Of a DNA stretch of 64,000 nucleotides, positions 1-64,000 are shown piece after piece. The notes beneath the pieces are model-generated. The model was given only the letters and a program-made list of their open reading frames with translations, had not been told where the DNA came from and did no database searches. How positions within the stretch are numbered: position 1 is the first letter of the stretch; the number at the start of each line of letters is the position of its first letter. The stretch lies in NCBI GenBank assembly GCA_964593055.1, contig CAZQIG010000002.1, positions 28,631-92,630 on the forward strand, in the 5' to 3' direction. This DNA is from an uncultured Erysipelotrichia bacterium. Its GTDB lineage: Bacteria > Bacillota_I > Bacilli_A > JBKEDG01. The position numbers and the translations under genes are program-made.

Positions 1-1971
1 GAAATTGATGTTGACCTTGTTATCCCAGACCGTAGTCTTTCATTACGTGAGGGTGCAATCAAAACTTTTCAATTTGATGATAATTCAGTTTATTTTCAAG
101 AAATGCTAGCAATAAGCAAGCATTACGGTTTTGATATAGAATTACCAATTAATAAATGGAAAAAAGAGCATTTAGATTTTGCTTTATATGGTACAAACGA
201 TAAGGTAGAAGTTATCTATCGTAATAATAAAGGTGATGTAAGAAGCAGTAATAAAAAAGTTGAAGGACTAATTAATGGTTTAAATAGAAGATACTTAGAA
301 ACATCAAGCAATTGGATGCGCAATTACATTGAAGGGTTTATGCGTAACCATGTTTGTCCAGTTTGTAAAGGGAAGCGTTTAAAGCCGACTGCTTTAAGCG
401 TCCGTGTTGCTAACTTAAATATTGATGATTTAACACACTTAAGTGTGGAAAAGGCTTTAGATTTTTTTACTAATATTAATTTGAGTGACAAGCAAGAGCA
501 TATAGGTAAATTAGTTTTGAAAGAAATTATTTCAAGACTAACATTTTTAAATGATGTAGGTTTAAGTTATTTGACTTTGAATCGTTCTGCTGGAACATTA
601 AGTGGGGGAGAGTCACAAAGGATTAGGCTTGCAACACAAATAGGTAGTCAGTTGAGTGGCGTATTATATGTTTTAGATGAACCTTCAATTGGTTTGCATC
701 AACATGATAATGATCGCTTGATAAAGAGTTTGAAGAAAATGACACAATTAGGTAATACTTTAATTGTAGTAGAGCATGATGAAGATACGATGCGTGCTTG
801 TGATCATATTGTCGATATCGGACCTAGTGCAGGGATTCACGGTGGAGATGTTATTTATAATGGAGATTATAAAGGAATTCTAGCATGTGAAAAAAGTATC
901 ACAGGTCAATACTTGAGTGGAAAAAAAACTATTTCATTACCAAGTAGTTTGCGTGAAGGAAGTGGCGAGGAGTTAGCTATCCTTGGGGCAAAAGCCAATA
1001 ATTTAAAGAATGTGGATGTTAAGTTTCCTTTAGGAAAATTTATTTGTGTAACAGGTGTTAGTGGTAGCGGTAAATCGAGTATTGTCAATGAAGTACTATA
1101 TAAAGGATTAATGAAGCACTTACACGGAAGTAAAAATATCCCAGGTGAACATCGTGAAATTCAAGGAATTGAGCATGTTGATAAAGTTGTTAATATTTCA
1201 CAATCACCAATTGGAAGGACTCCACGTAGTAATCCTGTAACGTATATTGGAGTATTTGATAAAATACGTGATTTGTTTGCTAGTTTACCAGAATCTAAAG
1301 TTAGAGGTTTCAAAAAAGGACGTTTTTCTTTTAATGTTAAAGGTGGTAGGTGTGAAGCATGTAGTGGAGATGGTGTTGTAAAAATTGAAATGCACTTTTT
1401 ACCAGATGTTTATACAGAATGTGAAGTATGTCGTGGTAAACGCTACAATAGTGAAACGCTTGAAGTAAAATATAAAAATAAGGCTATTGCTGATGTTTTA
1501 AATTTAACAGTTGATGAAGCAGTCGAGTTTTTTGAAAATCATCCACAAATTAGTAAAGGACTAATTACTTTACAAGATGTGGGCTTAGGTTATATTAAAC
1601 TTGGACAGCAAGCACCAACTTTGAGTGGTGGAGAAGCACAACGTGTTAAATTGAGTAAAGAGTTACAAAAAAAACCGACAGGTAAGACAATGTATATTTT
1701 AGATGAACCAACTACGGGTTTACATGTCCATGATGTATCGCGATTAATTAAAATTTTACATCGTCTATGTGATCATGGAGATACATTAGTTGTTATCGAA
1801 CATAATTTAGATGTTATTAAAGTTGCTGATCATATTATTGATTTAGGACCAAAAGGTGGCGATGCTGGAGGAAAAGTAATTGCAACTGGAACTCCTGAAA
1901 AGATTAGTAATAACAAGAAATCAATTACAGGAAGATACTTGAAAAAGTATTTTGAGGAGGATAAAAAATGA
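1..1971 (+). CDS. uvrA: Excinuclease ABC subunit A (UvrA), C-terminal ~650 aa; 5' end lies outside the window
   Basis: The frame stays open from nt 1 (EIDVDLVIPDRSLSLREGAIKTF...). Zn-finger CPVCKGKR and CEACSGDG motifs, two ABC signatures LSGGESQR and LSGGEAQR, and Walker A GVSGSGKSS are present. Confidence 0.9.
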   Translation, partial: EIDVDLVIPDRSLSLREGAIKTFQFDDNSVYFQEMLAISKHYGFDIELPINKWKKEHLDFALYGTNDKVEVIYRNNKGDVRSSNKKVEGLINGLNRRYLETSSNWMRNYIEGFMRNHVCPVCKGKRLKPTALSVRVANLNIDDLTHLSVEKALDFFTNINLSDKQEHIGKLVLKEIISRLTFLNDVGLSYLTLNRSAGTLSGGESQRIRLATQIGSQLSGVLYVLDEPSIGLHQHDNDRLIKSLKKMTQLGNTLIVVEHDEDTMRACDHIVDIGPSAGIHGGDVIYNGDYKGILACEKSITGQYLSGKKTISLPSSLREGSGEELAILGAKANNLKNVDVKFPLGKFICVTGVSGSGKSSIVNEVLYKGLMKHLHGSKNIPGEHREIQGIEHVDKVVNISQSPIGRTPRSNPVTYIGVFDKIRDLFASLPESKVRGFKKGRFSFNVKGGRCEACSGDGVVKIEMHFLPDVYTECEVCRGKRYNSETLEVKYKNKAIADVLNLTVDEAVEFFENHPQISKGLITLQDVGLGYIKLGQQAPTLSGGEAQRVKLSKELQKKPTGKTMYILDEPTTGLHVHDVSRLIKILHRLCDHGDTLVVIEHNLDVIKVADHIIDLGPKGGDAGGKVIATGTPEKISNNKKSITGRYLKKYFEEDKK

Positions 1972-3185
1972 ATCCGATTTTAATAGAAGTAGGACCGTTT
2001 ACTATTACATGGTATGCGTTATTTATTGTTACGGGTATTGCTATAGGATATTACTTTATGATTCGTTTGTTTGAAAAGGCGGGGATTGACCGTGATCAAT
2101 TTGATTATGCGGGCGTTGTAGGAGTAATTTTAGGTATTATTGGAGCAAGAATTTATTATGTGTTATTTAATCTAGAGTACTATTTAGATAATCTCAATGA
2201 AATTATTAGAATTGATCAAGGTGGTTTAGCAATTCATGGAGGAATAATAGCAGGTTTTATTTGGGCTTTTTATTATACTAATAAACATAAGATTAATAAG
2301 TTTTATGTAGCTGATTGTTTAGCACTTGCTTTTATGATTGCTCAAGCAATCGGTAGATGGGGTAATTTTGTTAATAAAGAAGCTTATGGAGCAGCAACTA
2401 CAAGAGAGTTTTTAGAAAAACTGTACTTGCCAGAGTTTATTATCGAAGGTATGAATATAGCGGGTATTTATTATCAACCAACTTTTCTATATGAATCTAT
2501 TTGGAATGTAATAGGTTTTATTATAGGTTATTTTGTGATTTTCAAAAGTAAGCTTAAGCGTGGTAGTACTTTTGTTTTTTACTTAGTTTGGTATTCAATC
2601 GGAAGAATTTTCATCGAATCTTTGCGTACAGATAGTTTATATCTAGGAGAAATTCGTATAGCACAGCTAATTTCAGTAGTGATGATTATTTTAGGAATAG
2701 CAGTGTTTTTGTATTTAAATTTTTTTCAAAAACAAAATGATGTAAAAATGATTGTAGCAACAACAATTGTTGTTAAAAATGATACAATATTATTAATCAA
2801 GAAAAATCAAGGTAGTTATAAGTATGGAATGCCTGGTGGTAAATCAGAATATTTGGAAATTCCGATTAAAACGGCAGCTCGTGAATTTGCAGAAGAGACA
2901 GGTTTGAATTTTTTGAAGTTAAAATTAAAGGTTATTTCAGAGGTTAAAATGCCAAATAGAAATTATCAAATGTATACTTTTTTAGCTGAAAAATATAGTG
3001 GTGAGGCATTCAAAGATAATGCTGAAGGGAAGTTAGAATGGGTAAAAATTAATGAATTGCAAAATATTGATGTATATGAAGGTGATTTAGAAATTATTAA
3101 TTTTGCACTCAATAATGATGGTATTTTAAAAATGGAACACGAGTATGACGAAAATCGTAATTTAGTTGGAAGTAAACGTTTATAA
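1968..3185 (+). CDS. lgt: Prolipoprotein diacylglyceryl transferase fused to a C-terminal NUDIX hydrolase domain
   Basis: The N-terminal ~265 aa are multi-TM with the Lgt signature GRWGNFVNKEAYG. The C-terminal ~140 aa carry the Nudix box GGKSEYLEIPIKTAAREFAEETG. It is one uninterrupted ORF. Confidence 0.75.
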   Translation: MNPILIEVGPFTITWYALFIVTGIAIGYYFMIRLFEKAGIDRDQFDYAGVVGVILGIIGARIYYVLFNLEYYLDNLNEIIRIDQGGLAIHGGIIAGFIWAFYYTNKHKINKFYVADCLALAFMIAQAIGRWGNFVNKEAYGAATTREFLEKLYLPEFIIEGMNIAGIYYQPTFLYESIWNVIGFIIGYFVIFKSKLKRGSTFVFYLVWYSIGRIFIESLRTDSLYLGEIRIAQLISVVMIILGIAVFLYLNFFQKQNDVKMIVATTIVVKNDTILLIKKNQGSYKYGMPGGKSEYLEIPIKTAAREFAEETGLNFLKLKLKVISEVKMPNRNYQMYTFLAEKYSGEAFKDNAEGKLEWVKINELQNIDVYEGDLEIINFALNNDGILKMEHEYDENRNLVGSKRL

Positions 3186-4129
3186 TGTCATTTGCACAAG
3201 TTTTAAAATCAGAACTAATGTCTTTAAAAGTTTCTAAAATGGAGCAAAAATCGGAGCTTTCTGCACTTTTAAAATTAAATGGCTTATTACATTATCGAAA
3301 TAATAAACTTTCATTAGATTTTGTCACTGAAAATGCTTCGATTGCAAGACATGTTTTTACTTTGATAAAAGATGTTTATGATAGTACGAGTAAAATAACA
3401 ATTCAAAAATCTTCTTTTAAAGTAAAAAAAAGCTATATTTTACAAATAGAGAAAGATGTTGATGATATTTTAGAAGACTTAGAGTTGTATGGGTATGATG
3501 ATTGTAGTATATATCAATTGCGTAATTTAAAAACCGATGCTCAAAAAAAGAGTTATTTACGCGGAATGTTTTTAGCAAGTGGTAGTGTAAATAATCCACA
3601 AGTAGCAAAATATCATTTTGAAATTAAAGATAAAAACTATGCGCATAGTTTGCAAATTTTAGAATTATTAAATTATTTTTCATTTAATGCAAAGTTAATT
3701 GAAAGAAAAAGTCATTATGTTGTCTACGTTAAAAGTGCTGAAAAAATTGTTGAGTTATTTGCCTATATGGGTGCTGTGAAAGGGTTACTGTTTTTTGAAC
3801 AATTGCGATTAACACGTGATATAAAAAACAATACTAATCGTATTACTAATTGTGAACAAGCAAATTACGAAAAAAGTTTTACCGCTGGTAAGAAACAAGT
3901 AGATATGATTGAAAAAATTGATCAGTATGTCGGATTAGATACACTTGATGAGAAATTGCAAATAGTTTGTGAATTTAGGTTAGAGTATCCAGAATATTCT
4001 CTTCAAGAATTAGCAGATGTTATGGCTGATGAACTAGGAATTGAAATTAGCAAATCGGGATTAAATCATCGATTTCGTAAATTGAAGCAAATTTTTGAAA
4101 ATATTATTGAAAGTAACCATGATAAATAA
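3185..4129 (+). CDS. whiA: Sporulation/cell-division regulator WhiA-like DNA-binding protein
   Basis: 314 aa. The C-terminal HTH (LQELADVMADELGIEISKSGLNHRFRKL) and LAGLIDGDG-like fold spacing match WhiA. The position after uvrA region genes is typical. Confidence 0.8.
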   Translation: MSFAQVLKSELMSLKVSKMEQKSELSALLKLNGLLHYRNNKLSLDFVTENASIARHVFTLIKDVYDSTSKITIQKSSFKVKKSYILQIEKDVDDILEDLELYGYDDCSIYQLRNLKTDAQKKSYLRGMFLASGSVNNPQVAKYHFEIKDKNYAHSLQILELLNYFSFNAKLIERKSHYVVYVKSAEKIVELFAYMGAVKGLLFFEQLRLTRDIKNNTNRITNCEQANYEKSFTAGKKQVDMIEKIDQYVGLDTLDEKLQIVCEFRLEYPEYSLQELADVMADELGIEISKSGLNHRFRKLKQIFENIIESNHDK

Positions 4130-4157
4130 GTTGTTGAAAATAGTCAACAACTTTTTT
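4130..4157 (+). terminator. Intrinsic terminator after whiA
   Basis: GTTGTTGA-aaatag-TCAACAAC 8-bp stem followed by TTTTTT. Confidence 0.5.
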
Positions 4158-4370
4158 AGTAGAAAAATGCAGATAATTAGTACATTTACTTGATAAAATC
4201 ATTGTAATTTGGTAAATAAGTTTTTTAAAGATTAGGTCTAATTTCGTGGAAAAAATACGTTAACTTGAGATTTACTACACACAGTAGGAAAAAATGGAGC
4301 TTTTTTCTTCATCTCTTTGTAAAAAAAGGTTGAAAAAAAATCATTTATTAGTTAAAATAGAGTTGTGTAT

Positions 4371-4467
4371 GGAAACAAGAAGGTAACTGGTGTGCCTACC
4401 GGTCTTCAAAACCGGATTGCGGCATTAAATTGTCGTGGGTGGGTTCGATTCCCATTTGTTTCCGCCA
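4371..4467 (+). tRNA. selC: tRNA-Sec (selC), anticodon UCA
   Basis: 97 nt, GGAAACAA...TTGTTTCC-G-CCA. It has an 8-bp acceptor stem, a long variable arm, the anticodon loop CUUCAAA (TCA at 4406-4408) and an encoded CCA. It is adjacent to selenoprotein genes. Confidence 0.8.
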
Positions 4468-4512
4468 ATTATAATGATTAAATAAAATTGAATAAATTAA
4501 ATGGAGGTATTT

Positions 4513-5472
4513 ATGGCAGAGCTATATGATTTGATAATCATCGGAGCAGGACCAGCAGGACTATCAGCAGGGCTTTATGCAGGACGCGCAAAACTAAAAA
4601 CATTAATTTTAGAAAAAAAAGCACCAGGTGGTCAAATCGCAACAACACATGAAGTTGCTAATGTTCCAGGATCACTATTTAGTGATGGAAAGACGGCGAC
4701 TACGGGACCTGAATTAACAGCACGTATGGTTGAACAAAGTGATCAATTTGGAGCAGAGCGTGTTAGTGATGAAGTTGTTGAAGTTGATTTCACTAATGAT
4801 ATAAAAGTAGTAAAATGTCGTAAGCAAACATATGAAGCTAGAAGTGTAATTTTAGCTCCAGGTGCTGAGCCACGTAAGTTAGGTGTTTTAGGTGAAGCTG
4901 AGCTGACAGGTAAAGGTGTAAGTTATTGTGCTACTTGTGATGGAGCGTTTTTCACTGATTTAGAAGTATTAGTTGTTGGTGGTGGATACTCAGCAGCAGA
5001 AGAAGGACTGTTCTTAACTAAATTTGCGAGCAAAGTAACAATTTTAGTTCGTGAAGGAGAATTTAGCTGTGCCCAAAGTGTTGTTGATAAAGTACTAGCT
5101 AACGATAAAATCGAAGTACGCTACAATACAGAGATTACCAAAATTACAGGTGATGGTATCGTTGAATCAGCAACGTTGAAAAATAATGTTACTGGTGAAG
5201 AAGAAGAATACATCGTTGATGATGAGTTTGGAACATTTGGAATATTCGTATTCGTAGGATTCGTGCCACAAACAAATGTATTTAAAGATAAAATCACATT
5301 AGATAAATGGGGTTATATTCCAACAAGTGAAGATATGCAAACTGATGTTGCAGGAGTTTATGCAGCAGGTGATGTACGTCCTAAATCATTAAGACAAGTT
5401 GTTACAGCATTAAGTGATGGAGCAATTGCTGCAACAGCTGTTGAAAAATATATTGATGAGAAATTTCACTAA
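4513..5472 (+). CDS. trxB: Thioredoxin reductase
   Basis: The FAD motif GAGPAG and the redox-active CATCDG are present. GGAGG RBS lies 5 nt upstream of ATG 4513. The ORF track start at 4501 is probably upstream of the real start. Confidence 0.85.
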   Translation: MAELYDLIIIGAGPAGLSAGLYAGRAKLKTLILEKKAPGGQIATTHEVANVPGSLFSDGKTATTGPELTARMVEQSDQFGAERVSDEVVEVDFTNDIKVVKCRKQTYEARSVILAPGAEPRKLGVLGEAELTGKGVSYCATCDGAFFTDLEVLVVGGGYSAAEEGLFLTKFASKVTILVREGEFSCAQSVVDKVLANDKIEVRYNTEITKITGDGIVESATLKNNVTGEEEEYIVDDEFGTFGIFVFVGFVPQTNVFKDKITLDKWGYIPTSEDMQTDVAGVYAAGDVRPKSLRQVVTALSDGAIAATAVEKYIDEKFH

Positions 5473-5492
5473 TTTTTAGAAAGGAGGATAAT

Positions 5493-5801
5493 ATGGAACT
5501 ATTAACAAAAGATAATTTTGAAGAAAAAGTTAGCAAGGGAGTTAGTTTAGTTGATTTCTTTAGTGAAAGTTGTGAGCCATGTAAGGCTTTAATGCCACAT
5601 GTTGAAGAAATGGAGAAGAAATATTCTGAAATGCCATTTTATAAGTTAGATACAGCAGGAGCAAGAAGATTAGCAATTAAGTTAAGAGTAATGGGTTTGC
5701 CAACAATAGCAATATTTAAAGATGGTGAGAAAGTTGAAGAACTATCTAAAGATGATGCTACTGTCGAAAATATAGAGGCAATGGTAAAAAAATATTTATA
5801 A
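5493..5801 (+). CDS. trxA: Thioredoxin (CxxC = CEPC), grd-associated
   Basis: 102 aa with a thioredoxin fold, WCEPC-type active site and [11 protein letters not shown]. It lies between trxB and grdA as in clostridial grd clusters. Confidence 0.8.
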
Positions 5802-5818
5802 CAAGAGGAGGCACAAAA

Positions 5819-6289
5819 ATGTTTAGCGGTAAAAAAATTGTGATTATCGGTGACCGTGATGGAATTCCTGGTGAAGCTATTAAAGCATGTGTTGAAACAA
5901 TTGCAGATGCAGAAGTAGTATTCTCTTCTACGGAGTGTTTTGTCTGAACGGCTGCAGGTGCTATGGATTTAGAGAATCAAAAAAGAGTAAAGGAATTTGC
6001 TGAAAACTACGGTCCTGAAAATTTAGTAGTTATTTTAGGAGCTGGTGAAGGAGAAGCAGCAGGTCTTGCTGCTGAAACAGTAACAGTTGGTGATCCAACT
6101 TATGCTGGACCTTTAGCAGGTGTAGAGCTTGGTTTAAATGTTTTCCATGCTGTGGAAGAAGAATTTAAATCAGCAGTTGATTCAAGTGTTTACGAAGAGC
6201 AAGTTGCAATGATGGAAATGGTTTTAAATGTTGATGAAATCGTTTCAGAAATGTCAGAAATTCGTAAATCTGGTAGTAAATTTTTATAA
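5819..6289 (+). CDS. grdA: Glycine/sarcosine/betaine reductase selenoprotein A (GrdA), with in-frame UGA = Sec at 5945-5947
   Basis: ATG 5819 sits after a GAGGAGG RBS. The translation is [15 protein letters not shown]...STECFV-U-TAAGAMD, which matches the conserved GrdA CFVU motif. The downstream ORF 5963-6289 is in the same frame. Confidence 0.85.
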
Positions 6290-6337
6290 ATTCAATAGCA
6301 CATAAAGTGTAGGTTGCACTTTTGAATGGATAGGACA

Positions 6338-6370
6338 AAGAAGAGTGTTAACTCTTCTTTATTATTTAGA
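6338..6370 (+). terminator. Hairpin plus T-tract between grdA and grdC; partial terminator or attenuator
   Basis: AAAGAAGAGT-gtta-ACTCTTCTTT 9-bp stem followed by TTATTATTT. Confidence 0.5.
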
Positions 6371-6388
6371 TTAATTTGGAGGATATTA

Positions 6389-7912
6389 ATGAAAGCAGTT
6401 ATAAAAAATACGGCGTATTGCTTAGTTCATACGCCAGATATGATTATGCATCAAGGGACAACACAAACAACAGAGAAAATTGTAAATCCTGATAGTGAAT
6501 ATTTAAAGCAAATTAATAATCATTTACGTAGTTTTGAAGAAGTTGTTGATTATGCACCAAATCAAGCATATATTGGGAATCTTCATCCAAATGATTTAGC
6601 AAAAATTGAAATGCCATATGTTGGAAAATCAGTTGATGGGAAAAGACAAGGAAAATTTGGAGAAATTTTACCACAGATAGAATTTATTGCACTTTTAAAG
6701 ATTTCAGATGTTTTTGATTTAGTGTTATTAGAAGAAAATTTTGCAAAAGAATGTTTAGAAGCATATAAACAAAATGAAATTGCTTTTGAAGAAGATTTTG
6801 CTAAATTAGAAAATGGTGTAGCATTAAGTGTATTAGAAGAAGAAGTAAAAAATCATGCAGAAGCTATTTATCATGATAATAAGTTAGTAGGATGTGTTAA
6901 AGCTGCTCATGATTTAGATCCTAACTTAAATGCGCACGTTATGTTTGAAAACTTAGTAGTTAAGGCTAGTGGAGTACATGCATTTAGACACTTATTACAT
7001 AAAAATAATATTAATCCACAAATAATTGATTATGTAATTGAATGTAGTGAAGAAGCTTGTGGGGACATGAATCAACGTGGTGGTGGAAACTTTGCTAAGG
7101 CGATCGCTGAAAGTTGTGGAGCAATTAATGCTACAGGTTCAGATTTAAGAGGTTTCTGTGCAGCGCCAACGCATGCATTAATTAGTGCAGCATCTTTAGT
7201 TGCTAGTGGAACACATGATAATGTTGTAGTAGTTGCAGGTGGAGCTACTGCTAAATTAGGAATGAATGGTAAAGATCATATTAAAAAAGAATTACCAATT
7301 TTAGAAGATGTTTTAGGAAGTTTTGCGTTCATGATTTCTAAAAATGATGGTATTAGTCCAATTGTTAGAAATGACATTACTGGAAAACATACTGTTGGAA
7401 CAGGTTCTTCACCACAAGCAGTTATGACATCTCTTGTTTTAGAACCATTACGTGCAGCAGGATTAAAGATTACTGATATCGATAAATATTCTGTTGAAAT
7501 GCAAAATCCTGATATTACTAAACCAGCTGGTGCAGGTGATGTTGCAGAAGCAAATTATAAGATGATTGCAGCATTAGCAGTTATGAATAAAGAGCTAGAT
7601 CGTGCTGATATTAATAGCTTTATTGATCATCACGGAATGAAATCTTGGGCACCAACACAAGGTCATATTCCATCAGGAGTACCTTATTTAGGATTTGCGA
7701 TTGAAGATATGACTACAGGAGATATAAACCGTGCACAAATCATTGGTAAGGGATCATTGTTCTTAGGAAGAATGACAAACTTATTTGATGGTATTAGTGT
7801 TGTTTTAGAAAGAAATAGTGGAGAGTTAGATGAAGAAATTAGTGATGATAAAATCAATAAGCTAATTGCTAAAGCAATGCGTAATTTCGCTGAAAGTTTA
7901 AGTGAGGAATAG
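6389..7912 (+). CDS. grdC: Glycine reductase complex protein C, beta subunit (GrdC), KAS-III-like
   Basis: GGAGG RBS before ATG 6389. The thiolase/KAS-like active-site region GFCAAPTHAL is present. Size (~507 aa) and position after grdA fit. The ORF-track start at 6326 is unlikely. Confidence 0.6.
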   Translation: MKAVIKNTAYCLVHTPDMIMHQGTTQTTEKIVNPDSEYLKQINNHLRSFEEVVDYAPNQAYIGNLHPNDLAKIEMPYVGKSVDGKRQGKFGEILPQIEFIALLKISDVFDLVLLEENFAKECLEAYKQNEIAFEEDFAKLENGVALSVLEEEVKNHAEAIYHDNKLVGCVKAAHDLDPNLNAHVMFENLVVKASGVHAFRHLLHKNNINPQIIDYVIECSEEACGDMNQRGGGNFAKAIAESCGAINATGSDLRGFCAAPTHALISAASLVASGTHDNVVVVAGGATAKLGMNGKDHIKKELPILEDVLGSFAFMISKNDGISPIVRNDITGKHTVGTGSSPQAVMTSLVLEPLRAAGLKITDIDKYSVEMQNPDITKPAGAGDVAEANYKMIAALAVMNKELDRADINSFIDHHGMKSWAPTQGHIPSGVPYLGFAIEDMTTGDINRAQIIGKGSLFLGRMTNLFDGISVVLERNSGELDEEISDDKINKLIAKAMRNFAESLSEE

Positions 7913-7915
7913 GTC

Positions 7916-9085
7916 ATGGGTTTAGAAAATAAAGTTGCAGAAGCTTTCAATAAGATTGCAACGCAAATTGAAACTGGTGATTTCGCTGATAAACTAAAAG
8001 TGGGAGTAACGCTTTTAGGGAGTGAACTTGGTGAAGAAGAAGTTTTACGTGGTGCAGAAGCAGCTGCGAAAGACGGACTATTTGAAGTTGTTGTCATCGG
8101 TAAACCGATAGAAACGAGTTTAGAGTTAATTGAAGTTGCTGATGAAAAAGAAATGCATACTAAAATGGAAGAGCTTTTAGATAGTAAATATCTAGCTGCT
8201 TGTGTTACACTACACTATAGCTTTGCAATCGGTGAGAGTACAATTGGTAAAGTTGTTACACCAGCAAAAGGTAGAGAAATGTATATTGCAACAACAACAG
8301 GAACTAGTGATACTAAAAGAACAATGGCAATGTTAAAAAACACTTTGTATGGAATAGCAGTTGCTAAAGCAGATGGGATTGAGAATCCAGCAGTTGGTAT
8401 TATTAATGTTGATAATGCTAAAACTGTTGAAAGATATTTGAAAAAATTAGCTGCACAAGGATATGCGATTAACTTTGCTGAATCTAAAAGAAGTGATGGT
8501 GGAGTAATAATGCGCGGTAATGATATTTTAATGGGTAGTGTAGATGTCATGGTTACTGATTCACTAACTGGAAATATCTTTATGAAGCTTTTATCTTCAT
8601 TTACAACAGGTGGTAGCTATGAAGCAAGTGGATCGGGATACGGTCCAGGAGTTAATTTTGAGAGTGAGCGTATTATAAATATTATTTCTCGTGCGAGTGG
8701 TGCAGTAGTTATTGCTAATGCAATTAAATATGCGCATACTTTAGCAAAAGGAAATTTACCAAAAGTTTTAAAAGCTGAGTATGAAAAATTACAAGCTGCA
8801 GGTTATACGGATATTTTAGCAGAAATTGAAAAGAAAGAAGCACCAAAGGCAGTAGAAGCTCCTAAAAAAGAAGTTGCTAAAGAAGTAGTTACTGCAGAAA
8901 TTAATGGAATTGATATCATGGATTTAGAAGATGCAGTAGCAGTACTTTTAAATGCAGGTATTTATGCTGAAAGTGGTATGGGTTGTACTGGGCCAATCGT
9001 ATTAGTTAATGATCAAAAATTAGATCAAGCAGTTGCTAAGCTAGCAGAAGCAGAGTTTATCGCACAAGAAGCAACGGGATGTTAA
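7916..9085 (+). CDS. grdD: Glycine reductase complex protein C, alpha subunit (GrdD), PlsX-like
   Basis: 389 aa with a PlsX-like fold (GIINVDNAKTVE...), immediately after grdC. Confidence 0.55.
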   Translation: MGLENKVAEAFNKIATQIETGDFADKLKVGVTLLGSELGEEEVLRGAEAAAKDGLFEVVVIGKPIETSLELIEVADEKEMHTKMEELLDSKYLAACVTLHYSFAIGESTIGKVVTPAKGREMYIATTTGTSDTKRTMAMLKNTLYGIAVAKADGIENPAVGIINVDNAKTVERYLKKLAAQGYAINFAESKRSDGGVIMRGNDILMGSVDVMVTDSLTGNIFMKLLSSFTTGGSYEASGSGYGPGVNFESERIINIISRASGAVVIANAIKYAHTLAKGNLPKVLKAEYEKLQAAGYTDILAEIEKKEAPKAVEAPKKEVAKEVVTAEINGIDIMDLEDAVAVLLNAGIYAESGMGCTGPIVLVNDQKLDQAVAKLAEAEFIAQEATGC

Positions 9086-9687
9086 TTGATGATAAATTAC
9101 AAAATGTTTCGTTAGTAGTTAAAGAATTAAAAGCAGGAAATGTTGTTTTTATACCGACAGATACAGTATATGGATTGGCGACTATTATCGATGATGTTGC
9201 AATATCAAAAATTTTTGCATTAAAAAAACGTGATAAAAAACCAATTGCTGTACTTGTTGATAGTTTAGAGCAAGCAAAAAAAATTGCTGAAGTTAATCTA
9301 GTAGCCTCTTTTTTAAGTAAGAAATTTCATCCAGGACCTTTAACGATAATAATGCCTAAGCGTATGGAAGTAAGTGATTTTTTGACAAGTGGACTTAATT
9401 CTGTTGGCATTAGAATTCCTAAAAACAAATTTCTAAGAGAAGTTTTAAAAATTACTGGTCCTTTAGCAGTTACTTCAGCTAATTTAAGTGGTGATAAACC
9501 TTTTGCTAGTGCAGATGAAGCTATGAAAGTTTTTAAATCGGAAGTCAAGTTGTATGTGCAAACAAAAGATACTTTTAGTAATGAAGCTTCAACTGTTATT
9601 GAACTTGAACCAGAATTAAAAATTTTAAGAGAAGGAGCAATAACTAAAAGTGCTCTAGAAGAAGTATTGAAAAAGGATAGTTTTTGA
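9079..9687 (+). CDS. tsaC: L-threonylcarbamoyladenylate synthase (YrdC/YwlC/Sua5 family)
   Basis: YrdC-domain motifs VFIPTDTVYGLA, KKRDKKPIAVLV and TSANLSG. Confidence 0.75.
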   Translation: MLIDDKLQNVSLVVKELKAGNVVFIPTDTVYGLATIIDDVAISKIFALKKRDKKPIAVLVDSLEQAKKIAEVNLVASFLSKKFHPGPLTIIMPKRMEVSDFLTSGLNSVGIRIPKNKFLREVLKITGPLAVTSANLSGDKPFASADEAMKVFKSEVKLYVQTKDTFSNEASTVIELEPELKILREGAITKSALEEVLKKDSF

Positions 9688-9810
9688 AAATTCAAGAACT
9701 ATCTTTTATTATATACTTATTTTAAGTAATGATAAAATATTAAAGATTAGTAAAAAATTGCTCTCCTCATAAAAAATATGATATAATTTAATAAAACAAG
9801 GAGGGATAAT

Positions 9811-10191
9811 ATGTGTTTATTTTGTGAGATTGTTAATCAAGAAGTTATTGCCAATGTTATTTACGAAGATGATGATGTAATTGCTATTTTAGATTTGTAT
9901 CCTATTGATAGTGGCCATACACTAGTAATCCCTAAGGAACATGTAGAAGACTATTTAAGTACTACTAAAAGTTATGATCACAATATAAAAAAGGTTATTT
10001 CTATCTTGAAAAAAACTATGAATATAACAGGAATCACAGTTTCTACTAATATGGGTGTTAATCAAGATGTTAAACATTTACATTTCCATATAATTCCAAA
10101 TGAACGTTTACAGTCTAACTTTAAGATATTGAAACAAACAAATCAAGATGATTTAAAAATCATGAAGAAAAAAATAGGATATCATAAATAA
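9811..10191 (+). CDS. HIT-family hydrolase
   Basis: Histidine-triad HLHFHIIP; 126 aa. Confidence 0.8.
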   Translation: MCLFCEIVNQEVIANVIYEDDDVIAILDLYPIDSGHTLVIPKEHVEDYLSTTKSYDHNIKKVISILKKTMNITGITVSTNMGVNQDVKHLHFHIIPNERLQSNFKILKQTNQDDLKIMKKKIGYHK

Positions 10192-10222
10192 ATTAAATAA
10201 TAGTTACTAAATAGTGAAGAGT

Positions 10223-10256
10223 GATTTCAATAGGTAGTTTGAAATCATTTTTTTTG
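10223..10256 (+). terminator. Intrinsic terminator after the HIT gene
   Basis: TGATTTCAA-8 nt loop-TTGAAATCA followed by TTTTTTTT. Confidence 0.55.
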
Positions 10257-10409
10257 CATCAATAAATATTTATATTAGTAAATTATGGGACATAATACTT
10301 TATAATATTATAATTATGCATTATCTATAATAATTATTAAGTGTTATAATTCAAAGGCTTATTTTAAAAGTTAATTAATATAAAATTTAGCATATTTTGC
10401 GCTAGAATA

Positions 10410-10418
10410 TGGTATAAT
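10410..10418 (+). promoter_or_regulatory. Extended -10 (TGgTATAAT) upstream of the WYL-type regulator gene
   Basis: A perfect TATAAT with a TG extension lies ~65 nt upstream of ATG 10482, inside a 280-bp AT-rich intergenic region. Confidence 0.35.
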
Positions 10419-10481
10419 ATATTGAAATTATTCAAGTAGATTGGATGAGGAACTTAATTATGAAATATTAGGGGGTATTGG

Positions 10482-11126
10482 ATGAAAATTGATAGATTAA
10501 TATCCATTATTGTAATTTTATTGGACAAAGAAAAAGTCACAGCTAAAAGTTTAGCAAAGAAGTTTGGTGTTTCAACAAAAACAATTTACCGTGATGTTAG
10601 TATTTTAAGTGAAGCTAATGTACCGATTTATTGTGATCGGGGGGTGAATGGAGGTATTTGTTTACATAAGAATTATCAATTAAATACGCAGTTTGCGGGA
10701 AAAAGTAATCTTGAAGATATATTAAAAGGAATAAGTAAGTTTCAAGCATATTCTCATGAGAATATCGCTATAAAAAAAAGTTTAGCACATCAAGAAAATG
10801 ATTGGTTGGAAATTGATTTTTCTTCTAGAGATAGTAAAGAGATGGAAAAAGAATACTTTCAAAAAGTTAGAAATGCTATATTAAATAGAAAAGTTGTTGA
10901 TATAAATTATTGTAATGAAGAAGATAAATTAACAACTATTAGAATAGAACCATTAAAGATAGTAGTAAAAAGTGATGACTTGTATGTTCAAGGTTATTGT
11001 CTATTAAGTGAAGAGTCATGTGAACTTCGATTTTCAAGCCTTAGAAGTGTTTCTATTTTAGAACGTACTTCTAAGGATAATGTAAAAGAAGTTATTGAGA
11101 ATTTCATTCAAGAGTTTAATAATTAA
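10482..11126 (+). CDS. HTH transcriptional regulator, YafY/WYL-like (N-terminal HTH_11, short C-terminal ligand-binding domain)
   Basis: The N-terminus (ISIIVILLDKEKVTAKSLAKKFGVSTKTIYRDVSILSEANVPIYCDRGVNGGICL) matches the YafY-family DeoR-like HTH. Confidence 0.55.
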   Translation: MKIDRLISIIVILLDKEKVTAKSLAKKFGVSTKTIYRDVSILSEANVPIYCDRGVNGGICLHKNYQLNTQFAGKSNLEDILKGISKFQAYSHENIAIKKSLAHQENDWLEIDFSSRDSKEMEKEYFQKVRNAILNRKVVDINYCNEEDKLTTIRIEPLKIVVKSDDLYVQGYCLLSEESCELRFSSLRSVSILERTSKDNVKEVIENFIQEFNN

Positions 11127-11185
11127 AAATATAATAAATAGTGTTTTATTAGTGTTTAATACTTCTTTAATGGTATACTTACATA

Positions 11186-11761
11186 GTGAGAGGTGGCATT
11201 AATTTGGAGTGGACGAAAAAACAAGTAGATGAATATATAGAAATGTTTTCAAATTATGATAATAGTTTTGTGATTGATTTGTTTAAAGAAAAGATTGAGC
11301 GTAATCGAACAGTTTTAGAGCTTGGATTTGGAACTGGAGCAGATTATTTGAGTTTAAAAGATTTTTATAAGATACAGCCGACTGATTATTCAAGAGCCTT
11401 TGTCGATAAATTTAATGAAAAGTACGGTCAAATTGCTTATTGTTTAAATGCATTAACGATTGAAACGCTTGAAAAATTTGATTGTATTTATTCTAATAAA
11501 GTTTTAAATGTTTTTGATGATAGTAATTTGCAAAAATCTTTTAATAGGCAATATGAAGTACTTCAAGAAGGTGGAGTAATATTTCATACCTTGTGGAGTT
11601 ATGATGAGGTGTTTTCTACAGAAGAGCATTATTGCAATAGTATTAGTATTAATAAGCTTGAGCAAATATTGAAAAATAAATTTGTCATTCGAGATATTAT
11701 TAAGTATACAGAAATGGAAGAAGATGATTCACTAATTTTAATTGCAAGTAAAATAGAGTAA
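11186..11761 (+). CDS. Class I SAM-dependent methyltransferase
   Basis: Motif I LELGFGTGADY. The start is more likely TTG 11204 after the GAGAGGTGG RBS. Confidence 0.5.
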   Translation: MRGGINLEWTKKQVDEYIEMFSNYDNSFVIDLFKEKIERNRTVLELGFGTGADYLSLKDFYKIQPTDYSRAFVDKFNEKYGQIAYCLNALTIETLEKFDCIYSNKVLNVFDDSNLQKSFNRQYEVLQEGGVIFHTLWSYDEVFSTEEHYCNSISINKLEQILKNKFVIRDIIKYTEMEEDDSLILIASKIE

Positions 11762-11843
11762 TTAGTATAAATATAAAAGCTAGCTTAAAAGCTGGTTTTT
11801 ATTTGGTTATTAATAGGAAAATAAATTTTCGAAATCAAATACC

Positions 11844-11873
11844 TTGACAAGTATATTCCTATAGGGGTATAAT
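11844..11873 (+). promoter_or_regulatory. Consensus sigma-A promoter (TTGACA-18-TATAAT) with an embedded CCTATAGG palindrome; likely operator of the ArsR-family repressor
   Basis: -35 TTGACA at 11844-11849, -10 TATAAT at 11868-11873. The 8-bp palindrome at 11858-11865 lies in the spacer. Confidence 0.6.
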
Positions 11874-11890
11874 GTGTGTGAGGTGATAAT

Positions 11891-12244
11891 ATGGATAAAA
11901 TAAAACTTCTAAATATAATTAGTGAGAAAACTAGATTTAGAATTATTTGTCTATTAAGAGAAGAAAAAATTTGTGTATGTGAATTACAAGAATTGTTAGA
12001 TATAACACAAGTAGCTGCTTCTAAGCATTTAAAAAGGTTAAAGGAATTTGAAGTAGTTACTGCACAAAAGATAGGAAATAGAATTTTTTATACATTGAAT
12101 GATGATTTATATTGGATTTTTGATGTCATTAATATTATGATTCAAGAAGATAATCAGTTAAAAGAAGAACAAAGATTACTTAAGAATCATTTAGCAATTA
12201 GAGATGATAAGACTTATTCATGTCCGAGTGGTGATCAGCAGTGA
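11891..12244 (+). CDS. ArsR/SmtB-family metal-sensing repressor (CadC-like)
   Basis: 117 aa. The CVCEL metal-binding motif precedes the HTH ([13 protein letters not shown]). Its stop overlaps the ATPase start. Confidence 0.8.
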
Positions 12245-14409
12245 AAAAAGTATTCAAAATTGAAGGTATGACATGTGCTAATTGTGCACAAATTATTAGT
12301 AAAGCTTTTAATGAGAAAAGTGATATAAGTGCGGATGTTAACTTTTCATCAAGTAAGGTTACGGTTAAATATGCTGAAGATACTTATAGTATTAATGATT
12401 TAGAAGCAATTGTTGCTAGTGTTGGTTATAAGTTGATAGTCGATATAGATGAATATGATAGTCTTAGTTTTAAAAAATCGATGAAAAGAAATTTAATTAT
12501 CTCAATTATTTTATCTATTCCCCTTTTAATATCTATGTTAGGTCATTTGAAATGGTTTGATTTTATTTATGTTCCTAGTCTTTTCATGAATGGTGTTTTT
12601 CAGTTGATAGTTGCTTCAGTTATTCAGTTTTATATAGCTAAACAGTTTTATATTTCAGCTTATAAAGGACTTAAAAATAAAGTTTTAGGAATGGATTTAT
12701 TAATTGTTTTAGGAACTAGTGCAGCTTATTTTTATAGTGTATTTTTATTGTATAAACAGCTGTTTATTGAAAAATCGATGCATCCAGAATATTATTTTGA
12801 AATAAGTTCTATTATAATTACGATGGTTTTATTAGGTAATTATATTGAATTTATTGCTAAAGAAAGAACAACTAATGCACTAGGTGATTTAGCTAACTTA
12901 GTACCTAAAAAAGCTCGCTTATTAGTAGATGGTGATGAGAAGTTAGTAGAAACAAGCGATATTATAGCTGATAATTTGATGATTGTTTTAGCTAATGAAA
13001 AGATTCCAGTAGATGGGATTATTGATAAAGGTGATAGTAGTATAGATGAATCTTATTTTACAGGTGAAAGTTTACCTGTTAGTAAAAGTGTGGGAGATTC
13101 TGTCATCGGAGGAACGATAAATTTATCAGAAAGAATTATTGTCAAAGCTACTAGTGTAGGTGAAGATACTGTTTTAGCACAAATAATTCGAACTGTAGAA
13201 GAAGCTTCAAATACAAAACCTCCCATTCAACGTGTTGCTGATAAATTATCATCATACTTTGTGCCAATTATTATTTTAATTGCGATATTAAATTTCATGA
13301 TTCAGTTTTTCTTCTTAGGCTATGATTTTAATATAGTTTTTGCAAGAACAATTGCCATTTTAGTTATTTCATGTCCGTGTGCACTAGGCTTAGCAACCCC
13401 AACATCTATTTTAGTAGGAAATGGATTAGCTGCTAAAAATCATATTTTATATAAAGGCGGAGAATTTTTTGAGCTTGCTAATAAGATAGATGTAATATGT
13501 TTTGATAAAACAGGGACATTGACAGAGGGTAAACCTAATGTAACTGATTATATAGGAAATGATGAAGTTTTACAGTATGCTTTTAGTTTAGAAAAAGAAT
13601 CAACACATCCTATTAGTTTTGCTTTAATAGATTATTGTCAAGATAAAGCTTTTATTAAAAGTGATGTTGAAAAGTTTGAGGTTATTAAAGGTAAAGGTAT
13701 TAAAGGAATAGTTAATGGTAAACAAATCCATATCGGGTCATTAAATTTAATTTTAGATTTAGGTCTTGATTATAGTAAGTATTATCATAAGTATGAAAGT
13801 TTAGTTAATATGGCTAAAACTACAAATTTTATTGTTGTTGATAAAGAGATTAAAGGGTTATATGCTGTACGTGATGATATAAAATCAACTTCAAAAAAAG
13901 CTATTGAAAAAATAAAGGCAAAAGGATTGATTCCGATTATGATTACTGGTGATAATGAAAATGTTGCTGAAGCTATTGCTAAAGAAGTTGGAATTAATGA
14001 ATATTATGCTAATACTTTGCCAAATGATAAAAGTAAAATTATTAAAGATTTGCAAAGTCAAAATCATATAGTTGCTTTTGTTGGTGATGGTATAAATGAT
14101 GCACCTGCATTAAAAGTATCTGATATTGGTATTGCCATGGGTCATGGTACAGATATAGCAATTAATTCAAGTGATGTAACACTTATGAGTCATAATTTAG
14201 AACTCGTAGTAACAGCAATAAACATTTCTCAAGCAACTTTAAAAAATATTTATCAAAATTTCTTTTGGGCATTTTCTTATAATTTAGTAGCAGTACCACT
14301 TGCAGCGGCCGGATTCTTATCAATGGTTTTGGCAGCAGGGGCGATGGGATTTTCTTCGATAATGGTTGTTTTAAATGCTCTTAGGTTAAAAAAGAAAAAA
14401 GTTGATTGA
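12241..14409 (+). CDS. Heavy-metal translocating P1B-type ATPase (CPC motif; Cd/Zn/Pb type)
   Basis: HMA domain [11 protein letters not shown] in the TM6 region ([11 protein letters not shown]), [15 protein letters not shown]. Confidence 0.9.
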
Positions 14410-14433
14410 GTAAGTAGGAAAGGAGGTAAGAAA

Positions 14434-14970
14434 ATGAATAAGAAAATTGTTTTTGGAATAATAGCAATTATATTGTTTTTTGTAGGTATTTTTGCTCTTG
14501 ATCCTAAGGAATATAGTAATTTAAAAAAGTTTGTTGAAGAAAATGATGTAAGAACGGTTGTCGCTAAACTAGAAAATGGTGAGGTTGAAGAATTAAATGG
14601 TGTTGCTTATCCTAATTATATAGAAGTAAGTAATGAAAGAGAAACAGTAGTTTTAGAAGACGATAATAATGAATTTTATGTATCAATAGCTCCATATTTT
14701 GATACAACCCATTCATGAACTATTCATTATTTGACAGGATGTCAAGGTGAATTAAAAAATTATGAATTAAATGTTGTTATTAAAACTATTGATGGTAGAG
14801 TACTATATGATGGTAAAAAGACAACTTATAGTAATGGATTTATGGGATTTTGGTTACCAAGAAACGTGGAAGCAATTATTGAGTTAGAAAGTGAAGGCAA
14901 GGTAGGTGTTTATGCACTATCAACATTTAGTGATAGCCCTACTTGTATTACAACCTTTCAATTAAAATAA
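14434..14970 (+). CDS. Membrane-anchored hypothetical protein split by one in-frame TGA (14716-14718); candidate selenoprotein, otherwise a nonsense pseudogene
   Basis: ORFs 14434-14718 and 14731-14970 are in the same frame and separated only by TGA. A hairpin TTGACA-GGA-TGTCAA begins 12 nt after the TGA. The organism decodes Sec (selC and grdA are in this window). Confidence 0.35.
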
Positions 14971-14982
14971 AGGAGGAAAATT

Positions 14983-15249
14983 ATGCATTGTAGTTATTTT
15001 TTTGGGAGTAATTTAAGTATAGGAAGACATTTTATAGGTGGTGGAATTATGATGGTACTATTTTGGATCGCTATTATATTATTAGGAGTAGCTTTATATA
15101 ATGCTTTTAAGAAAAAATCTGGAGATAAAATATCTACAGAAACTGAATCAACATCAGAAGCATTAAGAATTTTACAATTAAGATATGCTAATAGTGAAAT
15201 TGATGAAAAAGAATATCTTCAAAAAAAGGGACAATTAAATAGTAAATAA
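14983..15249 (+). CDS. Small membrane protein with a C-terminal SHOCT domain
   Basis: One TM segment, then ALRILQLRYANSEIDEKEYLQKKGQL, which is SHOCT-like. Confidence 0.5.
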   Translation: MHCSYFFGSNLSIGRHFIGGGIMMVLFWIAIILLGVALYNAFKKKSGDKISTETESTSEALRILQLRYANSEIDEKEYLQKKGQLNSK

Positions 15250-15252
15250 TAA

Positions 15253-15288
15253 AATACACTCCATAATATAGGAGTGTATTTTATATAT
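15253..15288 (+). terminator. Intrinsic terminator closing the arsR-ATPase operon
   Basis: AATACACTCC-ataatata-GGAGTGTATT 10-bp stem followed by TTATATATTT. Confidence 0.6.
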
Positions 15289-15415
15289 TTGTAGTAATAA
15301 AAACTTATATCATACTACATAAACAGTGAGAATAATTAATAAAAATTTTCTTGCTTAAAAAAGCTTTTCATGATATAATACTGCGGACAAATTTATTTAT
15401 GAAATAGAGGAGAAT

Positions 15416-15862
15416 ATGAAAAAAAAATATTTGAAAATTAAATCTGTAATACTATTTTTAGTATGCATGCTTTTCTTAATAACTTTAAATATTGTATTAA
15501 AAGTTTTTTTAGATTTTAGTATCTTATTACATCTTGTTATGACGAGTATTTTATTTTTGAGTACTGTTGTTATAATTTTTATTCATGTAAAATACTTGCA
15601 GAGCTATAAATATAAAGTAGATGAGCAAAATCTTTATATTTTTTCTGGCTATGTTTGTAAAAAACATGCTTGCTTTCCAATACGTAGAATTCAACATGTT
15701 GAGTATTATCAATATATTGTACAAAAGAAATTTCAGCTCGCGTGCGTAAAAATTGTCACTGGTGGTGGAATTGGATTAATTAAACTTTTAGATGTTAATG
15801 AAGCGGTAGAATTAACAAATTTATTAAGTAGTACAATACATAGGAGGTTAGATGAAGAATAG
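15416..15862 (+). CDS. YdbS-like bacterial PH-domain (bPH_2) membrane protein
   Basis: 148 aa with an N-terminal TM pair and a C-terminal domain. It is paired with, and overlaps, a larger YdbT-like gene as in the B. subtilis ydbST operon. Confidence 0.4.
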   Translation: MKKKYLKIKSVILFLVCMLFLITLNIVLKVFLDFSILLHLVMTSILFLSTVVIIFIHVKYLQSYKYKVDEQNLYIFSGYVCKKHACFPIRRIQHVEYYQYIVQKKFQLACVKIVTGGGIGLIKLLDVNEAVELTNLLSSTIHRRLDEE

Positions 15863-17285
15863 AAATCATCCAATATCTATTATTAATATTAAATATTCTT
15901 TTCTAATATTATCTGTATTATTGTTTTTTGTTATTTTCTTTGAGAGCTCTAAAAAATGGGTATTTTATTTAGTAATCGCCAGTGTAGCTAGTTTATTTGT
16001 ACTATTTTTTTTATTGAGGATTTTGATGTGGTATAAAACAAATTATGAGGTTACTAATGACAAAATAATTTATAATAGATTTATGAAGTTTACTGTTTTT
16101 AATGTAACAATGAATATTGATAACATTTCTTCAATCAACGCATCAGCAAATTTATTATATAGAATTTTGCAAGTTTCTCGTGTTTCGATTACTTCTAATA
16201 CAGGAGTAGGAAATGCTGATGATTCAATTGATTTGATTATTTCTAATTCTCAATATCAACAATTAAAAGAAGCACTTGAAAAAGATTCTTCTACAAAAGA
16301 AGCTTCTTCAGAAGTTGTTAAGTATCGTTATAACTTTATCGATGTTCTTTATTTTCTACTTATTTCAGTAATTATTCCGGGTGTTATAGTAGTTATTTTC
16401 TCATTCTTACTTTTTAACTTACTAAAGATTAAATTTAATTTAAATACTGTTTTACTTGATTTTGATACTATATTATTTAGTTTAGAACTTTTAGTACCTG
16501 TATCTTTATATAAGTTTATTGAATATAAGAGACTTTTAAATCTTCAAGTTGTGTTTGATAGACTAAGAAGTAAAGTAATAATAAAATCATATTTATTATC
16601 AGAAAGTGAAATTGAGTTTGATTATCAGCAAGTGAAGGTATTGAAATTATATAATTATACATTATTTAAAAAATATTTTTTGAAAGTAGGTATTGTTAAC
16701 TCGTTAGAAACTTCTAATGAGGCAACGGTAATTCCTTTTCTTTCTGCTTTAACTAATAGACAAAAAATAGAAAGTATTTTAAATGATTTAAAATATAGTT
16801 TTAGTGAGAGGCTTAAGTATCGACCTAGCAAAGTTAGATTGCTATATATTGTGATACAAGTACTTATCTACGTGTTAATTCTTGTAATTATATTTTTCAT
16901 CGGAATAACATATCTTAATAATCCTTTTATCTGGCTTCCTTTCGCTCTTGCAACTTTTGTAGGAATTTTAAGAAAATTTCTTAAAATATTTAGCCATTTT
17001 AAAACTGAGTATATCGCATTTGATGAAAAAAATATTATTGTTGCTACTGATTATTATTTACATAAAAAATTTGTTTTTGATTATGATAATGTGCAGATGG
17101 TCACAATAACACAAAATCCATTAGATAAATTGTTTAAAGTAGCAAATGTTTATATTAATATTTTTTCGTATAATGTGCAAGAAAAAACGGTTTATAAACT
17201 AGAAAAGTATCGATATAAAAAAGCGAATGAAATTTTAAAACATATTGAGAGTAAAATAAATTATCAAAATAATATTAGAAGTTAG
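15852..17285 (+). CDS. YdbT-like multi-bPH-domain membrane protein
   Basis: 477 aa with repeated TM-pair plus soluble-domain units. It is translationally coupled to the upstream gene. Confidence 0.4.
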   Translation: MKNRNHPISIINIKYSFLILSVLLFFVIFFESSKKWVFYLVIASVASLFVLFFLLRILMWYKTNYEVTNDKIIYNRFMKFTVFNVTMNIDNISSINASANLLYRILQVSRVSITSNTGVGNADDSIDLIISNSQYQQLKEALEKDSSTKEASSEVVKYRYNFIDVLYFLLISVIIPGVIVVIFSFLLFNLLKIKFNLNTVLLDFDTILFSLELLVPVSLYKFIEYKRLLNLQVVFDRLRSKVIIKSYLLSESEIEFDYQQVKVLKLYNYTLFKKYFLKVGIVNSLETSNEATVIPFLSALTNRQKIESILNDLKYSFSERLKYRPSKVRLLYIVIQVLIYVLILVIIFFIGITYLNNPFIWLPFALATFVGILRKFLKIFSHFKTEYIAFDEKNIIVATDYYLHKKFVFDYDNVQMVTITQNPLDKLFKVANVYINIFSYNVQEKTVYKLEKYRYKKANEILKHIESKINYQNNIRS

Positions 17286-17312
17286 AAGATCGATTTATCG
17301 ATCTTTTACTTT
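17286..17312 (+). terminator. Intrinsic terminator
   Basis: AAGATCGA-ttta-TCGATCTT followed by TTACTTTATTT. Confidence 0.5.
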
Positions 17313-17384
17313 ATTTATAAGTGGGTATTTAAATTTTTTCTTTTATTATTATTTCAAGTAGGTGCAGTAATCATATTCAAAATA

Positions 17385-17681
17385 TTGATTGATGTTTTTG
17401 ATCTCAACTTAAATATATACTTCATAAGTATTATGTTTTTTCTTGCAACAGTGCCTTTATTGTCATTAAGTAATGGTTTGTATCATAGAAATGCGTTTGT
17501 TGTTTCAAATGCTATGATAATTGTAGTGCTGATGCTTTTAGTAGTATTAAATATTGGATTAGACTCAGAACTTAACTTTTTTCTTATTATAGTTTTGAAT
17601 AGTTTGGGAGTTTTTAATTTAATATATTTTTATTTAAGTGTAGACCTAGAAAAAAATGGCTTTAATACAGCCATACATTGA
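17385..17681 (+). CDS. Hypothetical small membrane protein
   Basis: 98 aa with three predicted TM segments and no recognisable motif. Confidence 0.3.
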   Translation: MIDVFDLNLNIYFISIMFFLATVPLLSLSNGLYHRNAFVVSNAMIIVVLMLLVVLNIGLDSELNFFLIIVLNSLGVFNLIYFYLSVDLEKNGFNTAIH

Positions 17682-17892
17682 AAATCAGAAAATTATTTTT
17701 TTAGATGAGCCATTTAATGTATTCGATAGAGGGCGGTAAATATTTTTGTTATAGTCAATCATAAATTCAACACTGATTTATAGAAAATTAGAACTCAAAC
17801 GTAGAGTTCTTTTTATTTTAGAAGAAATGAAGTCACTAAAAAAGGTTTAGTACATAGGAACAAAGATTGGAAGGGCATTCAATAAAAGAACA

Positions 17893-18009
17893 ACAAGAAT
17901 TAGTTGACTACTTGGATTATTTTCATGTTTTATTTGTTTGAAGTTGAATAGATTTTCGAGATTTTTTGAAGATAGGATATATTTTTTGCATGTTTTATAA
18001 ATTCATCAA
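17893..18009. repeat. R1 repeat, copy A (~117 bp, ~90% identical to 25099-25215)
   Basis: Aligned by eye: acaagaattagttgacYacttggattattttcatgttttatttgtttgaagttgaaYagaYtttcgagattttttgaagataggatatat...ttataaattcatcaa. Confidence 0.6.
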
Positions 18010-18402
18010 GTTGTTGGTAAAGTAAAAAAAGTTTATGAGGTAACTTATTTAAATGATGAAGAAGTTGAAATAAATTTAAAAAGTGAGTTCATTCATAGTG
18101 AAACAGTAGATGAAGGAGTATTATGTGAAACTAAAGTTATTCAAGATAATAAGAACAATTCTTTAGATAATGATTCAAAACAGACATATGACAATAGCGA
18201 TATACTTAAGATAGAAACACCGAAAGGAGCAGGTGGTACGGAAAATAAATCAGTATCTAAAGATGATATAGTTGCTCATAATAAGATGGGAGCATTTGCT
18301 AATAAGCTAGTATGTGAAAAATATGGTGATATTAATTATAAAGAACATGAGTTTTTAGACTTCTCGGATGGTAGCTTTAACATTCTGGGTATAAATAAAT
18401 AG
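18001..18402 (+). pseudogene. 3' fragment of a Rep_1-family rolling-circle replication initiator (no start codon)
   Basis: 134 in-frame codons ending ...AFANKLVCEKYGDINYKEHEFLDFSDGSFNILGINK*. This is paralogous to the C-terminus of the frameshifted Rep at 21988-22745. The EKYG..K region resembles the catalytic-Tyr motif III. Confidence 0.5.
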
Positions 18403-18522
18403 TTGAAATATATATAATAAAATGGTATATTTGTGTAAATAGGGAAGAAATCGTGAAAATAGTGATGAAAAAAATCATATATAATGATTGTGTCTAAATC
18501 ATTATATAAAGGGGAGAAAAAT

Positions 18523-18873
18523 ATGAAAAGATTCTTATCAATATTTATGTTATTATCTGTATTTTTTACATTTAATATCAATACACACGAAGTAGAGGCT
18601 GCTGTAAAGTGTAAAACTATCTATATAGGATATGGCAATCATAAAACAATTGTTTGTGAAGGAATTGATTACACATTCTTTAATGAGTATATATCAAAGC
18701 ATGAGATTCCGACTTTAGCATGGCAATCTGGTGCAAGTGTTAAGCGTAAAGGTGATGGGGTAAAAGAATGTCGTACAAGCCGTATGGGTTACATGGTTAA
18801 GGCAGATATCAGAGTCAATGGTAATGGCGCAAAATATTATCAAGGCCCTAGTTGTTATGTTGATACATATTAA
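18523..18873 (+). CDS. Secreted Cys-containing small protein (signal peptide plus ~90-aa mature part with 4 Cys)
   Basis: RBS AAAGGGGAG before ATG 18523. Signal MKRFLSIFMLLSVFFTFNINTHEVEA. It lies upstream of an ABC exporter pair. Confidence 0.5.
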   Translation: MKRFLSIFMLLSVFFTFNINTHEVEAAVKCKTIYIGYGNHKTIVCEGIDYTFFNEYISKHEIPTLAWQSGASVKRKGDGVKECRTSRMGYMVKADIRVNGNGAKYYQGPSCYVDTY

Positions 18874-18880
18874 AGGAGAA

Positions 18881-18912
18881 TAGCGCTTATTATTATAAGC
18901 GCTAACTTTTTA
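18881..18912 (+). terminator. Hairpin plus T-tract between the secreted-protein gene and the ABC permease
   Basis: TAGCGCTTAT-tatt-ATAAGCGCTA 10-bp stem followed by ACTTTTTA. Confidence 0.5.
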
Positions 18913-20825
18913 TGAAAAAAAATAGTATAACAATTATTTTAATAGTATTTATAGCCAACATAATTTTTTTAAATTATTTTTCTGATTCCAATATTATTAA
19001 ATTAAATGATGGAAAGTATGAAATTAATATTAAAAACATTGAAAATATTCATGATTTTTTACTATACATAGAAATAAATGAAATTGATGTTCAGGTAGAT
19101 GCTGAATATAATGAAGAATATCATACTTTTATTAGCGAATCATATATAAAAAGAACAGGTTTGGACAGCAATAAAAATTGTTTTACAGATAGTTTTAATT
19201 TTTATTTTTCAGAAAAAACCAACTATTGTAAATTAAATATGCTACCTTCTTTTAATGAAAGTTATAATTTTATTAATGATGATGATTTTACGTTAATGAA
19301 GGAATACTTAACAAGAAACAATATCGAATATTCTGTGACATCATTTAATTATATTTTAGAAACTATAGATTATACAATCATCTTTATAATAATGGCTATT
19401 TTGTTGATGTTGTTATTTCTGTTTGATGCGCAACATAATTTGAAAGTAAAAGCCATTTTAAAATTGAGTGGTTATAGTACTCTTGAAATTATTTTGAAAT
19501 ATTTTAAAATAATTTTTTTAGTAAGCACATTAGCTATTTTATTAATTTTATTATTTGATGCTGCTTTAATTATCTATTCAACACAAGTTTCAGAATTTAC
19601 AATTTTTGTGAAAAATTTTGGTTTGAATTTTATAGTAATTTCCTTTGGGATATATTTTCTCTATTTTATGGCTAATCTTTTAAATAACAAAATTAATATT
19701 TTAAAAATATTAAAAGGTAAAATCTCTAAACCTATTGTTTTCACACTTATTTTTACGACAAAATTACTCTTATCAGCATCACTAATTGCTATAGTTATTT
19801 TTAGTGTAATTGAAGTTTATGAAGTTATTGGTGATTTTAGTAATAAAAAACATTGGGATAAGTATGAAGATTATTATAAAATCGGTAACGATGATTATGG
19901 TAGTGATACATTTAGTAAATTTGTAACAGACAATTATGATAATATTATTTACTTTGACTATTATATTCCGAGTGATTATGAATCATATCAAACATATTGT
20001 GTAAATGAAAAAAAATCAATAACATACTGTCATGAGGTAAGGGTGTCCAAATTATTCTATCACGATTTAAGTTTAGATTTAAGTTTAGATATGAATGAAT
20101 ATAATTATGATTTACTAGTATTAGTTCCAGAAATTCATGAGAATGATATTGAAGTAATAAAAAATGAGCATAGCATAATGTACCCAGAATTAGATCTTTT
20201 CTACATTAGTGTCGATGACTATAAATTGTATTCTTATGACACTGGTACAAATATTTTAAATAGAGATTACATTATAGAACCATTAATTGTGATAGATGTT
20301 AAAGGTACACTTGCAAATGAATATTACGAAAATTTGAATAATGCTTATATTTATTCAAGTGATGTTCCTAATATAACTAATTATGTAATAGATTCTGATG
20401 ATATTAAAGGTATTAGGATTGATGAAAGTTTGAAGAAATATTATGAAGATTACTTTAATATAAAAGTCTTTAGGGCTTTGATTATTATCTTAGTAACTTT
20501 TATTGGTATGGCTCTATTAAATATTAATAATAATTATTTTATCAATCAGACAATTAATTTTACAATTGAAAAATCCATAGTTATGAAAACTAATGGTTTT
20601 AGTAACTTTGATATCTATTACTTTATTTATAGCTTTGTAATTTTTGTTTATATGATTACAGCTTTTCTAATTTACTTAATGACAAAAAGCTTTATTGACC
20701 TTAGTTATGTACTGTTAGTTTTATCAGGAGTGTTTATTATATTGGATTGTACTATGATTAATCACAAAATTAATAAGATTGAAAAAACTAAAATAGTAGA
20801 ATTTTTAAAAGGAGGCAGACTATGA
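18912..20825 (+). CDS. ABC transporter permease, FtsX/MacB-like (antimicrobial-peptide exporter type)
   Basis: 637 aa. TM1 is followed by a large extracytoplasmic domain and a 3-TM FtsX-like bundle, repeated. It is translationally coupled to the downstream ATPase. Confidence 0.55.
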   Translation: MKKNSITIILIVFIANIIFLNYFSDSNIIKLNDGKYEINIKNIENIHDFLLYIEINEIDVQVDAEYNEEYHTFISESYIKRTGLDSNKNCFTDSFNFYFSEKTNYCKLNMLPSFNESYNFINDDDFTLMKEYLTRNNIEYSVTSFNYILETIDYTIIFIIMAILLMLLFLFDAQHNLKVKAILKLSGYSTLEIILKYFKIIFLVSTLAILLILLFDAALIIYSTQVSEFTIFVKNFGLNFIVISFGIYFLYFMANLLNNKINILKILKGKISKPIVFTLIFTTKLLLSASLIAIVIFSVIEVYEVIGDFSNKKHWDKYEDYYKIGNDDYGSDTFSKFVTDNYDNIIYFDYYIPSDYESYQTYCVNEKKSITYCHEVRVSKLFYHDLSLDLSLDMNEYNYDLLVLVPEIHENDIEVIKNEHSIMYPELDLFYISVDDYKLYSYDTGTNILNRDYIIEPLIVIDVKGTLANEYYENLNNAYIYSSDVPNITNYVIDSDDIKGIRIDESLKKYYEDYFNIKVFRALIIILVTFIGMALLNINNNYFINQTINFTIEKSIVMKTNGFSNFDIYYFIYSFVIFVYMITAFLIYLMTKSFIDLSYVLLVLSGVFIILDCTMINHKINKIEKTKIVEFLKGGRL

Positions 20826-21445
20826 TTAAGATTAAAAATTTGAGTAAAAAATTCGATGATAAAAATATATTTAATAATTTAAATCTCTCTTTTGACAAGA
20901 GTGAGCTTGTAGCTATTATTGGTAAGAGTGGTTGTGGTAAAAGTACTTTACTCAATATTATTGGATTACTAGAAAGTTATGATGGAAATCTTGAAATACT
21001 AGGTAAAAATAATCCGAATCTTAATAAAAAAGATGGTCGAGAGCTTTTAAAAAATGAAATTGGATTTATTTTTCAAAACTTTGCTTTGATTGATAATTTG
21101 ACAGTTAGTCAAAATCTGAAGCTCGTCAGTAAGTATAACAACTCTGATTTAAGCTTTGAAGATGCTTTAAAAAAAACTGATACATTAGATTTAATTGACA
21201 AAAAGGTGTCTCAATTAAGTGGTGGTGAACAACAAAGAGTGGCTATTAGTAGGCTAATTTTAAAAAATCCTCAAATTATCTTAGCTGATGAACCAACAGG
21301 AAGCTTAGATGAAGAAAATAGAGATAAGATTTTGGCATTAATGAGAAATTTTGTAGATAATGGGAAACTTGTAATTATTGTTACGCATGAAAAAGAAATA
21401 GCAAACAAGTGTGATGTAATTATCAACTTGGAGGAATATGTATGA
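20822..21445 (+). CDS. ABC transporter ATP-binding protein
   Basis: Walker A GKSGCGKST, signature LSGGEQQRV, Walker B ILADEPTGSLD. Confidence 0.85.
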   Translation: MIKIKNLSKKFDDKNIFNNLNLSFDKSELVAIIGKSGCGKSTLLNIIGLLESYDGNLEILGKNNPNLNKKDGRELLKNEIGFIFQNFALIDNLTVSQNLKLVSKYNNSDLSFEDALKKTDTLDLIDKKVSQLSGGEQQRVAISRLILKNPQIILADEPTGSLDEENRDKILALMRNFVDNGKLVIIVTHEKEIANKCDVIINLEEYV

Positions 21446-21912
21446 AAAAGATTTTTGTGCTCTTATTGGTGTTGATAATATTTTTTATTGGAGGGTATTT
21501 AATCTTTTTGAGTTTATCTGATAAAGAAATGAAATTGTATACTAAAGAGTTTTATGAACTAGGTTATACAGATTTTGATGATAAAGAGAATATTTATTCT
21601 AAAAAAGATACTTATGAAGGTTATAATACAACATATAGCTATCACTTGAGTTCAAATTACTTGAGTGTCAGTGTCTTTTTGAACAATAATACGCATATGT
21701 ATAATTTAGCATCAGATGATGGAAAGTTAATAGATTATGTTTTCTTAAATTTTGAAGAAAATACTAAATTTGAATGTAATGTTGGTGAAAGTGAGATATT
21801 TCAAGACAAGTGTCCAGATATTTATGGTGTATATAATGAAGCAAATGTAATTGAAGTTCTTGAAAAGATGTATGATGAAGAATTAATAAAAATAGAAAAT
21901 ATTATTGATTAA
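21442..21912 (+). CDS. Membrane-anchored extracytoplasmic hypothetical protein
   Basis: N-terminal TM followed by a Cys-containing soluble domain. It overlaps the ATPase stop. Confidence 0.4.
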   Translation: MKKIFVLLLVLIIFFIGGYLIFLSLSDKEMKLYTKEFYELGYTDFDDKENIYSKKDTYEGYNTTYSYHLSSNYLSVSVFLNNNTHMYNLASDDGKLIDYVFLNFEENTKFECNVGESEIFQDKCPDIYGVYNEANVIEVLEKMYDEELIKIENIID

Positions 21913-21987
21913 TTTTTTATAACTGTATATTAAAATTAGTGTTTTGGAGCTTTAATAGCTCTTTTTATTTTAGAAAAAGGAGAAAGT

Positions 21988-22745
21988 ATGCAACTAAAAA
22001 AGGATTTAGTACAAAAAGTAAATATAAAGAAGAACCAAATAATTTATAACTACTATTTAAAAAGTAGTGCATACAATAGAGAAGTAAAAGACTTTAGAGA
22101 TGGAACGCATCTAACAGTAGGAGATAAGCTGGTCTATAAAGTAAGCTCCACAACACTTGTTTGATGGGATATAATTTCAATCATACACTTTCTCCTTGTT
22201 ACATAAACTATAATAATAAATTAAACTTACTAAAACTATCGGAGATATTTGATAGTTTTTTTGAAAAGTATCATATAGATGAGAAGTTTTTCTTTGTAAC
22301 GCTAACAATGCCAAGTCTAAAGTCGGACATAGAGTTGTTAGAAGAAAATAACAAACTGATTAAAAAAGCTAATCAAGTTATTACTAGCTTATATAAACAG
22401 CTAGAAAAGAAGTATGGAACAAATGAATTAATCAAAAAGTATGAAGTCACATATAGTACAGTAAAGGTGATGTTTACAGTCACCCATATTTTCATTTAAT
22501 CATAACATTACCGCCGAATGTATGGCAGATGAAAAGTACAGAGTTAGAAGTGTCGTCAAGAGAGTATATTATAAATTACTAGTATAAGCACTTTTTAAGT
22601 AAGCATTTTGAAATTAAATTTGAAGATGCATTAGGATCATTTGCAAATGAAGTAGCATGTGAAAAATATGGTGAAAACAATTATAAGACACATGAGTGTT
22701 TACCACTATCAGATGGAAGTTTTAATATTATTGGTATAAATAAAT
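21988..22745 (+). pseudogene. Rep_1-family (pC194/pUB110-type) rolling-circle replication initiator, disrupted by at least two frameshifts
   Basis: Three consecutive frames give an N-terminal piece (MQLKKDLVQ...), then FFFVTLTMPS (motif I FLTLT-like) to HPYFHLII (HUH motif II), then ...SFANEVACEKYGENNYK...GINK* (motif III Tyr region). Confidence 0.55.
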
Positions 22746-22862
22746 AGTTGAAATGTAGATGGTAAAATGGTATATTTATGTAAACAAGACATACTTTGTA
22801 AATAAAAGGGGGATAGTATAAACACATTATTAATGTCCAAATACATTATAAGGGTGGTTATT

Positions 22863-23900
22863 ATGAAAAAAATAATTCGTCAAATAATAATTATAATTTT
22901 GGGTGTGGTTGTATTAGTGCCGTCGCACATTAATGCTATAAGTAAAAGTAGTGATAAAAATAGTAACGCATTTGAAACTTATATTCCAGAGTCACTAGAA
23001 TATGATGAATATACAATTGATTTTTATAAGGAATATAAAAATTATAGGTTAGCAAAAGATGAAATACTTAGAAAATATAATAGCTTAATAGTGAAGTATA
23101 ATAAAGAGTATGAAGAAAACTTGAAATTAGAAACATATGATGATATTCAAAATGCAATAGCATATGGGGTACTATTGATGGATGATGACCAGTTTTATAA
23201 GAAGGCAGGTGAATTTGTGGGAAAATTAGATATTTTGGAAAACACGTTTAAAAATAGTGATATAAACATATTATATAAATCATTGTTTAAAAGAAATGCT
23301 AATGAGTTCAATTCACTATCAATGCTTGCCATTTCAACTCCAGCCAATGAAAATAGCCAAGATATTTATAAAAATGTAGTGGAACCAGCAATTGGAAGAC
23401 AACGTGCGTCTTTCAATAAAAGTAATGCAATTAATTATGCAAAAAAACATGCAACAAATAGGAATAGCAGTTATAAAAGTTTAGATTTAGATTGTACAAA
23501 TTTTGCATCACAAATTTTAAGAGCTGGTGGATGGTCGTATACAGCTACATGGAGATATAGTTCCTTAAAAATTCCTAAAACATGGTCAAGAGCTGATTAT
23601 TTTGTGAAGTACTGGTCAAAATATGATAGCACAACTTGGGGTAGTTTTAATACTTTAACAACCTATGTGCGTGGCGGAGATTTTATTACATATGATAGCT
23701 CTAGAGATGGTGACTGGGATCATGTTGCTTTTGTGACCGCTAGATCATCATCATATTATCGTCAAAACGGTAGAAAATATTATTCAACGAAGATTGCACA
23801 GCATACTTCTGATTATCACAAATGGGCATACTATACAGGTTGGCAAAATTTTGACACCTCTTCTAGAGATAGGTATTATAGATATTTACGTTTTTGGTAA
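22863..23900 (+). CDS. Secreted protein with a C-terminal putative amidase (Amidase_6-like, papain-fold Cys/His) domain
   Basis: Signal peptide MKKIIRQIIIIILGVVVLVPSHINA. The C-terminal region contains DLDCTNFASQILRAGGW ... DWDHVAFV. ATG 22863 follows a GGGTGG RBS. Confidence 0.45.
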   Translation: MKKIIRQIIIIILGVVVLVPSHINAISKSSDKNSNAFETYIPESLEYDEYTIDFYKEYKNYRLAKDEILRKYNSLIVKYNKEYEENLKLETYDDIQNAIAYGVLLMDDDQFYKKAGEFVGKLDILENTFKNSDINILYKSLFKRNANEFNSLSMLAISTPANENSQDIYKNVVEPAIGRQRASFNKSNAINYAKKHATNRNSSYKSLDLDCTNFASQILRAGGWSYTATWRYSSLKIPKTWSRADYFVKYWSKYDSTTWGSFNTLTTYVRGGDFITYDSSRDGDWDHVAFVTARSSSYYRQNGRKYYSTKIAQHTSDYHKWAYYTGWQNFDTSSRDRYYRYLRFW

Positions 23901-23921
23901 TTAATTGAAAGGGGATAGGAA

Positions 23922-24479
23922 ATGAAAAAATTCAATCTTTTATTAATTGTGGTTGTATTGCTTTCAGGATGTAATAAAGATACGGGATTTAACTATGAAG
24001 ATGCAAATTTTAGAGTAAATAACAAATATTATCCGATAAAAAATGAAGATGATTTTAATAGATATTATAGTGTTCCAAAGTCAATATATAATGACTCGGA
24101 AAGTGAAATTTTCAATACTAAAACTAATTATATTAATCCATATTTGATTGGAGATATGTATAATATTGGGATAGAAAGTTTTAATGAAAAATATTACATG
24201 GGTAATACAGGGATCTACTATTTAATAGAAGATACAGCTTTGAAGGATTTTGAGGAGATATCAATTATTATAGGAATGGAATTTTTTGCACAAGATATTT
24301 ATTATAAGAGTATCATTGTTAATGGTGAGTGCGAACTAAATATTAGCTATGAAGATTTAGATAATAATGTAGTTAATTATTCATCTTCTGAGGAAGCATG
24401 TGAACTGTTAAAAGAATATAACGAAGAATTTTATGATGAATTAAATAATTATTTAAAATCAGCTTATGGATATGAGTAG
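23922..24479 (+). CDS. Lipoprotein, hypothetical
   Basis: Lipobox LLSGC at residues 13-17; 185 aa; two Cys in the mature part. Confidence 0.5.
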   Translation: MKKFNLLLIVVVLLSGCNKDTGFNYEDANFRVNNKYYPIKNEDDFNRYYSVPKSIYNDSESEIFNTKTNYINPYLIGDMYNIGIESFNEKYYMGNTGIYYLIEDTALKDFEEISIIIGMEFFAQDIYYKSIIVNGECELNISYEDLDNNVVNYSSSEEACELLKEYNEEFYDELNNYLKSAYGYE

Positions 24480-24684
24480 TATGAAAGCTTTATTTTCATG
24501 TAAATATCTATAGAGTGATTAGAATACTATGTAGAATATATGATTAATTTATGTGTCATGTGGTAATTTAAGAGCTTTATGTAAAAGTTAATGGAATTTA
24601 GAACTATGAAGGAAAGATTATTCATTATATGGTACGTATAAAGCAAGATGTAATCACTAAAAACAATAGACAGGAGTTAAATAA

Positions 24685-24990
24685 GTGGAAATAGTTTATT
24701 TTGAACCAAATTCAATTTTTGTGTTACTGTTATTTTTAGGACTCTTCTATTTAGCAACATTCACAATATGTTTGGTTACTATTAAATTTGATGTTCTGGG
24801 GAAATTGTTTTTAGTAGTATCTTTACTATTGTATTTATATGTTGGATATTATATGACAGCTGCTAGTTATTATGCTGATGACAAGTCACTGGATATATTT
24901 TCAAGTTATGGATATTTGGAATTAATAATATTAGTATATCCTTACATATTTTTATCAATAGCATGTAGGTTTGGAGAGAAAAAAAATTAA
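24685..24990 (+). CDS. Hypothetical small membrane protein
   Basis: 101 aa with 3 TM segments. GTG start. Confidence 0.3.
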   Translation: MEIVYFEPNSIFVLLLFLGLFYLATFTICLVTIKFDVLGKLFLVVSLLLYLYVGYYMTAASYYADDKSLDIFSSYGYLELIILVYPYIFLSIACRFGEKKN

Positions 24991-25098
24991 AATAATATAA
25001 TTTTTATACAATTTCTGCAAACGAGTTCAATTAATAAATTGAGCTCGTTTTATTTTGAAAGGAAGGAGAAAGTGCTTAAAATTTAAAAAGACCGCTTT

Positions 25099-25215
25099 AC
25101 AAGAATTAGTTGACCACTTGGATTATTTTCATGTTTTATTTGTTTGAAGTTGAACAGACTTTCGAGATTTTTTGAAGATAGGATATATCTTTTAAAAGTC
25201 TTATAAATTCATCAA
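25099..25215. repeat. R1 repeat, copy B
   Basis: ~90% identical to 17893-18009. No ORF follows this copy. Confidence 0.6.
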
Positions 25216-25649
25216 ATAAAACTGGTTAGTATTATGAAGCAGATTAACATGACAAATACTCCATGAAATTTAGCACTGTATGTGTAAAGTGCTGTAATCT
25301 AGACATGATTAATGAAAACATTAAAATGTAGTATGTTGGTAAAGCAGCTAAAAATGAGTATCATTTTGGAAGAGAACCTTAGGGTTATTTGAAAAATAAA
25401 GAGGAAAAATTAGTTTAGAATCTTAAGGTTAAAGAAACTAATATTATTGGTACTATCGACTTTACTTTAAATAATTTTATGAAACAATGATAAAAGAATT
25501 TAGTGAGGCACAAACTTTGCAAATAAAAACAATTTAAGAGTTAAGGCAATTTCATATGTTCTAGGTTTGTTTTAAGAAAAGAGTCTAATTATGACAGTTG
25601 TTTTTGAAAGAGACATAAAATCAGAATAACTATTTGATATTTTTGTCTT

Positions 25650-25709
25650 TTTTAGTTTTTCTTCCATTGTACAGGTGCATATAAAAACCCCTAAAGTTAG
25701 AATAGTATA
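25650..25709. repeat. R2 repeat, copy A (~60 bp, 3 mismatches vs 27024-27084)
   Basis: Aligned by eye: tttttagtttttcttccattgtacaRgtgcatataaaaacccctaaagttagaRtagtata. The minus strand reads TATACTA..AGGGG-8 nt-ATGCACYTGTACAATGGAAGAAAAACTAAAAA, i.e. a conserved -10-like box, RBS and start of a tiny ORF. Confidence 0.55.
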
Positions 25710-25936
25710 GTTGTTACTATTGTTCTTGTAAAGTTTATAAAATAATTTGATTAAAAGATATATCAACATTATTAGTTATTTAATTGTGTTATACTTAATA
25801 TAAGAAGTATTGAATCATAAATATGGAAGGAGTGAAAATGAGTATATTTAGATTACTAACTTTAGAGAATCATTCAGAATTAGAAATATTAAGTATAGTT
25901 TAATAAAGAATTCTTTAATGATGGAGGCTAATTATA

Positions 25937-26542
25937 ATGAAAAAAACTTTAAATTTGATACTAGTCTTAGTAATTCTTGTATCCACAGGTAGTATTTATA
26001 ATATCAACAAAGGATTTAATTTGTTTTCCAAAGTAATTGAAGCCAATGAGAATGAATACTATGATGATACAGTAGAAAATTTAATAGAATCAGTTAATGA
26101 TTATGATGTGATAAGAATTAATGATGATAAGTATGGAACTAGGTATCTGGGTGGTTATTATGAGTATAAATATTCTCATACTATAACGTATAATGACAAA
26201 TATTTAGGTGTGCACCCTAATTTTTCAGCTTCAAATCCATTATACTCTGATGGCTATTATTTTAGTACTACTAATGATAAAAGGTTTAGTGCATCAGTTA
26301 GTGTAGGGGTTAAATTTGTTTCTGTATCATTTAATGTAGATGCTTCTAGTTCTGTGGGTAGTGGTTACTTTAGGAGTGCTAGTTCTTCTAGAAAGTCTTT
26401 ACCGTATATAAGAGCGGATTTAAAAGTTAAATTCTATGATATGTATATTTATGACGATTATGGAAAACTCTTAGCTATATCACGTGATTATTATACTCAA
26501 ACAACTACATCAGATAGACAAATTTTTATAAAATACTTTTAA
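25937..26542 (+). CDS. Secreted hypothetical protein
   Basis: Signal peptide MKKTLNLILVLVILVSTGSIYN. 201 aa, Tyr/Ser-rich. Confidence 0.4.
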   Translation: MKKTLNLILVLVILVSTGSIYNINKGFNLFSKVIEANENEYYDDTVENLIESVNDYDVIRINDDKYGTRYLGGYYEYKYSHTITYNDKYLGVHPNFSASNPLYSDGYYFSTTNDKRFSASVSVGVKFVSVSFNVDASSSVGSGYFRSASSSRKSLPYIRADLKVKFYDMYIYDDYGKLLAISRDYYTQTTTSDRQIFIKYF

Positions 26543-26564
26543 AGTTTGATTTTAGGGGGAGAAT

Positions 26565-26819
26565 ATGAAAAAAGAAATTATTAAAGCGTTCATATATACT
26601 TTACTTATAGTTGCAATATTTATATTATTAGATAATTACATAGGTTATGTAACTAGCAATTATGTATTAGAATCGTTTCTTGACAATTATAAAGAAATGA
26701 TCAATATATTTTTTCATATATTTACCATTATATTGATTATAATGTGCACAAAATATATACTATATAAAAGAAATAATGATGATATGATTACATTTGAGCG
26801 AAAAGACAATAGTAAATAG
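26565..26819 (+). CDS. Small 2-TM membrane protein
   Basis: 84 aa. RBS GGGGGAG before the ATG. Confidence 0.35.
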   Translation: MKKEIIKAFIYTLLIVAIFILLDNYIGYVTSNYVLESFLDNYKEMINIFFHIFTIILIIMCTKYILYKRNNDDMITFERKDNSK

Positions 26820-27023
26820 AGTAATAGTCTAATAAGAGAGTTAATGCCATTATAGTTGGATATTTAAATTATGATGCCGTTTTAATACAATTATGAATGG
26901 AAGATTTGTAACATAATGGAGAATCAGATTTAAATAAACTAAATGAATGTACAGAAAAATGAGGAGACAAGTATCAGTATAAATTTAAGCTGTAGAGACA
27001 ATTGGAGCTTTCATTTTTAGTTT

Positions 27024-27084
27024 TTCTTCCATTGTACAAGTGCATATAAAAACCCCTAAAGTTAGAGTAGTATATTTATTATAC
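27024..27084. repeat. R2 repeat, copy B
   Basis: Lies ~40 bp from the 3' end of tRNA-Gly. Confidence 0.55.
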
Positions 27085-27121
27085 AATTCTCTCCAACTTA
27101 TGGGGTCTTTTCAATTCTAAA

Positions 27122-27195
27122 TGGAGCGGGTGAAGGGAATCGAACCCTCACAGTCAGCTTGGAAGGCTGAAGTTCTACCATTAAACTACACCCGC
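27122..27195 (-). tRNA. tRNA-Gly (anticodon UCC)
   Basis: Reverse complement GCGGGTGTAGTTTAATGGTAGAACTTCAGCCTTCCAAGCTGA...TTCGATTCCCTTCACCCGCTCCA; CCA is encoded. Confidence 0.85.
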
Positions 27196-27196
27196 A

Positions 27197-27272
27197 TGGC
27201 GGTCCAGACGGGATTCGAACCCGCGATCTCCGCTGTGACAGAGCGGCATGTTAACCACTACACCACTGGACC
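27197..27272 (-). tRNA. tRNA-Asp (anticodon GUC)
   Basis: Reverse complement GGTCCAGTGGTGTAGTGGTTAACATGCCGCTCTGTCACAGCGG...GGTTCGAATCCCGTCTGGACCGCCA. Confidence 0.85.
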
Positions 27273-27349
27273 AGTAGGAATATAATATCATATGGAACTA
27301 TATTTGTAAACAACTTTTTATAAAAAAAAGAAACTGCGAGTAGCAATTT

Positions 27350-28795
27350 CTATAAAAATATTTTTTGGTACTTATTTTTAAGGTACTCAATTAGGTATTG
27401 AATATTAAAGCTTTCACCAGTTACTTCTTCAAGAATTTCCAGCTGTGTCTTTGTAGCAGCTTTTTGGTGAATGTTTTGATGTAACCACTCATGGATTGGT
27501 TTCAAGTTACCAGAACTAAGAACTTTTTCAAAATTCAATTCTTTTTTCATTGTATTTAAAAATTGTGCTGCAAAAGCTGTACCCAATAAATATGTTGGAA
27601 AATAACCAAACTGACCAGCTGACCAGTGAACATCTTGTAAGATGCCATTATTATCTTCATCAACTTCGATATTGAAATATTTAAAGTATAGTTCATTCCA
27701 ACGTTTTTTAGCATCTTTTGGATCAAGTAAACCGTTAAATAGTTCTTTTTCAATATTATATCTCAATAAAATATGGAGTGGATAAGTTAGTTCATCAGCT
27801 TCAACACGGCTATAACTTGGACTCACATCATTGACATACTTATAAAACTCCTTTTCATTTAGATGTGCATACATTGGGAAAATAGTTTTAATTTTGTCGA
27901 AATGTGTTTTTAGAAAAGTTTCATTTGTAAATATAAAAATTTCATAAAAGCGTGACTGTGACTCATGAAAAGCTAGTGATGCAGAAGAGTCTAATAAAGT
28001 ATTTTCTAAATTAGTATCAAATCCTTGCTCGTATTTAGCATGACCTAATTCATGAAATAAACTCTTCATACTTGAAAGAGGGTTATTAGTATATTTAGTT
28101 GTTAGACGTACATCTTGAGTAGAAAGTCCCATACAAAAAGGATGAACACTTTCACTTATCTCTCCTCTTGCTAAATCAAACTCCATGATATCTACAATCC
28201 AATCTTTCATGATTTTTTGTTCATCAAGACAATCATCATTTAATAATTTTGGTTGTACAGCTTTGTTTGCTATGACTTCTTTTACAAAAGGAACTAATTG
28301 TTCTTCAATAACTTTAAAAATTTCATCATATTCTTTAGTAGTAAAGTTTTCTTCAAAACTATCTAATAATGTATCATATAAATTGTCACACGTTGCCATT
28401 ATTTCAGCATTTTTCTTAGCATTATCAATTGAAGCTAACAAAGCAGCTTCATAGATAGAATAATCATTTTTTTGTCGTGCTTCTTCCCATTTTTGATTGG
28501 CCTCAAATCTGATTTTTTGTGTTTCTTGAATAAACTCCTCACTAAATTTTTTGGCATTATCAACAAATTTCAATAATATTTCACAATGCCTTTTGTTTTT
28601 AGGATCTTTTTGAGCTTCTAAAATAGCTTGATAGAATTTATCATCTGTTAAAAGATTTTTTCTATCAATTGTTAATTGGGTCAAATAGTCTTGGACAAAG
28701 CTTGCTGTTTTCACCTTGTTTTTTGTATGGATTTCCCATAACAATACTCCGTATAAATAAGAAGTTTGCTTAAGCAGTTTAATTGTTTTTTCCAT
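27350..28795 (-). CDS. Carboxypeptidase Taq (M32) family metallocarboxypeptidase
   Basis: HELGHAKYE (HExxH), HPFCMGLSTQDVRLTTKY, 481 aa. Confidence 0.85.
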   Translation of the reverse strand: MEKTIKLLKQTSYLYGVLLWEIHTKNKVKTASFVQDYLTQLTIDRKNLLTDDKFYQAILEAQKDPKNKRHCEILLKFVDNAKKFSEEFIQETQKIRFEANQKWEEARQKNDYSIYEAALLASIDNAKKNAEIMATCDNLYDTLLDSFEENFTTKEYDEIFKVIEEQLVPFVKEVIANKAVQPKLLNDDCLDEQKIMKDWIVDIMEFDLARGEISESVHPFCMGLSTQDVRLTTKYTNNPLSSMKSLFHELGHAKYEQGFDTNLENTLLDSSASLAFHESQSRFYEIFIFTNETFLKTHFDKIKTIFPMYAHLNEKEFYKYVNDVSPSYSRVEADELTYPLHILLRYNIEKELFNGLLDPKDAKKRWNELYFKYFNIEVDEDNNGILQDVHWSAGQFGYFPTYLLGTAFAAQFLNTMKKELNFEKVLSSGNLKPIHEWLHQNIHQKAATKTQLEILEEVTGESFNIQYLIEYLKNKYQKIFL

Positions 28796-28819
28796 AAATC
28801 CTCCTTTTCAAACATTATA

Positions 28820-29569
28820 TCATAAATGGAAATTTTTTAGTATTTCTATTTTTGCATGAGGTTTGATTTCAAAATGATTATCGTAGAAAGTTTCACCATC
28901 TATTTGAAATAAGCGTTCATCAGTTTTAATAGTAATATTTTTTGCTGTTGTTATAAAAATATATTTTTTAAAAAGCGGGTGTAATCCTAACTTTAAGAAA
29001 AGGATTAATAAGGGGATTAAGAGCTTATTTATATTATGAGCAATGACTATTTGTAAGTCTTCTTGCTTGAGATTGGCACTAGGTGCAATTTTAAAGCCTT
29101 TTCCAAAATATTTTCCATTTTGACATGAGCATAAGTATACATTTTGAAAAGTTTTAGTTTTTTGGTCATACTTAATTGTAAGAGAAAATGGATGGAAATT
29201 TTTCAAAGCACTGAAAATTGAACGAAAATAAGTTTTTTTATTTTTCGTATTTAGAACATGGCAAATTACGGCATCAATTCCACATCCAAAACCATTAATG
29301 AAAAAATGTTCATTAAGTTTATAGGTATAAGTTAAAATGCTGTTAGAAAAATTTCTTGCTAAGTCATTACCTGTACCGTAAGGATGTAAAATTATTTTTG
29401 ATAAGCTATATTTATTTATAAATTTGTTTAAGGTACCATCACCACCATACAAGTGAATTTCATCATTTTTTGTAAAACTATAGGAACGTTTACAAGTACT
29501 AAGATCAATCATTTCATGTGCATTTTGTGGTATTTTTTTTGCCTTTGAATTATAGAATCTGTATTTCAT
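28820..29569 (-). CDS. Lipid kinase with a DAGK catalytic domain (YegS/DgkB-like)
   Basis: LYGGDGTLNKF and HPYGTGNDLARNF. Confidence 0.5.
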   Translation of the reverse strand: MKYRFYNSKAKKIPQNAHEMIDLSTCKRSYSFTKNDEIHLYGGDGTLNKFINKYSLSKIILHPYGTGNDLARNFSNSILTYTYKLNEHFFINGFGCGIDAVICHVLNTKNKKTYFRSIFSALKNFHPFSLTIKYDQKTKTFQNVYLCSCQNGKYFGKGFKIAPSANLKQEDLQIVIAHNINKLLIPLLILFLKLGLHPLFKKYIFITTAKNITIKTDERLFQIDGETFYDNHFEIKPHAKIEILKNFHL

Positions 29570-29693
29570 ATTACAACTCCTTTAAGAACTACTAATAATT
29601 GTAACAAAAAATGGTAAAATTGAAAATAATTGTGTTATAATAATTTTATGAGAAAATGAAAGAAATACAATCTTTGAAATAGGAGTGATAACG

Positions 29694-30131
29694 ATGAAAA
29701 TAGCACTTGGAAGTGACCACGGTGGCTTTTTTTTAAAGAAAATTGTTTTAGACTATTTATTAAAAGAAGGATATGAAGTTGAGGATTGTGGCACGTATAA
29801 TGAAGAAAGTGTGACATATGCTGATTATGGTATTTTAGTCGGTGAAAAAGTAAGAGATGGGAAAGTTGATCGTGGAATTGTTATTTGTGGTAGTGGTGTA
29901 GGAATTAGTATTGCAGCTAACAAAGTTGTTGGAGTAAGGTGTGCTTTAGTTAGTGAGCCTTATTCAGCAAGGCTTTCTAGAGAGCATAATGATGCCAATG
30001 TTTTAGCATTAGGCGCGCGATTAATAGGTCCTGATATGGCTCTTGAAATTATTAAAACTTGGCTTATAACAGAATTTGAGCAAGGAAGACATGTGAAAAG
30101 GATTAAGGTGATGACAGATTATGAGGAGTGA
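29694..30131 (+). CDS. rpiB: Ribose-5-phosphate isomerase B
   Basis: [11 protein letters not shown]...[18 protein letters not shown] 29694 follows an AGGAG RBS. Confidence 0.85.
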
Positions 30132-30135
30132 AAAG

Positions 30136-31365
30136 ATGGATGAGACAGTACTTAATGTTTTAAATAGTGAGTTAAAAAGACAAAGGAATAATATTGAGTT
30201 AATTGCTTCTGAAAATTTTGTTTCAAGAGAAGTAATGCAAGTTCAAGGAAGTATTTTAACTAATAAATATGCAGAAGGATATAGTGGTAAAAGGTACTAC
30301 GGTGGTTGTGAATATATTGATGTAGTAGAAGATATTGCAATTGAAAGAGTCTGTAAATTATTTGGTAGTAAATATGCTAATGTTCAACCACATTCAGGAT
30401 CATCAGCTAATATGGCAGCGATTAGAGCATTAATTAATCATGGTGATGTAGTTTTGGGAATGAAGCTTGATCATGGTGGACATTTAACACATGGGCATCC
30501 TTTAAGTTTTAGTGGTGGAGATTATACTATCTATAGTTATGGTGTTAGTTTAGTCTCAGAATTGATAGACTATTCTGAAGTTGAACGCTTGGCTTTGAAA
30601 CATAAACCTAAGTTGATTATTGCTGGTGCTAGTGCTTATACACGTGAGATAGACTTTAAAAAATTTCGTGAGATAGCTGATAAAGTTGATGCTTACTTAT
30701 TAGTTGACATGGCACATATCGCTGGTCTAGTTGCTACATCTTTACACATGAATCCTTGTCCTTATGCTGATGTTGTAACTTCTACGACACATAAAACGCT
30801 AAGAGGTCCACGTGGAGGAATAATTTTAACTAATGATGAGAAAATAGTGAAAGCTATTAATCGTGAAGTTTTTCCAGGTATTCAAGGTGGACCGTTAATG
30901 CATGTTATCGGGGCAAAAGCAGTAGCTTTTGGAGAAGCTTTGTCAATTGATTTTAAAATATATCAGGAGCGTGTTGTTGAAAATGCTAGATTTTTAGCGA
31001 GTACTTTAGAAAAATTAGGGTATCGATTAGTAAGTGGTGGAACTGATAATCATATTGTGTTAGTCGATGTAAAAAAATCGGTGCAGATGACTGGTAAAAA
31101 AGCTGAGCAGTTGTTAGATGATATAGGCATAACATGTAATAAAAACACGGTTCCTTTTGATGATGAAAAACCTTTTATTACAAGTGGAATTAGATTAGGA
31201 ACAGCTGCTATGACGACAAGGGGGTTAAATGTAGAAGATTTCATTGAAATAGCACATATTATTGATAGTACTTTAAAAGAAAAAGATACAGTTGAAAATT
31301 TACGTACTAGAGTTTTAGAAATAACGAAAAAGTATCCACTATATGAGGAGCATAAGTATGAGTAA
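30136..31365 (+). CDS. glyA: Serine hydroxymethyltransferase
   Basis: PLP site [14 protein letters not shown]. ~410 aa. Confidence 0.9.
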
Positions 31366-31984
31366 AGTAGTAGTTTTTGATCATCCTTTGATTCATCATA
31401 AGTTGACGTATTTAAGAGATATAAATACTAAACATTTTATTTTTAAGAAGACTGTTGATGAAATTACACTATTAATGGCATATGAAGCAACGAGAAATTT
31501 AACTTTAAAGCCAAAAGATATTGAAACACCGATTGAGAAGATGACAGGAAATGTTTTAGAAAAAGAAGTTGTTATTGTACCAATATTAAGAGCTGGTCTT
31601 GGAATGGTTGAAGGTATTTTAACTTTAATTCCGACTGCAAGAACGGGGCATCTAGGTATGTTTCGTGATCCTAAAACGTTAGAACCAGTTGTTTATTATA
31701 AAAAATTTCCTGATCAAATTAAGGATGGAGCAGTTTTTGTTGTCGATCCTATGTTAGCAACAGGAGTCAGTGCTATTGAAGCAATTAAAATTGTAAAAGA
31801 ATCGGGTGCCAAAAATATTTGTTTTATGGGACTTGTTGGTTGTCCAGAAGGCGTAGAAGCACTGCATCAAGCTCATCCAGATGTACCAATTTATTTAGCA
31901 GCATTAGATGAAAAATTGAATGAGCATGCTTATATTGTACCAGGATTAGGCGATGCTGGTGATCGTTTATATGGGACAAAATAA
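31358..31984 (+). CDS. upp: Uracil phosphoribosyltransferase
   Basis: [17 protein letters not shown]...[12 protein letters not shown]. Confidence 0.9.
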
Positions 31985-32162
31985 AATTAGTAAGCTTTTA
32001 ATTTTACCATCTGTTTTTATCGGTGATATTTTTGGGCTAACTTTTGTAGGTTATTTATTGAGAAACTATTTTGGTAGAGTATCAATTTTTATTGGGTTGT
32101 TACTAGGAATTAGTTTAGGTTTTTATCATATGTATTTTTTGGTGAAAAAATATGAGCAATAA
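31953..32162 (+). CDS. Small membrane protein upstream of atpI (AtpZ-like?)
   Basis: 69 aa, 2 TM, overlaps the upp end. Position only. Confidence 0.3.
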
Positions 32163-32529
32163 AGAATTTTATTTACGAGCTTCCATAGTTCAGTTTGCGA
32201 TGTTATTGCTTGTTAGTGGTATTGCTATTTTTAGTAGCAATTTCGAGTTAATTATTAGCTATCTTTGTGGGATTGTGATTAGTCATATTAGTTTTTTACT
32301 TGTCTATTATAGTATGAATTATATTTATGAAAAAATTTATTATAAGGCAGGAGCAAAGAAGTTTGCAATATTTAGTTACTTTATTAGATTTGCATTATAT
32401 GCCATTTTGATATATATTAGTTTTAAGCTATTTACAGTTAATAATTGGAATGTATTCTTTTTTATAATTGGGATCGGAAGCTTAGATGGGTATATTTATT
32501 TAGTGAATATTTTTAAAGGAGGTGATTAG
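32152..32529 (+). CDS. atpI: ATP synthase protein I-like membrane protein
   Basis: 125 aa, 4 TM, immediately upstream of atpB. Confidence 0.45.
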   Translation: MSNKEFYLRASIVQFAMLLLVSGIAIFSSNFELIISYLCGIVISHISFLLVYYSMNYIYEKIYYKAGAKKFAIFSYFIRFALYAILIYISFKLFTVNNWNVFFFIIGIGSLDGYIYLVNIFKGGD

Positions 32530-33184
32530 TATTGGAATAGAGCTTAAATTATTTGGGGTTGAGTTTTCTGAAACGGTTGCAGCATCGTTTCTAATTGTGT
32601 TATTTTTAACGATAATTTTAATGATTATGAGTTATAAAATTAAGCGAGCCAATCCTGAAGAAAAATCACGTGGATTAGTTTTAATTGGGCAGTTAATCGT
32701 GGAGTCAGTTGAAGGATTAGTCGTTTCTAGTGCTGGTGAAAAAAATAAGTTTTTATCACCGTATATTGCATCATTAATTATATTTTTAGTATTTGCCAAT
32801 CTTTCAGGATTATTAGGGATTACTCCACCGACTTCTGATTACAATGTTACATTAGGATTAGCGCTTATTACGGCAGTACTAATCCATGCGAATAAAATTC
32901 GCAATATAAAATTATCGGGTTATGTGAAAGGTTACTTTGAACCTGTAGCATTCATGTTGCCACTAAATTTGTTAGAAGTTGTGACAGTACCACTTTCGAT
33001 GTCATTTCGTTTATTTGGAAACATTTTGGCAGGAGTTATTATCATGAGTATTGTCTATTCTAGTTTAGCATTTTTTACACCATTAATAGCACCATTTTTT
33101 CACGGTTATTTTGATATATTTGCAGGTTTAGCGCAAACTATCGTATTTACTTTACTAACGATTATTTATGTTGGTGGAGAATAA
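32522..33184 (+). CDS. atpB: F0 ATP synthase subunit a
   Basis: The conserved Arg helix ...SFRLFGNILAG... Confidence 0.85.
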   Translation: MISIGIELKLFGVEFSETVAASFLIVLFLTIILMIMSYKIKRANPEEKSRGLVLIGQLIVESVEGLVVSSAGEKNKFLSPYIASLIIFLVFANLSGLLGITPPTSDYNVTLGLALITAVLIHANKIRNIKLSGYVKGYFEPVAFMLPLNLLEVVTVPLSMSFRLFGNILAGVIIMSIVYSSLAFFTPLIAPFFHGYFDIFAGLAQTIVFTLLTIIYVGGE

Positions 33185-33189
33185 TTTAA

Positions 33190-33459
<270 letters not shown>

Positions 33460-33471
33460 GCGGGGTTTATT

Positions 33472-33969
33472 GTGGAAAATTTTGAAATAAATTTAATTCC
33501 ACAGTGGAGCTCATTAATTCTACAATGGGTTTCTACATTAATACTTTTTTTAGCTATTCGTCATTTTCTATGGAAACCGATGAAAATATTTTTAGCTAAA
33601 AGAGAAGAGTTGAGTATTGAAAATTTAGAAAAAGCGAAAAGTTTAAATAACAATGCTGAAAATAATTTTGATAAGAGTAAACAAGTTTTAAGTGATGCGA
33701 GAAAAGAAGCTGTAGAAATTGTTTCTGATTCTAAGTTAGCAGCTAATAAAGTTCATGATAGTATTATTGAAAATGCTCAAAAAGAAGTGAATATTTTGAA
33801 GCGAAACAATGTTGAAGCAATTGCACGTGAAAAGCAGAAATTCGAGTCTAGTTTAAAACAACAAGTAATTGATATTTCTTTAGAAGCAGCAGCTAAAGTT
33901 GTTGAACGTGAGCTAAAAGAGAATGATCATCGTGAGTTTATTGAAAACTTTGTGGAGAAGACGTACTAA
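33472..33969 (+). CDS. atpF: F0 ATP synthase subunit b
   Basis: N-terminal TM plus a long charged coiled coil. GTG start. Confidence 0.8.
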   Translation: MENFEINLIPQWSSLILQWVSTLILFLAIRHFLWKPMKIFLAKREELSIENLEKAKSLNNNAENNFDKSKQVLSDARKEAVEIVSDSKLAANKVHDSIIENAQKEVNILKRNNVEAIAREKQKFESSLKQQVIDISLEAAAKVVERELKENDHREFIENFVEKTY

Positions 33970-34496
33970 TGGCTGTTGCACATAATTATGCAAATGCTCT
34001 TTTTGAACTTAGCGTTGAAAAAGATTGTGTTGTTAGTTATTATAATGAATTAAAAATTATTGAAAGCGTTTTTACTGAAGATTTATTTAAGTTTTTTGTT
34101 CATCCAGCGATTCATCGTAGTGAAAAATTTTCAGTATGTCAAGATATTTTCCAAGTTTTTTCCAAAGATATTTTACATTTTTTACTACTTGTAATTGAAA
34201 AAGATCGTATTCATGATTTAAAGGAGATGTTTTTAAATTATGAGGAAATATATAATCATTTTCAAAATATTTATGTTGCTGATATTTATACAGTAATACC
34301 TTTAGAACAAGAACAAGTTGTTAATTTGGAAAAAGTATTGAGTGTAAAGTTAGAGAAGAACTTAAAATTAAATAATATTGTTGACAAGTCAATTCTTGGT
34401 GGAATGAAAATAATAGTTGATAATAAAGTTTATAATTATAGTATTGAAAATAAGTTAGAACAGTTAAAAGAAGATTTATTGTCATTTGATTCATAA
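33969..34496 (+). CDS. atpH: F1 ATP synthase subunit delta
   Basis: MAVAHNYANALFELS...; 175 aa. Confidence 0.75.
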   Translation: MAVAHNYANALFELSVEKDCVVSYYNELKIIESVFTEDLFKFFVHPAIHRSEKFSVCQDIFQVFSKDILHFLLLVIEKDRIHDLKEMFLNYEEIYNHFQNIYVADIYTVIPLEQEQVVNLEKVLSVKLEKNLKLNNIVDKSILGGMKIIVDNKVYNYSIENKLEQLKEDLLSFDS

Positions 34497-34510
34497 AGTG
34501 AGGTGAGGTA

Positions 34511-36037
34511 ATGAAAGTAAAACCAGAAGAAATAAGTTCGGTTATTAAGGCACGAATAAAAGATTATGAAAATAAAATTACAAAAGATGATGTTGGTTCT
34601 GTAATTCAAATAGGTGATGGAATTGCCCTAGTTTATGGTCTAGAAGAAGTAATGGCTAATGAAGTTTTAGAGTTTCCAAATAATATTTTTGGAATTGCGC
34701 TTAATTTAGAAGAAGATCATGTTGGGGTTGTTTTGATGGGTGATGATCAAAAGATTAAAGAAGGCGATCTTGTTAAGAGAACAAAACGTATTATTGAAGT
34801 ACCTGTAGGTGATAAGTTGATTGGTCGCGTTGTTAATGCTTTAGGTCAGCCAATTGATGGTAATGGTTTAATTGAAACTTCTAAATATCGTCCAGTAGAA
34901 AGAGTTGCGCCAGGTGTTATGACGAGAAAAAGTGTTAGCGTACCACTACAAACAGGAATTAAGGCAATTGATAGTATGATTCCTATTGGTAGGGGACAGC
35001 GTGAACTAATTATCGGCGATCGTCAAACGGGTAAAACAGCAATTGCTATTGATACGATTTTAAATCAAAAAGGTTTAGATGTTATTTGTGTTTATGTTGC
35101 AATTGGTCAAAAAAATTCGACTGTAGCACAAATTGTAGATAAACTTTCTAGTGCAGGGGCTTTAGAATATACGATAGTTGTTTCTAGTAGTGCAAGTGAA
35201 TCAGCACCTTTACAATATATTGCACCTTATGCAGGTTGTGCAATGGCTGAAGAATTCATGGAGCAAGGAAAAGATGTTTTAATAGTTTATGATGATTTAA
35301 GTAAACATGCGGTTGCCTATCGTACGTTATCACTACTTTTAAGAAGGCCACCTGGAAGAGAAGCTTATCCAGGAGATGTGTTCTATTTACATTCCCGCTT
35401 ATTAGAAAGAAGTGCACGTTTGAATGAACATTATGGTGGTGGTTCTATTACGGCACTACCAATTATTGAAACACTAGCAGGAGATTTAAGTGCTTATATT
35501 CCAACAAATGTTATCTCGATTACTGATGGTCAAATATTTTTAATTGAGCAGTTGTTCAATTCTGGTCAAAGACCAGCCGTTGATGCTGGACTTTCAGTTT
35601 CACGTGTTGGTGGCTCAGCACAAATTAAAGCGATGAAGCAAGTTAGTGGTAGTTTGAAATTAGAGTTAGCACAATATAAAGAACTAGAAGCTTTTTCACA
35701 GTTTGGATCTGATTTAGATGAGGCTACGACAAAAGTACTTGAGCATGGTAAGCGTGTTTTAGAAATTTTAAAACAGCATCAATACGAACCGATGGATGTT
35801 TTTGATCAAATTATTAGCTTATTTGCAGTAAAGCACCGCTACATTAGTAAGATTGATTTAGGTGATATTAAGGCATATGAAGAAGCGTTAGTTGAACACT
35901 TCAATACGGTAGCTATAGATATACGTAATAAATTAGTTGATGAAAAAGCGATTAGTGATGAATTAGAAAAAGTTTTACAGATAGAAGTTTCACAATTTAC
36001 AGATGATTTTGTTAAAAATCGTGAGGTTATGAAGTAA
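34511..36037 (+). CDS. atpA: F1 ATP synthase subunit alpha
   Basis: P-loop GDRQTGKT. 508 aa. Confidence 0.95.
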
Positions 36038-36843
36038 TGTCTTCACTACAGCAAACAACTAGTCGTATTAATTCTATAACGTCTACAAAAAAGATTACAA
36101 ATGCGATGAAGCTCGTAGCAACAGCTAAGTTACGAACTGCACGAATTAATTATGAGCAAGGAATACCTTATGCAACAACCGTTGAAAAAGTGATGAATTC
36201 TGTTTCACGTATTATGGAAGCTGATAAATACTGTATGATGCGTGATGAAGGTGTTGATTTATATATCGTAATTAGTTCAGAATTAGGGCTTTGTGGTGCT
36301 TATAATTTAAATATGTTTAAATTAGTACCTACTGATGTTAAGCTTGTTTTATTAGGTAAACAAGCTACTACACACTTTAAAAATCATGATGTTTTATATG
36401 AAAAAACTGGTATTACTGATCAACCAAATATTGATGATTTAAGGGCTATCTCAGCCAAAATTTTCAAAATGTATGATAATCATGAATTAAGAAGTGTTAA
36501 CATCGTATATACGAAATACCTTTCTTCAATTTCTTTTGAGCCGACAGTAGAACGAATATTTCCTTTTTCACGAAGTGGTGAAGCGAAAAAAAATGTTGAG
36601 TTTGAACCGAATGAACAAGGTATTTTACAATATACAGTACCGAGGTATTTATTGACAAAGATGACACTGTTAATGTTGGAGTCACTTGTTAGCGAATATG
36701 CTAGTCGTAGATTAGCAATGGAAAATGCTACTGATAATGCTAATGAATTAATTGAACAGTTAATGTTAGAGAAAAATCGTGCTCGACAAGCAGCAATTAC
36801 ACAAGAAATATCAGAAATAATTGCTGGTGCTGAAGCACTTTAA
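36037..36843 (+). CDS. atpG: F1 ATP synthase subunit gamma
   Basis: 268 aa with C-terminal ...ITQEISEIIAGAEAL. Confidence 0.9.
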   Translation: MSSLQQTTSRINSITSTKKITNAMKLVATAKLRTARINYEQGIPYATTVEKVMNSVSRIMEADKYCMMRDEGVDLYIVISSELGLCGAYNLNMFKLVPTDVKLVLLGKQATTHFKNHDVLYEKTGITDQPNIDDLRAISAKIFKMYDNHELRSVNIVYTKYLSSISFEPTVERIFPFSRSGEAKKNVEFEPNEQGILQYTVPRYLLTKMTLLMLESLVSEYASRRLAMENATDNANELIEQLMLEKNRARQAAITQEISEIIAGAEAL

Positions 36844-38241
<1,398 letters not shown>

Positions 38242-38245
38242 GTGT

Positions 38246-38596
38246 TTGATGTTTAATTTAAAAATAGTTACACCACAAAAAGAATTTTTTAATGATGAGA
38301 TTATTGAGTTAGTACTTAGAAGTTCTGAAGGAGATTTTGCTATTTTAAGTAATCATGTTGATAAAATTGCTAAAATTGTCTTTAGTGCAGGAATGATTAA
38401 AACTCCATCAGGTGAACGTTTTTTTACAACTTCTGGTGGAATGTTTACAATGTTTGATAATGAGGCTGTTTTGTTATCTAATCATTTAAAATGGGAAGAG
38501 ATTACTAAAAAAGATTTAGTAAGTCATAATGATAAGCTTTTAAAAATTAATAATCCTGTTGAAATCATTGAGTATTTTAGTCATGAAAATAGTTGA
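38246..38596 (+). CDS. atpC: F1 ATP synthase subunit epsilon
   Basis: 116 aa, MMFNLKIVTPQKEFF... Confidence 0.85.
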   Translation: MMFNLKIVTPQKEFFNDEIIELVLRSSEGDFAILSNHVDKIAKIVFSAGMIKTPSGERFFTTSGGMFTMFDNEAVLLSNHLKWEEITKKDLVSHNDKLLKINNPVEIIEYFSHENS

Positions 38597-38780
38597 TGCA
38601 ATTGTTTTTTTGATGTGTACGGTTTTTGCTTTTTATAGTTTAGAAGGAATTGATTTTAAAATTTTTGCAAAAAAAAACCGTAATCGTCAAATTATGGCCT
38701 TCTATATTATGTTAGGACTTGTTTTTTCGGGATTGTTAATGAGCTTTTATTTACTAGCAAAAAATTATTTAATTTTTTAA
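38559..38780 (+). CDS. Small 2-TM membrane protein overlapping the atpC 3' end
   Basis: 73 aa, hydrophobic, ends 3 nt before a bidirectional terminator. Could be spurious. Confidence 0.25.
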   Translation: MKSLSILVMKIVDAIVFLMCTVFAFYSLEGIDFKIFAKKNRNRQIMAFYIMLGLVFSGLLMSFYLLAKNYLIF

Positions 38781-38805
38781 GAACAATTAATTTGTTCTTT
38801 TTTTA
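38781..38805. terminator. Bidirectional terminator (atp operon on +, yigZ on -)
   Basis: GAACAA-ttaat-TTGTTC flanked by A- and T-tracts. Confidence 0.5.
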
Positions 38806-39396
38806 TTAGATTTTTTTTATTAACGCAGTATTTTTTGTCAATTCTACAATTTTTTCAATAATAGAAAGATTGTTTTGACTCAAAGATATTTCATATACGA
38901 CAAAATCATAAAAATGCTTTTTTAAAATTTCTCCCTCATATATATCAATAAGATAATTAATTTGATCTGTATACTGATATGAAAAACTAATTTCGTACTT
39001 GAAAAATTCTTGGTGTACAATTAGTTCAGCAATGTTTAAAACTTCTGTTGTACTATTAGCATATGCTCTAATTAATCCGCCAGCACCTAATTTGACACCA
39101 CCAAAATAACGTGTTACAATGCACAGTATATTATCAAGTTCATTTTGCAGTAAAGTGTTTAAAATAGGGTAACCAGCAGTACGTGTAGGCTCCCCATCAT
39201 CATTATATTTTTGTACTGATTGGTTTTGTAAGACGTAGGCATAACAGTTATGTGTTGCATGAAAGTGTTCCTTGTTTACATCCGCTATGATTTTATCTAC
39301 TTCTTCAATATTTTGAACAGGAAAAATTTGTGCAATAAAACTTGATTTTTTTATAATAGTTGTTTTAGAATAAGGTCTTGTAATTGTTTTATACAT
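38806..39396 (-). CDS. yigZ: IMPACT/YigZ family protein
   Basis: HNCYAYVL...DDGEPTRTAGYPIL. Confidence 0.75.
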   Translation of the reverse strand: MYKTITRPYSKTTIIKKSSFIAQIFPVQNIEEVDKIIADVNKEHFHATHNCYAYVLQNQSVQKYNDDGEPTRTAGYPILNTLLQNELDNILCIVTRYFGGVKLGAGGLIRAYANSTTEVLNIAELIVHQEFFKYEISFSYQYTDQINYLIDIYEGEILKKHFYDFVVYEISLSQNNLSIIEKIVELTKNTALIKKI

Positions 39397-39461
39397 TTTA
39401 TCACCACGTACATTGTATAATAAGTTGAGCTTAAAAGCAACGAATAAAATAGGAGGTTCTT

Positions 39462-40298
39462 ATGAGTTCAATTGGAATTATTACTGTAAGTAGTGCATAT
39501 TTGAGTGAAACGAAATTAAAAGAAAATAATATTGGTGTTGTTGATTTAAATATTGTTTACGATGATAAAAGTGTTAAAGAAACTGAGCTATTAAATAATG
39601 AGTTGTTTACTTTGATAGATTCGGGTGTTTTAGTTAAAACTTCACAACCATCACCGGCACAGTATTTAGAAGTGATTGAAAGTATTGCCCATTTGTATGA
39701 TAAAATTATTATTGTGGTTATTTCTAAGGAATTAAGTGGTGCATATAATTCTGCTTTAATAGCTAGTGAACTTTATGAAGGTGATTTAGAAATTTCGGTG
39801 ATTGATTCAAAAACGGCGGCTTTAGGTACAGAGTATGTTATTGATGAAATACTAGAAGATGTTGAAAAGGGTGTATCTTTTGAAAATATTTTAAGTAGTG
39901 CAAGAGAGTTTACATCTAAGTTAAAAACTTTTTTAGTTATTGATGATTTGAGCATTTTAGTGCAAAGTGGGCGTCTTAAAATATCACAGTTAGTTATAGG
40001 AAATTTGTTAAAAATTAAGCCATTATTAAAGTTAAACAGTGGAAAAATAGAAATTTTTAAAAAAATTCGCACACAGAAGAAAGTTTATGATAAAATAGTA
40101 GAGCTGATTTATAATGATAATTTAGAAAATAAAGTGCGTAAAGTATATATTACATATGCTATAAAAAAAGAATATGCTTTAAGTTTAAAAAAGAGTATCT
40201 TAGAAAAAATATCTGATGTAGAGGTTATCATATGTGAGCCGATAGGACCTGTATTATCAGTGCACTTAGGTAGGGGAGGTATTGGAGTAAGTTGGTAA
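39462..40298 (+). CDS. DegV family fatty-acid-binding protein
   Basis: 278 aa; DegV fold motifs (IGIITVSSAYL..., SQPSPAQY). Confidence 0.8.
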   Translation: MSSIGIITVSSAYLSETKLKENNIGVVDLNIVYDDKSVKETELLNNELFTLIDSGVLVKTSQPSPAQYLEVIESIAHLYDKIIIVVISKELSGAYNSALIASELYEGDLEISVIDSKTAALGTEYVIDEILEDVEKGVSFENILSSAREFTSKLKTFLVIDDLSILVQSGRLKISQLVIGNLLKIKPLLKLNSGKIEIFKKIRTQKKVYDKIVELIYNDNLENKVRKVYITYAIKKEYALSLKKSILEKISDVEVIICEPIGPVLSVHLGRGGIGVSW

Positions 40299-41155
40299 AT
40301 AATGACAAAAAAATTGCTGTTGTAACAGATTCAACAGCAGGAATAAAAAAAGATAATGATGAATCAATTATAGTTATTCCACTGAGTTTTATTTTTGGTG
40401 AAGATGTTTTTTTAGATGGTGTTAATATAAACAGTCATGAATTTTTTGATATTGCTGAAAAGTATTTTCATGAAAAAAATATTTTGCCTAAAACATCGCA
40501 ACCATCAATCGGTGCAACAATTGATGCATTTGCAGAAATTTTAAAAGATTATGATGAAATTATTTATATTACGATTAGTTCAGAGATGAGTGGAACTTAT
40601 CAAAGTGGAGTCTTAGCAGCAAATGAGTTTCCAAATCGTGTACATGTAATTGATTCACGAACTACTGTTGCGATGCAAGCAGATTTAGCAAGGTTTGCCT
40701 TAAAACTAGTTAATCAAGGGATGGATAGTCAAAAAATTGTTGAAAAATTAGAAGCTGTTAAAGGAAATTGCGAAGTGTATTTTGTCGTAAATTCTTTAGA
40801 GCATCTTCATCGTACGGGAAGAATCAGCAAAATGTCAATGCAATTAGGCTCATTTTTAAAGTTGAAACCAGTACTTACAATAACTGATGGAAGTGTTGTT
40901 GTAGATGAGAAAATACGTACGATTAAAAAAGCACATTTAGCGTTAGTCGATAAAGTTGCTAAAATGAAAGTTAACGACAAAACGGTAATAACTGTTTTAG
41001 ATGCTAAAGCAGATGAATACTGTGAGATGCTTCAAAAGCAAGTTAGTGAACTTTTCTCAGAAAAAGAGATTTATAAAGCTGATATTAGTCCGGTAATTGC
41101 TGTAAATACAGGCCCAAAAATCATTGGGGTAACAGTTACTAATTACGAAGAATAA
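40292..41155 (+). CDS. DegV family fatty-acid-binding protein (tandem paralog)
   Basis: 287 aa; IAVVTDSTAGI..., TSQPSIGA. Confidence 0.8.
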   Translation: MVNNDKKIAVVTDSTAGIKKDNDESIIVIPLSFIFGEDVFLDGVNINSHEFFDIAEKYFHEKNILPKTSQPSIGATIDAFAEILKDYDEIIYITISSEMSGTYQSGVLAANEFPNRVHVIDSRTTVAMQADLARFALKLVNQGMDSQKIVEKLEAVKGNCEVYFVVNSLEHLHRTGRISKMSMQLGSFLKLKPVLTITDGSVVVDEKIRTIKKAHLALVDKVAKMKVNDKTVITVLDAKADEYCEMLQKQVSELFSEKEIYKADISPVIAVNTGPKIIGVTVTNYEE

Positions 41156-41183
41156 AAAGTAGACTTAGTGTCTACTTTTTTTA
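41153..41183. terminator. Bidirectional terminator
   Basis: AGTAGAC-ttagt-GTCTACT followed by TTTTTTT, with an A-tract upstream. Confidence 0.55.
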
Positions 41184-41825
41184 TCTAACAAAATTCATCA
41201 TTACTTTTTCTACATGTGCTGGAGCTTTAACTGTAGATTCGTTTAAAACACGCATCAAATAGCCCATATTAGCACCTAAAACTTCCATAATTTGCATACC
41301 TTCAAGATCTTGTTCATATTCGCCTTTAGCAGCTCCGTGGATAATATTCCAGTAATTAGCCGATGGGATAAACATTTCTGCATAATTTAAGTATTTATTT
41401 AAACTATCAAAAGTTGTACTCCCACCACTTCTTCTAACAGCTACAAGACTAGCTCCAACTTTATGGCGTAAAAAATTACCATTAGCTGCTGAAACGTAAA
41501 AAACGCGGTCTAAAACATTTTTAATTTGCCCACTAACGCCAGCAAAATAAACAGGAGAAGCAAGAATCAAACCATCAGCTTCATTAATTTTTGCGATTAA
41601 GTTATTGACTAATTCATCTTTAAGCACACATTTTAAATCTCGTTTCAAAAAACATTTCCCACATGCCGTACATCCAGAAAGAGGCTTTTTACCTACGTGA
41701 ATAATTTCTGTTTCGATATCATATTCTTCTAATTTTTTAGCTACTACTTGAATAGCATTATAAGTATTACCTTTTTTACGCGGACTTCCATTAATAGCGA
41801 TTACTTTCATGATTTTCTCCTTCAT
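41181..41825 (-). CDS. Flavodoxin-like NADPH-dependent FMN reductase / iron-sulfur flavoprotein
   Basis: MKVIAINGSPRKKGNT plus Cys cluster SGCTACGKC. Confidence 0.65.
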   Translation of the reverse strand: MKEKIMKVIAINGSPRKKGNTYNAIQVVAKKLEEYDIETEIIHVGKKPLSGCTACGKCFLKRDLKCVLKDELVNNLIAKINEADGLILASPVYFAGVSGQIKNVLDRVFYVSAANGNFLRHKVGASLVAVRRSGGSTTFDSLNKYLNYAEMFIPSANYWNIIHGAAKGEYEQDLEGMQIMEVLGANMGYLMRVLNESTVKAPAHVEKVMMNFVR

Positions 41826-41905
41826 ATCATAGATTTATGTTAGCATAGCATATTAATTTATGATTGTCTATGCCAAATAAAAAGTAACCACTTAGGTTAC
41901 TTTTA

Positions 41906-42397
41906 TTATTTGTTGTTGTCATAATAACTATGTGCCATTCTTGAAGCAGCAGCAGCAATAATAGCTCCAGCAATATCATCTAGAAAAGTATTACAAACTT
42001 TAGCATCTTTACCAGCAATATCAATTTCTTTAATAACCCCAGTTTTAGCTTTATCTAAATAACCAAAATTAGTCAAACCAATTGAACCATAAACATTGAC
42101 AATTGATAAAGCGAGAATTTCATCAATTCCATATAAGCTAAAATCCTCATTTACAATCTTATTTAGAGGCTCATCTAACATATTTTTTTCTGCTAATTTA
42201 TCTAGATTAATTCCTGTTAGAATTGCAAATTGTACTTCTCTTTTATCTAACACAGCATAGATCATTTCTAAACAATATTCGTGATCGATATTAGGATTAT
42301 ACTTAATTTGTAGATCGTATAAAACATCAGCTAATTTACTGAAATTAACCCCACGTTCCTTTAACTGTTCAACAACAATGTTTTTTAAATCTTTCAT
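41906..42397 (-). CDS. Phosphatidylglycerophosphatase A family (YutG-like)
   Basis: ...VYGSIGLTNFGY...FLDDIAGAIIAAAASR; resembles B. subtilis YutG. Confidence 0.55.
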   Translation of the reverse strand: MKDLKNIVVEQLKERGVNFSKLADVLYDLQIKYNPNIDHEYCLEMIYAVLDKREVQFAILTGINLDKLAEKNMLDEPLNKIVNEDFSLYGIDEILALSIVNVYGSIGLTNFGYLDKAKTGVIKEIDIAGKDAKVCNTFLDDIAGAIIAAAASRMAHSYYDNNK

Positions 42398-42410
42398 CTC
42401 GTCCTCCTAA

Positions 42411-42662
42411 TTAGGCATCTACATCAACAACTTTAATAATACCAGGAACTTCTTCAACAAGTGCAAGTTCAATTACTTCAGAAAGTGTTACTGTTGATAA
42501 GGCACAACCGCTGCATGCACCTAAAAGACGCACGTATACAATCCCACTATCAACATTAATCAATTCAACATCTCCACCATCTCTTTGTAAATAAGGACGC
42601 ATCTTATCGAGTATTTTTTCAACTTCTTCATATATATTATCTTCTACTGACATTTTTATCAC
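42411..42662 (-). CDS. NifU-like Fe-S cluster protein (Nfu C-terminal domain)
   Basis: 83 aa with a CxxC site LLGACSGCALS. Confidence 0.75.
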   Translation of the reverse strand: MIKMSVEDNIYEEVEKILDKMRPYLQRDGGDVELINVDSGIVYVRLLGACSGCALSTVTLSEVIELALVEEVPGIIKVVDVDA

Positions 42663-42762
42663 CTAATTTATATTATAACTAAAAATAAAAATATATCAAG
42701 TTAAAGGTTTCAAAATTGTTAATGAGTTTAGATGTATGGTATAATGTGAAAGAGGTGTTTTC

Positions 42763-43128
42763 ATGCGAAGCTTAAAAGAAGGAAGTATTATAGTAGTTAA
42801 AGTAAAAAGTATTAAAAAATATGGGTTCTTTGTTAGTATAAATGAAGAGCTCGATGGTCTAGTACACATCTCTGAAATATCGGATAATTATGTAAAATCA
42901 ATTACAAAATTTGTTGAAGTAGGTGAAGTTATTTTAGCGAGGGTTGTCACGTATAGACAAGGTAAAATGAATCTTTCTATCAAGAATATGAATTATAAAT
43001 TACGCAAGACTTGTGTTAGATATTTAGAAGGTGACTATGTAGTAGATGAAAATTTTACCACAATTAAAGCTAAGCTTGGATTGTGGATAAAGGAGTATGA
43101 AAGAAATGATGAAATTAGTAAACGCTAA
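42763..43128 (+). CDS. S1 RNA-binding domain protein (general stress protein 13-like)
   Basis: 121 aa; S1 fold GSIIVVKVKSIKKYGFFVSI...GLVHISEIS. Confidence 0.7.
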   Translation: MRSLKEGSIIVVKVKSIKKYGFFVSINEELDGLVHISEISDNYVKSITKFVEVGEVILARVVTYRQGKMNLSIKNMNYKLRKTCVRYLEGDYVVDENFTTIKAKLGLWIKEYERNDEISKR

Positions 43129-43537
43129 TGAAGTAAAAGAAGTTTCAATTGAACAGTTGCATAATCAAAAAACAGTACTGTTTTTTTATCCAAAAGCTAA
43201 TACGCCAGGTTGAGTAGTAGAAGCTACAGACTTTTCCGGGTTGAAGAGTGAGTTTTTGGCTAGAGGATATCAGTTAATCGGTGTGAGCCGTGATAGTGTT
43301 AAAGCACAGCAAAATTTTATTGCTAAAAGAGAATTGACGATTGATTTGATTGCTGATGTTGATAGTGAGTTATGTACTTATTTTGAAGTATTGAAAGAAA
43401 AAAATATGTTTGGTAAATCATACATTGGAATTGAACGTTCGACATTTGTATTAGATGAAAACTTTCAGATTATTAAGGAATATCGCAAGATAAAAGTTGC
43501 AGGACACGCTAAAGAAGTTTTAGAAAATTTAAATTAA
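43106..43537 (+). CDS. Bcp/PrxQ-type peroxiredoxin with in-frame UGA (43211-43213) replacing the peroxidatic Cys; predicted selenoprotein
   Basis: ATG 43106 gives MMKLVNANEVKEVSIEQLHNQKTVLFFYPKANTPG-U-VVEATDFSGLKSEFLARGYQLIGVSRDS..., against the canonical FYPKDxTPGCTxE. It is in frame with the annotated ORF 43241-43537. A G.U-containing hairpin CTTTTC-cgggtt-GAAGAG starts 17 nt after the UGA. Confidence 0.6.
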
Positions 43538-43556
43538 GAGCGAAGGCTCTTTTTCT
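43537..43556 (+). terminator. Short hairpin plus T-tract after the peroxiredoxin gene
   Basis: AGAGC-gaag-GCTCT followed by TTTTC. Confidence 0.4.
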
Positions 43557-43581
43557 TAACTGATAAATGAATGGAGGATGT

Positions 43582-46122
43582 ATGGAAAAAATTGTAATTG
43601 TTGATGGATTTAATTTCTTGTTTCGTAGTTATTTTGCGACTGCTAGTACGGGAATGCGAAATTCTAAAGGATTTCCAACTAATGCATTGTATGCTTATCA
43701 TACGATGTTAACAAAGTTGATTACTGAAGAAAATCCCGATTACATGGTTGTTGTCATGGATAGTGGGAAAACTTTTAGGCATGATAGTTATCCCTTATAT
43801 AAAGCTCATCGTAAAGAAGCTCCTTTGGAGTTAAAGCAGCAAATTCCAAAAGCTGAAACAATGTTGAAGGGATTAGGAATTAGTGCACTTAGTTATGATG
43901 GGTATGAAGCTGATGATATTGCGGGAAGTTTAGCGAAAAAATATCAAGGTGAATATGAAGTTTTATTAGTTACTAGTGATCAAGATTATTTGCAGTTAGT
44001 TGATAAAAATACGACTGTTAAGCTGCTAAAAGCAAAAGATTTCAATTATTTTGATGAGCGTAAATTATTTGATGAATATGGCTTAAAGCCTAAGCAAATT
44101 ATTGATTTGAAAGCTTTAGAAGGTGATAAAAGCGATAATATTCCAGGAGTTAGTGGAATTGGGATTGTTGGGGCTAAGAAATTATTAAGTGAGTATTGTG
44201 ATATAGAGAGTATTTATGAAAACCTTGAAGAAATTAAGGGTAAAATTCAAGAAAAGTTAAGAGTTAATAAAGAAAATGCTTTTTTAAGTAAAGAGTTAGC
44301 AACGATTTATTGTGATTTAGAACTTGATTATAATTTAAATGAGTTTAAGATTAATAGGGATGAGAAATTATTACATGACTTTTATAAAGAAATGGAGTTT
44401 GCTTCATTTGTAAAAAGTGTGCAACAAGTAGAAGATATAGCGTATGAATTTGCTAATAGTTTAGATGTGATTACTGAAAATAGTGCTATTTATGTTGATT
44501 ATTATGGTAATTATTATGATAAAGAAGTCTTAGGAATTGGTGTATATGATGGAGAAAATGCTTACTATATTACAAAAGAAGTCCTTTATGCTAATTTAGA
44601 ACAATTAAACAAGGTGAAGAATTTTAGTTGTTATGACTATAAACGTTTATATATGACTTTTTCTGGTGAAGTTGGGGAGAGTAATTTTGATTTGTCAATT
44701 GCACATTACATTTTGGATTACAAAGCTAAAGAGATAAGTGAAATTGGTCTTAAGTTTGACATTTTATTAAAAAGTAATGAAGAGCTTTATGGAAAAGGTA
44801 AAAAGTATCATTATCCTGATGAAGAGCTCTTACAAAAAGAAGCTGTTAAAAAGGCTAAATTGATATTTGATTATAAGAAAATTTATTTAAAAGAGTTGGA
44901 AGAGCATCAAATAATGCAATTATATTATGAAATAGAATTACCTCTAGCTAAAGTTTTAGCTAAAATGGAGCTTGTAGGAATCAAAGTAGATGTCCATTTT
45001 CTACGAGAACTTGGCAAAGATCTCGATGTGCAGCTTGAAAAATTAGAAAAGCGCATTTTTGAGCTTGCAAAAGAAGAATTCAAAATCAACTCTTATAAAC
45101 AGCTCGGTGTAATATTATTTGAAAAACTAGCGATTCCATATCCGAAAAAAAATGCTAAAAGCTATTCGACATCTGTTGATATTTTAGAAAAAATTAAAAC
45201 AAAGCACGAAATTGTTCCACTTATTTTAGAGTATCGTCAAATAGCAAAAATTAATAGCACATATGTCAAAGGACTAATCAGCTATGTTTTTGATGATGAA
45301 CGCATTCATACTATTTTTCAACATACGAAAGTAGCTACGGGAAGACTTTCTTCTATTGAACCTAATTTGCAAAACATTTCTGTTAGAACAGAGCTTGGAA
45401 GAGAAATACGTAAGGCTTTTGTAGCAGATAATCAACTGTTTGCATGTGATTATTCACAAATAGAATTACGTGTTTTAGCACATTTAAGTGAAAATGAGCA
45501 TTTACTAGAAGCTTTCAATGAAAAGATAGATATTCATACGAAAACTGCTAGTGATGTTTATGGAATTGCACTTGATGAAGTTACTCCAGAAATGCGTCGA
45601 ATAGCTAAGGCAGTTAATTTTGGAATTATTTATGGTCAAAGAGAATTTGGGTTAAGCGAGAATTTAGGTATTGAAATATATGAGGCTAAACAGTTTATCG
45701 ATGATTATTTTATAAAATATGCTGGTGTTAAAAAATATTTAGAAGATGTTGTTGCTGAAGCGACAAAAAAAGGTTATACGACAACTATTTTTAAACGTCT
45801 TAGATATATTGAAGAATTAAAGAGTAATAACTTCATGCAAAAACAGTTAGGTGAAAGATTAGCGATGAATACGCCTATTCAAGGAAGTGCTGCGGATATT
45901 ATTAAGTTAGCGATGGTAAAAATAGATGATGCTTTTGAAATGCAAAAAATTAAATCAAAGATGATTTTACAAGTGCATGATGAATTGATTTTTGATATAA
46001 TAGAGGGCGAAGAAAAGCTTGTTGAAGATATAGTTGTAGAGATTATGGAAAATTGTTTGAAATTAAAAGTACCATTAGTCGTAGAAGCTAAATTTGGGAA
46101 AAGATGGTACGACGCAAAGTAG
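43582..46122 (+). CDS. polA: DNA polymerase I
   Basis: 5'-3' exonuclease N-terminus and Pol A motifs (DYSQIELR, QVHDELIF). GGAGG RBS before ATG 43582. Confidence 0.95.
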   Translation: MEKIVIVDGFNFLFRSYFATASTGMRNSKGFPTNALYAYHTMLTKLITEENPDYMVVVMDSGKTFRHDSYPLYKAHRKEAPLELKQQIPKAETMLKGLGISALSYDGYEADDIAGSLAKKYQGEYEVLLVTSDQDYLQLVDKNTTVKLLKAKDFNYFDERKLFDEYGLKPKQIIDLKALEGDKSDNIPGVSGIGIVGAKKLLSEYCDIESIYENLEEIKGKIQEKLRVNKENAFLSKELATIYCDLELDYNLNEFKINRDEKLLHDFYKEMEFASFVKSVQQVEDIAYEFANSLDVITENSAIYVDYYGNYYDKEVLGIGVYDGENAYYITKEVLYANLEQLNKVKNFSCYDYKRLYMTFSGEVGESNFDLSIAHYILDYKAKEISEIGLKFDILLKSNEELYGKGKKYHYPDEELLQKEAVKKAKLIFDYKKIYLKELEEHQIMQLYYEIELPLAKVLAKMELVGIKVDVHFLRELGKDLDVQLEKLEKRIFELAKEEFKINSYKQLGVILFEKLAIPYPKKNAKSYSTSVDILEKIKTKHEIVPLILEYRQIAKINSTYVKGLISYVFDDERIHTIFQHTKVATGRLSSIEPNLQNISVRTELGREIRKAFVADNQLFACDYSQIELRVLAHLSENEHLLEAFNEKIDIHTKTASDVYGIALDEVTPEMRRIAKAVNFGIIYGQREFGLSENLGIEIYEAKQFIDDYFIKYAGVKKYLEDVVAEATKKGYTTTIFKRLRYIEELKSNNFMQKQLGERLAMNTPIQGSAADIIKLAMVKIDDAFEMQKIKSKMILQVHDELIFDIIEGEEKLVEDIVVEIMENCLKLKVPLVVEAKFGKRWYDAK

Positions 46123-46130
46123 GTGAAAAG

Positions 46131-46934
46131 ATGCCAGAACTACCAGAAGTAGAAACAGTAAGAAGAACATTATTACAAGCTGTTAAAGGAAAGAAGATTA
46201 GTGATGTAGAAATTCAATATCCGCTTATTATTAAGGGAATCAATCCGCTAGATTTTAAAAAGAGTTTAATCAATCGTAAAATTAGCGATATCAAAAGAAT
46301 TGGTAAATATTTAATATTTGATTTAGATGGTTTGTATTTACTTTCACATTTGCGTATGGAAGGTAAATACTTTATTGATGAATTAAATGCTGATTGGCGT
46401 AAACATGATCATATTCGTTTTTATTTAGATGATTTAATTCTCGTCTATAATGATGTACGTAAATTCGGTACGATGCATTTAACAAATAATTATCACAGTC
46501 ATCCTTCAATTGTTAAACTTGGAAAAGAGCCTTTTGAAATTAGTGTGAAAGATTTACAAGCTAAAATGCATTCTAAAAAAGCGATTAAAACACTTTTATT
46601 AGATCAAACTGTTATTAGTGGACTAGGTAATATTTATGTAGATGAAGTACTATTTTTAGCTAGACTACATCCTACTACAAGTGCAGATAAATGTTATGAT
46701 AAAGCAGAATTATTAATAAATTCGGCAATAAAAACACTAAATAAAGCGATAAAACTAGGTGGGACAACGATTAGAAGCTATACTTCTAGTGAAGGTGTTA
46801 GTGGTAAATTTCAAAATAGTTTATTAGTGCATATGCAAAAAGGAAATGAGTGTAGTGTTTGTCAAACACCAATTGAAAAAATAGTTGTTGGAGGTAGGGG
46901 AACGTATTATTGTCCTCATTGTCAAAAATGTTAG
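46131..46934 (+). CDS. mutM: Formamidopyrimidine-DNA glycosylase
   Basis: MPELPEVETVRR N-terminus and a C-terminal zinc finger CxxC...CxxC. Confidence 0.9.
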   Translation: MPELPEVETVRRTLLQAVKGKKISDVEIQYPLIIKGINPLDFKKSLINRKISDIKRIGKYLIFDLDGLYLLSHLRMEGKYFIDELNADWRKHDHIRFYLDDLILVYNDVRKFGTMHLTNNYHSHPSIVKLGKEPFEISVKDLQAKMHSKKAIKTLLLDQTVISGLGNIYVDEVLFLARLHPTTSADKCYDKAELLINSAIKTLNKAIKLGGTTIRSYTSSEGVSGKFQNSLLVHMQKGNECSVCQTPIEKIVVGGRGTYYCPHCQKC

Positions 46935-47473
46935 CTTTAACAGGTTCAATTGGAACGGGTAAGTCAACAGTTGTGAAACTCTTAAAAGCTCATGGAGTAC
47001 GTATTTTTGATTGTGATGAGTATGTAGCAAATTTATATAATCAAGAGAGTTTTGTTCAAGAGCTTTCAAATATGTTTTTTGCTGGACGATCTTTTCAAAA
47101 AAGTGAGCTATTAAAAGTCATCATGGAAGATAAAAAACAGCGTGAAAAATTAAATAACGTTGTGCATCCATTAGTATTTGCAGAGTTAAAAAGACTTGAT
47201 GATGATATTTTAGTAGATATTCCGCTACTTTTTGAAAGTCAGTCCGAACATTTCTTTTCTAAAATTATTGTTGTCTATTGTTCAAAAGACAAACAAGTAG
47301 CACGGCTTATTAAGCGTGAAGGAGTTTCTAAAGCAGAGGCACTTAAGTTGATTGAAATGCAAGAAGATATTGAAAAGAAAGCTTTAGTAGCTGATATTGT
47401 TATTGATAATAATGGAACAATTAAAGAGTTAGAAAGTGAAGTAAAAGAAAAATTGCAGTTTTTATGGAGGTAA
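46928..47473 (+). CDS. coaE: Dephospho-CoA kinase
   Basis: MLALTGSIGTGKST P-loop. Confidence 0.85.
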   Translation: MLALTGSIGTGKSTVVKLLKAHGVRIFDCDEYVANLYNQESFVQELSNMFFAGRSFQKSELLKVIMEDKKQREKLNNVVHPLVFAELKRLDDDILVDIPLLFESQSEHFFSKIIVVYCSKDKQVARLIKREGVSKAEALKLIEMQEDIEKKALVADIVIDNNGTIKELESEVKEKLQFLWR

Positions 47474-47476
47474 TTG

Positions 47477-48610
47477 ATGAAAAGTGCAGGAGATAAATTT
47501 CAAGTTTTTTCTAAGATATTTTTAAATAGTGATACGAGAGTTTTATTTGCTTTGTATAAACACATTGTCGGTCTTGAAGCTGTGATGTTGTATAATGATT
47601 TATTACATGATTTAGGAGAAAATAGATATTCTAGTAAGCGTAGTGTTCAGTTTTTAATGGAACAATATCAAAGTAATTTAGAAGAAATTAATAAATACCT
47701 TGATAAGTTGTCAGCTGTTAATTTAATTGATGTTTATTATGGTAATGGATATTTAATTGAGCTTCATCAGCCATTAAATTTTGAAGAAGTATTTGCAGAT
47801 TTACTTTTGAATAAGATGTTAAAACAGCATTTAAGCGCAGATTTTTATCAAGGGTTACTTGATAAGTATGGTAAACATCATTATAATTTAAATGAATTTA
47901 AAAAAATTTCTAAAACTAGTCGAGAAGTTTTTAATTTAGAAAGAAAAGTTAGTGCTCATGAAGTAAAATCGACACATGATTATGATGAACTTATTATTCT
48001 TGTGAAGCGTTTTGGCTATAATATTTTAAATGATGAATTAGAAAATATTATCTATTTATTGACTTTAAATAATGTAAGTGTTAAAAACGCTTTTAGAATT
48101 ATTAATGATTCATTAAATCACAATCGCTTAAACGAAGAACTTTTTGTGCAGAATTTAAAAAAAATGCGTGGTAAGTATTTTGTAAATAGTCAAGAAGAAA
48201 TTATTTCTAAAGAAAATTATTTAGATTTTTTACAAAATGAAGATAGCGAAGTTTTTTATGCTAAGCTTTGTAGAGGAAAAGTTTTAAATAAAAGTGAAAA
48301 AGATTTAATTAAATTTTTGCGAAAAAGCTATCATTTTTCTGATAGTGTTATTAATGTTTTATTAGATTATATTTATAAATCTAATGATCGTAATATGAAT
48401 CCTAAATATATTAAAGCAATTGCCAGCGTCTGGTACAATCATGCGATTAGCGATGCTAATGAAGCGATGAAAATAGCTAAGAAGATGTATCATGGTAAGG
48501 TTGAAGGACCTAAGTGGTTAAATGATCATAGTTTTGAAGAAGCAGATGATAAGACACAAAAGGAAATGGAAAAATTGATTGAGGAAATGGTGAAACATGA
48601 AAAAAGTTAG
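47477..48610 (+). CDS. dnaB: Replication initiation and membrane attachment protein (Firmicutes DnaB/DnaD-like)
   Basis: Its position directly upstream of dnaI matches the B. subtilis dnaB-dnaI operon. DnaD-like repeat region. GGAGG RBS before ATG 47477. Confidence 0.5.
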   Translation: MKSAGDKFQVFSKIFLNSDTRVLFALYKHIVGLEAVMLYNDLLHDLGENRYSSKRSVQFLMEQYQSNLEEINKYLDKLSAVNLIDVYYGNGYLIELHQPLNFEEVFADLLLNKMLKQHLSADFYQGLLDKYGKHHYNLNEFKKISKTSREVFNLERKVSAHEVKSTHDYDELIILVKRFGYNILNDELENIIYLLTLNNVSVKNAFRIINDSLNHNRLNEELFVQNLKKMRGKYFVNSQEEIISKENYLDFLQNEDSEVFYAKLCRGKVLNKSEKDLIKFLRKSYHFSDSVINVLLDYIYKSNDRNMNPKYIKAIASVWYNHAISDANEAMKIAKKMYHGKVEGPKWLNDHSFEEADDKTQKEMEKLIEEMVKHEKS

Positions 48611-49466
48611 TGAATTATTTGATGAAAAATTAATAGATGATCTCAATCACAAATTAATGGAAAAACATTTAGATAATATGTCTGATATTGCATATAGAAC
48701 GCTTTTTGAAAGTTATCATGATCCTAGTTTATACATTGAAACAGCTTTGATTATGAGTAGTTTAAAAGAAGCAGCGTCTTGCAAGACTTGTAAGGAAATT
48801 AATGAGTGTAGTAATAAATTACAAGGGCATAAATTAGTTTTAAATTATAAAAATAAATTAGAAGAAGTATATGAGCCTTGTAATTATTACTTGGAAATAA
48901 TTCGTAAAAAACGTATTTATTATGTTGGTGTTAATAGCGAGTTATATGAAGCTAAGTTAGAAAAAATTTATGTTGATGATGCTAGTAGAATGGAAATTTT
49001 ACAAGTTTTTAAAGAGCTATTATCAACTAATAGTAAAAAGGGTATTTATCTACATGGAAAGTTCGGTACTGGTAAAACTTATATGATGAGTGCGTTTTTA
49101 AATAAGCTGAGTGAAAGTTATGAAAAATGTGGCTTAGTTTATTTTCCAAGGTTATTAGTAGAATTGAAAAATTCCTATACCGATAAAACAAATTATTTAG
49201 ATAAAATTATGATGCTTGATGTTTTAGTTATCGATGATTTGGGAGCAGAGCATATGACTTCTTGGAGCCGTGATGAAGTTTTAGGTACGATTTTACAATA
49301 TCGTATGGAAAATAGGTTGTTAACACTATTTACTTCCAATCTATCGATTAGTGAATTAGAACGATTTTACAGCAGAGACAAGAGTGAAGTTAATGCAAGA
49401 AGAATTATTGATCGTATTAAGTTTTTAAGTAGTCCTTATGCACTCTTCAATAAGCAATATAGATAA
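48597..49466 (+). CDS. dnaI: Primosomal protein DnaI (helicase loader)
   Basis: N-terminal Zn-binding Cys cluster and AAA+ Walker A LHGKFGTGKTYM. Confidence 0.8.
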   Translation: MKKVSELFDEKLIDDLNHKLMEKHLDNMSDIAYRTLFESYHDPSLYIETALIMSSLKEAASCKTCKEINECSNKLQGHKLVLNYKNKLEEVYEPCNYYLEIIRKKRIYYVGVNSELYEAKLEKIYVDDASRMEILQVFKELLSTNSKKGIYLHGKFGTGKTYMMSAFLNKLSESYEKCGLVYFPRLLVELKNSYTDKTNYLDKIMMLDVLVIDDLGAEHMTSWSRDEVLGTILQYRMENRLLTLFTSNLSISELERFYSRDKSEVNARRIIDRIKFLSSPYALFNKQYR

Positions 49467-49531
49467 GGCTTGTCATATAAGACTAAATATTATATAATCT
49501 ATTTATGTATCTTATAGTGAGGTGAACAAAA

Positions 49532-50818
49532 TTGAACGACAGTAGTTTATATGTCCTCTTGGGAATAATTTTAATATGCTTGTCAGCATTTTTCTCGGCA
49601 AGTGAAACGGCGTATTCGACAATGAATGTGATGCGAATGCGTAAGTATAGTGAAGAGGATATGAAAGGTGCTAAAAAAGCACTAGCTATCTATAATAATT
49701 TTGAAATGACAATTACAACTATTTTAATTTGTAATAATGTTGTAAATATTGCTATGGCAGCAATTGCAACAATCTTTTTTGTTGATAATTTTCAAAGACT
49801 ATCTGCTGATCAATCAGCACTAGCTTCTACAGCATTTGTAACGATAATTGTTTTGATTTTTGGTGAAGTTTTACCAAAGAATTATGCCAAAGCAAAACCA
49901 GAAAATTATGCTATGAAAACATCGGCGATAATGTATATGTTGATTAAGCTATTAAAACCAGTAAGTTTTCCGATTAGAAAAATCAACAAGCTTTTTAATA
50001 AGAAAGTCAAACACAATGTTAGTGTAACAGAAGCGGAGTTACGAAAAATGATTGATTACATTGAAGAAGAGGGTGTCATTGAAGAAAATGAAAGTGATTT
50101 AGTACGTTCAGCACTCGATTTTGATGATAAAATTATTGGTGATGTTTTAACACCGCGAACAGATGTTATCGGGCTTGATATTGATAGTACGCAAGAAGAA
50201 ATTCTTGAAGTGATTTATCAAGAAAAATATTCTCGTATTCCTGTTTATCGTGAGACAATTGATAACATTATTGGTGTAGTTCACGCGCGTGAGATTTTCA
50301 AACAATATATTAAGGAGCAAGAAATTTCTTTAGAGAAGTTAATGCATAATCCGATTTTTGTACCTAAATCTATGAAAATGATTAAGTTACTAGATGAGCT
50401 ACAAGCTGAAAAAGGTCATATGGCTATTGTAAAAGATGAGCATGGTGGAACGAGTGGTATTTGTACGATGGAAGATTTATTAGAGCAGTTAGTTGGCGAT
50501 ATTTGGGATGAACGTGATACTGTTGAGCATCGTATAACTGAAAAAGACGATAAGCTGATTGTTTCTTCTGATTATGAATTAGATGAATTGTTTGAGACTT
50601 ATTTAGAAGATACTAAGTTACCTGATACTGAGTATTCGACTGTTGGTGGTTGGATTTACGAACTAATAGAAGAAATTCCAGAGGTTAATGATACTTATGA
50701 GTATCATGATAATAAGTATACGATTGATATTAAGATTTTAGAAGTAATCAATCATAAGATTGAATTAGTGGAATTAAAAATTACTAAAAATATTGATGAA
50801 GAGGAAATGACTATATAA
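49532..50818 (+). CDS. CNNM/CorC/HlyC-family transporter (DUF21 + CBS pair + CorC_HlyC)
   Basis: 428 aa with an N-terminal 4-TM DUF21, CBS domains and C-terminal transporter-associated domain. Confidence 0.8.
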   Translation: MNDSSLYVLLGIILICLSAFFSASETAYSTMNVMRMRKYSEEDMKGAKKALAIYNNFEMTITTILICNNVVNIAMAAIATIFFVDNFQRLSADQSALASTAFVTIIVLIFGEVLPKNYAKAKPENYAMKTSAIMYMLIKLLKPVSFPIRKINKLFNKKVKHNVSVTEAELRKMIDYIEEEGVIEENESDLVRSALDFDDKIIGDVLTPRTDVIGLDIDSTQEEILEVIYQEKYSRIPVYRETIDNIIGVVHAREIFKQYIKEQEISLEKLMHNPIFVPKSMKMIKLLDELQAEKGHMAIVKDEHGGTSGICTMEDLLEQLVGDIWDERDTVEHRITEKDDKLIVSSDYELDELFETYLEDTKLPDTEYSTVGGWIYELIEEIPEVNDTYEYHDNKYTIDIKILEVINHKIELVELKITKNIDEEEMTI

Positions 50819-50827
50819 GGAGTGTTT

Positions 50828-51055
50828 ATGGAAAATATAATTATGATTACAATTGTAGCAATTTCAATTTTAATTATTTCAATTGTTTTATTACAAAGTA
50901 ATAAAGCTGAGGGGGCATCACAAGTTATTAGTGGTGGAACTGATTTATTTACAGAAAGAAAAGAACGAGGAGTAGAAAAAGCAGTGACAAGAGTTACGTT
51001 TGTTTTAATTTTTACATTTATTTTACTAACTTTCTTGTTATCTTATGTATTATAA
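50828..51055 (+). CDS. secG: Preprotein translocase subunit SecG
   Basis: Two TM segments flanking GASQVISGGTDLFTERKERG. Confidence 0.7.
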   Translation: MENIIMITIVAISILIISIVLLQSNKAEGASQVISGGTDLFTERKERGVEKAVTRVTFVLIFTFILLTFLLSYVL

Positions 51056-51078
51056 AAAAGGCGTAAGCCTTTTTAGTT
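51054..51078 (+). terminator. Intrinsic terminator after secG
   Basis: AAAAAGGC-gtaa-GCCTTTTT. Confidence 0.5.
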
Positions 51079-51091
51079 TATGGGAGAGTAT

Positions 51092-53176
51092 ATGAAAGAA
51101 GCCATTTTAAATCTCTTGCAAGAAAAAGAGTATAATCCGCTTAGTGCAATTGATATTTTTGAATTATTACCGTATGAAAGTAGTACGGATTTTAAAGAAT
51201 TTATGAAAACTTTACTGCAACTTGAAGAAGAGGGAATTGTATTTGAAACGAAAAAGCATAAATATATACTAGCTTCACGTGCTAATCTTTTACAAGGTGT
51301 TTTTAAAGTTAATCATAAAGGATTTGGTTTTGTCATTATGGAAAATGATGATGATATTTTTGTTGTGCGTAGTAATTTTCAAGAAGCAATTAATGGTGAT
51401 GTCGTACTTGTAGAAGTTTTAAATCACGAGGGGCTTAGAAGAGAAGGTCGTATAGTGAAAGTTTTGAAAAAAGGAAATACTTTTTTTGTAGGAACTTATC
51501 ATGAAAAGAAAAGTCATGGCTATGTTTTGTTAGATGATCCAAAAATGGGTTTGAAAATAGATATTAGTCATGAACAACGTGATTTAGCAGTAAATGGTAG
51601 TAAAGTTTGTGTTATCCTTTTAGATAAGAAAAATGATGAAGTTTACAATGGAAAGATTATTAAAGTTATCGGTCATCGTAATGATCCAGGGATTGATATT
51701 TTATCAACTATTTATAAACATGATATAGAAGTGGAATTTAATGAAAAGGTTCTTGAAGAAATAGCGGTGATTCCTAATGAAGTTAGAGAAAAAGATTTAG
51801 TAGATCGTGTTGATTTGCGTGATGAAGTTATTGTGACAATTGATGGTGATGATGCTAAGGATTTAGATGATGCCATTAGTTTAGTTAAAACAAGTGATAG
51901 ATATATTTTAAAAGTACATATTGCAGATGTTAGTTACTATGTAGAAGAAGCAACTAATCTAGATAAATCTGCTGCATCTAGAGCAACGAGTGTTTATTTA
52001 GTAGATCGTGTTATTCCTATGTTACCACATTATTTATCAAATAATATTTGTTCATTAAACGAAGGAGAAGATCGTTTAGCAATGACATGTGAAATGCATT
52101 TTAATTATAAAGGTGAACTTGTAGATCATAAGTTGTATGCTTCGGTGATTCATTCTAAAGCAAGAATGACTTATAATAATGTAAATAGAATTTTGAATGA
52201 TGATTTAAAAGGGTTAGAGCATTATGAAAATTTATATGAACTGTTTTTCTTAATGCATGAATTGGCACTAAAAATACGTCAAAAGCGTATTGAGCGAGGT
52301 AGTTTAGATTTTGATGTACCGGAAGGAAAAATCATTTTAGATAGTAATGGTAAAGTTAGCGATGTAGTTGTTGCAAAGCGTTTTGAAGCAGAAAGAATTA
52401 TTGAAGATTTTATGATTGTTGCTAATGAAACAGTTGCAGAACATTTTTATTGGTTAGACTTACCTTTTGTTTATCGTGTGCATGCTAAGCCAAAAGATAG
52501 TAAAATGGAAAAGTTTATTCGTGCAGCAAATGCTAATGGTTTTAGTGTAAAAAGAAGTAGTGAAAAAATTAGTCACCATAGTTTACAAAATATTTTAAAA
52601 GAATTAGATGATGATAAAGGTTATGTTATGCGAACATTATTACTGCGTTCGATGCAAAAAGCTATTTATGATACGAAAAATATTGGTCATTTTGGCTTAG
52701 CTTCAAAGTATTATACGCATTTTACGTCACCTATTAGAAGATATCCTGATTTATTAGTCCATCGTTTAATTAGAAAATATGAATTTTTAGGTAATTTAAA
52801 TTTTAGTAATAATGATATTGGACAGCTTGTGCAAAATAGCGAACATAGTTCTTTTAAAGAGCGTAAAGCGATGGATTGTGAATATGAAATTCTTGATATG
52901 AAGAAGGCAGAATATATGGAGCAATTCATAGGTAGTAATTTTAAGGGGATTATTAGTTCATTAACTAATTTTGGAATGTTTGTCGAGCTTGAAAATACGA
53001 TTGAGGGGTTAATTAGGTTTGCTGATATTACGAGTGATCATTTTATTTATGATGAGGAAAGAATGCTTGTTTATAGTAAGAAGAGTAATAAAGTTTATAA
53101 ATTAGGAGAAGAAGTGAAAGTTAAGCTTGTCAGAGCAGATAAAATAACAGGTGAGATAGATTTTATTTTGAGGTGA
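51092..53176 (+). CDS. rnr: Ribonuclease R
   Basis: RNB catalytic domain (DGDDAKDLDDA) and a C-terminal S1 domain. Confidence 0.9.
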   Translation: MKEAILNLLQEKEYNPLSAIDIFELLPYESSTDFKEFMKTLLQLEEEGIVFETKKHKYILASRANLLQGVFKVNHKGFGFVIMENDDDIFVVRSNFQEAINGDVVLVEVLNHEGLRREGRIVKVLKKGNTFFVGTYHEKKSHGYVLLDDPKMGLKIDISHEQRDLAVNGSKVCVILLDKKNDEVYNGKIIKVIGHRNDPGIDILSTIYKHDIEVEFNEKVLEEIAVIPNEVREKDLVDRVDLRDEVIVTIDGDDAKDLDDAISLVKTSDRYILKVHIADVSYYVEEATNLDKSAASRATSVYLVDRVIPMLPHYLSNNICSLNEGEDRLAMTCEMHFNYKGELVDHKLYASVIHSKARMTYNNVNRILNDDLKGLEHYENLYELFFLMHELALKIRQKRIERGSLDFDVPEGKIILDSNGKVSDVVVAKRFEAERIIEDFMIVANETVAEHFYWLDLPFVYRVHAKPKDSKMEKFIRAANANGFSVKRSSEKISHHSLQNILKELDDDKGYVMRTLLLRSMQKAIYDTKNIGHFGLASKYYTHFTSPIRRYPDLLVHRLIRKYEFLGNLNFSNNDIGQLVQNSEHSSFKERKAMDCEYEILDMKKAEYMEQFIGSNFKGIISSLTNFGMFVELENTIEGLIRFADITSDHFIYDEERMLVYSKKSNKVYKLGEEVKVKLVRADKITGEIDFILR

Positions 53177-53180
53177 GATA

Positions 53181-53618
53181 ATGGAAATAAGAAATCGTAA
53201 AGCACATCATAACTATTTTATTTTAGAAGAACTCGAATGTGGAATTGTTCTTGTAGGTAGTGAAGTGAAGTCTATTCGCCTAGGTAACTGTAATATAGCT
53301 GATGCTTTTTGTCGAATTAGAAGTGGAGAAGTTTTTATAAGTAATATGCATATCAGTTCATATGAGCATGGTAATGACTTTAATCATGAACCACTTCGTC
53401 AACGTAAATTGCTATTACATCGTAAAGAAATAAGAAAGTGGGAAATGAAACTTAAATTGGAAAATTTGAGTATTATACCTTTGAAGGTTTACTTTAAAAA
53501 TGGAAAGTGCAAACTTCTAGTAGGTCTTGCAAAAGGAAAGAAAAATTATGATAAACGTGCTTCGCTAAAAGAAAGAGATATGAAACGAGCGATTCAAAAA
53601 TCTTTACATAAGGAGTGA
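53181..53618 (+). CDS. smpB: SsrA-binding protein
   Basis: 145 aa, ...NYFILEELECGIVLVGSEVKSIR... Confidence 0.9.
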   Translation: MEIRNRKAHHNYFILEELECGIVLVGSEVKSIRLGNCNIADAFCRIRSGEVFISNMHISSYEHGNDFNHEPLRQRKLLLHRKEIRKWEMKLKLENLSIIPLKVYFKNGKCKLLVGLAKGKKNYDKRASLKERDMKRAIQKSLHKE

Positions 53619-53622
53619 TTTT

Positions 53623-54834
53623 ATGAACAAAAAGCCGTTAAAAGGGATGAGAGACTTTTTGCCACAAGATGCGATTAAAAGAAATATGTTGCGACAATTA
53701 ATTGTTGAAAATTATTTGTCATATGGTTATAGTCCCATTGAAACACCTTCGTTAGAAGATTATCAAAATATTCATACAAATGAATCAGGTGAAAATTCTA
53801 AAATAGCTTTTAATGTTTTAAAGCGTGGTGATAAATTAAATTTAGATGACCGTAATTTAGATATCAAAAGTATTTGTGATATGGGATTACGTTTTGATTT
53901 GACATTGCCATTGACAAGATTTTATGCAAATAATGCTAATAGTTTACCTTCACCCTTCAAAGTTTTTCAGATTGGTGATGTTTGGCGTGGAGAGCGTCCT
54001 CAAAAGGGGCGTTATCGTCAATTTATGCAATGCGATGTTGATATTATTGGTGATAAAACAATTAATGCTGAGCTTGATTTATTACGTGTGGGGATTAAAA
54101 CATTGCAAAAGCTAGGATTAAATGATTTTGTGATTAGTATTAACGATCGCCGTCTTTTAAATGATTTAATGAATTTATGTGAGATTGAGCAACAGTATTA
54201 TGAAAAAGTTTTAATCACGCTTGATAAATTAGATAAAATTGGTGAAGAAAAAGTCATCGCTGAATTATTGCAAATTGGTTTAAGTGAAGTTAAATCGGCA
54301 AAGCTTTTGAAAATGATTACTAACTTAGATTTACATACACTTAATAACTACTATGCTAATGATTTATTAACAGTAATTGAGGTTATTAATACTGTTAGTG
54401 AAAAAATTAGCATTGTATTTGATCCAACACTTGTTAGAGGGATGGGTTATTATACGGGAATGGTGTTTGAAATTAAGGATAAAAAATTAAATCTTTCTAT
54501 TGCAGGTGGTGGTAGATATGATAATTTAATTGGTAAATTTATGAATAATGATGTTCCCGCTTGTGGATTTTCACTAGGTTTTGAGCGTATTTTGTTATTG
54601 CTTGATGAAAAAAAATACGAAGTTAGTTGTCAGCATGCGGTTTTAATTGATGAATTAGCTAGTGATAAATATATTGAGTTGTTAGAAAAAATAGCAAATG
54701 TAGGTTTTAATGTTAGTATTTTAACGAAGAAGAAAAATTTAAAAAAACAATTAGATGATTTAGTGAATAGTAATTATCAATACTATTGTGTATATGAAGA
54801 TGAGTTAGACTTTAAGGAATTAAATAATGCGTAA
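53623..54834 (+). CDS. hisS: Histidine--tRNA ligase-like protein (HisS; the HisZ paralog is not excluded)
   Basis: Class II motifs GMRDFLP, GGGRYDNLIGKF and a C-terminal anticodon-binding-like domain. At 403 aa it is somewhat short. Confidence 0.55.
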   Translation: MNKKPLKGMRDFLPQDAIKRNMLRQLIVENYLSYGYSPIETPSLEDYQNIHTNESGENSKIAFNVLKRGDKLNLDDRNLDIKSICDMGLRFDLTLPLTRFYANNANSLPSPFKVFQIGDVWRGERPQKGRYRQFMQCDVDIIGDKTINAELDLLRVGIKTLQKLGLNDFVISINDRRLLNDLMNLCEIEQQYYEKVLITLDKLDKIGEEKVIAELLQIGLSEVKSAKLLKMITNLDLHTLNNYYANDLLTVIEVINTVSEKISIVFDPTLVRGMGYYTGMVFEIKDKKLNLSIAGGGRYDNLIGKFMNNDVPACGFSLGFERILLLLDEKKYEVSCQHAVLIDELASDKYIELLEKIANVGFNVSILTKKKNLKKQLDDLVNSNYQYYCVYEDELDFKELNNA

Positions 54835-55396
54835 ATTAATTATTATAAGTGGGATCATTTTCTTAATAGTAGCAAGTGTAATCGTTTATTATAATAATGA
54901 GCGTGTGATGATAAATCGCACTTTTCGTCATGCTGAGTCAGTCTATGATGCTTTAAATGATAAAAGGGTTGTTAAATTTTATATTCAATTACAAGAACTC
55001 GATAATAAATTTATTTATCAAGAATATAGTGAAAAAGAATTTATTATTTATAATGGTAATGAATATTTGCTGTTTAATAAAGGGAAGTTACTAAAATCAG
55101 AGAATTTGGATTTTAGTACAGCTATTCCAACTTTTTACAATTCAAATGAAAAGTTTGATTATCAGAGCCTATTTAGTGATGATGTAGAAGCATTTTATAA
55201 TAGTGATCCAAGTGAGATGGTGTTAGTTGATGATAGTAAGTGTCCAACGATTAAGTATGAAGATGAGAAAGTAATTAATGTTTTAGAAAATTGTGATGGT
55301 GTTTATACTTTAACAACAACTAAGTCAGAAGTTACAAGAATTTTAGAGTTTTCTTTAATAAAGGAAGTTATTAAAAAGACTGAGGTAGTTCAATGA
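54827..55396 (+). CDS. Membrane-anchored hypothetical protein
   Basis: N-terminal TM and no recognisable motif. Confidence 0.35.
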   Translation: MRKLIIISGIIFLIVASVIVYYNNERVMINRTFRHAESVYDALNDKRVVKFYIQLQELDNKFIYQEYSEKEFIIYNGNEYLLFNKGKLLKSENLDFSTAIPTFYNSNEKFDYQSLFSDDVEAFYNSDPSEMVLVDDSKCPTIKYEDEKVINVLENCDGVYTLTTTKSEVTRILEFSLIKEVIKKTEVVQ

Positions 55397-56061
55397 TAAT
55401 TTTATTTAGTCCAACAAAAGAGCAAATTATAAAAGAAATTTCTGGTAGTAAGCATAAGTATGAGGATAAGACTTTGCAAATTGAAAAGTGTTTAGAAAGT
55501 TTTTCTAAAGATGAGTTACAAAAAATTTTAAAAATCAGTGATAAAAAGTTTGCAGAGTATTTAGAAATGAAACAAAATTTAAAAAAAACGCCCGCTTTAA
55601 TGATGTATAATGGTATTAGTTATCGTCAACTTTCACGTGATACTTATAATCAAAAACAGAAGGATTATTTACAAAAGCACGTTAGAATTTTAAGTGCGAT
55701 GTATGGAATTTTAAGACCTTATGACTTAATCAAAAATTATCGCCTAGATTATACGCGAAATATTGGTTTTAATCTATATAGCTTTTGGCATGATGAAGTT
55801 CAAAGTGAATTGAGTGAGACAACAATTAGTTTAGCTAGTCAAGAATTTATTAAAGGTTTGAGTAATATAATTCAAGTTCATTTTTGGAATGAAGGAAAAA
55901 AAGTACATACAGTAGAGGCAAAAAAAATGCGTGCTAAATTTTTAGATGCTTGCGTATTACAAAATATCGTGAGAATAGATGATTTTTTAGATTTAAAAAT
56001 TGCTGGATATAGCTTGTTTTTATATGATAGAGATAATTTACAAATCATTTTTGCAAAATAA
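55393..56061 (+). CDS. yaaA: YaaA-family peroxide stress protein (DUF328/UPF0246)
   Basis: MIILFSPTKEQ... N-terminus; 222 aa. Confidence 0.7.
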   Translation: MIILFSPTKEQIIKEISGSKHKYEDKTLQIEKCLESFSKDELQKILKISDKKFAEYLEMKQNLKKTPALMMYNGISYRQLSRDTYNQKQKDYLQKHVRILSAMYGILRPYDLIKNYRLDYTRNIGFNLYSFWHDEVQSELSETTISLASQEFIKGLSNIIQVHFWNEGKKVHTVEAKKMRAKFLDACVLQNIVRIDDFLDLKIAGYSLFLYDRDNLQIIFAK

Positions 56062-56123
56062 TCGTACTAGTTATTGCAAATAAAGTTAATCTTTGATATA
56101 ATAGTTGAGCAATGTTTGCAAAT

Positions 56124-56200
56124 GGCGGTGTAGCTCAGCTGGCTAGAGCGTTCGGTTCATACCCGAAAGGTCGGGGGTTCGATCCCCTCCGCCGCTACCA
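56124..56200 (+). tRNA. tRNA-Met (anticodon CAU; elongator-type)
   Basis: GGCGGTGTAGCTCAGCTGGCTAGAGCGTTCGGTTCATACCCGAA...GGTTCGATCCCCTCCGCCGCTACCA. Confidence 0.85.
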
Positions 56201-56228
56201 TTTATTTTTGAATTTGTAATAAAAGTTC

Positions 56229-56264
56229 AAGACACTAGAATAGTAATTCTTGTGTCTTTTTTGT
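56229..56264 (+). terminator. Intrinsic terminator after tRNA-Met
   Basis: AAGACAC...GTGTCTT with an inner AGAAT/ATTCT extension, followed by TTTTTT. Confidence 0.6.
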
Positions 56265-56670
56265 TTGCATAAATTACAAACGGTGTGACTAGAAAAATAT
56301 GCATCAATGTAAATTGTTTTTATAGCAATTTAGGAAAAGAGAGGGGAATATTAGTTCTAAGATATTTAAAAGTCAAGCATGAAAAATGTTGTTAAAAAAT
56401 TGATAGACATAAATATTTTATATTTTTACATTGATTATACATGGATTCAATTAAAATAAGTAGATATTGTATATGAGCTCTAATTATGATAATATCTAGC
56501 TTAGATATAACTTTATTTAATTATTATAAATAAAAAGTATGGTAATTAAACTAGATTGGCAATTTATGATAATATGAGTGGATATTCACATGCATATTAT
56601 CTTACATATGATTATGTAGATTCAAAATACCCTAGAGTTCGTTACAAATTATGGATTTGAGGTGAAATAA

Positions 56671-57084
56671 ATGAAAAAAAGGATTGTATTATTTATTATT
56701 TCAGTAATTATTTTGTTATTAATCTTAATCATAATTTTTTATAATACTAAAAATAGTTGTGAAAAAGGGTTAGCAACTTATATTATAAAAAATGATTTAG
56801 TACAAACTAGAGAAATTACTTTTAACTCAGAAGCGTGGTGTGCAGGTAAATATGTTATATCTGTATGGGAAGAAGTGTATGATGAAAACGATGTTTTGAT
56901 TTCTACAATTGTTGCTAGTGGAGATGAAGAGATAGAAGTTTTTATTGATGATGGAGACTCTATAACTGAAGTAGAGTTTTTAGGAGAAGAACAAGTAATA
57001 AAAATAGCTATAGGAGATAAGTTGATAATTGAGTTTTTAAATGAGGATACAGAGCAAGAAATAAAGCTATATTATAAAGATTAA
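56671..57084 (+). CDS. Membrane-anchored hypothetical protein immediately upstream of cas13a
   Basis: 137 aa, N-terminal TM, acidic C-terminal domain, GGTGA RBS. Confidence 0.4.
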   Translation: MKKRIVLFIISVIILLLILIIIFYNTKNSCEKGLATYIIKNDLVQTREITFNSEAWCAGKYVISVWEEVYDENDVLISTIVASGDEEIEVFIDDGDSITEVEFLGEEQVIKIAIGDKLIIEFLNEDTEQEIKLYYKD

Positions 57085-57134
57085 GAGGGTGCTAGTAAAA
57101 AAAGCTAGTACTTTTTTGTTTTATTTAGAATTAA

Positions 57135-57163
57135 TTGACAGCATTAATATAAAATGTGATAAT
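57135..57163 (+). promoter_or_regulatory. Near-consensus sigma-A promoter for the effector gene (TTGACA-17-TGtGATAAT)
   Basis: -35 TTGACA at 57135-57140 and extended -10 TGnGATAAT at 57155-57163. This places ATG 57156 inside the promoter, so the real start is ATG 57222 after the GTGGGGGGA RBS. Confidence 0.55.
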
Positions 57164-57221
57164 GAAAATATATTTTAAAGACTACTTATGTTATCAAAAA
57201 ATTTTAAAGTGGGGGGATTTA

Positions 57222-60200
57222 ATGAGAATAACTAAGCAAAAGTGGTACTGTGTTAGTGGTGTAGAAAATGAGCTGTTTTACGACAAGTATAATAGAAGAT
57301 ATTTTTATTTAAAAGAAAATAATCAAAGGTGTGTAATTGATAAAAACGATTTTTACATACAATTAAAAACAAGAGGGAATAGTCAAAATAAAGAGTTTAA
57401 TATTCTAAAAAAGAAAAATATTTACAAAAAAGATATGTCTAGTTATAAAAAACTTGAAGAAAAAATAGATTTCAAAAGTAAAACTAAACTATATTTTAAA
57501 AGAGGTGGAAAATATTCTGAAATTTATGATAATGAAAAACAGTTAGCAGTAAATCGTCATAATTTTATTTGTGATATTAATAGTATTCATAACGAATTTT
57601 TAAAAGAAACTATGAAGCATGAAAAAGTTGATGAAGATATCTGTAATAATTTTACCGATAAATATTTTAATGTAATTGACAAATATACGAAAGAAAGTGA
57701 AGAAGTTATAAGTGATAAAGCGTTACGCGATTCAAGGTCTGTATCTATTTCAAAGATTTTGAAGCATAATGAAAAATCTTTAATAAATAGATTTGGAACA
57801 AGAGCTATTGAATGTGAAATTCAATTAGCAAAATCAATTATTAATTTTCATAAGAAACAGAAGCTTTCCAAAAAACTGAATGAATTTTATACAGAATTAA
57901 CTAAAGAATATAACAGAAGTATGAAAAGATATGGATTAACTTCTAAAAATTCAAAAAGTAATAGAAATGATATTATTGAAAGTTTGAATTATAATAAAAT
58001 TTTAGAGATTAGTACATTTAATGATTTAAAAAATAAAATCGGTGTAGTAATTGAAGCTTATGACTTATCTAAATTATGTGTAAAAATTATTGATAATAAA
58101 GCAACATATTATAAAGAGTTTAAAAATCCTAATGGAAAAAATAATATTAAATATACTTTATTTGATGACATAAGAAAACATTATCAAGACACCTTTAAAA
58201 ATTTTGATGAAAAAATGAAAGACACTATTAATAATAGCTGTTTAATTGTTAAAGAAAATGAATATAAATTTGTTTTGAAGTATGTTCATAATTATGTATT
58301 AGGTAGAGCAAGAAAAATAAAAAAATATGTTGAAAGTAAAGATTTAGAACTTGAGGATGACTTTATTGAAAAGGCTTTTGAACACAAGAAATTAAAAACA
58401 AAAATAGAAAATAGGGTTCTTTCTACTTTTAATACTCAACTGAATAGTATGAAAAAAGAAAAAGCCTTAGATTTGACTGAAAATCTAGAAAAAGAAATTG
58501 GGTTGCAGTTAGCAAAAATTCAAGATACGTATTCTAATAAATTAAATAATTTAATTTACGAAACAGTATACAAATTTTTATCTTCCATCGATAGAAAAAA
58601 TGATATATTGGGAGCAAGTGAATTATGTGACTTAAAGAAGGATATAGGAGAAACAAAATTTGAAAGTAATAAAGAACTATATATATCAGCATATTTGTTG
58701 AGAAACTATACAATTCATTACCAAAATTTTGATAAACAAAATGAAATTAGAGATGATAATGCTTTTAGTTTGAAAAATTATTGCCCCAAGTCATCAGTAG
58801 ATAAAATAAGCAAATATGTTGTGTCACAGTTTGAGTATAATAATACATTTAAATATATTGATAATAATATATTTAAAAAATCAATAGACTTACTTCAATT
58901 AAATCATATTAAGGATTTAATATTTCCAAGGTTTGATAAAATTTTCAAACTTATAGTAAATGATAAAAATTTTAAATGTTTTGAGCCTAAATTATTTTTT
59001 GATTTAAATGATGAGTTTAAATTTTGTTATAAATACTTATTGAATAGAATTTATTCACAGGGATTTGCAACAAACACTGATAAAACTAAAAATTACCTTG
59101 AAAAAAAACAGCAATTTATGAACGAGTGTCATGGTAATGTAGTAATGGTAGAAAAACAAATAATTGAGCTTATTGCTCAAGATTTTATAGAATATTTATC
59201 TGATAATAAGATTGAATTTAATTTGAATGATGATTTTGATAAATGTAATATAGATGAAAATAAAAGATACTTAGAATTAAAGTTAAAGAAATTTGAATTT
59301 TCAGATTATAATTCAATTAAAGATTCAAATGATTTTATTATTAGTATATATCATCTAGGAATTAATGCAACAGTTGAAATATTGAGTGAGTTATTGCAAA
59401 ATACTATAAAATATAAGTCCCTTTTAATAAGTTTGAAAGAAAAGTATAAAGAAGAGCATAAGATTTTTTTAGAAGCTTTCCAAAAAGTAACTCGATTTAA
59501 TGAAGAATTTTATACTAGTATTGAGTGTTATTTGAGCGAATTTGAGAAATTAATAAAAATATTAAAAAATGAATTGATGATTAAAAATTATGATTTAAAT
59601 AGTAATTTAAATTGTCATAATAAATTCGAGAGTGAATTATTGAAAATTTTCAATAAAAATAGCAGGGTAGAATTTAAAAGTCTTGATGAAGTAAAATATC
59701 AAAAAGCGAATAAAAATAATGAAAGTATTGAAGTGAATCTTTGGAAACCAGAAAGTAAAACTAAAAATGTTGATATAATAAACAATAAGTTTTTAATTAG
59801 AGAGTATACTAATGGAACACTAAAGTTCAGCTTAGATTTACATACTCATTGTATGAAAGAAACAAAATTGTACTATAATGAAATTATTGCTGAAATAAAT
59901 ACGTTTAATAAAACTATATCTAGGGATGATTTATTAGAAAATAAAGATTTGATAGATACAATTATGGGTTCTAAAGATAATCATAAGCAATTTGAAAGTA
60001 TGTCTAGAATAGTATATTATCAAAAAATGAGGCAATTAATCCAGGGTAAATATAAAGAGCTTTATAACGAAGCAAAAATGAATAATAAAAATAGGAGAAT
60101 TTTATACTCGGATATTTTTAAAGATAATAAAGAATTAGTAAATAAAACAAGCGCAATTCACAAAGAAGCAAGTGATGGAATAAATAAGTATAATTTTTAT

Positions 60201-60683
60201 ATGAACTTGCTTAAACTTACTACAATTAGTAAAATTAAAAAATATAATAGTGAGTTTCATGCAAGGTTTATGTCTTGGATATTTCAAGGTGAAAAATTTG
60301 CTGGCAATATTTATAATACTAAAAAACCTATTGGGCAATTATTGTCGAAAAGGTCTATTGATTCAAATAATAATTTGAATCAATTTAGAAATGACATTGC
60401 TCACTTGAATAATTTTCAAGAAAATAATAAAAGCTCTAAAAGCTATAGTGACTATATAGATGATATCAAAAGATATAACTCGTATAGTACTATGAAAAGA
60501 AAAGAGGTATCTATTGTTATTGATAAAATTAGAACAAAGTATTTAGCTTCTAATGATAATATACACAAAGTTTTTAATAAAAAAAATGGGTATGAGTGTG
60601 ATTTAAATAACAATAGTGCTGAAGAAGTAAAATATTATTTGGAATTTGAAAAATTTAATTGGGATAGATCAAACAATGTCTAA
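57222..60683 (+). CDS. cas13a: Type VI-A CRISPR effector Cas13a (C2c2)-like, RNA-guided RNase with two HEPN R-x4-H motifs
   Basis: ~1153 aa, Lys/Asn-rich, with no RuvC or HNH signatures. RNYTIH is at codons 494-499 (nt 58701-58718). RNDIAH is at codons 1056-1061 (nt 60387-60404). cas1-cas2 and a co-oriented array with a Leptotrichia-Cas13a-like repeat lie directly downstream. Confidence 0.85.
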   Translation: MRITKQKWYCVSGVENELFYDKYNRRYFYLKENNQRCVIDKNDFYIQLKTRGNSQNKEFNILKKKNIYKKDMSSYKKLEEKIDFKSKTKLYFKRGGKYSEIYDNEKQLAVNRHNFICDINSIHNEFLKETMKHEKVDEDICNNFTDKYFNVIDKYTKESEEVISDKALRDSRSVSISKILKHNEKSLINRFGTRAIECEIQLAKSIINFHKKQKLSKKLNEFYTELTKEYNRSMKRYGLTSKNSKSNRNDIIESLNYNKILEISTFNDLKNKIGVVIEAYDLSKLCVKIIDNKATYYKEFKNPNGKNNIKYTLFDDIRKHYQDTFKNFDEKMKDTINNSCLIVKENEYKFVLKYVHNYVLGRARKIKKYVESKDLELEDDFIEKAFEHKKLKTKIENRVLSTFNTQLNSMKKEKALDLTENLEKEIGLQLAKIQDTYSNKLNNLIYETVYKFLSSIDRKNDILGASELCDLKKDIGETKFESNKELYISAYLLRNYTIHYQNFDKQNEIRDDNAFSLKNYCPKSSVDKISKYVVSQFEYNNTFKYIDNNIFKKSIDLLQLNHIKDLIFPRFDKIFKLIVNDKNFKCFEPKLFFDLNDEFKFCYKYLLNRIYSQGFATNTDKTKNYLEKKQQFMNECHGNVVMVEKQIIELIAQDFIEYLSDNKIEFNLNDDFDKCNIDENKRYLELKLKKFEFSDYNSIKDSNDFIISIYHLGINATVEILSELLQNTIKYKSLLISLKEKYKEEHKIFLEAFQKVTRFNEEFYTSIECYLSEFEKLIKILKNELMIKNYDLNSNLNCHNKFESELLKIFNKNSRVEFKSLDEVKYQKANKNNESIEVNLWKPESKTKNVDIINNKFLIREYTNGTLKFSLDLHTHCMKETKLYYNEIIAEINTFNKTISRDDLLENKDLIDTIMGSKDNHKQFESMSRIVYYQKMRQLIQGKYKELYNEAKMNNKNRRILYSDIFKDNKELVNKTSAIHKEASDGINKYNFYMNLLKLTTISKIKKYNSEFHARFMSWIFQGEKFAGNIYNTKKPIGQLLSKRSIDSNNNLNQFRNDIAHLNNFQENNKSSKSYSDYIDDIKRYNSYSTMKRKEVSIVIDKIRTKYLASNDNIHKVFNKKNGYECDLNNNSAEEVKYYLEFEKFNWDRSNNV

Positions 60684-61572
60684 TACAATATTTGTAAAGC
60701 AAGGTAGTAAGTTAAAAATTAGCGATGCAAATTTGTGTGTAGAAGTAGATAGTGAGTATAACTTAATCCCATTTAATGAAATAGAAATAATAATTATTGA
60801 AAATTTGAGATGTAGTATAACTGCAAGCGTTATAGTCGAATGTAGTATGAAAGGCATTCCAATAATATATTGTAATAATAAGCATACACCAGTTGCGACA
60901 ACAGATAGCTTATATTCTTACCATAGGCAAACCAAAAAGATACAAGAACAAATGTTATGGACTACTATTAGAAAAGAAAGACTATTTGTAAAAATTGTTG
61001 AAAGAAAAATTAAAAATCAATGTAATCTTTTGAAGTACATATATGATGATATAGATGAAAAATATTTTGAAGAAAAAATACGATCATTAAATAAAGAAAA
61101 TGTATTGAGTGTAGAAGCACAAGTTGCAAAGAAATACTTTAATAACTTGTATGGCTCAGAATTCAAAAGACATGAAAAAGATTATCCAAACTTTCTTTTG
61201 AATTATGGCTATGCTATAATTAGAAGCAAGATAAGACAAGTTATTGTAAGTAAAGGATTACATCCATCACTTGGAATAATGCATAACAATCAATTTAACA
61301 ACTATAATTTAAGTGATGATATTATCGAAGTTTATAGACCATTAATTGATTACTATGTGCATGTTATTTTAAAATCAAGTTTTGAAGAAAGCCAAGCAAA
61401 AAACATTTTACAAGGTCTATTATTTCAAAGAGTGATGTATGATGGAGTGGAAACAGGAGTAAGGTTGAGTATAGAGCTATTTGTAGATGGCATAATTAAG
61501 TATATGAATAAATCTAATAAGGAAATAGTAATGCCCATTTTGGAGGTTGATATGTATGAGCTCCAAATATAA
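60676..61572 (+). CDS. cas1: CRISPR integrase Cas1
   Basis: The Cas1 C-terminal signature NYGYAIIRSKIRQVIVSKGLHPSLGIMHNNQFNNYNLSDDIIEVYRPLIDYYV is present. It overlaps the cas13a stop. An alternative TTG start is at 60646. Confidence 0.85.
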   Translation: MSNTIFVKQGSKLKISDANLCVEVDSEYNLIPFNEIEIIIIENLRCSITASVIVECSMKGIPIIYCNNKHTPVATTDSLYSYHRQTKKIQEQMLWTTIRKERLFVKIVERKIKNQCNLLKYIYDDIDEKYFEEKIRSLNKENVLSVEAQVAKKYFNNLYGSEFKRHEKDYPNFLLNYGYAIIRSKIRQVIVSKGLHPSLGIMHNNQFNNYNLSDDIIEVYRPLIDYYVHVILKSSFEESQAKNILQGLLFQRVMYDGVETGVRLSIELFVDGIIKYMNKSNKEIVMPILEVDMYELQI

Positions 61573-61879
61573 AACAATTTTATTTTATGATTTTGCGTGT
61601 AGGACAAAGAAGGAGAAAAGGGAGTTTCAAAGATTTAATAAAGGAATAAAAAAGCTTGGATTTATGATGATACAAAAATCAGTATATGTAAGAAGCATTA
61701 AAAGCAAGGAAGAGTATGCAAATATAAAAGCTAGAATAATGATAAGAGAGAATAATAACAATGATATAAGAATAGTGCTTTTAACTAATTCAAAGTATGA
61801 AGAGATAGAGATGATATCAGGACAAGAAACCTTAACAGATATGGTATTGACAAGCAAAAAAAATGTAATTAATTTATAA
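61556..61879 (+). CDS. cas2: CRISPR adaptation protein Cas2
   Basis: ~107 aa, MSSKYKTILFYDFACRTKKEKREFQRFNKGIKKLGFMMIQKSVYV (Cas2 beta1-alpha1-beta2 pattern). GGAGG RBS. It overlaps the cas1 end. Confidence 0.75.
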   Translation: MSSKYKTILFYDFACRTKKEKREFQRFNKGIKKLGFMMIQKSVYVRSIKSKEEYANIKARIMIRENNNNDIRIVLLTNSKYEEIEMISGQETLTDMVLTSKKNVINL

Positions 61880-61984
61880 GAAGTACTTAAAATTCGAAAC
61901 TATTTTCTAAAAAAAAAGAAAAAACAGTATTTGAAATACCAAAAACGTTGTTATATCAATAAAAAAATATGTTATATGTTTGCG
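61880..61984 (+). promoter_or_regulatory. CRISPR leader (A/T-rich, ~105 bp) between cas2 and the first repeat
   Basis: The A-rich stretch contains TTGAAA and TATGTTATAT promoter-like boxes. The degenerate repeat lies at the far end of the array, so this end is leader-proximal. Confidence 0.5.
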
Positions 61985-62625
61985 GATTTATTACACCCCA
62001 AAAACGAAGGGGACTAAAACCGTAGGAAGTGTTGGGTTAAAACCAACAGTATGATTTATTACACCCCAAAAACGAAGGGGACTAAAACTTTTGTTGAATC
62101 GCTTCTATTATAATACTCTCTGATTTATTACACCCCAAAAACGAAGGGGACTAAAACGTTTAGTAAGAATTTTGTTAATTGTGGTACGGATTTATTACAC
62201 CCCAAAAACGAAGGGGACTAAAACATTCCTGGACACCTCTTATTATAGTAAAAAGATTTATTACACCCCAAAAACGAAGGGGACTAAAACGGGATAATAT
62301 TCTCATCATTAATCGCGATAATGATTTATTACACCCCAAAAACGAAGGGGACTAAAACTGAATATTGGTCATAAAGTGAATCGAACACTGATTTATTACA
62401 CCCCAAAAACGAAGGGGACTAAAACACGGTTTGGAATTTATTGCTTTGGTTAGTTGATTTATTACACCCCAAAAACGAAGGGGACTAAAACTATAAGTTT
62501 TATTTTCGTTATTTATTATTTTGATTTATTACACCCCAAAAACGAAGGGGACTAAAACTGTAGCAATGACTTTTTTCCCATCAACTCCAGATTTATTACA
62601 CCCCCAAGAGGTATTAGAATATTAA
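61985..62625 (+). CRISPR. CRISPR array: 9 identical 36-nt repeats (GATTTATTACACCCCAAAAACGAAGGGGACTAAAAC) plus 1 degenerate terminal repeat; 9 spacers of 30-33 nt
   Basis: Repeat starts are at 61985, 62053, 62122, 62189, 62255, 62323, 62390, 62456 and 62523. The degenerate repeat starts at 62590 (GATTTATTACACCCCCAAGAGG...). Each repeat has an internal CCCC...GGGG stem. Confidence 0.95.
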
Positions 62626-62661
62626 TATGATTATGTAGTTTATGAATATAAGCACAAAAAA

Positions 62662-62691
62662 AGAGTTGAATTAGTTTATTCAACTCTTTTT
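62662..62691. terminator. Terminator downstream of the CRISPR array
   Basis: AGAGTTGAAT-tagttt-ATTCAACTCT 10-bp stem flanked by an A-tract and a T-tract. Confidence 0.55.
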
Positions 62692-62840
62692 GTAGTCTTG
62701 TATTTGATAATTACACTTAATTTTTAGTAAGGGTAATTTTTGATGATAGGTTTTAGGTAATAAATGTGCTTAAAACATTGTAATATAGCGATTTGAATGT
62801 TATAATTGGTGTCAGCAAGAAGCGAGTTTTGGAGGTAGAC

Positions 62841-63674
62841 ATGAAAAAAAAGATTGTGAATATTATTTTGATTTTAGTAGGTAGTTTATTATTGGCAATA
62901 GGTGTGAATACAGTATATGTTCCATATGAGATAGCCTCTGGAGGAGTAACTGGATTTGCTATTGTTTTAGAAAGTGCTTTTGGCTTTGGGATTAATACTA
63001 CAGTGTTTGTTTTAAATGGTGTATTATTGGTGGCAGCTTTAATTTTTATAGGTAAAGATTTTTTCATTAAGTCATTGCTTGGTTCTTTAGCTTTACCATT
63101 TTTTATGACAGTAGTTCCTGTAGAACCGTTAACTGATGATTTAGTAATTTCTTTAGTAGCGGGAACGATTTTTGTAGCAATTGGAATTAAGATAGTTTAT
63201 GTAGCTAATGGTAGTACGGGAGGAACGACAATTCCACCGATGATTTTTAAAAAATATTTTAATTTTCCTATTTCAAGAGGATTATTAATTTCTGATGGAT
63301 TAGTTGTTTTATCATCGTTTTTCGTATTAGGTTTAAATAAATCTGTTGTAGCAACAATTAGTATTATTTTCTTCGTAATGGTTTATGAATATATCGAAAC
63401 AGGAATTAGAAGAGCGAGATCGGTACATATTATTAGTAAATTTCATCGTGAGATTAAAGAAGAAATTTTTGAAAAGCTTGACCGTGGAGCGACTTATTTA
63501 AATGGGCATGGTGCTTATAATTTAGAAGAGCGTGATGTTTTAGTAGTAGTAGTAGGTGTGCGTGAGTTATCTAAGTTGAAAAGTATTTGTGATAAACACG
63601 ATGAGAATGCATTTATTATTGTTCATAATGTTGTAGATGTTCATGGTGAAGGATTTAGTTATTTTTCAAAATAA
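62841..63674 (+). CDS. YitT-family membrane protein (DUF161 + DUF2179)
   Basis: MKKKIVNIILILVGSLLLAIGVN...SGGVTG. GGAGG RBS before ATG 62841. Confidence 0.7.
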   Translation: MKKKIVNIILILVGSLLLAIGVNTVYVPYEIASGGVTGFAIVLESAFGFGINTTVFVLNGVLLVAALIFIGKDFFIKSLLGSLALPFFMTVVPVEPLTDDLVISLVAGTIFVAIGIKIVYVANGSTGGTTIPPMIFKKYFNFPISRGLLISDGLVVLSSFFVLGLNKSVVATISIIFFVMVYEYIETGIRRARSVHIISKFHREIKEEIFEKLDRGATYLNGHGAYNLEERDVLVVVVGVRELSKLKSICDKHDENAFIIVHNVVDVHGEGFSYFSK

Positions 63675-63676
63675 AA

Positions 63677-63700
63677 AAGAGCAAATGCTCTTTTTATTTA
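63677..63700. terminator. Bidirectional terminator
   Basis: AGAGC-aaat-GCTCT flanked by an A-tract and TTTTTATTT. Confidence 0.45.
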
Positions 63701-64000
63701 TGAATTTCGATAAATTTTATAGTATCTTCTAAAGTGTTATCACCAATTAATCCAGCATATTTTGAAATACCATTTTCAATATAAAGTGTTGTAGGTGTTC
63801 CTGTAATACTTAAATCTTGAGTTAGCTTATTACGATCATCAGTTGAAAGTTTATCTAAATCTATAGAGTAAGCAGTAGTATTTGTTTTTTCTAAAGCTTG
63901 TTCAAGTTTTGGTGTAAATGATTCACATGCACCGCAAGAAGAAGCTGCTACTTCAAAGAAAAATGATTCTCCATCAGCAATCATAGTTTGATACTGTTTG
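63694..64000 (-). CDS. Thioredoxin-like protein (CGAC active site); 5' end probably beyond the window
   Basis: SSCGACESF CxxC motif and thioredoxin-fold GTPTTLYIENG. The frame stays open to the window edge. Confidence 0.6.
   Translation of the reverse strand, partial: KQYQTMIADGESFFFEVAASSCGACESFTPKLEQALEKTNTTAYSIDLDKLSTDDRNKLTQDLSITGTPTTLYIENGISKYAGLIGDNTLEDTIKFIEIHK

Follow-up and report, generated by a model that had tools for sequence, protein, structure and literature searches.

A predicted selenocysteine-type Bcp/PrxQ peroxiredoxin and its SECIS-like hairpin in an uncultured low-GC bacterium

Introduction

A peroxiredoxin frame that is interrupted by TGA at the codon expected to encode its catalytic cysteine may be a decayed gene, a gene read in another genetic code, or a selenoprotein gene. 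One such frame lies in the 64,000-nucleotide stretch of metagenome-derived DNA analysed here (the window), and the question that it raises is how its UGA is read. Selenocysteine (Sec) peroxiredoxins, defined by PF00578/COG1225 and the motif PxxxTxxU, are a known selenoprotein family, with 78 organisms recorded by 2016. The bacterial Sec-'Prx' family (TxxU or PxxxTxxU) was catalogued by Zhang et al. 2006 (PMC1794560), by Peng et al. 2016 (PMC5029168), and in reviews of 2022 and 2026 (PMC9312934, PMC13188914), and five Cys-to-Sec conversion events were counted within it in 2006 (PMC1794560). Its founding and experimentally verified member is PrxU of Eubacterium acidaminophilum (Sohling et al. 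2001, Biol Chem 382:979), as cited in PMC9312934 and PMC13188914; the first-pass annotation of the window had named this protein correctly. Judged from its sequence, the locus very probably encodes a 143-residue, thioredoxin-fold Bcp/PrxQ peroxiredoxin with a peroxidatic Sec inserted at UGA 43211-43213.

Reading frame and annotation of the locus

The frame runs from ATG 43106 to TAA 43535-43537, with a possible alternative start at ATG 43109, and contains no in-frame TGA other than that at residue 36; its translation begins MMKLVNANEVKEVSIEQLHNQKTVLFFYPKANTPG*VVEATDF. The coding sequence overlaps the 3' end of an upstream S1-domain gene (42763-43128). The features of the locus, together with those bearing on Sec decoding, are collected in Table 1; the consensus scan that located the terminator-like hairpin gave two sites against 0.2 expected.

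Table 1. Features of the peroxiredoxin locus and of Sec-related genes in the window.
Feature	Position	Strand	Remarks
tRNA-Sec, anticodon UCA	4371-4467	+	ARAGORN tRNA-SeC; Rfam RF01852, 71.5 bits vs gathering 47, full length
trxB, thioredoxin reductase	4513-5472	+	FAD/NAD motifs; assigned by reading the sequence
trxA, thioredoxin	5493-5801	+	C-E-P-C in place of the usual C-G-P-C; assigned by reading the sequence
grdA, glycine reductase selenoprotein A	5819-6289	+	Canonical Sec codon 5945-5947; from translation
Shine-Dalgarno-like AAGGAG	43090-43095	+	10 nt 5' of ATG 43106; read from the sequence
Predicted Sec-type Bcp/PrxQ peroxiredoxin CDS, full length	43106-43537	+	143 codons including U36; one frame, one TGA
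In-frame UGA, predicted Sec codon, residue 36	43211-43213	+	Peroxidatic position of P29-x3-T33-x2-U36
SECIS-like hairpin	43230-43249	+	Arms 43230-43236 ACUUUUC and 43243-43249 GAAGAGU; loop 43237-43242 CGGGUU
Terminator-like hairpin AAGAGC-GAAG-GCUCUU, then T-run	43536-43556	+	Overlaps the peroxiredoxin stop codon; consensus scan

Truncation by standard gene callers, which the first-pass annotation had pointed out, is evident in the mechanical list of open reading frames, where only 43241-43537 (98 aa, TTG start) appears, while NCBI and Logan records split the gene into ORFs of 35 and 93 aa. Five database orthologues (P0001, P0002, P0004-P0006) are translated with W at the position of U36, calls for which the best explanation is that metagenomic gene-calling software picked a Mycoplasma-type (code 4) model for low-GC contigs. 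On the Sec reading, all public calls found for this gene are wrong, being either split or given Trp at the catalytic residue, and the misannotation will spread into protein databases and family profiles.

Family assignment and active site

With Cys replacing the stop, the translation matches Pfam AhpC-TSA (PF00578) over residues 7-122 (1e-25; 90.5 bits vs a cut-off of 26), and PDB structures of Xanthomonas campestris Bcp are matched continuously over residues 23-141 at 3.5e-37. The best NCBIfam matches of the query with Cys at position 36 are the Bcp and PrxQ models, at 104.9 bits against an equivalog cut-off of 140 (NF006960) and 94.9 bits against one of 260 (NF053650), both scores lying below the cut-off. 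By these profile scores, the protein is Bcp/PrxQ-like and an equivalog of neither curated NCBIfam model, and the three kinds of match agree on the peroxiredoxin type proposed at first reading. U36 aligns with the peroxidatic Cys48 of Xanthomonas Bcp, and the rest of the active-site set is present as Pro29, Thr33 and Arg111, the last within a GIERSTF segment identical to that of Xanthomonas Bcp.

The best solved-structure match is this Xanthomonas protein, an atypical 2-Cys BCP/PrxQ (PDB 3GKK, 3GKM, 3GKN, 5IIZ series), which shares with the predicted protein the segments FYPK-x-x-TPG-[C/U], GVSRDSV, KEKNM-GK, GIERSTF and KV-GHA. Its Cys48 is replaced here by Sec36 and its resolving Cys84 by Ile72, and residue U+5 is Thr41, so that a resolving Cys is absent from both canonical positions; a further Cys of Xanthomonas Bcp aligns with Cys90, which lies downstream of U36 and is kept in all six clade members. 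The earlier statement that no resolving Cys follows the Sec codon therefore holds for the canonical positions (Thr41, Ile72) but not for the whole downstream sequence. The lack of Cys at those two positions would make the protein a '1-Sec' enzyme, as had been proposed, and the alignment fits a 1-Cys-type (1-Sec) member of the BCP/PrxQ subfamily; the original wording overstated the certainty of this, given that Cys90 is kept throughout the clade.

Conservation of the TGA codon

The TGA occupies the same codon in six of six distinct orthologous sequences, which share 56-71% identity, and in at least 28 further Bcp genes of other phyla; among the 80 genome loci listed, 57 genes are of the Cys type and 18 of the TGA type. 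Two assemblies of the same organism, made independently from separate samples, contain an identical TGA-bearing gene: L122 (Logan SRR15291766) and L123 (NCBI GCA_019826185.1). The sequence is also carried by assembly GCA_019826165.1. Cys-containing homologues, for which the first-pass annotation had advised a search, are found among the more distant relatives, the closest ones having been called with W or truncated; together with the alignment to Cys48 and the TGA kept in orthologues, they bear out the placement of the UGA at the peroxidatic-Cys position. On both flanks of the TGA (34 codons 5' and 106 codons 3') dN/dS is 0.1-0.3, with pS of 0.34-0.87. Orthologues sharing the stop with a degraded downstream part had been named beforehand as evidence against a selenoprotein, and the reverse was observed: the stop is kept and the part downstream of it is under purifying selection.

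A rough neighbour-joining tree divides the TGA-bearing Bcp genes into four separate Sec clades. A scan of JGI metagenomes for N-T-P-G-TGA-V-x-E-A returned high-GC Sec-Bcp genes and chance matches only, with no gene of the window clade.

SECIS-like hairpin

A 6-bp hairpin noticed at first reading (43231-43248) is real and grows to 7 bp when one further pair is included (Table 1). It is the sole consensus structure returned by RNAalifold for the six orthologues. Pairing is kept in 100% of cells, compared with 50-64% in slid controls, and includes one compensatory pair (C-G/U-A/U-G); with one such pair and six sequences, covariation does not reach significance when columns are shuffled (102/500). 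The case for the hairpin was consequently built on constraint at synonymous sites and on the contrast between Sec-type and Cys-type genes. Within the gene, synonymous sites are most conserved at the hairpin, where third-codon-position identity is 0.80, against 0.51 gene-wide, and the codons conserved there include the rare TCC (2%), GGG (10%) and TTG (16%). Folding downstream of the codon is better in Sec-type than in Cys-type genes (mean z -1.02 vs -0.33; Mann-Whitney p = 2e-4), and a GRGUU motif is carried by 32 of 33 Sec-type genes, as opposed to 9 of 58 Cys-type genes.

The bacterial SECIS criteria of PMC13188914 comprise (i) an apical loop of 3-9 nt on a stem of 4-16 bp, (ii) a G in the first two loop positions, (iii) a UGA-loop distance of 16-37 nt, and (iv) an MFE of at most -7.5 kcal/mol. 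The hairpin has a 6-nt loop, a 7-bp stem, a G at loop position 2 followed by another G, and a loop that begins 23 nt past the UGA, all within the first three ranges. Taken alone, it folds with an MFE of -5.6 kcal/mol in the window, -5.5 in orthologue L003 and -3.2 in L001, all above the energy threshold; a 49-nt region of the window reaches -11.0 kcal/mol only through an unconserved lower stem. Single sequences fold no better than shuffled ones (z -0.5 to -1.2). The comparisons across orthologous sequences support the hairpin as a conserved SECIS-like element. When the window sequence was folded alone, its MFE structure suggested another SECIS at 43239-43261, with a GUGAG loop on a 9-bp stem; this candidate is unconserved in the orthologues and absent from the RNAalifold consensus, and was rejected.

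Selenocysteine decoding in the window

A tRNA-Sec gene and a grdA gene with its own Sec codon are both encoded in the window (Table 1), and the latter serves as a positive control for the reading of UGA as Sec; gene content thus supports a genome that decodes Sec. grdA is followed by grdC (DUF5940) and grdD (FA_synthesis). No selA, selB or selD gene turned up in the 64 kb of the window or in the adjoining upstream 10 kb. TrxA and TrxB, whose genes lie between those of tRNA-Sec and GrdA, are likely to be the reductant system of the peroxiredoxin. The host of PrxU is an amino-acid-fermenting anaerobe with glycine reductase, and the window likewise has grdA, grdC, grdD, trxB and trxA.

Proposed mechanism

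If the established route of Sec insertion in bacteria applies here, SelB, loaded with Sec-tRNA(Sec), would bind the CGGGUU apical loop while the UGA is in the ribosomal A site, and Sec would be inserted at UGA 43211-43213 in place of chain termination. Following general peroxiredoxin chemistry, the U36 selenolate, positioned by Pro29, Thr33 and Arg111, would attack the hydroperoxide and be converted to a selenenic acid; thioredoxin would most probably act on this directly to restore the selenolate. Recycling might alternatively pass through a selenenylsulfide between U36 and the conserved Cys90.

Alternative explanations

Under genetic code 4, which is used by Mycoplasma and Spiroplasma, UGA would specify Trp and residue 36 would be a tryptophan. 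The W in the five database orthologues, a genome of 29% GC, and an adjacent PolA whose nearest named relatives are 'Mollicutes' and 'Tenericutes' MAGs all point in that direction. TGA nevertheless ends 9 of the 48 long ORFs in the window and occurs inside none of the long genes, the 846-aa PolA for example, while TGG serves as a Trp codon 50 times; on the contigs of relatives the peroxiredoxin codon is the only conserved in-frame TGA, with TGG elsewhere, and a lone extra TGA in L001 aligns with a Leu TTA in L007. Only one tRNA with a UCA anticodon was found, a genuine tRNA-Sec, and a Trp at the peroxidatic position would kill catalysis in a gene that is under purifying selection, which leaves a code 4 reading extremely unlikely. 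It is equally hard to credit that a nonsense mutation from TGT or TGC in a Cys-type Bcp has produced a pseudogene from which at most the 98-aa downstream ORF is made. A single substitution does separate TGA from either Cys codon, and gene callers report only fragments; yet the TGA is shared by six orthologues that are near synonymous saturation, with low dN/dS on both sides of it, and that are too divergent to have arisen in assembly as copies of a single sequence. Frameshifts and further stops are absent, an RNA hairpin is conserved 3' of the TGA, and the 98-aa fragment would be without the entire active-site motif. An error of sequencing or assembly, with TGA written for TGT or TGC, would need only a single-base difference in metagenome-derived sequence, but its probability is practically negligible, given the same TGA in the two independent assemblies and in all the divergent orthologues.

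Very unlikely, although less so than these three, is a UGA that is read through mostly without Sec, either by Cys carried on tRNA-Sec at low selenium or by near-cognate Trp or Cys, so that the product would effectively be a Cys-Prx under regulated low expression. Compatible with this are the weakness of the hairpin in the AU-rich clade, at -3.2 to -5.6 kcal/mol, and a window in which no selA, selB or selD was seen. Against it stand the tRNA-Sec and grdA of the same window, grdA strictly requiring Sec, and the G-G/U signature of SelB-binding SECIS elements in the loop, which is held by rare codons; the alternation of UGA and Cys in the Prx family is, moreover, an established selenoprotein pattern (PMC1794560, PMC13188914).

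Relation to known Sec-peroxiredoxins and lineage

The selenoprotein family of the predicted Sec-Bcp is already catalogued, and the gene adds to it a distinct clade with an AU-rich SECIS-like hairpin. Shared with the known Sec-Prx family are the Pfam domain, the P-x3-T-x2-U motif with U at the peroxidatic position, the frequency of Cys homologues, a bSECIS-like hairpin directly downstream, and recurrent independent Cys-to-Sec conversions. The window clade differs in having U-V-V/Y-E-A rather than U-T-x-E-A, and in its origin in an uncultured, low-GC, apparently Mollicutes-like lineage; compared with the Acidobacteriota clade, its 7-bp hairpin is AU-rich and the GGGUU apex lies 9 nt further from the UGA. 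Together with the many Acidobacteriota genes, this clade shows how frequently Sec has taken the place of Cys in Bcp.

With a tRNA-Sec, genes for glycine reductase and three genes predicted to be recoded at UGA, all within 64 kb, the window marks an uncultured low-GC selenium user. Surveys describe Mollicutes as being without the selenium utilisation trait (PMC1794560, PMC5029168, PMC9312934), and this use of selenium would be notable if a Mollicutes-like placement were confirmed. It is possible, though doubtful, that the window comes from a deep-branching, Mollicutes-affiliated (Mycoplasmatota-like) lineage in which UGA is stop or Sec and which has a small selenoproteome (GrdA, Sec-Bcp and a Sec-CueP-type protein). 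Were this so, it would be the first Sec-using relative of a group in which UGA later came to encode Trp, and would inform how this change of code became possible; the Sec-Bcp would stay a member of a known family even then.

Other observations

The glutathione peroxidase (GPx) genes near orthologues L003 and L004 are ordinary Cys forms. A gene for a copper-binding CueP protein (14434-14970) in the window probably contains Sec as well; CueP is mentioned in neither the 2022 nor the 2026 selenoproteome review (PMC9312934, PMC13188914), and the CueP-like gene is likewise translated in databases with W for the predicted U. The window also carries a Cas13a-like CRISPR locus.

Sequence and family of the peroxiredoxin

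Retranslation confirmed the coordinates and sequence features described in the first-pass annotation: a single frame reads MMKLVNANEVKEVSIEQLHNQKTVLFFYPKANTPG, then one in-frame TGA, then VVEATDFSGLK...ENLN. The start overlaps the 3' end of an S1-domain gene, and a terminator-like hairpin lies 3' of the stop codon. As had also been remarked, the mechanical ORF list gives only the downstream piece (43241-43537, 98 aa).

Coordinates of the peroxiredoxin gene, associated features and comparison loci
Feature	Position	Strand	Details
Sec-Bcp CDS	43106-43537	+	one frame, one in-frame TGA at 43211-43213
AAGGAG	10 nt 5' of ATG 43106	+	sequence read
SECIS-like hairpin	43230-43249	+	5'-A[C/U]UUUUC-CGGGUU-GAA[G/A]A[G/A]U-3' common to orthologues
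tRNA-Sec	4371-4467	+	ARAGORN; Rfam RF01852, 71.5 bits
CRISPR-Cas locus	57153-62590	+	1176-aa ORF, Cas1 (60631-61569), Cas2-like ORF, array
TGA-type Bcp loci	genome L014, L044, L056-L086; metagenome L088, L089, L092, L100, L101, L106, L110, L116, L119

Searched with Cys in place of the TGA, the product hit Pfam AhpC-TSA (1e-25) and also Redoxin; among NCBIfam families it scored highest with Bcp (NF006960, 104.9 bits) and PrxQ (NF053650, 94.9 bits), each time below the equivalog cut-off. The best solved-structure relatives are of Xanthomonas campestris Bcp (3.5e-37, residues 23-141), whose peroxidatic Cys48 aligns with the TGA; Pro29, Thr33 and Arg111 (GIERSTF) are kept in the alignment. These matches bear out the proposed Bcp/PrxQ peroxiredoxin with UGA at the peroxidatic position. 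The further claim that no resolving Cys is present stands for both canonical positions, Cys84 of the Xanthomonas protein being Ile72 here and the alternative position U+5 being Thr41, but not for Cys90, which is kept across the whole clade and is also present in Xanthomonas Bcp. Because of this combination, a 1-Sec enzyme is plausible but not certain.

By analogy with the established bacterial pathway, SelB with Sec-tRNA(Sec) would bind the apical loop of the hairpin and bring Sec to the UGA. Peroxiredoxin chemistry suggests that the selenolate of U36, the predicted Sec, would reduce a hydroperoxide and form a selenenic acid, which thioredoxin might recycle either directly or via Cys90.

Translation of the UGA codon

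Of the proteins matched in a database search, five orthologues (56-99% identity) show 'W' at the TGA position, two calls are truncated, and more distant homologues have Cys there. In DNA, all six distinct orthologous sequences have TGA at that codon and frames that are otherwise uninterrupted; the Cys-containing counterparts that the first-pass annotation had proposed to look for are the distant homologues, the close orthologues having TGA. Sequencing error is ruled out, because the gene is identical, TGA included, in two assemblies of this organism that are independent of each other (L122, Logan SRR15291766; L123, NCBI GCA_019826185.1). Among the orthologues, whose synonymous sites are close to saturation, the 34 codons before the TGA and the 106 codons after it both have a dN/dS of 0.1-0.3. 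The protein sequence is thus preserved on either side of the TGA, a pseudogene is excluded, and the decay of the downstream part in relatives that had been named as possible counter-evidence is not seen.

If the lineage used genetic code 4, residue 36 would be Trp, in keeping with the 'W' of the five database translations and with the named relatives of the adjacent PolA (46-49% identity), which are only 'Mollicutes bacterium', 'Tenericutes' and 'Mycoplasmatota' MAGs. However, TGA terminates 9 of 48 long ORFs in the window, where Trp is encoded by TGG 50 times, and in-frame TGA is confined to the Bcp codon in the relatives' contigs, TGG being used elsewhere. One lone extra TGA was found in the orthologue-bearing contig L001, at codon 202 of the 960-aa RND/SecDF-like transporter gene beside the Sec-Bcp orthologue (L001:1350-4229); the orthologue in the contig L007 has Leu (TTA) there, and the likeliest cause is faulty assembly or a nonsense mutation of recent date, not recoding. 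A Trp residue is thus highly improbable. The 'W' calls, found in database proteins P0001, P0002 and P0004-P0006 (Bcp) and in P0245 and P0246 (CueP), are apparently a gene-caller artefact of code-4 models on low-GC contigs, and other public calls (L122, L123) split Sec-Bcp into 35 + 93 aa. Selenoproteins of AT-rich uncultured bacteria are thus subject to a systematic annotation artefact, with UGA rendered as Trp or the gene split. The conserved TGA, the Cys homologues, the hairpin and the tRNA-Sec all favour the original interpretation as a Sec-peroxiredoxin, and the gene is very probably a genuine, predicted Sec-encoding one.

The SECIS-like hairpin

The hairpin noticed earlier, which extends from the 6 bp first described to 7 bp, is conserved in the orthologues, and RNAalifold returned exactly the 7-bp structure as the sole consensus. 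All 42 cells pair in the hairpin, vs 50-64% of cells when the controls are slid along. Covariation is seen at one pair (C-G, U-G, U-A), a synonymous Asp codon change being coupled with a Ser/Asn change; with six sequences, it was not significant against shuffles (102/500). Constraint on synonymous sites is stronger evidence for a SECIS: the identity of third codon positions rises to 0.80 across the hairpin from 0.51 gene-wide, the seven best segments for this measure all overlap the hairpin, and its conserved codons TCC, GGG and TTG make up 2%, 10% and 16% of their codon families in this genome. A GRGUU motif lies 3' of the codon in 32/33 Sec-type vs 9/58 Cys-type homologues, and downstream folding relative to shuffles is better in the Sec-type (p = 2e-4), in sequences that are not phylogenetically independent.

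The bacterial SECIS model specifies a stem of 4-16 bp capped by a loop of 3-9 nt, G within the loop's first two positions, a spacing of 16-37 nt and an MFE no higher than -7.5 kcal/mol (PMC13188914, Fig. 2). The window hairpin agrees in three respects, with a 6-nt loop on 7 bp, a loop starting C-G-G and a spacing of 23 nt. Its MFE is -11.0 kcal/mol, but through a non-conserved lower stem; the conserved hairpin alone reaches -5.6 kcal/mol, and -3.2 in L001. This shortfall is the chief weakness of the RNA evidence.

Relation to known Sec-peroxiredoxins

[quoted passage not shown] Their experimental founder, as both reviews cite it, is PrxU of Eubacterium acidaminophilum (Sohling 2001), correctly named in the first-pass annotation. 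Surveys counted 12 members and five Cys-to-Sec events in 2006 (PMC1794560), and 91 proteins from 78 organisms in 2016, when the family ranked seventh among bacterial selenoprotein families by how widespread it was (PMC5029168). Among the 80 genome loci listed here, at least 18 have TGA at the peroxidatic codon (Acidobacteriaceae/Terriglobales, Bryobacteraceae and one Bacillota MAG), as do about 10 high-GC metagenome contigs, so that Sec-Bcp is widespread and recurrent. A rough NJ tree shows four distinct clades made up wholly of Sec forms, each nested within Cys forms; the window clade has Cys-type sequences as its nearest outgroups.

Since the family is already catalogued and the scans show its breadth, the window gene is classed as a further member that forms a distinct low-GC clade, differing in lineage and in its U-V-V/Y-E-A context. 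The TGA-type Bcp genes at these genome and metagenome loci have a GC-rich hairpin after the UGA, e.g. GCGCGCGG-GUU-CCGCG(A)CGC, with a GGGUU/GAGUU apex ~15 nt after it; compared with those of Acidobacteriota, the GGGUU apex of the window clade lies 9 nt further downstream and the SECIS is weaker and AU-rich.

Selenium-related genes and lineage

Directly downstream of the tRNA-Sec gene come trxB, trxA and grdA, then grdC (DUF5940) and grdD (4371-9085, +), which places the thioredoxin genes close by. The grdA gene is canonical, with its Sec codon UGA at 5945-5947. No grdB or grdE was found in the window, so the substrate-specific component, selenoprotein B, is encoded elsewhere or absent; selA, selB and selD were not found in the 64-kb window or 10 kb upstream.

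The window (28.9% GC, standard code) has the Bacilli-like synteny polA-fpg-coaE-dnaB(DnaD-like)-dnaI, and the closest PolA to its own (43582-46122) shares 60% identity. The named PolA relatives hint weakly at a Mollicutes-like placement. Surveys describe Mollicutes as without SelD and Sec (PMC1794560, PMC5029168, PMC9312934), and a Sec-using relative would, if true, be notable; this possibility and the systematic mis-annotation are the main points of note.

Other loci in the window

Downstream of a CopA-type ATPase gene (12241-14406) lies a gene for a CueP-like periplasmic copper-binding protein (14434-14970, +) with an in-frame TGA at 14716-14718. The read-through product covers the entire Pfam CueP domain (5e-40, vs 1e-4 for the fragment). 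The codon is also TGA in two orthologues (L124:1394-1933, L126:419-952), which use TGG for Trp within the same gene. In another orthologue, as in Salmonella CueP (PDB 4GQZ), the residue is Cys, the motif being C/U-x7-C. Downstream of every TGA is a hairpin whose apex is GGA or GGU. With just three Sec-type sequences found, this is a probable Sec-containing CueP. The reviews PMC9312934 and PMC13188914 do not mention CueP by that name.

In the CRISPR array (~61985-62590) a 36-nt repeat, GATTTATTACACCCCAAAAACGAAGGGGACTAAAAC, occurs at least nine times. The 1176-aa ORF had no Pfam or PDB sequence match; its two HEPN-like motifs (R-N-x3-H) are at residues 517 and 1079. The repeat agrees at 32/36 positions with the Leptotrichia Cas13a repeat, so the locus may be a divergent type VI-A system.

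A 405-aa ORF (1968-3185, +) joins a Prolipoprotein diacylglyceryl transferase (LGT) to a C-terminal NUDIX hydrolase domain (Pfam), an unusual combination.

Follow-up and report, generated by a model that had tools for sequence, protein, structure and literature searches.

In type VI-A CRISPR systems Cas13a uses a crRNA whose 5′ handle, ending ...GACUAAAAC, derives from the repeat and precedes the spacer, and the accompanying Cas1 is usually type II-like. The closest described loci are those of Leptotrichia wadei, L. buccalis and L. shahii, which are represented in our comparisons by a Leptotrichia MAG locus (L027) and an L. rugosa plasmid locus (L017). The Cas13a arrays of L. wadei are reported to include self-targeting spacers directed at rpmG and dnaK (PMC6914741), and the adaptation modules of type VI systems draw new spacers from DNA with no antisense bias (PMC11662929).

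Here we analysed a repeat array in a 64-kb window (the whole stretch of DNA under study). We consider it very probable that positions 61985-62625 form the array of a type VI-A-like CRISPR locus, complete and chromosomal, in a Mollicutes-like bacterium that is uncultured and branches deeply. Its effector represents a new Cas13a variant of great divergence that keeps the canonical crRNA repeat, and the array itself is ordinary.

Organisation of the locus

The locus runs on the + strand in the order effector-cas1-cas2-leader-array-terminator, and effector, cas1 and cas2 are all full-length open frames, with the first 8 nt of cas1 overlapping the effector gene. The features outside the array are as follows.

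57222..60683, + strand: effector gene, 1153 aa from the ATG at 57222, behind a GGGGGA ribosome-binding site; divergent Cas13a-like
58701-58718, + strand: HEPN1 motif RNYTIH (RxxxxH), residues 494-499 of the effector
60387-60404, + strand: HEPN2 motif RNDIAH (RxxxxH), residues 1056-1061 of the effector
60676..61572, + strand: cas1, 298 aa, type II-like clade; TIGR03639 232 bits (cut-off 120), PADLOC Cas1_II 3.9e-80, PF01867
61556..61879, + strand: cas2, 107 aa; TIGR01573 49 bits (cut-off 24.5), PADLOC Cas2_II 1.1e-20, PF09827
61880..61984, + strand: leader, 105 nt, 21% G+C, from the cas2 stop codon to repeat 1
62658..62691, no strand assigned: terminator-like hairpin, A/T-flanked, GAGTTGAAT...ATTCAACTC then TTTTT, 32 nt past the array and before yitT

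Gene callers begin the effector at 57162, for a length of 1173 aa. The 105-nt leader showed no consensus sigma-70 promoter. A 137-aa membrane protein encoded upstream, considered as a candidate conserved accessory gene, is without counterpart at related loci. A tRNA-Met gene (56124-56200) precedes the CRISPR locus.

Anatomy of the array

The array (61985-62625, + strand) consists of nine perfect 36-nt repeats GATTTATTACACCCCAAAAACGAAGGGGACTAAAAC followed by a decayed tenth, the repeat starts lying 68, 69, 67, 66, 68, 67, 66, 67 and 67 nt apart, a regularity that far exceeds chance.

Starts 61985, 62053, 62122, 62189, 62255, 62323, 62390, 62456 and 62523, + strand: perfect repeat GATTTATTACACCCCAAAAACGAAGGGGACTAAAAC, nine copies, zero mismatches
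61985..62558, + strand: repeats interleaved with spacers S1-S8, each repeat the 5′ handle source for the crRNA of the next spacer
62021..62052, + strand: S1, 32 nt, leader-proximal, with a 6-bp hairpin, CGTAGGAAGTGTTGGGTTAAAACCAACAGTAT
62089..62121, + strand: S2, 33 nt, TTTTGTTGAATCGCTTCTATTATAATACTCTCT
62158..62188, + strand: S3, 31 nt, GTTTAGTAAGAATTTTGTTAATTGTGGTACG
62225..62254, + strand: S4, 30 nt, ATTCCTGGACACCTCTTATTATAGTAAAAA
62291..62322, + strand: S5, 32 nt, GGGATAATATTCTCATCATTAATCGCGATAAT
62359..62389, + strand: S6, 31 nt, TGAATATTGGTCATAAAGTGAATCGAACACT
62426..62455, + strand: S7, 30 nt, ACGGTTTGGAATTTATTGCTTTGGTTAGTT
62492..62522, + strand: S8, 31 nt, 10% G+C, low complexity, TATAAGTTTTATTTTCGTTATTTATTATTTT
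62559..62589, + strand: S9, 31 nt, presumably oldest, TGTAGCAATGACTTTTTTCCCATCAACTCCA
62590..62625, + strand: degenerate terminal repeat, GATTTATTACACCCCCAAGAGGTATTAGAATATTAA

Exact repeat mapping bore out an earlier first-pass annotation of this DNA, which had described nine perfect repeats and a mutated distal one: the decayed copy begins at 62590, at the end far from the cas genes, and is identical to the perfect repeat at 25/36 positions in ungapped alignment, with its first 15 nt intact and the stem and GACTAAAAC 3′ handle gone. The spacer lengths given there, within 30-33 nt, were all reproduced (32, 33, 31, 30, 32, 31, 30, 31 and 31 nt for S1-S9). The nine spacers show no mutual similarity, and their mean G+C is ~30% against 28.9% in the host. 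The general mark of a CRISPR array, three or more identical direct repeats of 23-50 nt with unique spacers of similar length, is thus present. Neither strand of the 64-kb window holds a further copy of the repeat, and the window contains no second tandem array.

Repeat family and crRNA strand

The repeat folds into a 4-bp CCCC/GGGG stem with a 9-nt loop (-6.1 kcal/mol) and ends at its 3′ side in GACTAAAAC. It combines the short G/C stem, A/U-rich loop and 3′ handle ...GGGGACTAAAAC directly before the spacer that distinguish VI-A repeats. A scan for the repeat-core pattern CCCCAAWAWYGAAGGGGACTAAAAC across 185,579 species genomes (GTDB), a set from which the host of the window is absent, found 19 loci, hosted by an L. 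rugosa plasmid, a Leptotrichia MAG, Fusobacteriaceae MAGs, Fusobacterium sp. PH5-44, Clostridia MAGs, a Mycoplasmatales MAG and a Culicoidibacterales MAG. The 36-nt repeats of these loci are identical to the window repeat at 28-32 of 36 positions and differ from it only at positions 4-10 and in the loop. Large proteins adjoining four of the arrays score 272-637 bits on NF038188 cas13A_C2c2 (cut-off 150), and those at four other repeat-core loci 0-89 bits. Since kin repeats adjoin NF038188-positive Cas13a genes in Leptotrichia, Fusobacteriaceae and Clostridia, the window repeat is a bona fide type VI-A repeat, and the repeat identity of 28-32/36 to loci with model-positive Cas13a confirms the first-pass description of a Cas13a (type VI-A) array.

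Because the Cas13a handle stands 5′ of the spacer, the + strand is the crRNA strand, a reading that agrees with the orientation of the cas genes, the distal position of the decayed repeat and the downstream terminator. By its sequence layout the locus therefore has the VI-A orientation, with crRNA and cas genes on the same strand and the decayed repeat at the trailer end. It follows that an RNA can be a functional target only if it contains the reverse complement of the spacer as given here. All nine spacers are loadable in principle, since each comes after a perfect repeat, and the decayed tenth repeat is dispensable in a 5′-handle system.

The effector and its relatives

The 1153-aa effector contains exactly two RxxxxH motifs, located at the HEPN1 and HEPN2 positions expected for a Cas13a of this size. 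It has the architecture of Cas13a, a protein of ~1100-1400 aa with two R-x4-H motifs, the first in the middle of the chain and the second close to the C-terminus. Searches of the NCBIfam, Pfam, PADLOC and PDB sequences (phmmer/hmmsearch) with the effector gave no match, and neither relaxing the threshold to E<=10 nor using a family profile changed this; nothing was found at E<=1 on NF038188 cas13A_C2c2, which needs >=150 bits, leaving the protein outside the curated family. These empty HMMER searches are explained in part by the K/N/I-rich composition of the effector, which trips the HMMER bias filter (17 targets passed the MSV stage, only 1 the bias filter); with the filters off (--max), a comparison with canonical Cas13a from the fetched loci still gave no match. 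A word-indexed protein search returned only the effector itself and the protein P0002, its list of candidates being filled up by low-complexity words.

A filter-complete HMMER scan of 1.84 billion representative proteins recovered a clade of eight members, namely the window effector and seven relatives (P0002, P0007, P0012 and the four fragments P0008-P0011), and the effector of a Mycoplasmatales MAG (locus L023) grouped with them. This unnamed Cas13a-like clade is 22-29% identical to the window effector over most of its length. P0002 (MGL5123362.1, from a Fusobacteriaceae MAG) is 26-29% identical and shares both HEPN motifs with the window effector in pairwise alignment (AYLLRNYxxH, RNDIxHLN). 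The relatives are still very distant from the window effector, and no member of the clade has been named or characterised. The three with informative surroundings, P0002, the L023 effector and P0012, all adjoin Cas13a-type repeats ending GACTAAAAC. Downstream of P0002 lie cas1-cas2, confirmed by Pfam, and the L023 effector neighbours two ORFs that are cas1/cas2-like by size alone. In Fusobacteriaceae MAGs an identical 36-nt repeat adjoins both a canonical Cas13a (L028) and P0002, and BLASTP found no similarity between that canonical Cas13a and P0002.

Profile and fold comparisons place the effector with Cas13a. Comparison by hhalign of the effector clade with an alignment of model-positive canonical Cas13a gave 97.9% probability (E 3.3e-13) over 275 collinear columns including HEPN1, pairing RNYTIH with RHGIVH and PRFxKI with PSFTKL, and a C-terminal-only comparison paired RNDIAHLN with RNYIAHFN (HEPN2) at E 4e-4. 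P0002, the closest relative, matches NF038188 at E 8e-6 (24 bits) with a collinear HEPN1 region. An AlphaFold2 model of the effector is of low confidence (pLDDT 59.6, pTM 0.43); the best ten Foldseek matches of this model in the PDB are all Cas13a (E 6e-7 to 3e-4, 820-1185 columns), among them structures from Listeria seeligeri, Leptotrichia shahii and Lachnospiraceae, with TM-scores to Cas13a structures of 0.2-0.3, and Cas13d matches more weakly (E 0.01-0.1). At this model confidence and these TM-scores, likeness to solved Cas13a exceeds that to other Cas13 subtypes. Because the P0002 match to NF038188, hhalign and Foldseek agree, we regard the effector as homologous to Cas13a. The first-pass identification of the protein as Cas13a is therefore upheld by profile-profile and fold comparison, but fails with every Cas13a sequence model. 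In our view the effector forms a deep branch of Cas13a that existing models do not cover; it is presumably the same kind of machine but falls below the curated membership threshold. A more specific reading, to which we lend not quite half our credence, is that the locus represents a distinct unmodelled deep Cas13a branch (~eight proteins in 1.84 billion, from Mollicutes-like bacteria and Fusobacteriaceae), in which a Leptotrichia-type repeat would have stayed nearly unchanged while the protein diverged beyond sequence recognition.

Search for spacer targets

With the array masked, the nine spacers matched the 64-kb window, including the island at 17.7-27.1 kb, no better than shuffled spacers did, at best ungapped identities of 19-23 of 30-33 positions. 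The fraction of shuffles reaching the observed in-window identity was 0.02-0.99, and, with nine tests made, the lowest values (0.02 for S1, 0.04 for S9) are no surprise. Setting the spacers against the island and the Rep remnants, which the first-pass annotation had recommended, thus came to nothing, and the 9.7 kb further downstream likewise yielded no match.

The comparison with phage, plasmid and metagenome databases proposed in the same place gave no match above chance. In blastn searches (word size 11, nine spacers concatenated) of INPHARED phages (2.3 Gb) and PLSDB plasmids (7.3 Gb), every match of any of the nine spacers had E>=0.4. Two candidates were judged to be chance: S8 against the Rep gene of a rodent-faeces microvirus (bajarodmic virus 375; 27/31, E=0.4, low-complexity spacer), to which it is antisense, and S3 against a RuvC-like gene of Carnobacterium phage cd2 (25/31, E=5). 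IMG/VR was scanned with exact 18-23-nt cores of S1-S7 and S9 (eight of the nine spacers) and the JGI metagenomes with the cores of two, S1 and S2; such exact-core scans are blind to protospacers mismatched inside the core. The IMG/VR scan gave no match for S1, S4, S6, S7 and S9 and only seed-only matches for S2, S3 and S5 (21-24 of 31-33 positions; best 22-23/31 for S3, 24/32 and 21/32 for S5). In the JGI metagenomes the S1 core was unmatched and the S2 core had two seed-only matches at 24/33, those of S2 in both collections together spanning 22-24/33. The spacers also matched none of the other fetched loci and had none in common with the 104 spacers of related arrays, which in turn did not match the 64-kb window.

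The spacers therefore match nothing above chance in the collections searched, as expected given that the nearest relative of the host has only 60% DNA polymerase I identity. Since no spacer matched anywhere searched, only the structural description stands, the outcome that the first-pass annotation had itself foreseen for this case. Its statement that protospacers must lie on the transcribed strand is correct for interference and does not extend to acquisition (PMC11662929), and the stop-free frames of the nine spacers (16 forward versus 17 reverse) carry no signal of strand or coding bias. Given the lack of antisense bias in type VI acquisition (PMC11662929), about one natural spacer in two may lie outside the functional orientation.

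Host and recurrence of the array

Among the relatives of the DNA polymerase I encoded in the window, one reaches 60% identity and the others <= ~51%, the named ones belonging to Mollicutes, Tenericutes or Mycoplasmatota MAGs (46-49%), and TGA is a stop codon in the window (standard code). On the grounds of this kinship and of the TGA stop we place the host as an uncultured, deeply branching Mollicutes-like bacterium with the standard code.

Window positions 43181-63618 are 100% identical to contig JAHMFL010008393.1 of GCA_019826165.1, and the same DNA, with 0-2 SNPs, is found in GCA_019826185.1, GCA_019826105.1 and three Logan assemblies (SRR15291763, SRR15291766 and SRR15291767). The array is base-for-base identical in GCA_019826165.1 and GCA_019826185.1, whose flanking DNA differs by a SNP. 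The signs of an active array, leader-end spacer polymorphism or a match to contemporary mobile elements, are thus lacking, the two arrays being identical and the spacers unmatched. The perfect repeats had been taken on the first pass to suggest recent activity; that conclusion does not follow, since perfect repeats are the norm in related arrays and the array shows no visible turnover between the two assemblies.

Alternative readings

The array could be a static relic, intact on paper and engaged in neither acquisition nor interference, with spacers that are old memories of extinct elements and hence unmatched. The identical arrays between SNP-bearing flanks, the lack of any spacer match and a leader without a recognised promoter all fit such a relic; however, the assemblies are probably from one study and one population, so that identical arrays say little, and unmatched spacers are the norm for uncultured hosts. 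Full-length effector, cas1 and cas2 genes, two intact HEPN motifs and nine perfect repeats speak against decay, and we judge the relic unlikely. From the intactness of the locus, and from this only, we infer that it may be active. Self-targeting, in which one or more spacers would be aimed at the host's own transcripts elsewhere in the genome and give the array a regulatory or dormancy role, has its precedent in L. wadei (PMC6914741) and would suit a mean spacer G+C (~30%) equal to that of the host (28.9%), but with no match in the 64-kb window and the 9.7 kb downstream, and best identities equal to those of shuffled spacers, it appears very improbable.

The low-complexity spacer S8 raises the question of whether one memory is traceable after all, as a diverged record of a Microviridae replication-initiator gene. 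Microviruses infect Mollicutes, and the 27/31 match to the Rep gene of bajarodmic virus 375 is antisense to the coding strand, the functional orientation. Against this, the match has E=0.4 for a spacer of 10% G+C, three of its four mismatches fall at first codon positions and not at wobble positions, no other spacer resembles the virus and the viral proteins have no relative in the window; we give this origin of S8 very little credence. Reading the array from the - strand, where the repeat would read GTTTTAGTCCCC... in type II-like fashion and serve another effector, is scarcely credible: the reverse complement does begin GTTTTAG and folds slightly better (-7.4 kcal/mol), and Cas1 is of the type II clade, as is to be expected of type VI-A, but the window encodes no Cas9 or other effector, the cas genes are on the + strand with the decayed repeat at the end far from them, and the same repeat orientation is found beside model-positive Cas13a in several fetched loci.

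Proposed mechanism and implications

For the type VI-A-like system that we favour, we propose that transcription of the array proceeds rightwards on the + strand, starting in the leader or reading through from the cas operon, and would stop at the hairpin at 62658-62691. The effector would bind the repeat stem-loop and 3′ handle and cut the precursor into crRNAs, each made up of a repeat-derived 5′ handle and a spacer. A transcript with the reverse complement of a spacer would then switch on the HEPN RNase, which would cut target and bystander RNA and thereby stall the infected cell. Cas1-Cas2 are predicted to insert new spacers from DNA at the leader end, which would make S1 the newest.

Without traceable spacers, the array adds no biological insight beyond documenting that type VI-A immunity occurs in an uncultured lineage of Mollicutes-like bacteria. 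The effector shows that standard annotation models (NCBIfam, PADLOC, Pfam) overlook a whole branch of Cas13a-like proteins, in part because the K/N/I-rich composition of the branch triggers the HMMER bias filter. The crRNA repeat is an easy and reliable marker where sequence models of the effector fail, and repeat-anchored searches could uncover more hidden type VI effectors. If the canonical Cas13a and the clade member found beside an identical repeat in Fusobacteriaceae use the same crRNA, nature would offer an example of one guide scaffold shared by two widely different proteins, and tool builders would gain a further Cas13a, orthogonal or cross-compatible. The branch could serve for tests of crRNA cross-compatibility with LwaCas13a and LbuCas13a.

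Comparison with known systems

The locus resembles the Leptotrichia type VI-A loci in its 36-nt repeat, which is identical at 31-32/36 positions with the same CCCC-loop-GGGG stem and GACTAAAAC 3′ end, in its 30-33-nt spacers, in the type II-like cas1-cas2 beside the array and in the decayed terminal repeat. The effectors also agree in size (~1150 aa) and in the placing of the HEPN motifs near residues 490 and 1060. However, the window effector has no pairwise or HMM similarity to those of Leptotrichia and is linked to them via profile-profile and fold comparison only, and its host is of a Mollicutes-like Bacillota lineage and not a fusobacterium. Cas13d (type VI-D) is likewise a two-HEPN RNA-guided RNase, but is a protein of ~930 aa that uses a different repeat; the stronger fold matches and the window repeat both favour Cas13a.

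Divergence and homology of the effector

The effector adjoining the array (window 57222-60683, + strand) matches none of the curated Cas13a models, and its relatives number only seven among 1.84 billion representative proteins. Despite this failure, profile-profile and fold comparisons show that it is a Cas13a homologue. The protein is rich in K, N and I, and the composition (bias) filter of HMMER leaves hardly any candidates for it: of the 17 targets that cleared the MSV stage in the effector search, a single one survived the bias filter. Given this near-total loss, the filter itself accounts in part for empty searches with proteins encoded by AT-rich genomes of this kind.

Genomic surroundings and spacers

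Features of the window outside the effector, cas1-cas2 and array are as follows.

4371-4467, tRNA-SeC, anticodon TCA, predicted by ARAGORN
17385-27272, accessory island named in the first-pass annotation, ending at tRNA-Asp and tRNA-Gly (27122-27272, - strand)
56124-56670, tRNA-Met and, between it and the CRISPR-cas locus, ~470 nt of non-coding, AT-rich sequence
56671-57084, ORF of 137 aa immediately 5' of the effector gene, its product carrying a hydrophobic segment at the N-terminus

The CRISPR-cas locus (56.2-62.7 kb) may represent an insertion beside the tRNA-Met gene. The 137-aa ORF has no match in Pfam, NCBIfam or PADLOC, and no counterpart was found at related loci. The island had been put forward as an obvious region to compare with the spacers, none of which matches it. 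Among the ten island ORFs tested, Pfam matches were confined to two, an ABC ATPase (20822-21445) and an Amidase_6 protein (22833-23900), and no Rep domain was found. Within S1, the leader-proximal spacer, a terminator scan flagged a 6-bp inverted repeat (TGTTGG...CCAACA; 62030-62048), possibly the trace of a site with a hairpin in the source of this spacer. Elsewhere in the window, the predicted tRNA-SeC implies selenocysteine use by the Mollicutes-like host.

Comparison with related loci

At the loci L016 and L023 (CALDDH010000009.1, Mycoplasmatales MAG), which hold relatives of the window effector, Cas13a-type arrays lie on either side of the effector gene. The order in L023 is two ORFs with sizes resembling those of cas1 and cas2 (298 and 117 aa), array, effector and second array.

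In a Fusobacteriaceae MAG, spacers 1 and 2 of the L014 array (15214-15349) are identical (ATTGTATGTTACTACAATGTATTGAGATTTTA), which is a duplication of a repeat-spacer unit at the leader end.

An identical 36-nt repeat, GATTGAGACTACCCCAATATTGAAGGGGACTAAAAC, occurs in two Fusobacteriaceae MAGs from one project, adjoining in each a different effector. At L028 (JBOFOQ010000034.1) this is a canonical Cas13a scoring 383 bits on NF038188, the NCBIfam Cas13a model, and at L014/L025 (JBOFUX010000045.1) it is P0002, the divergent closest relative of the window effector, scoring 24 bits. BLASTP detects no similarity between these two proteins (E=11).
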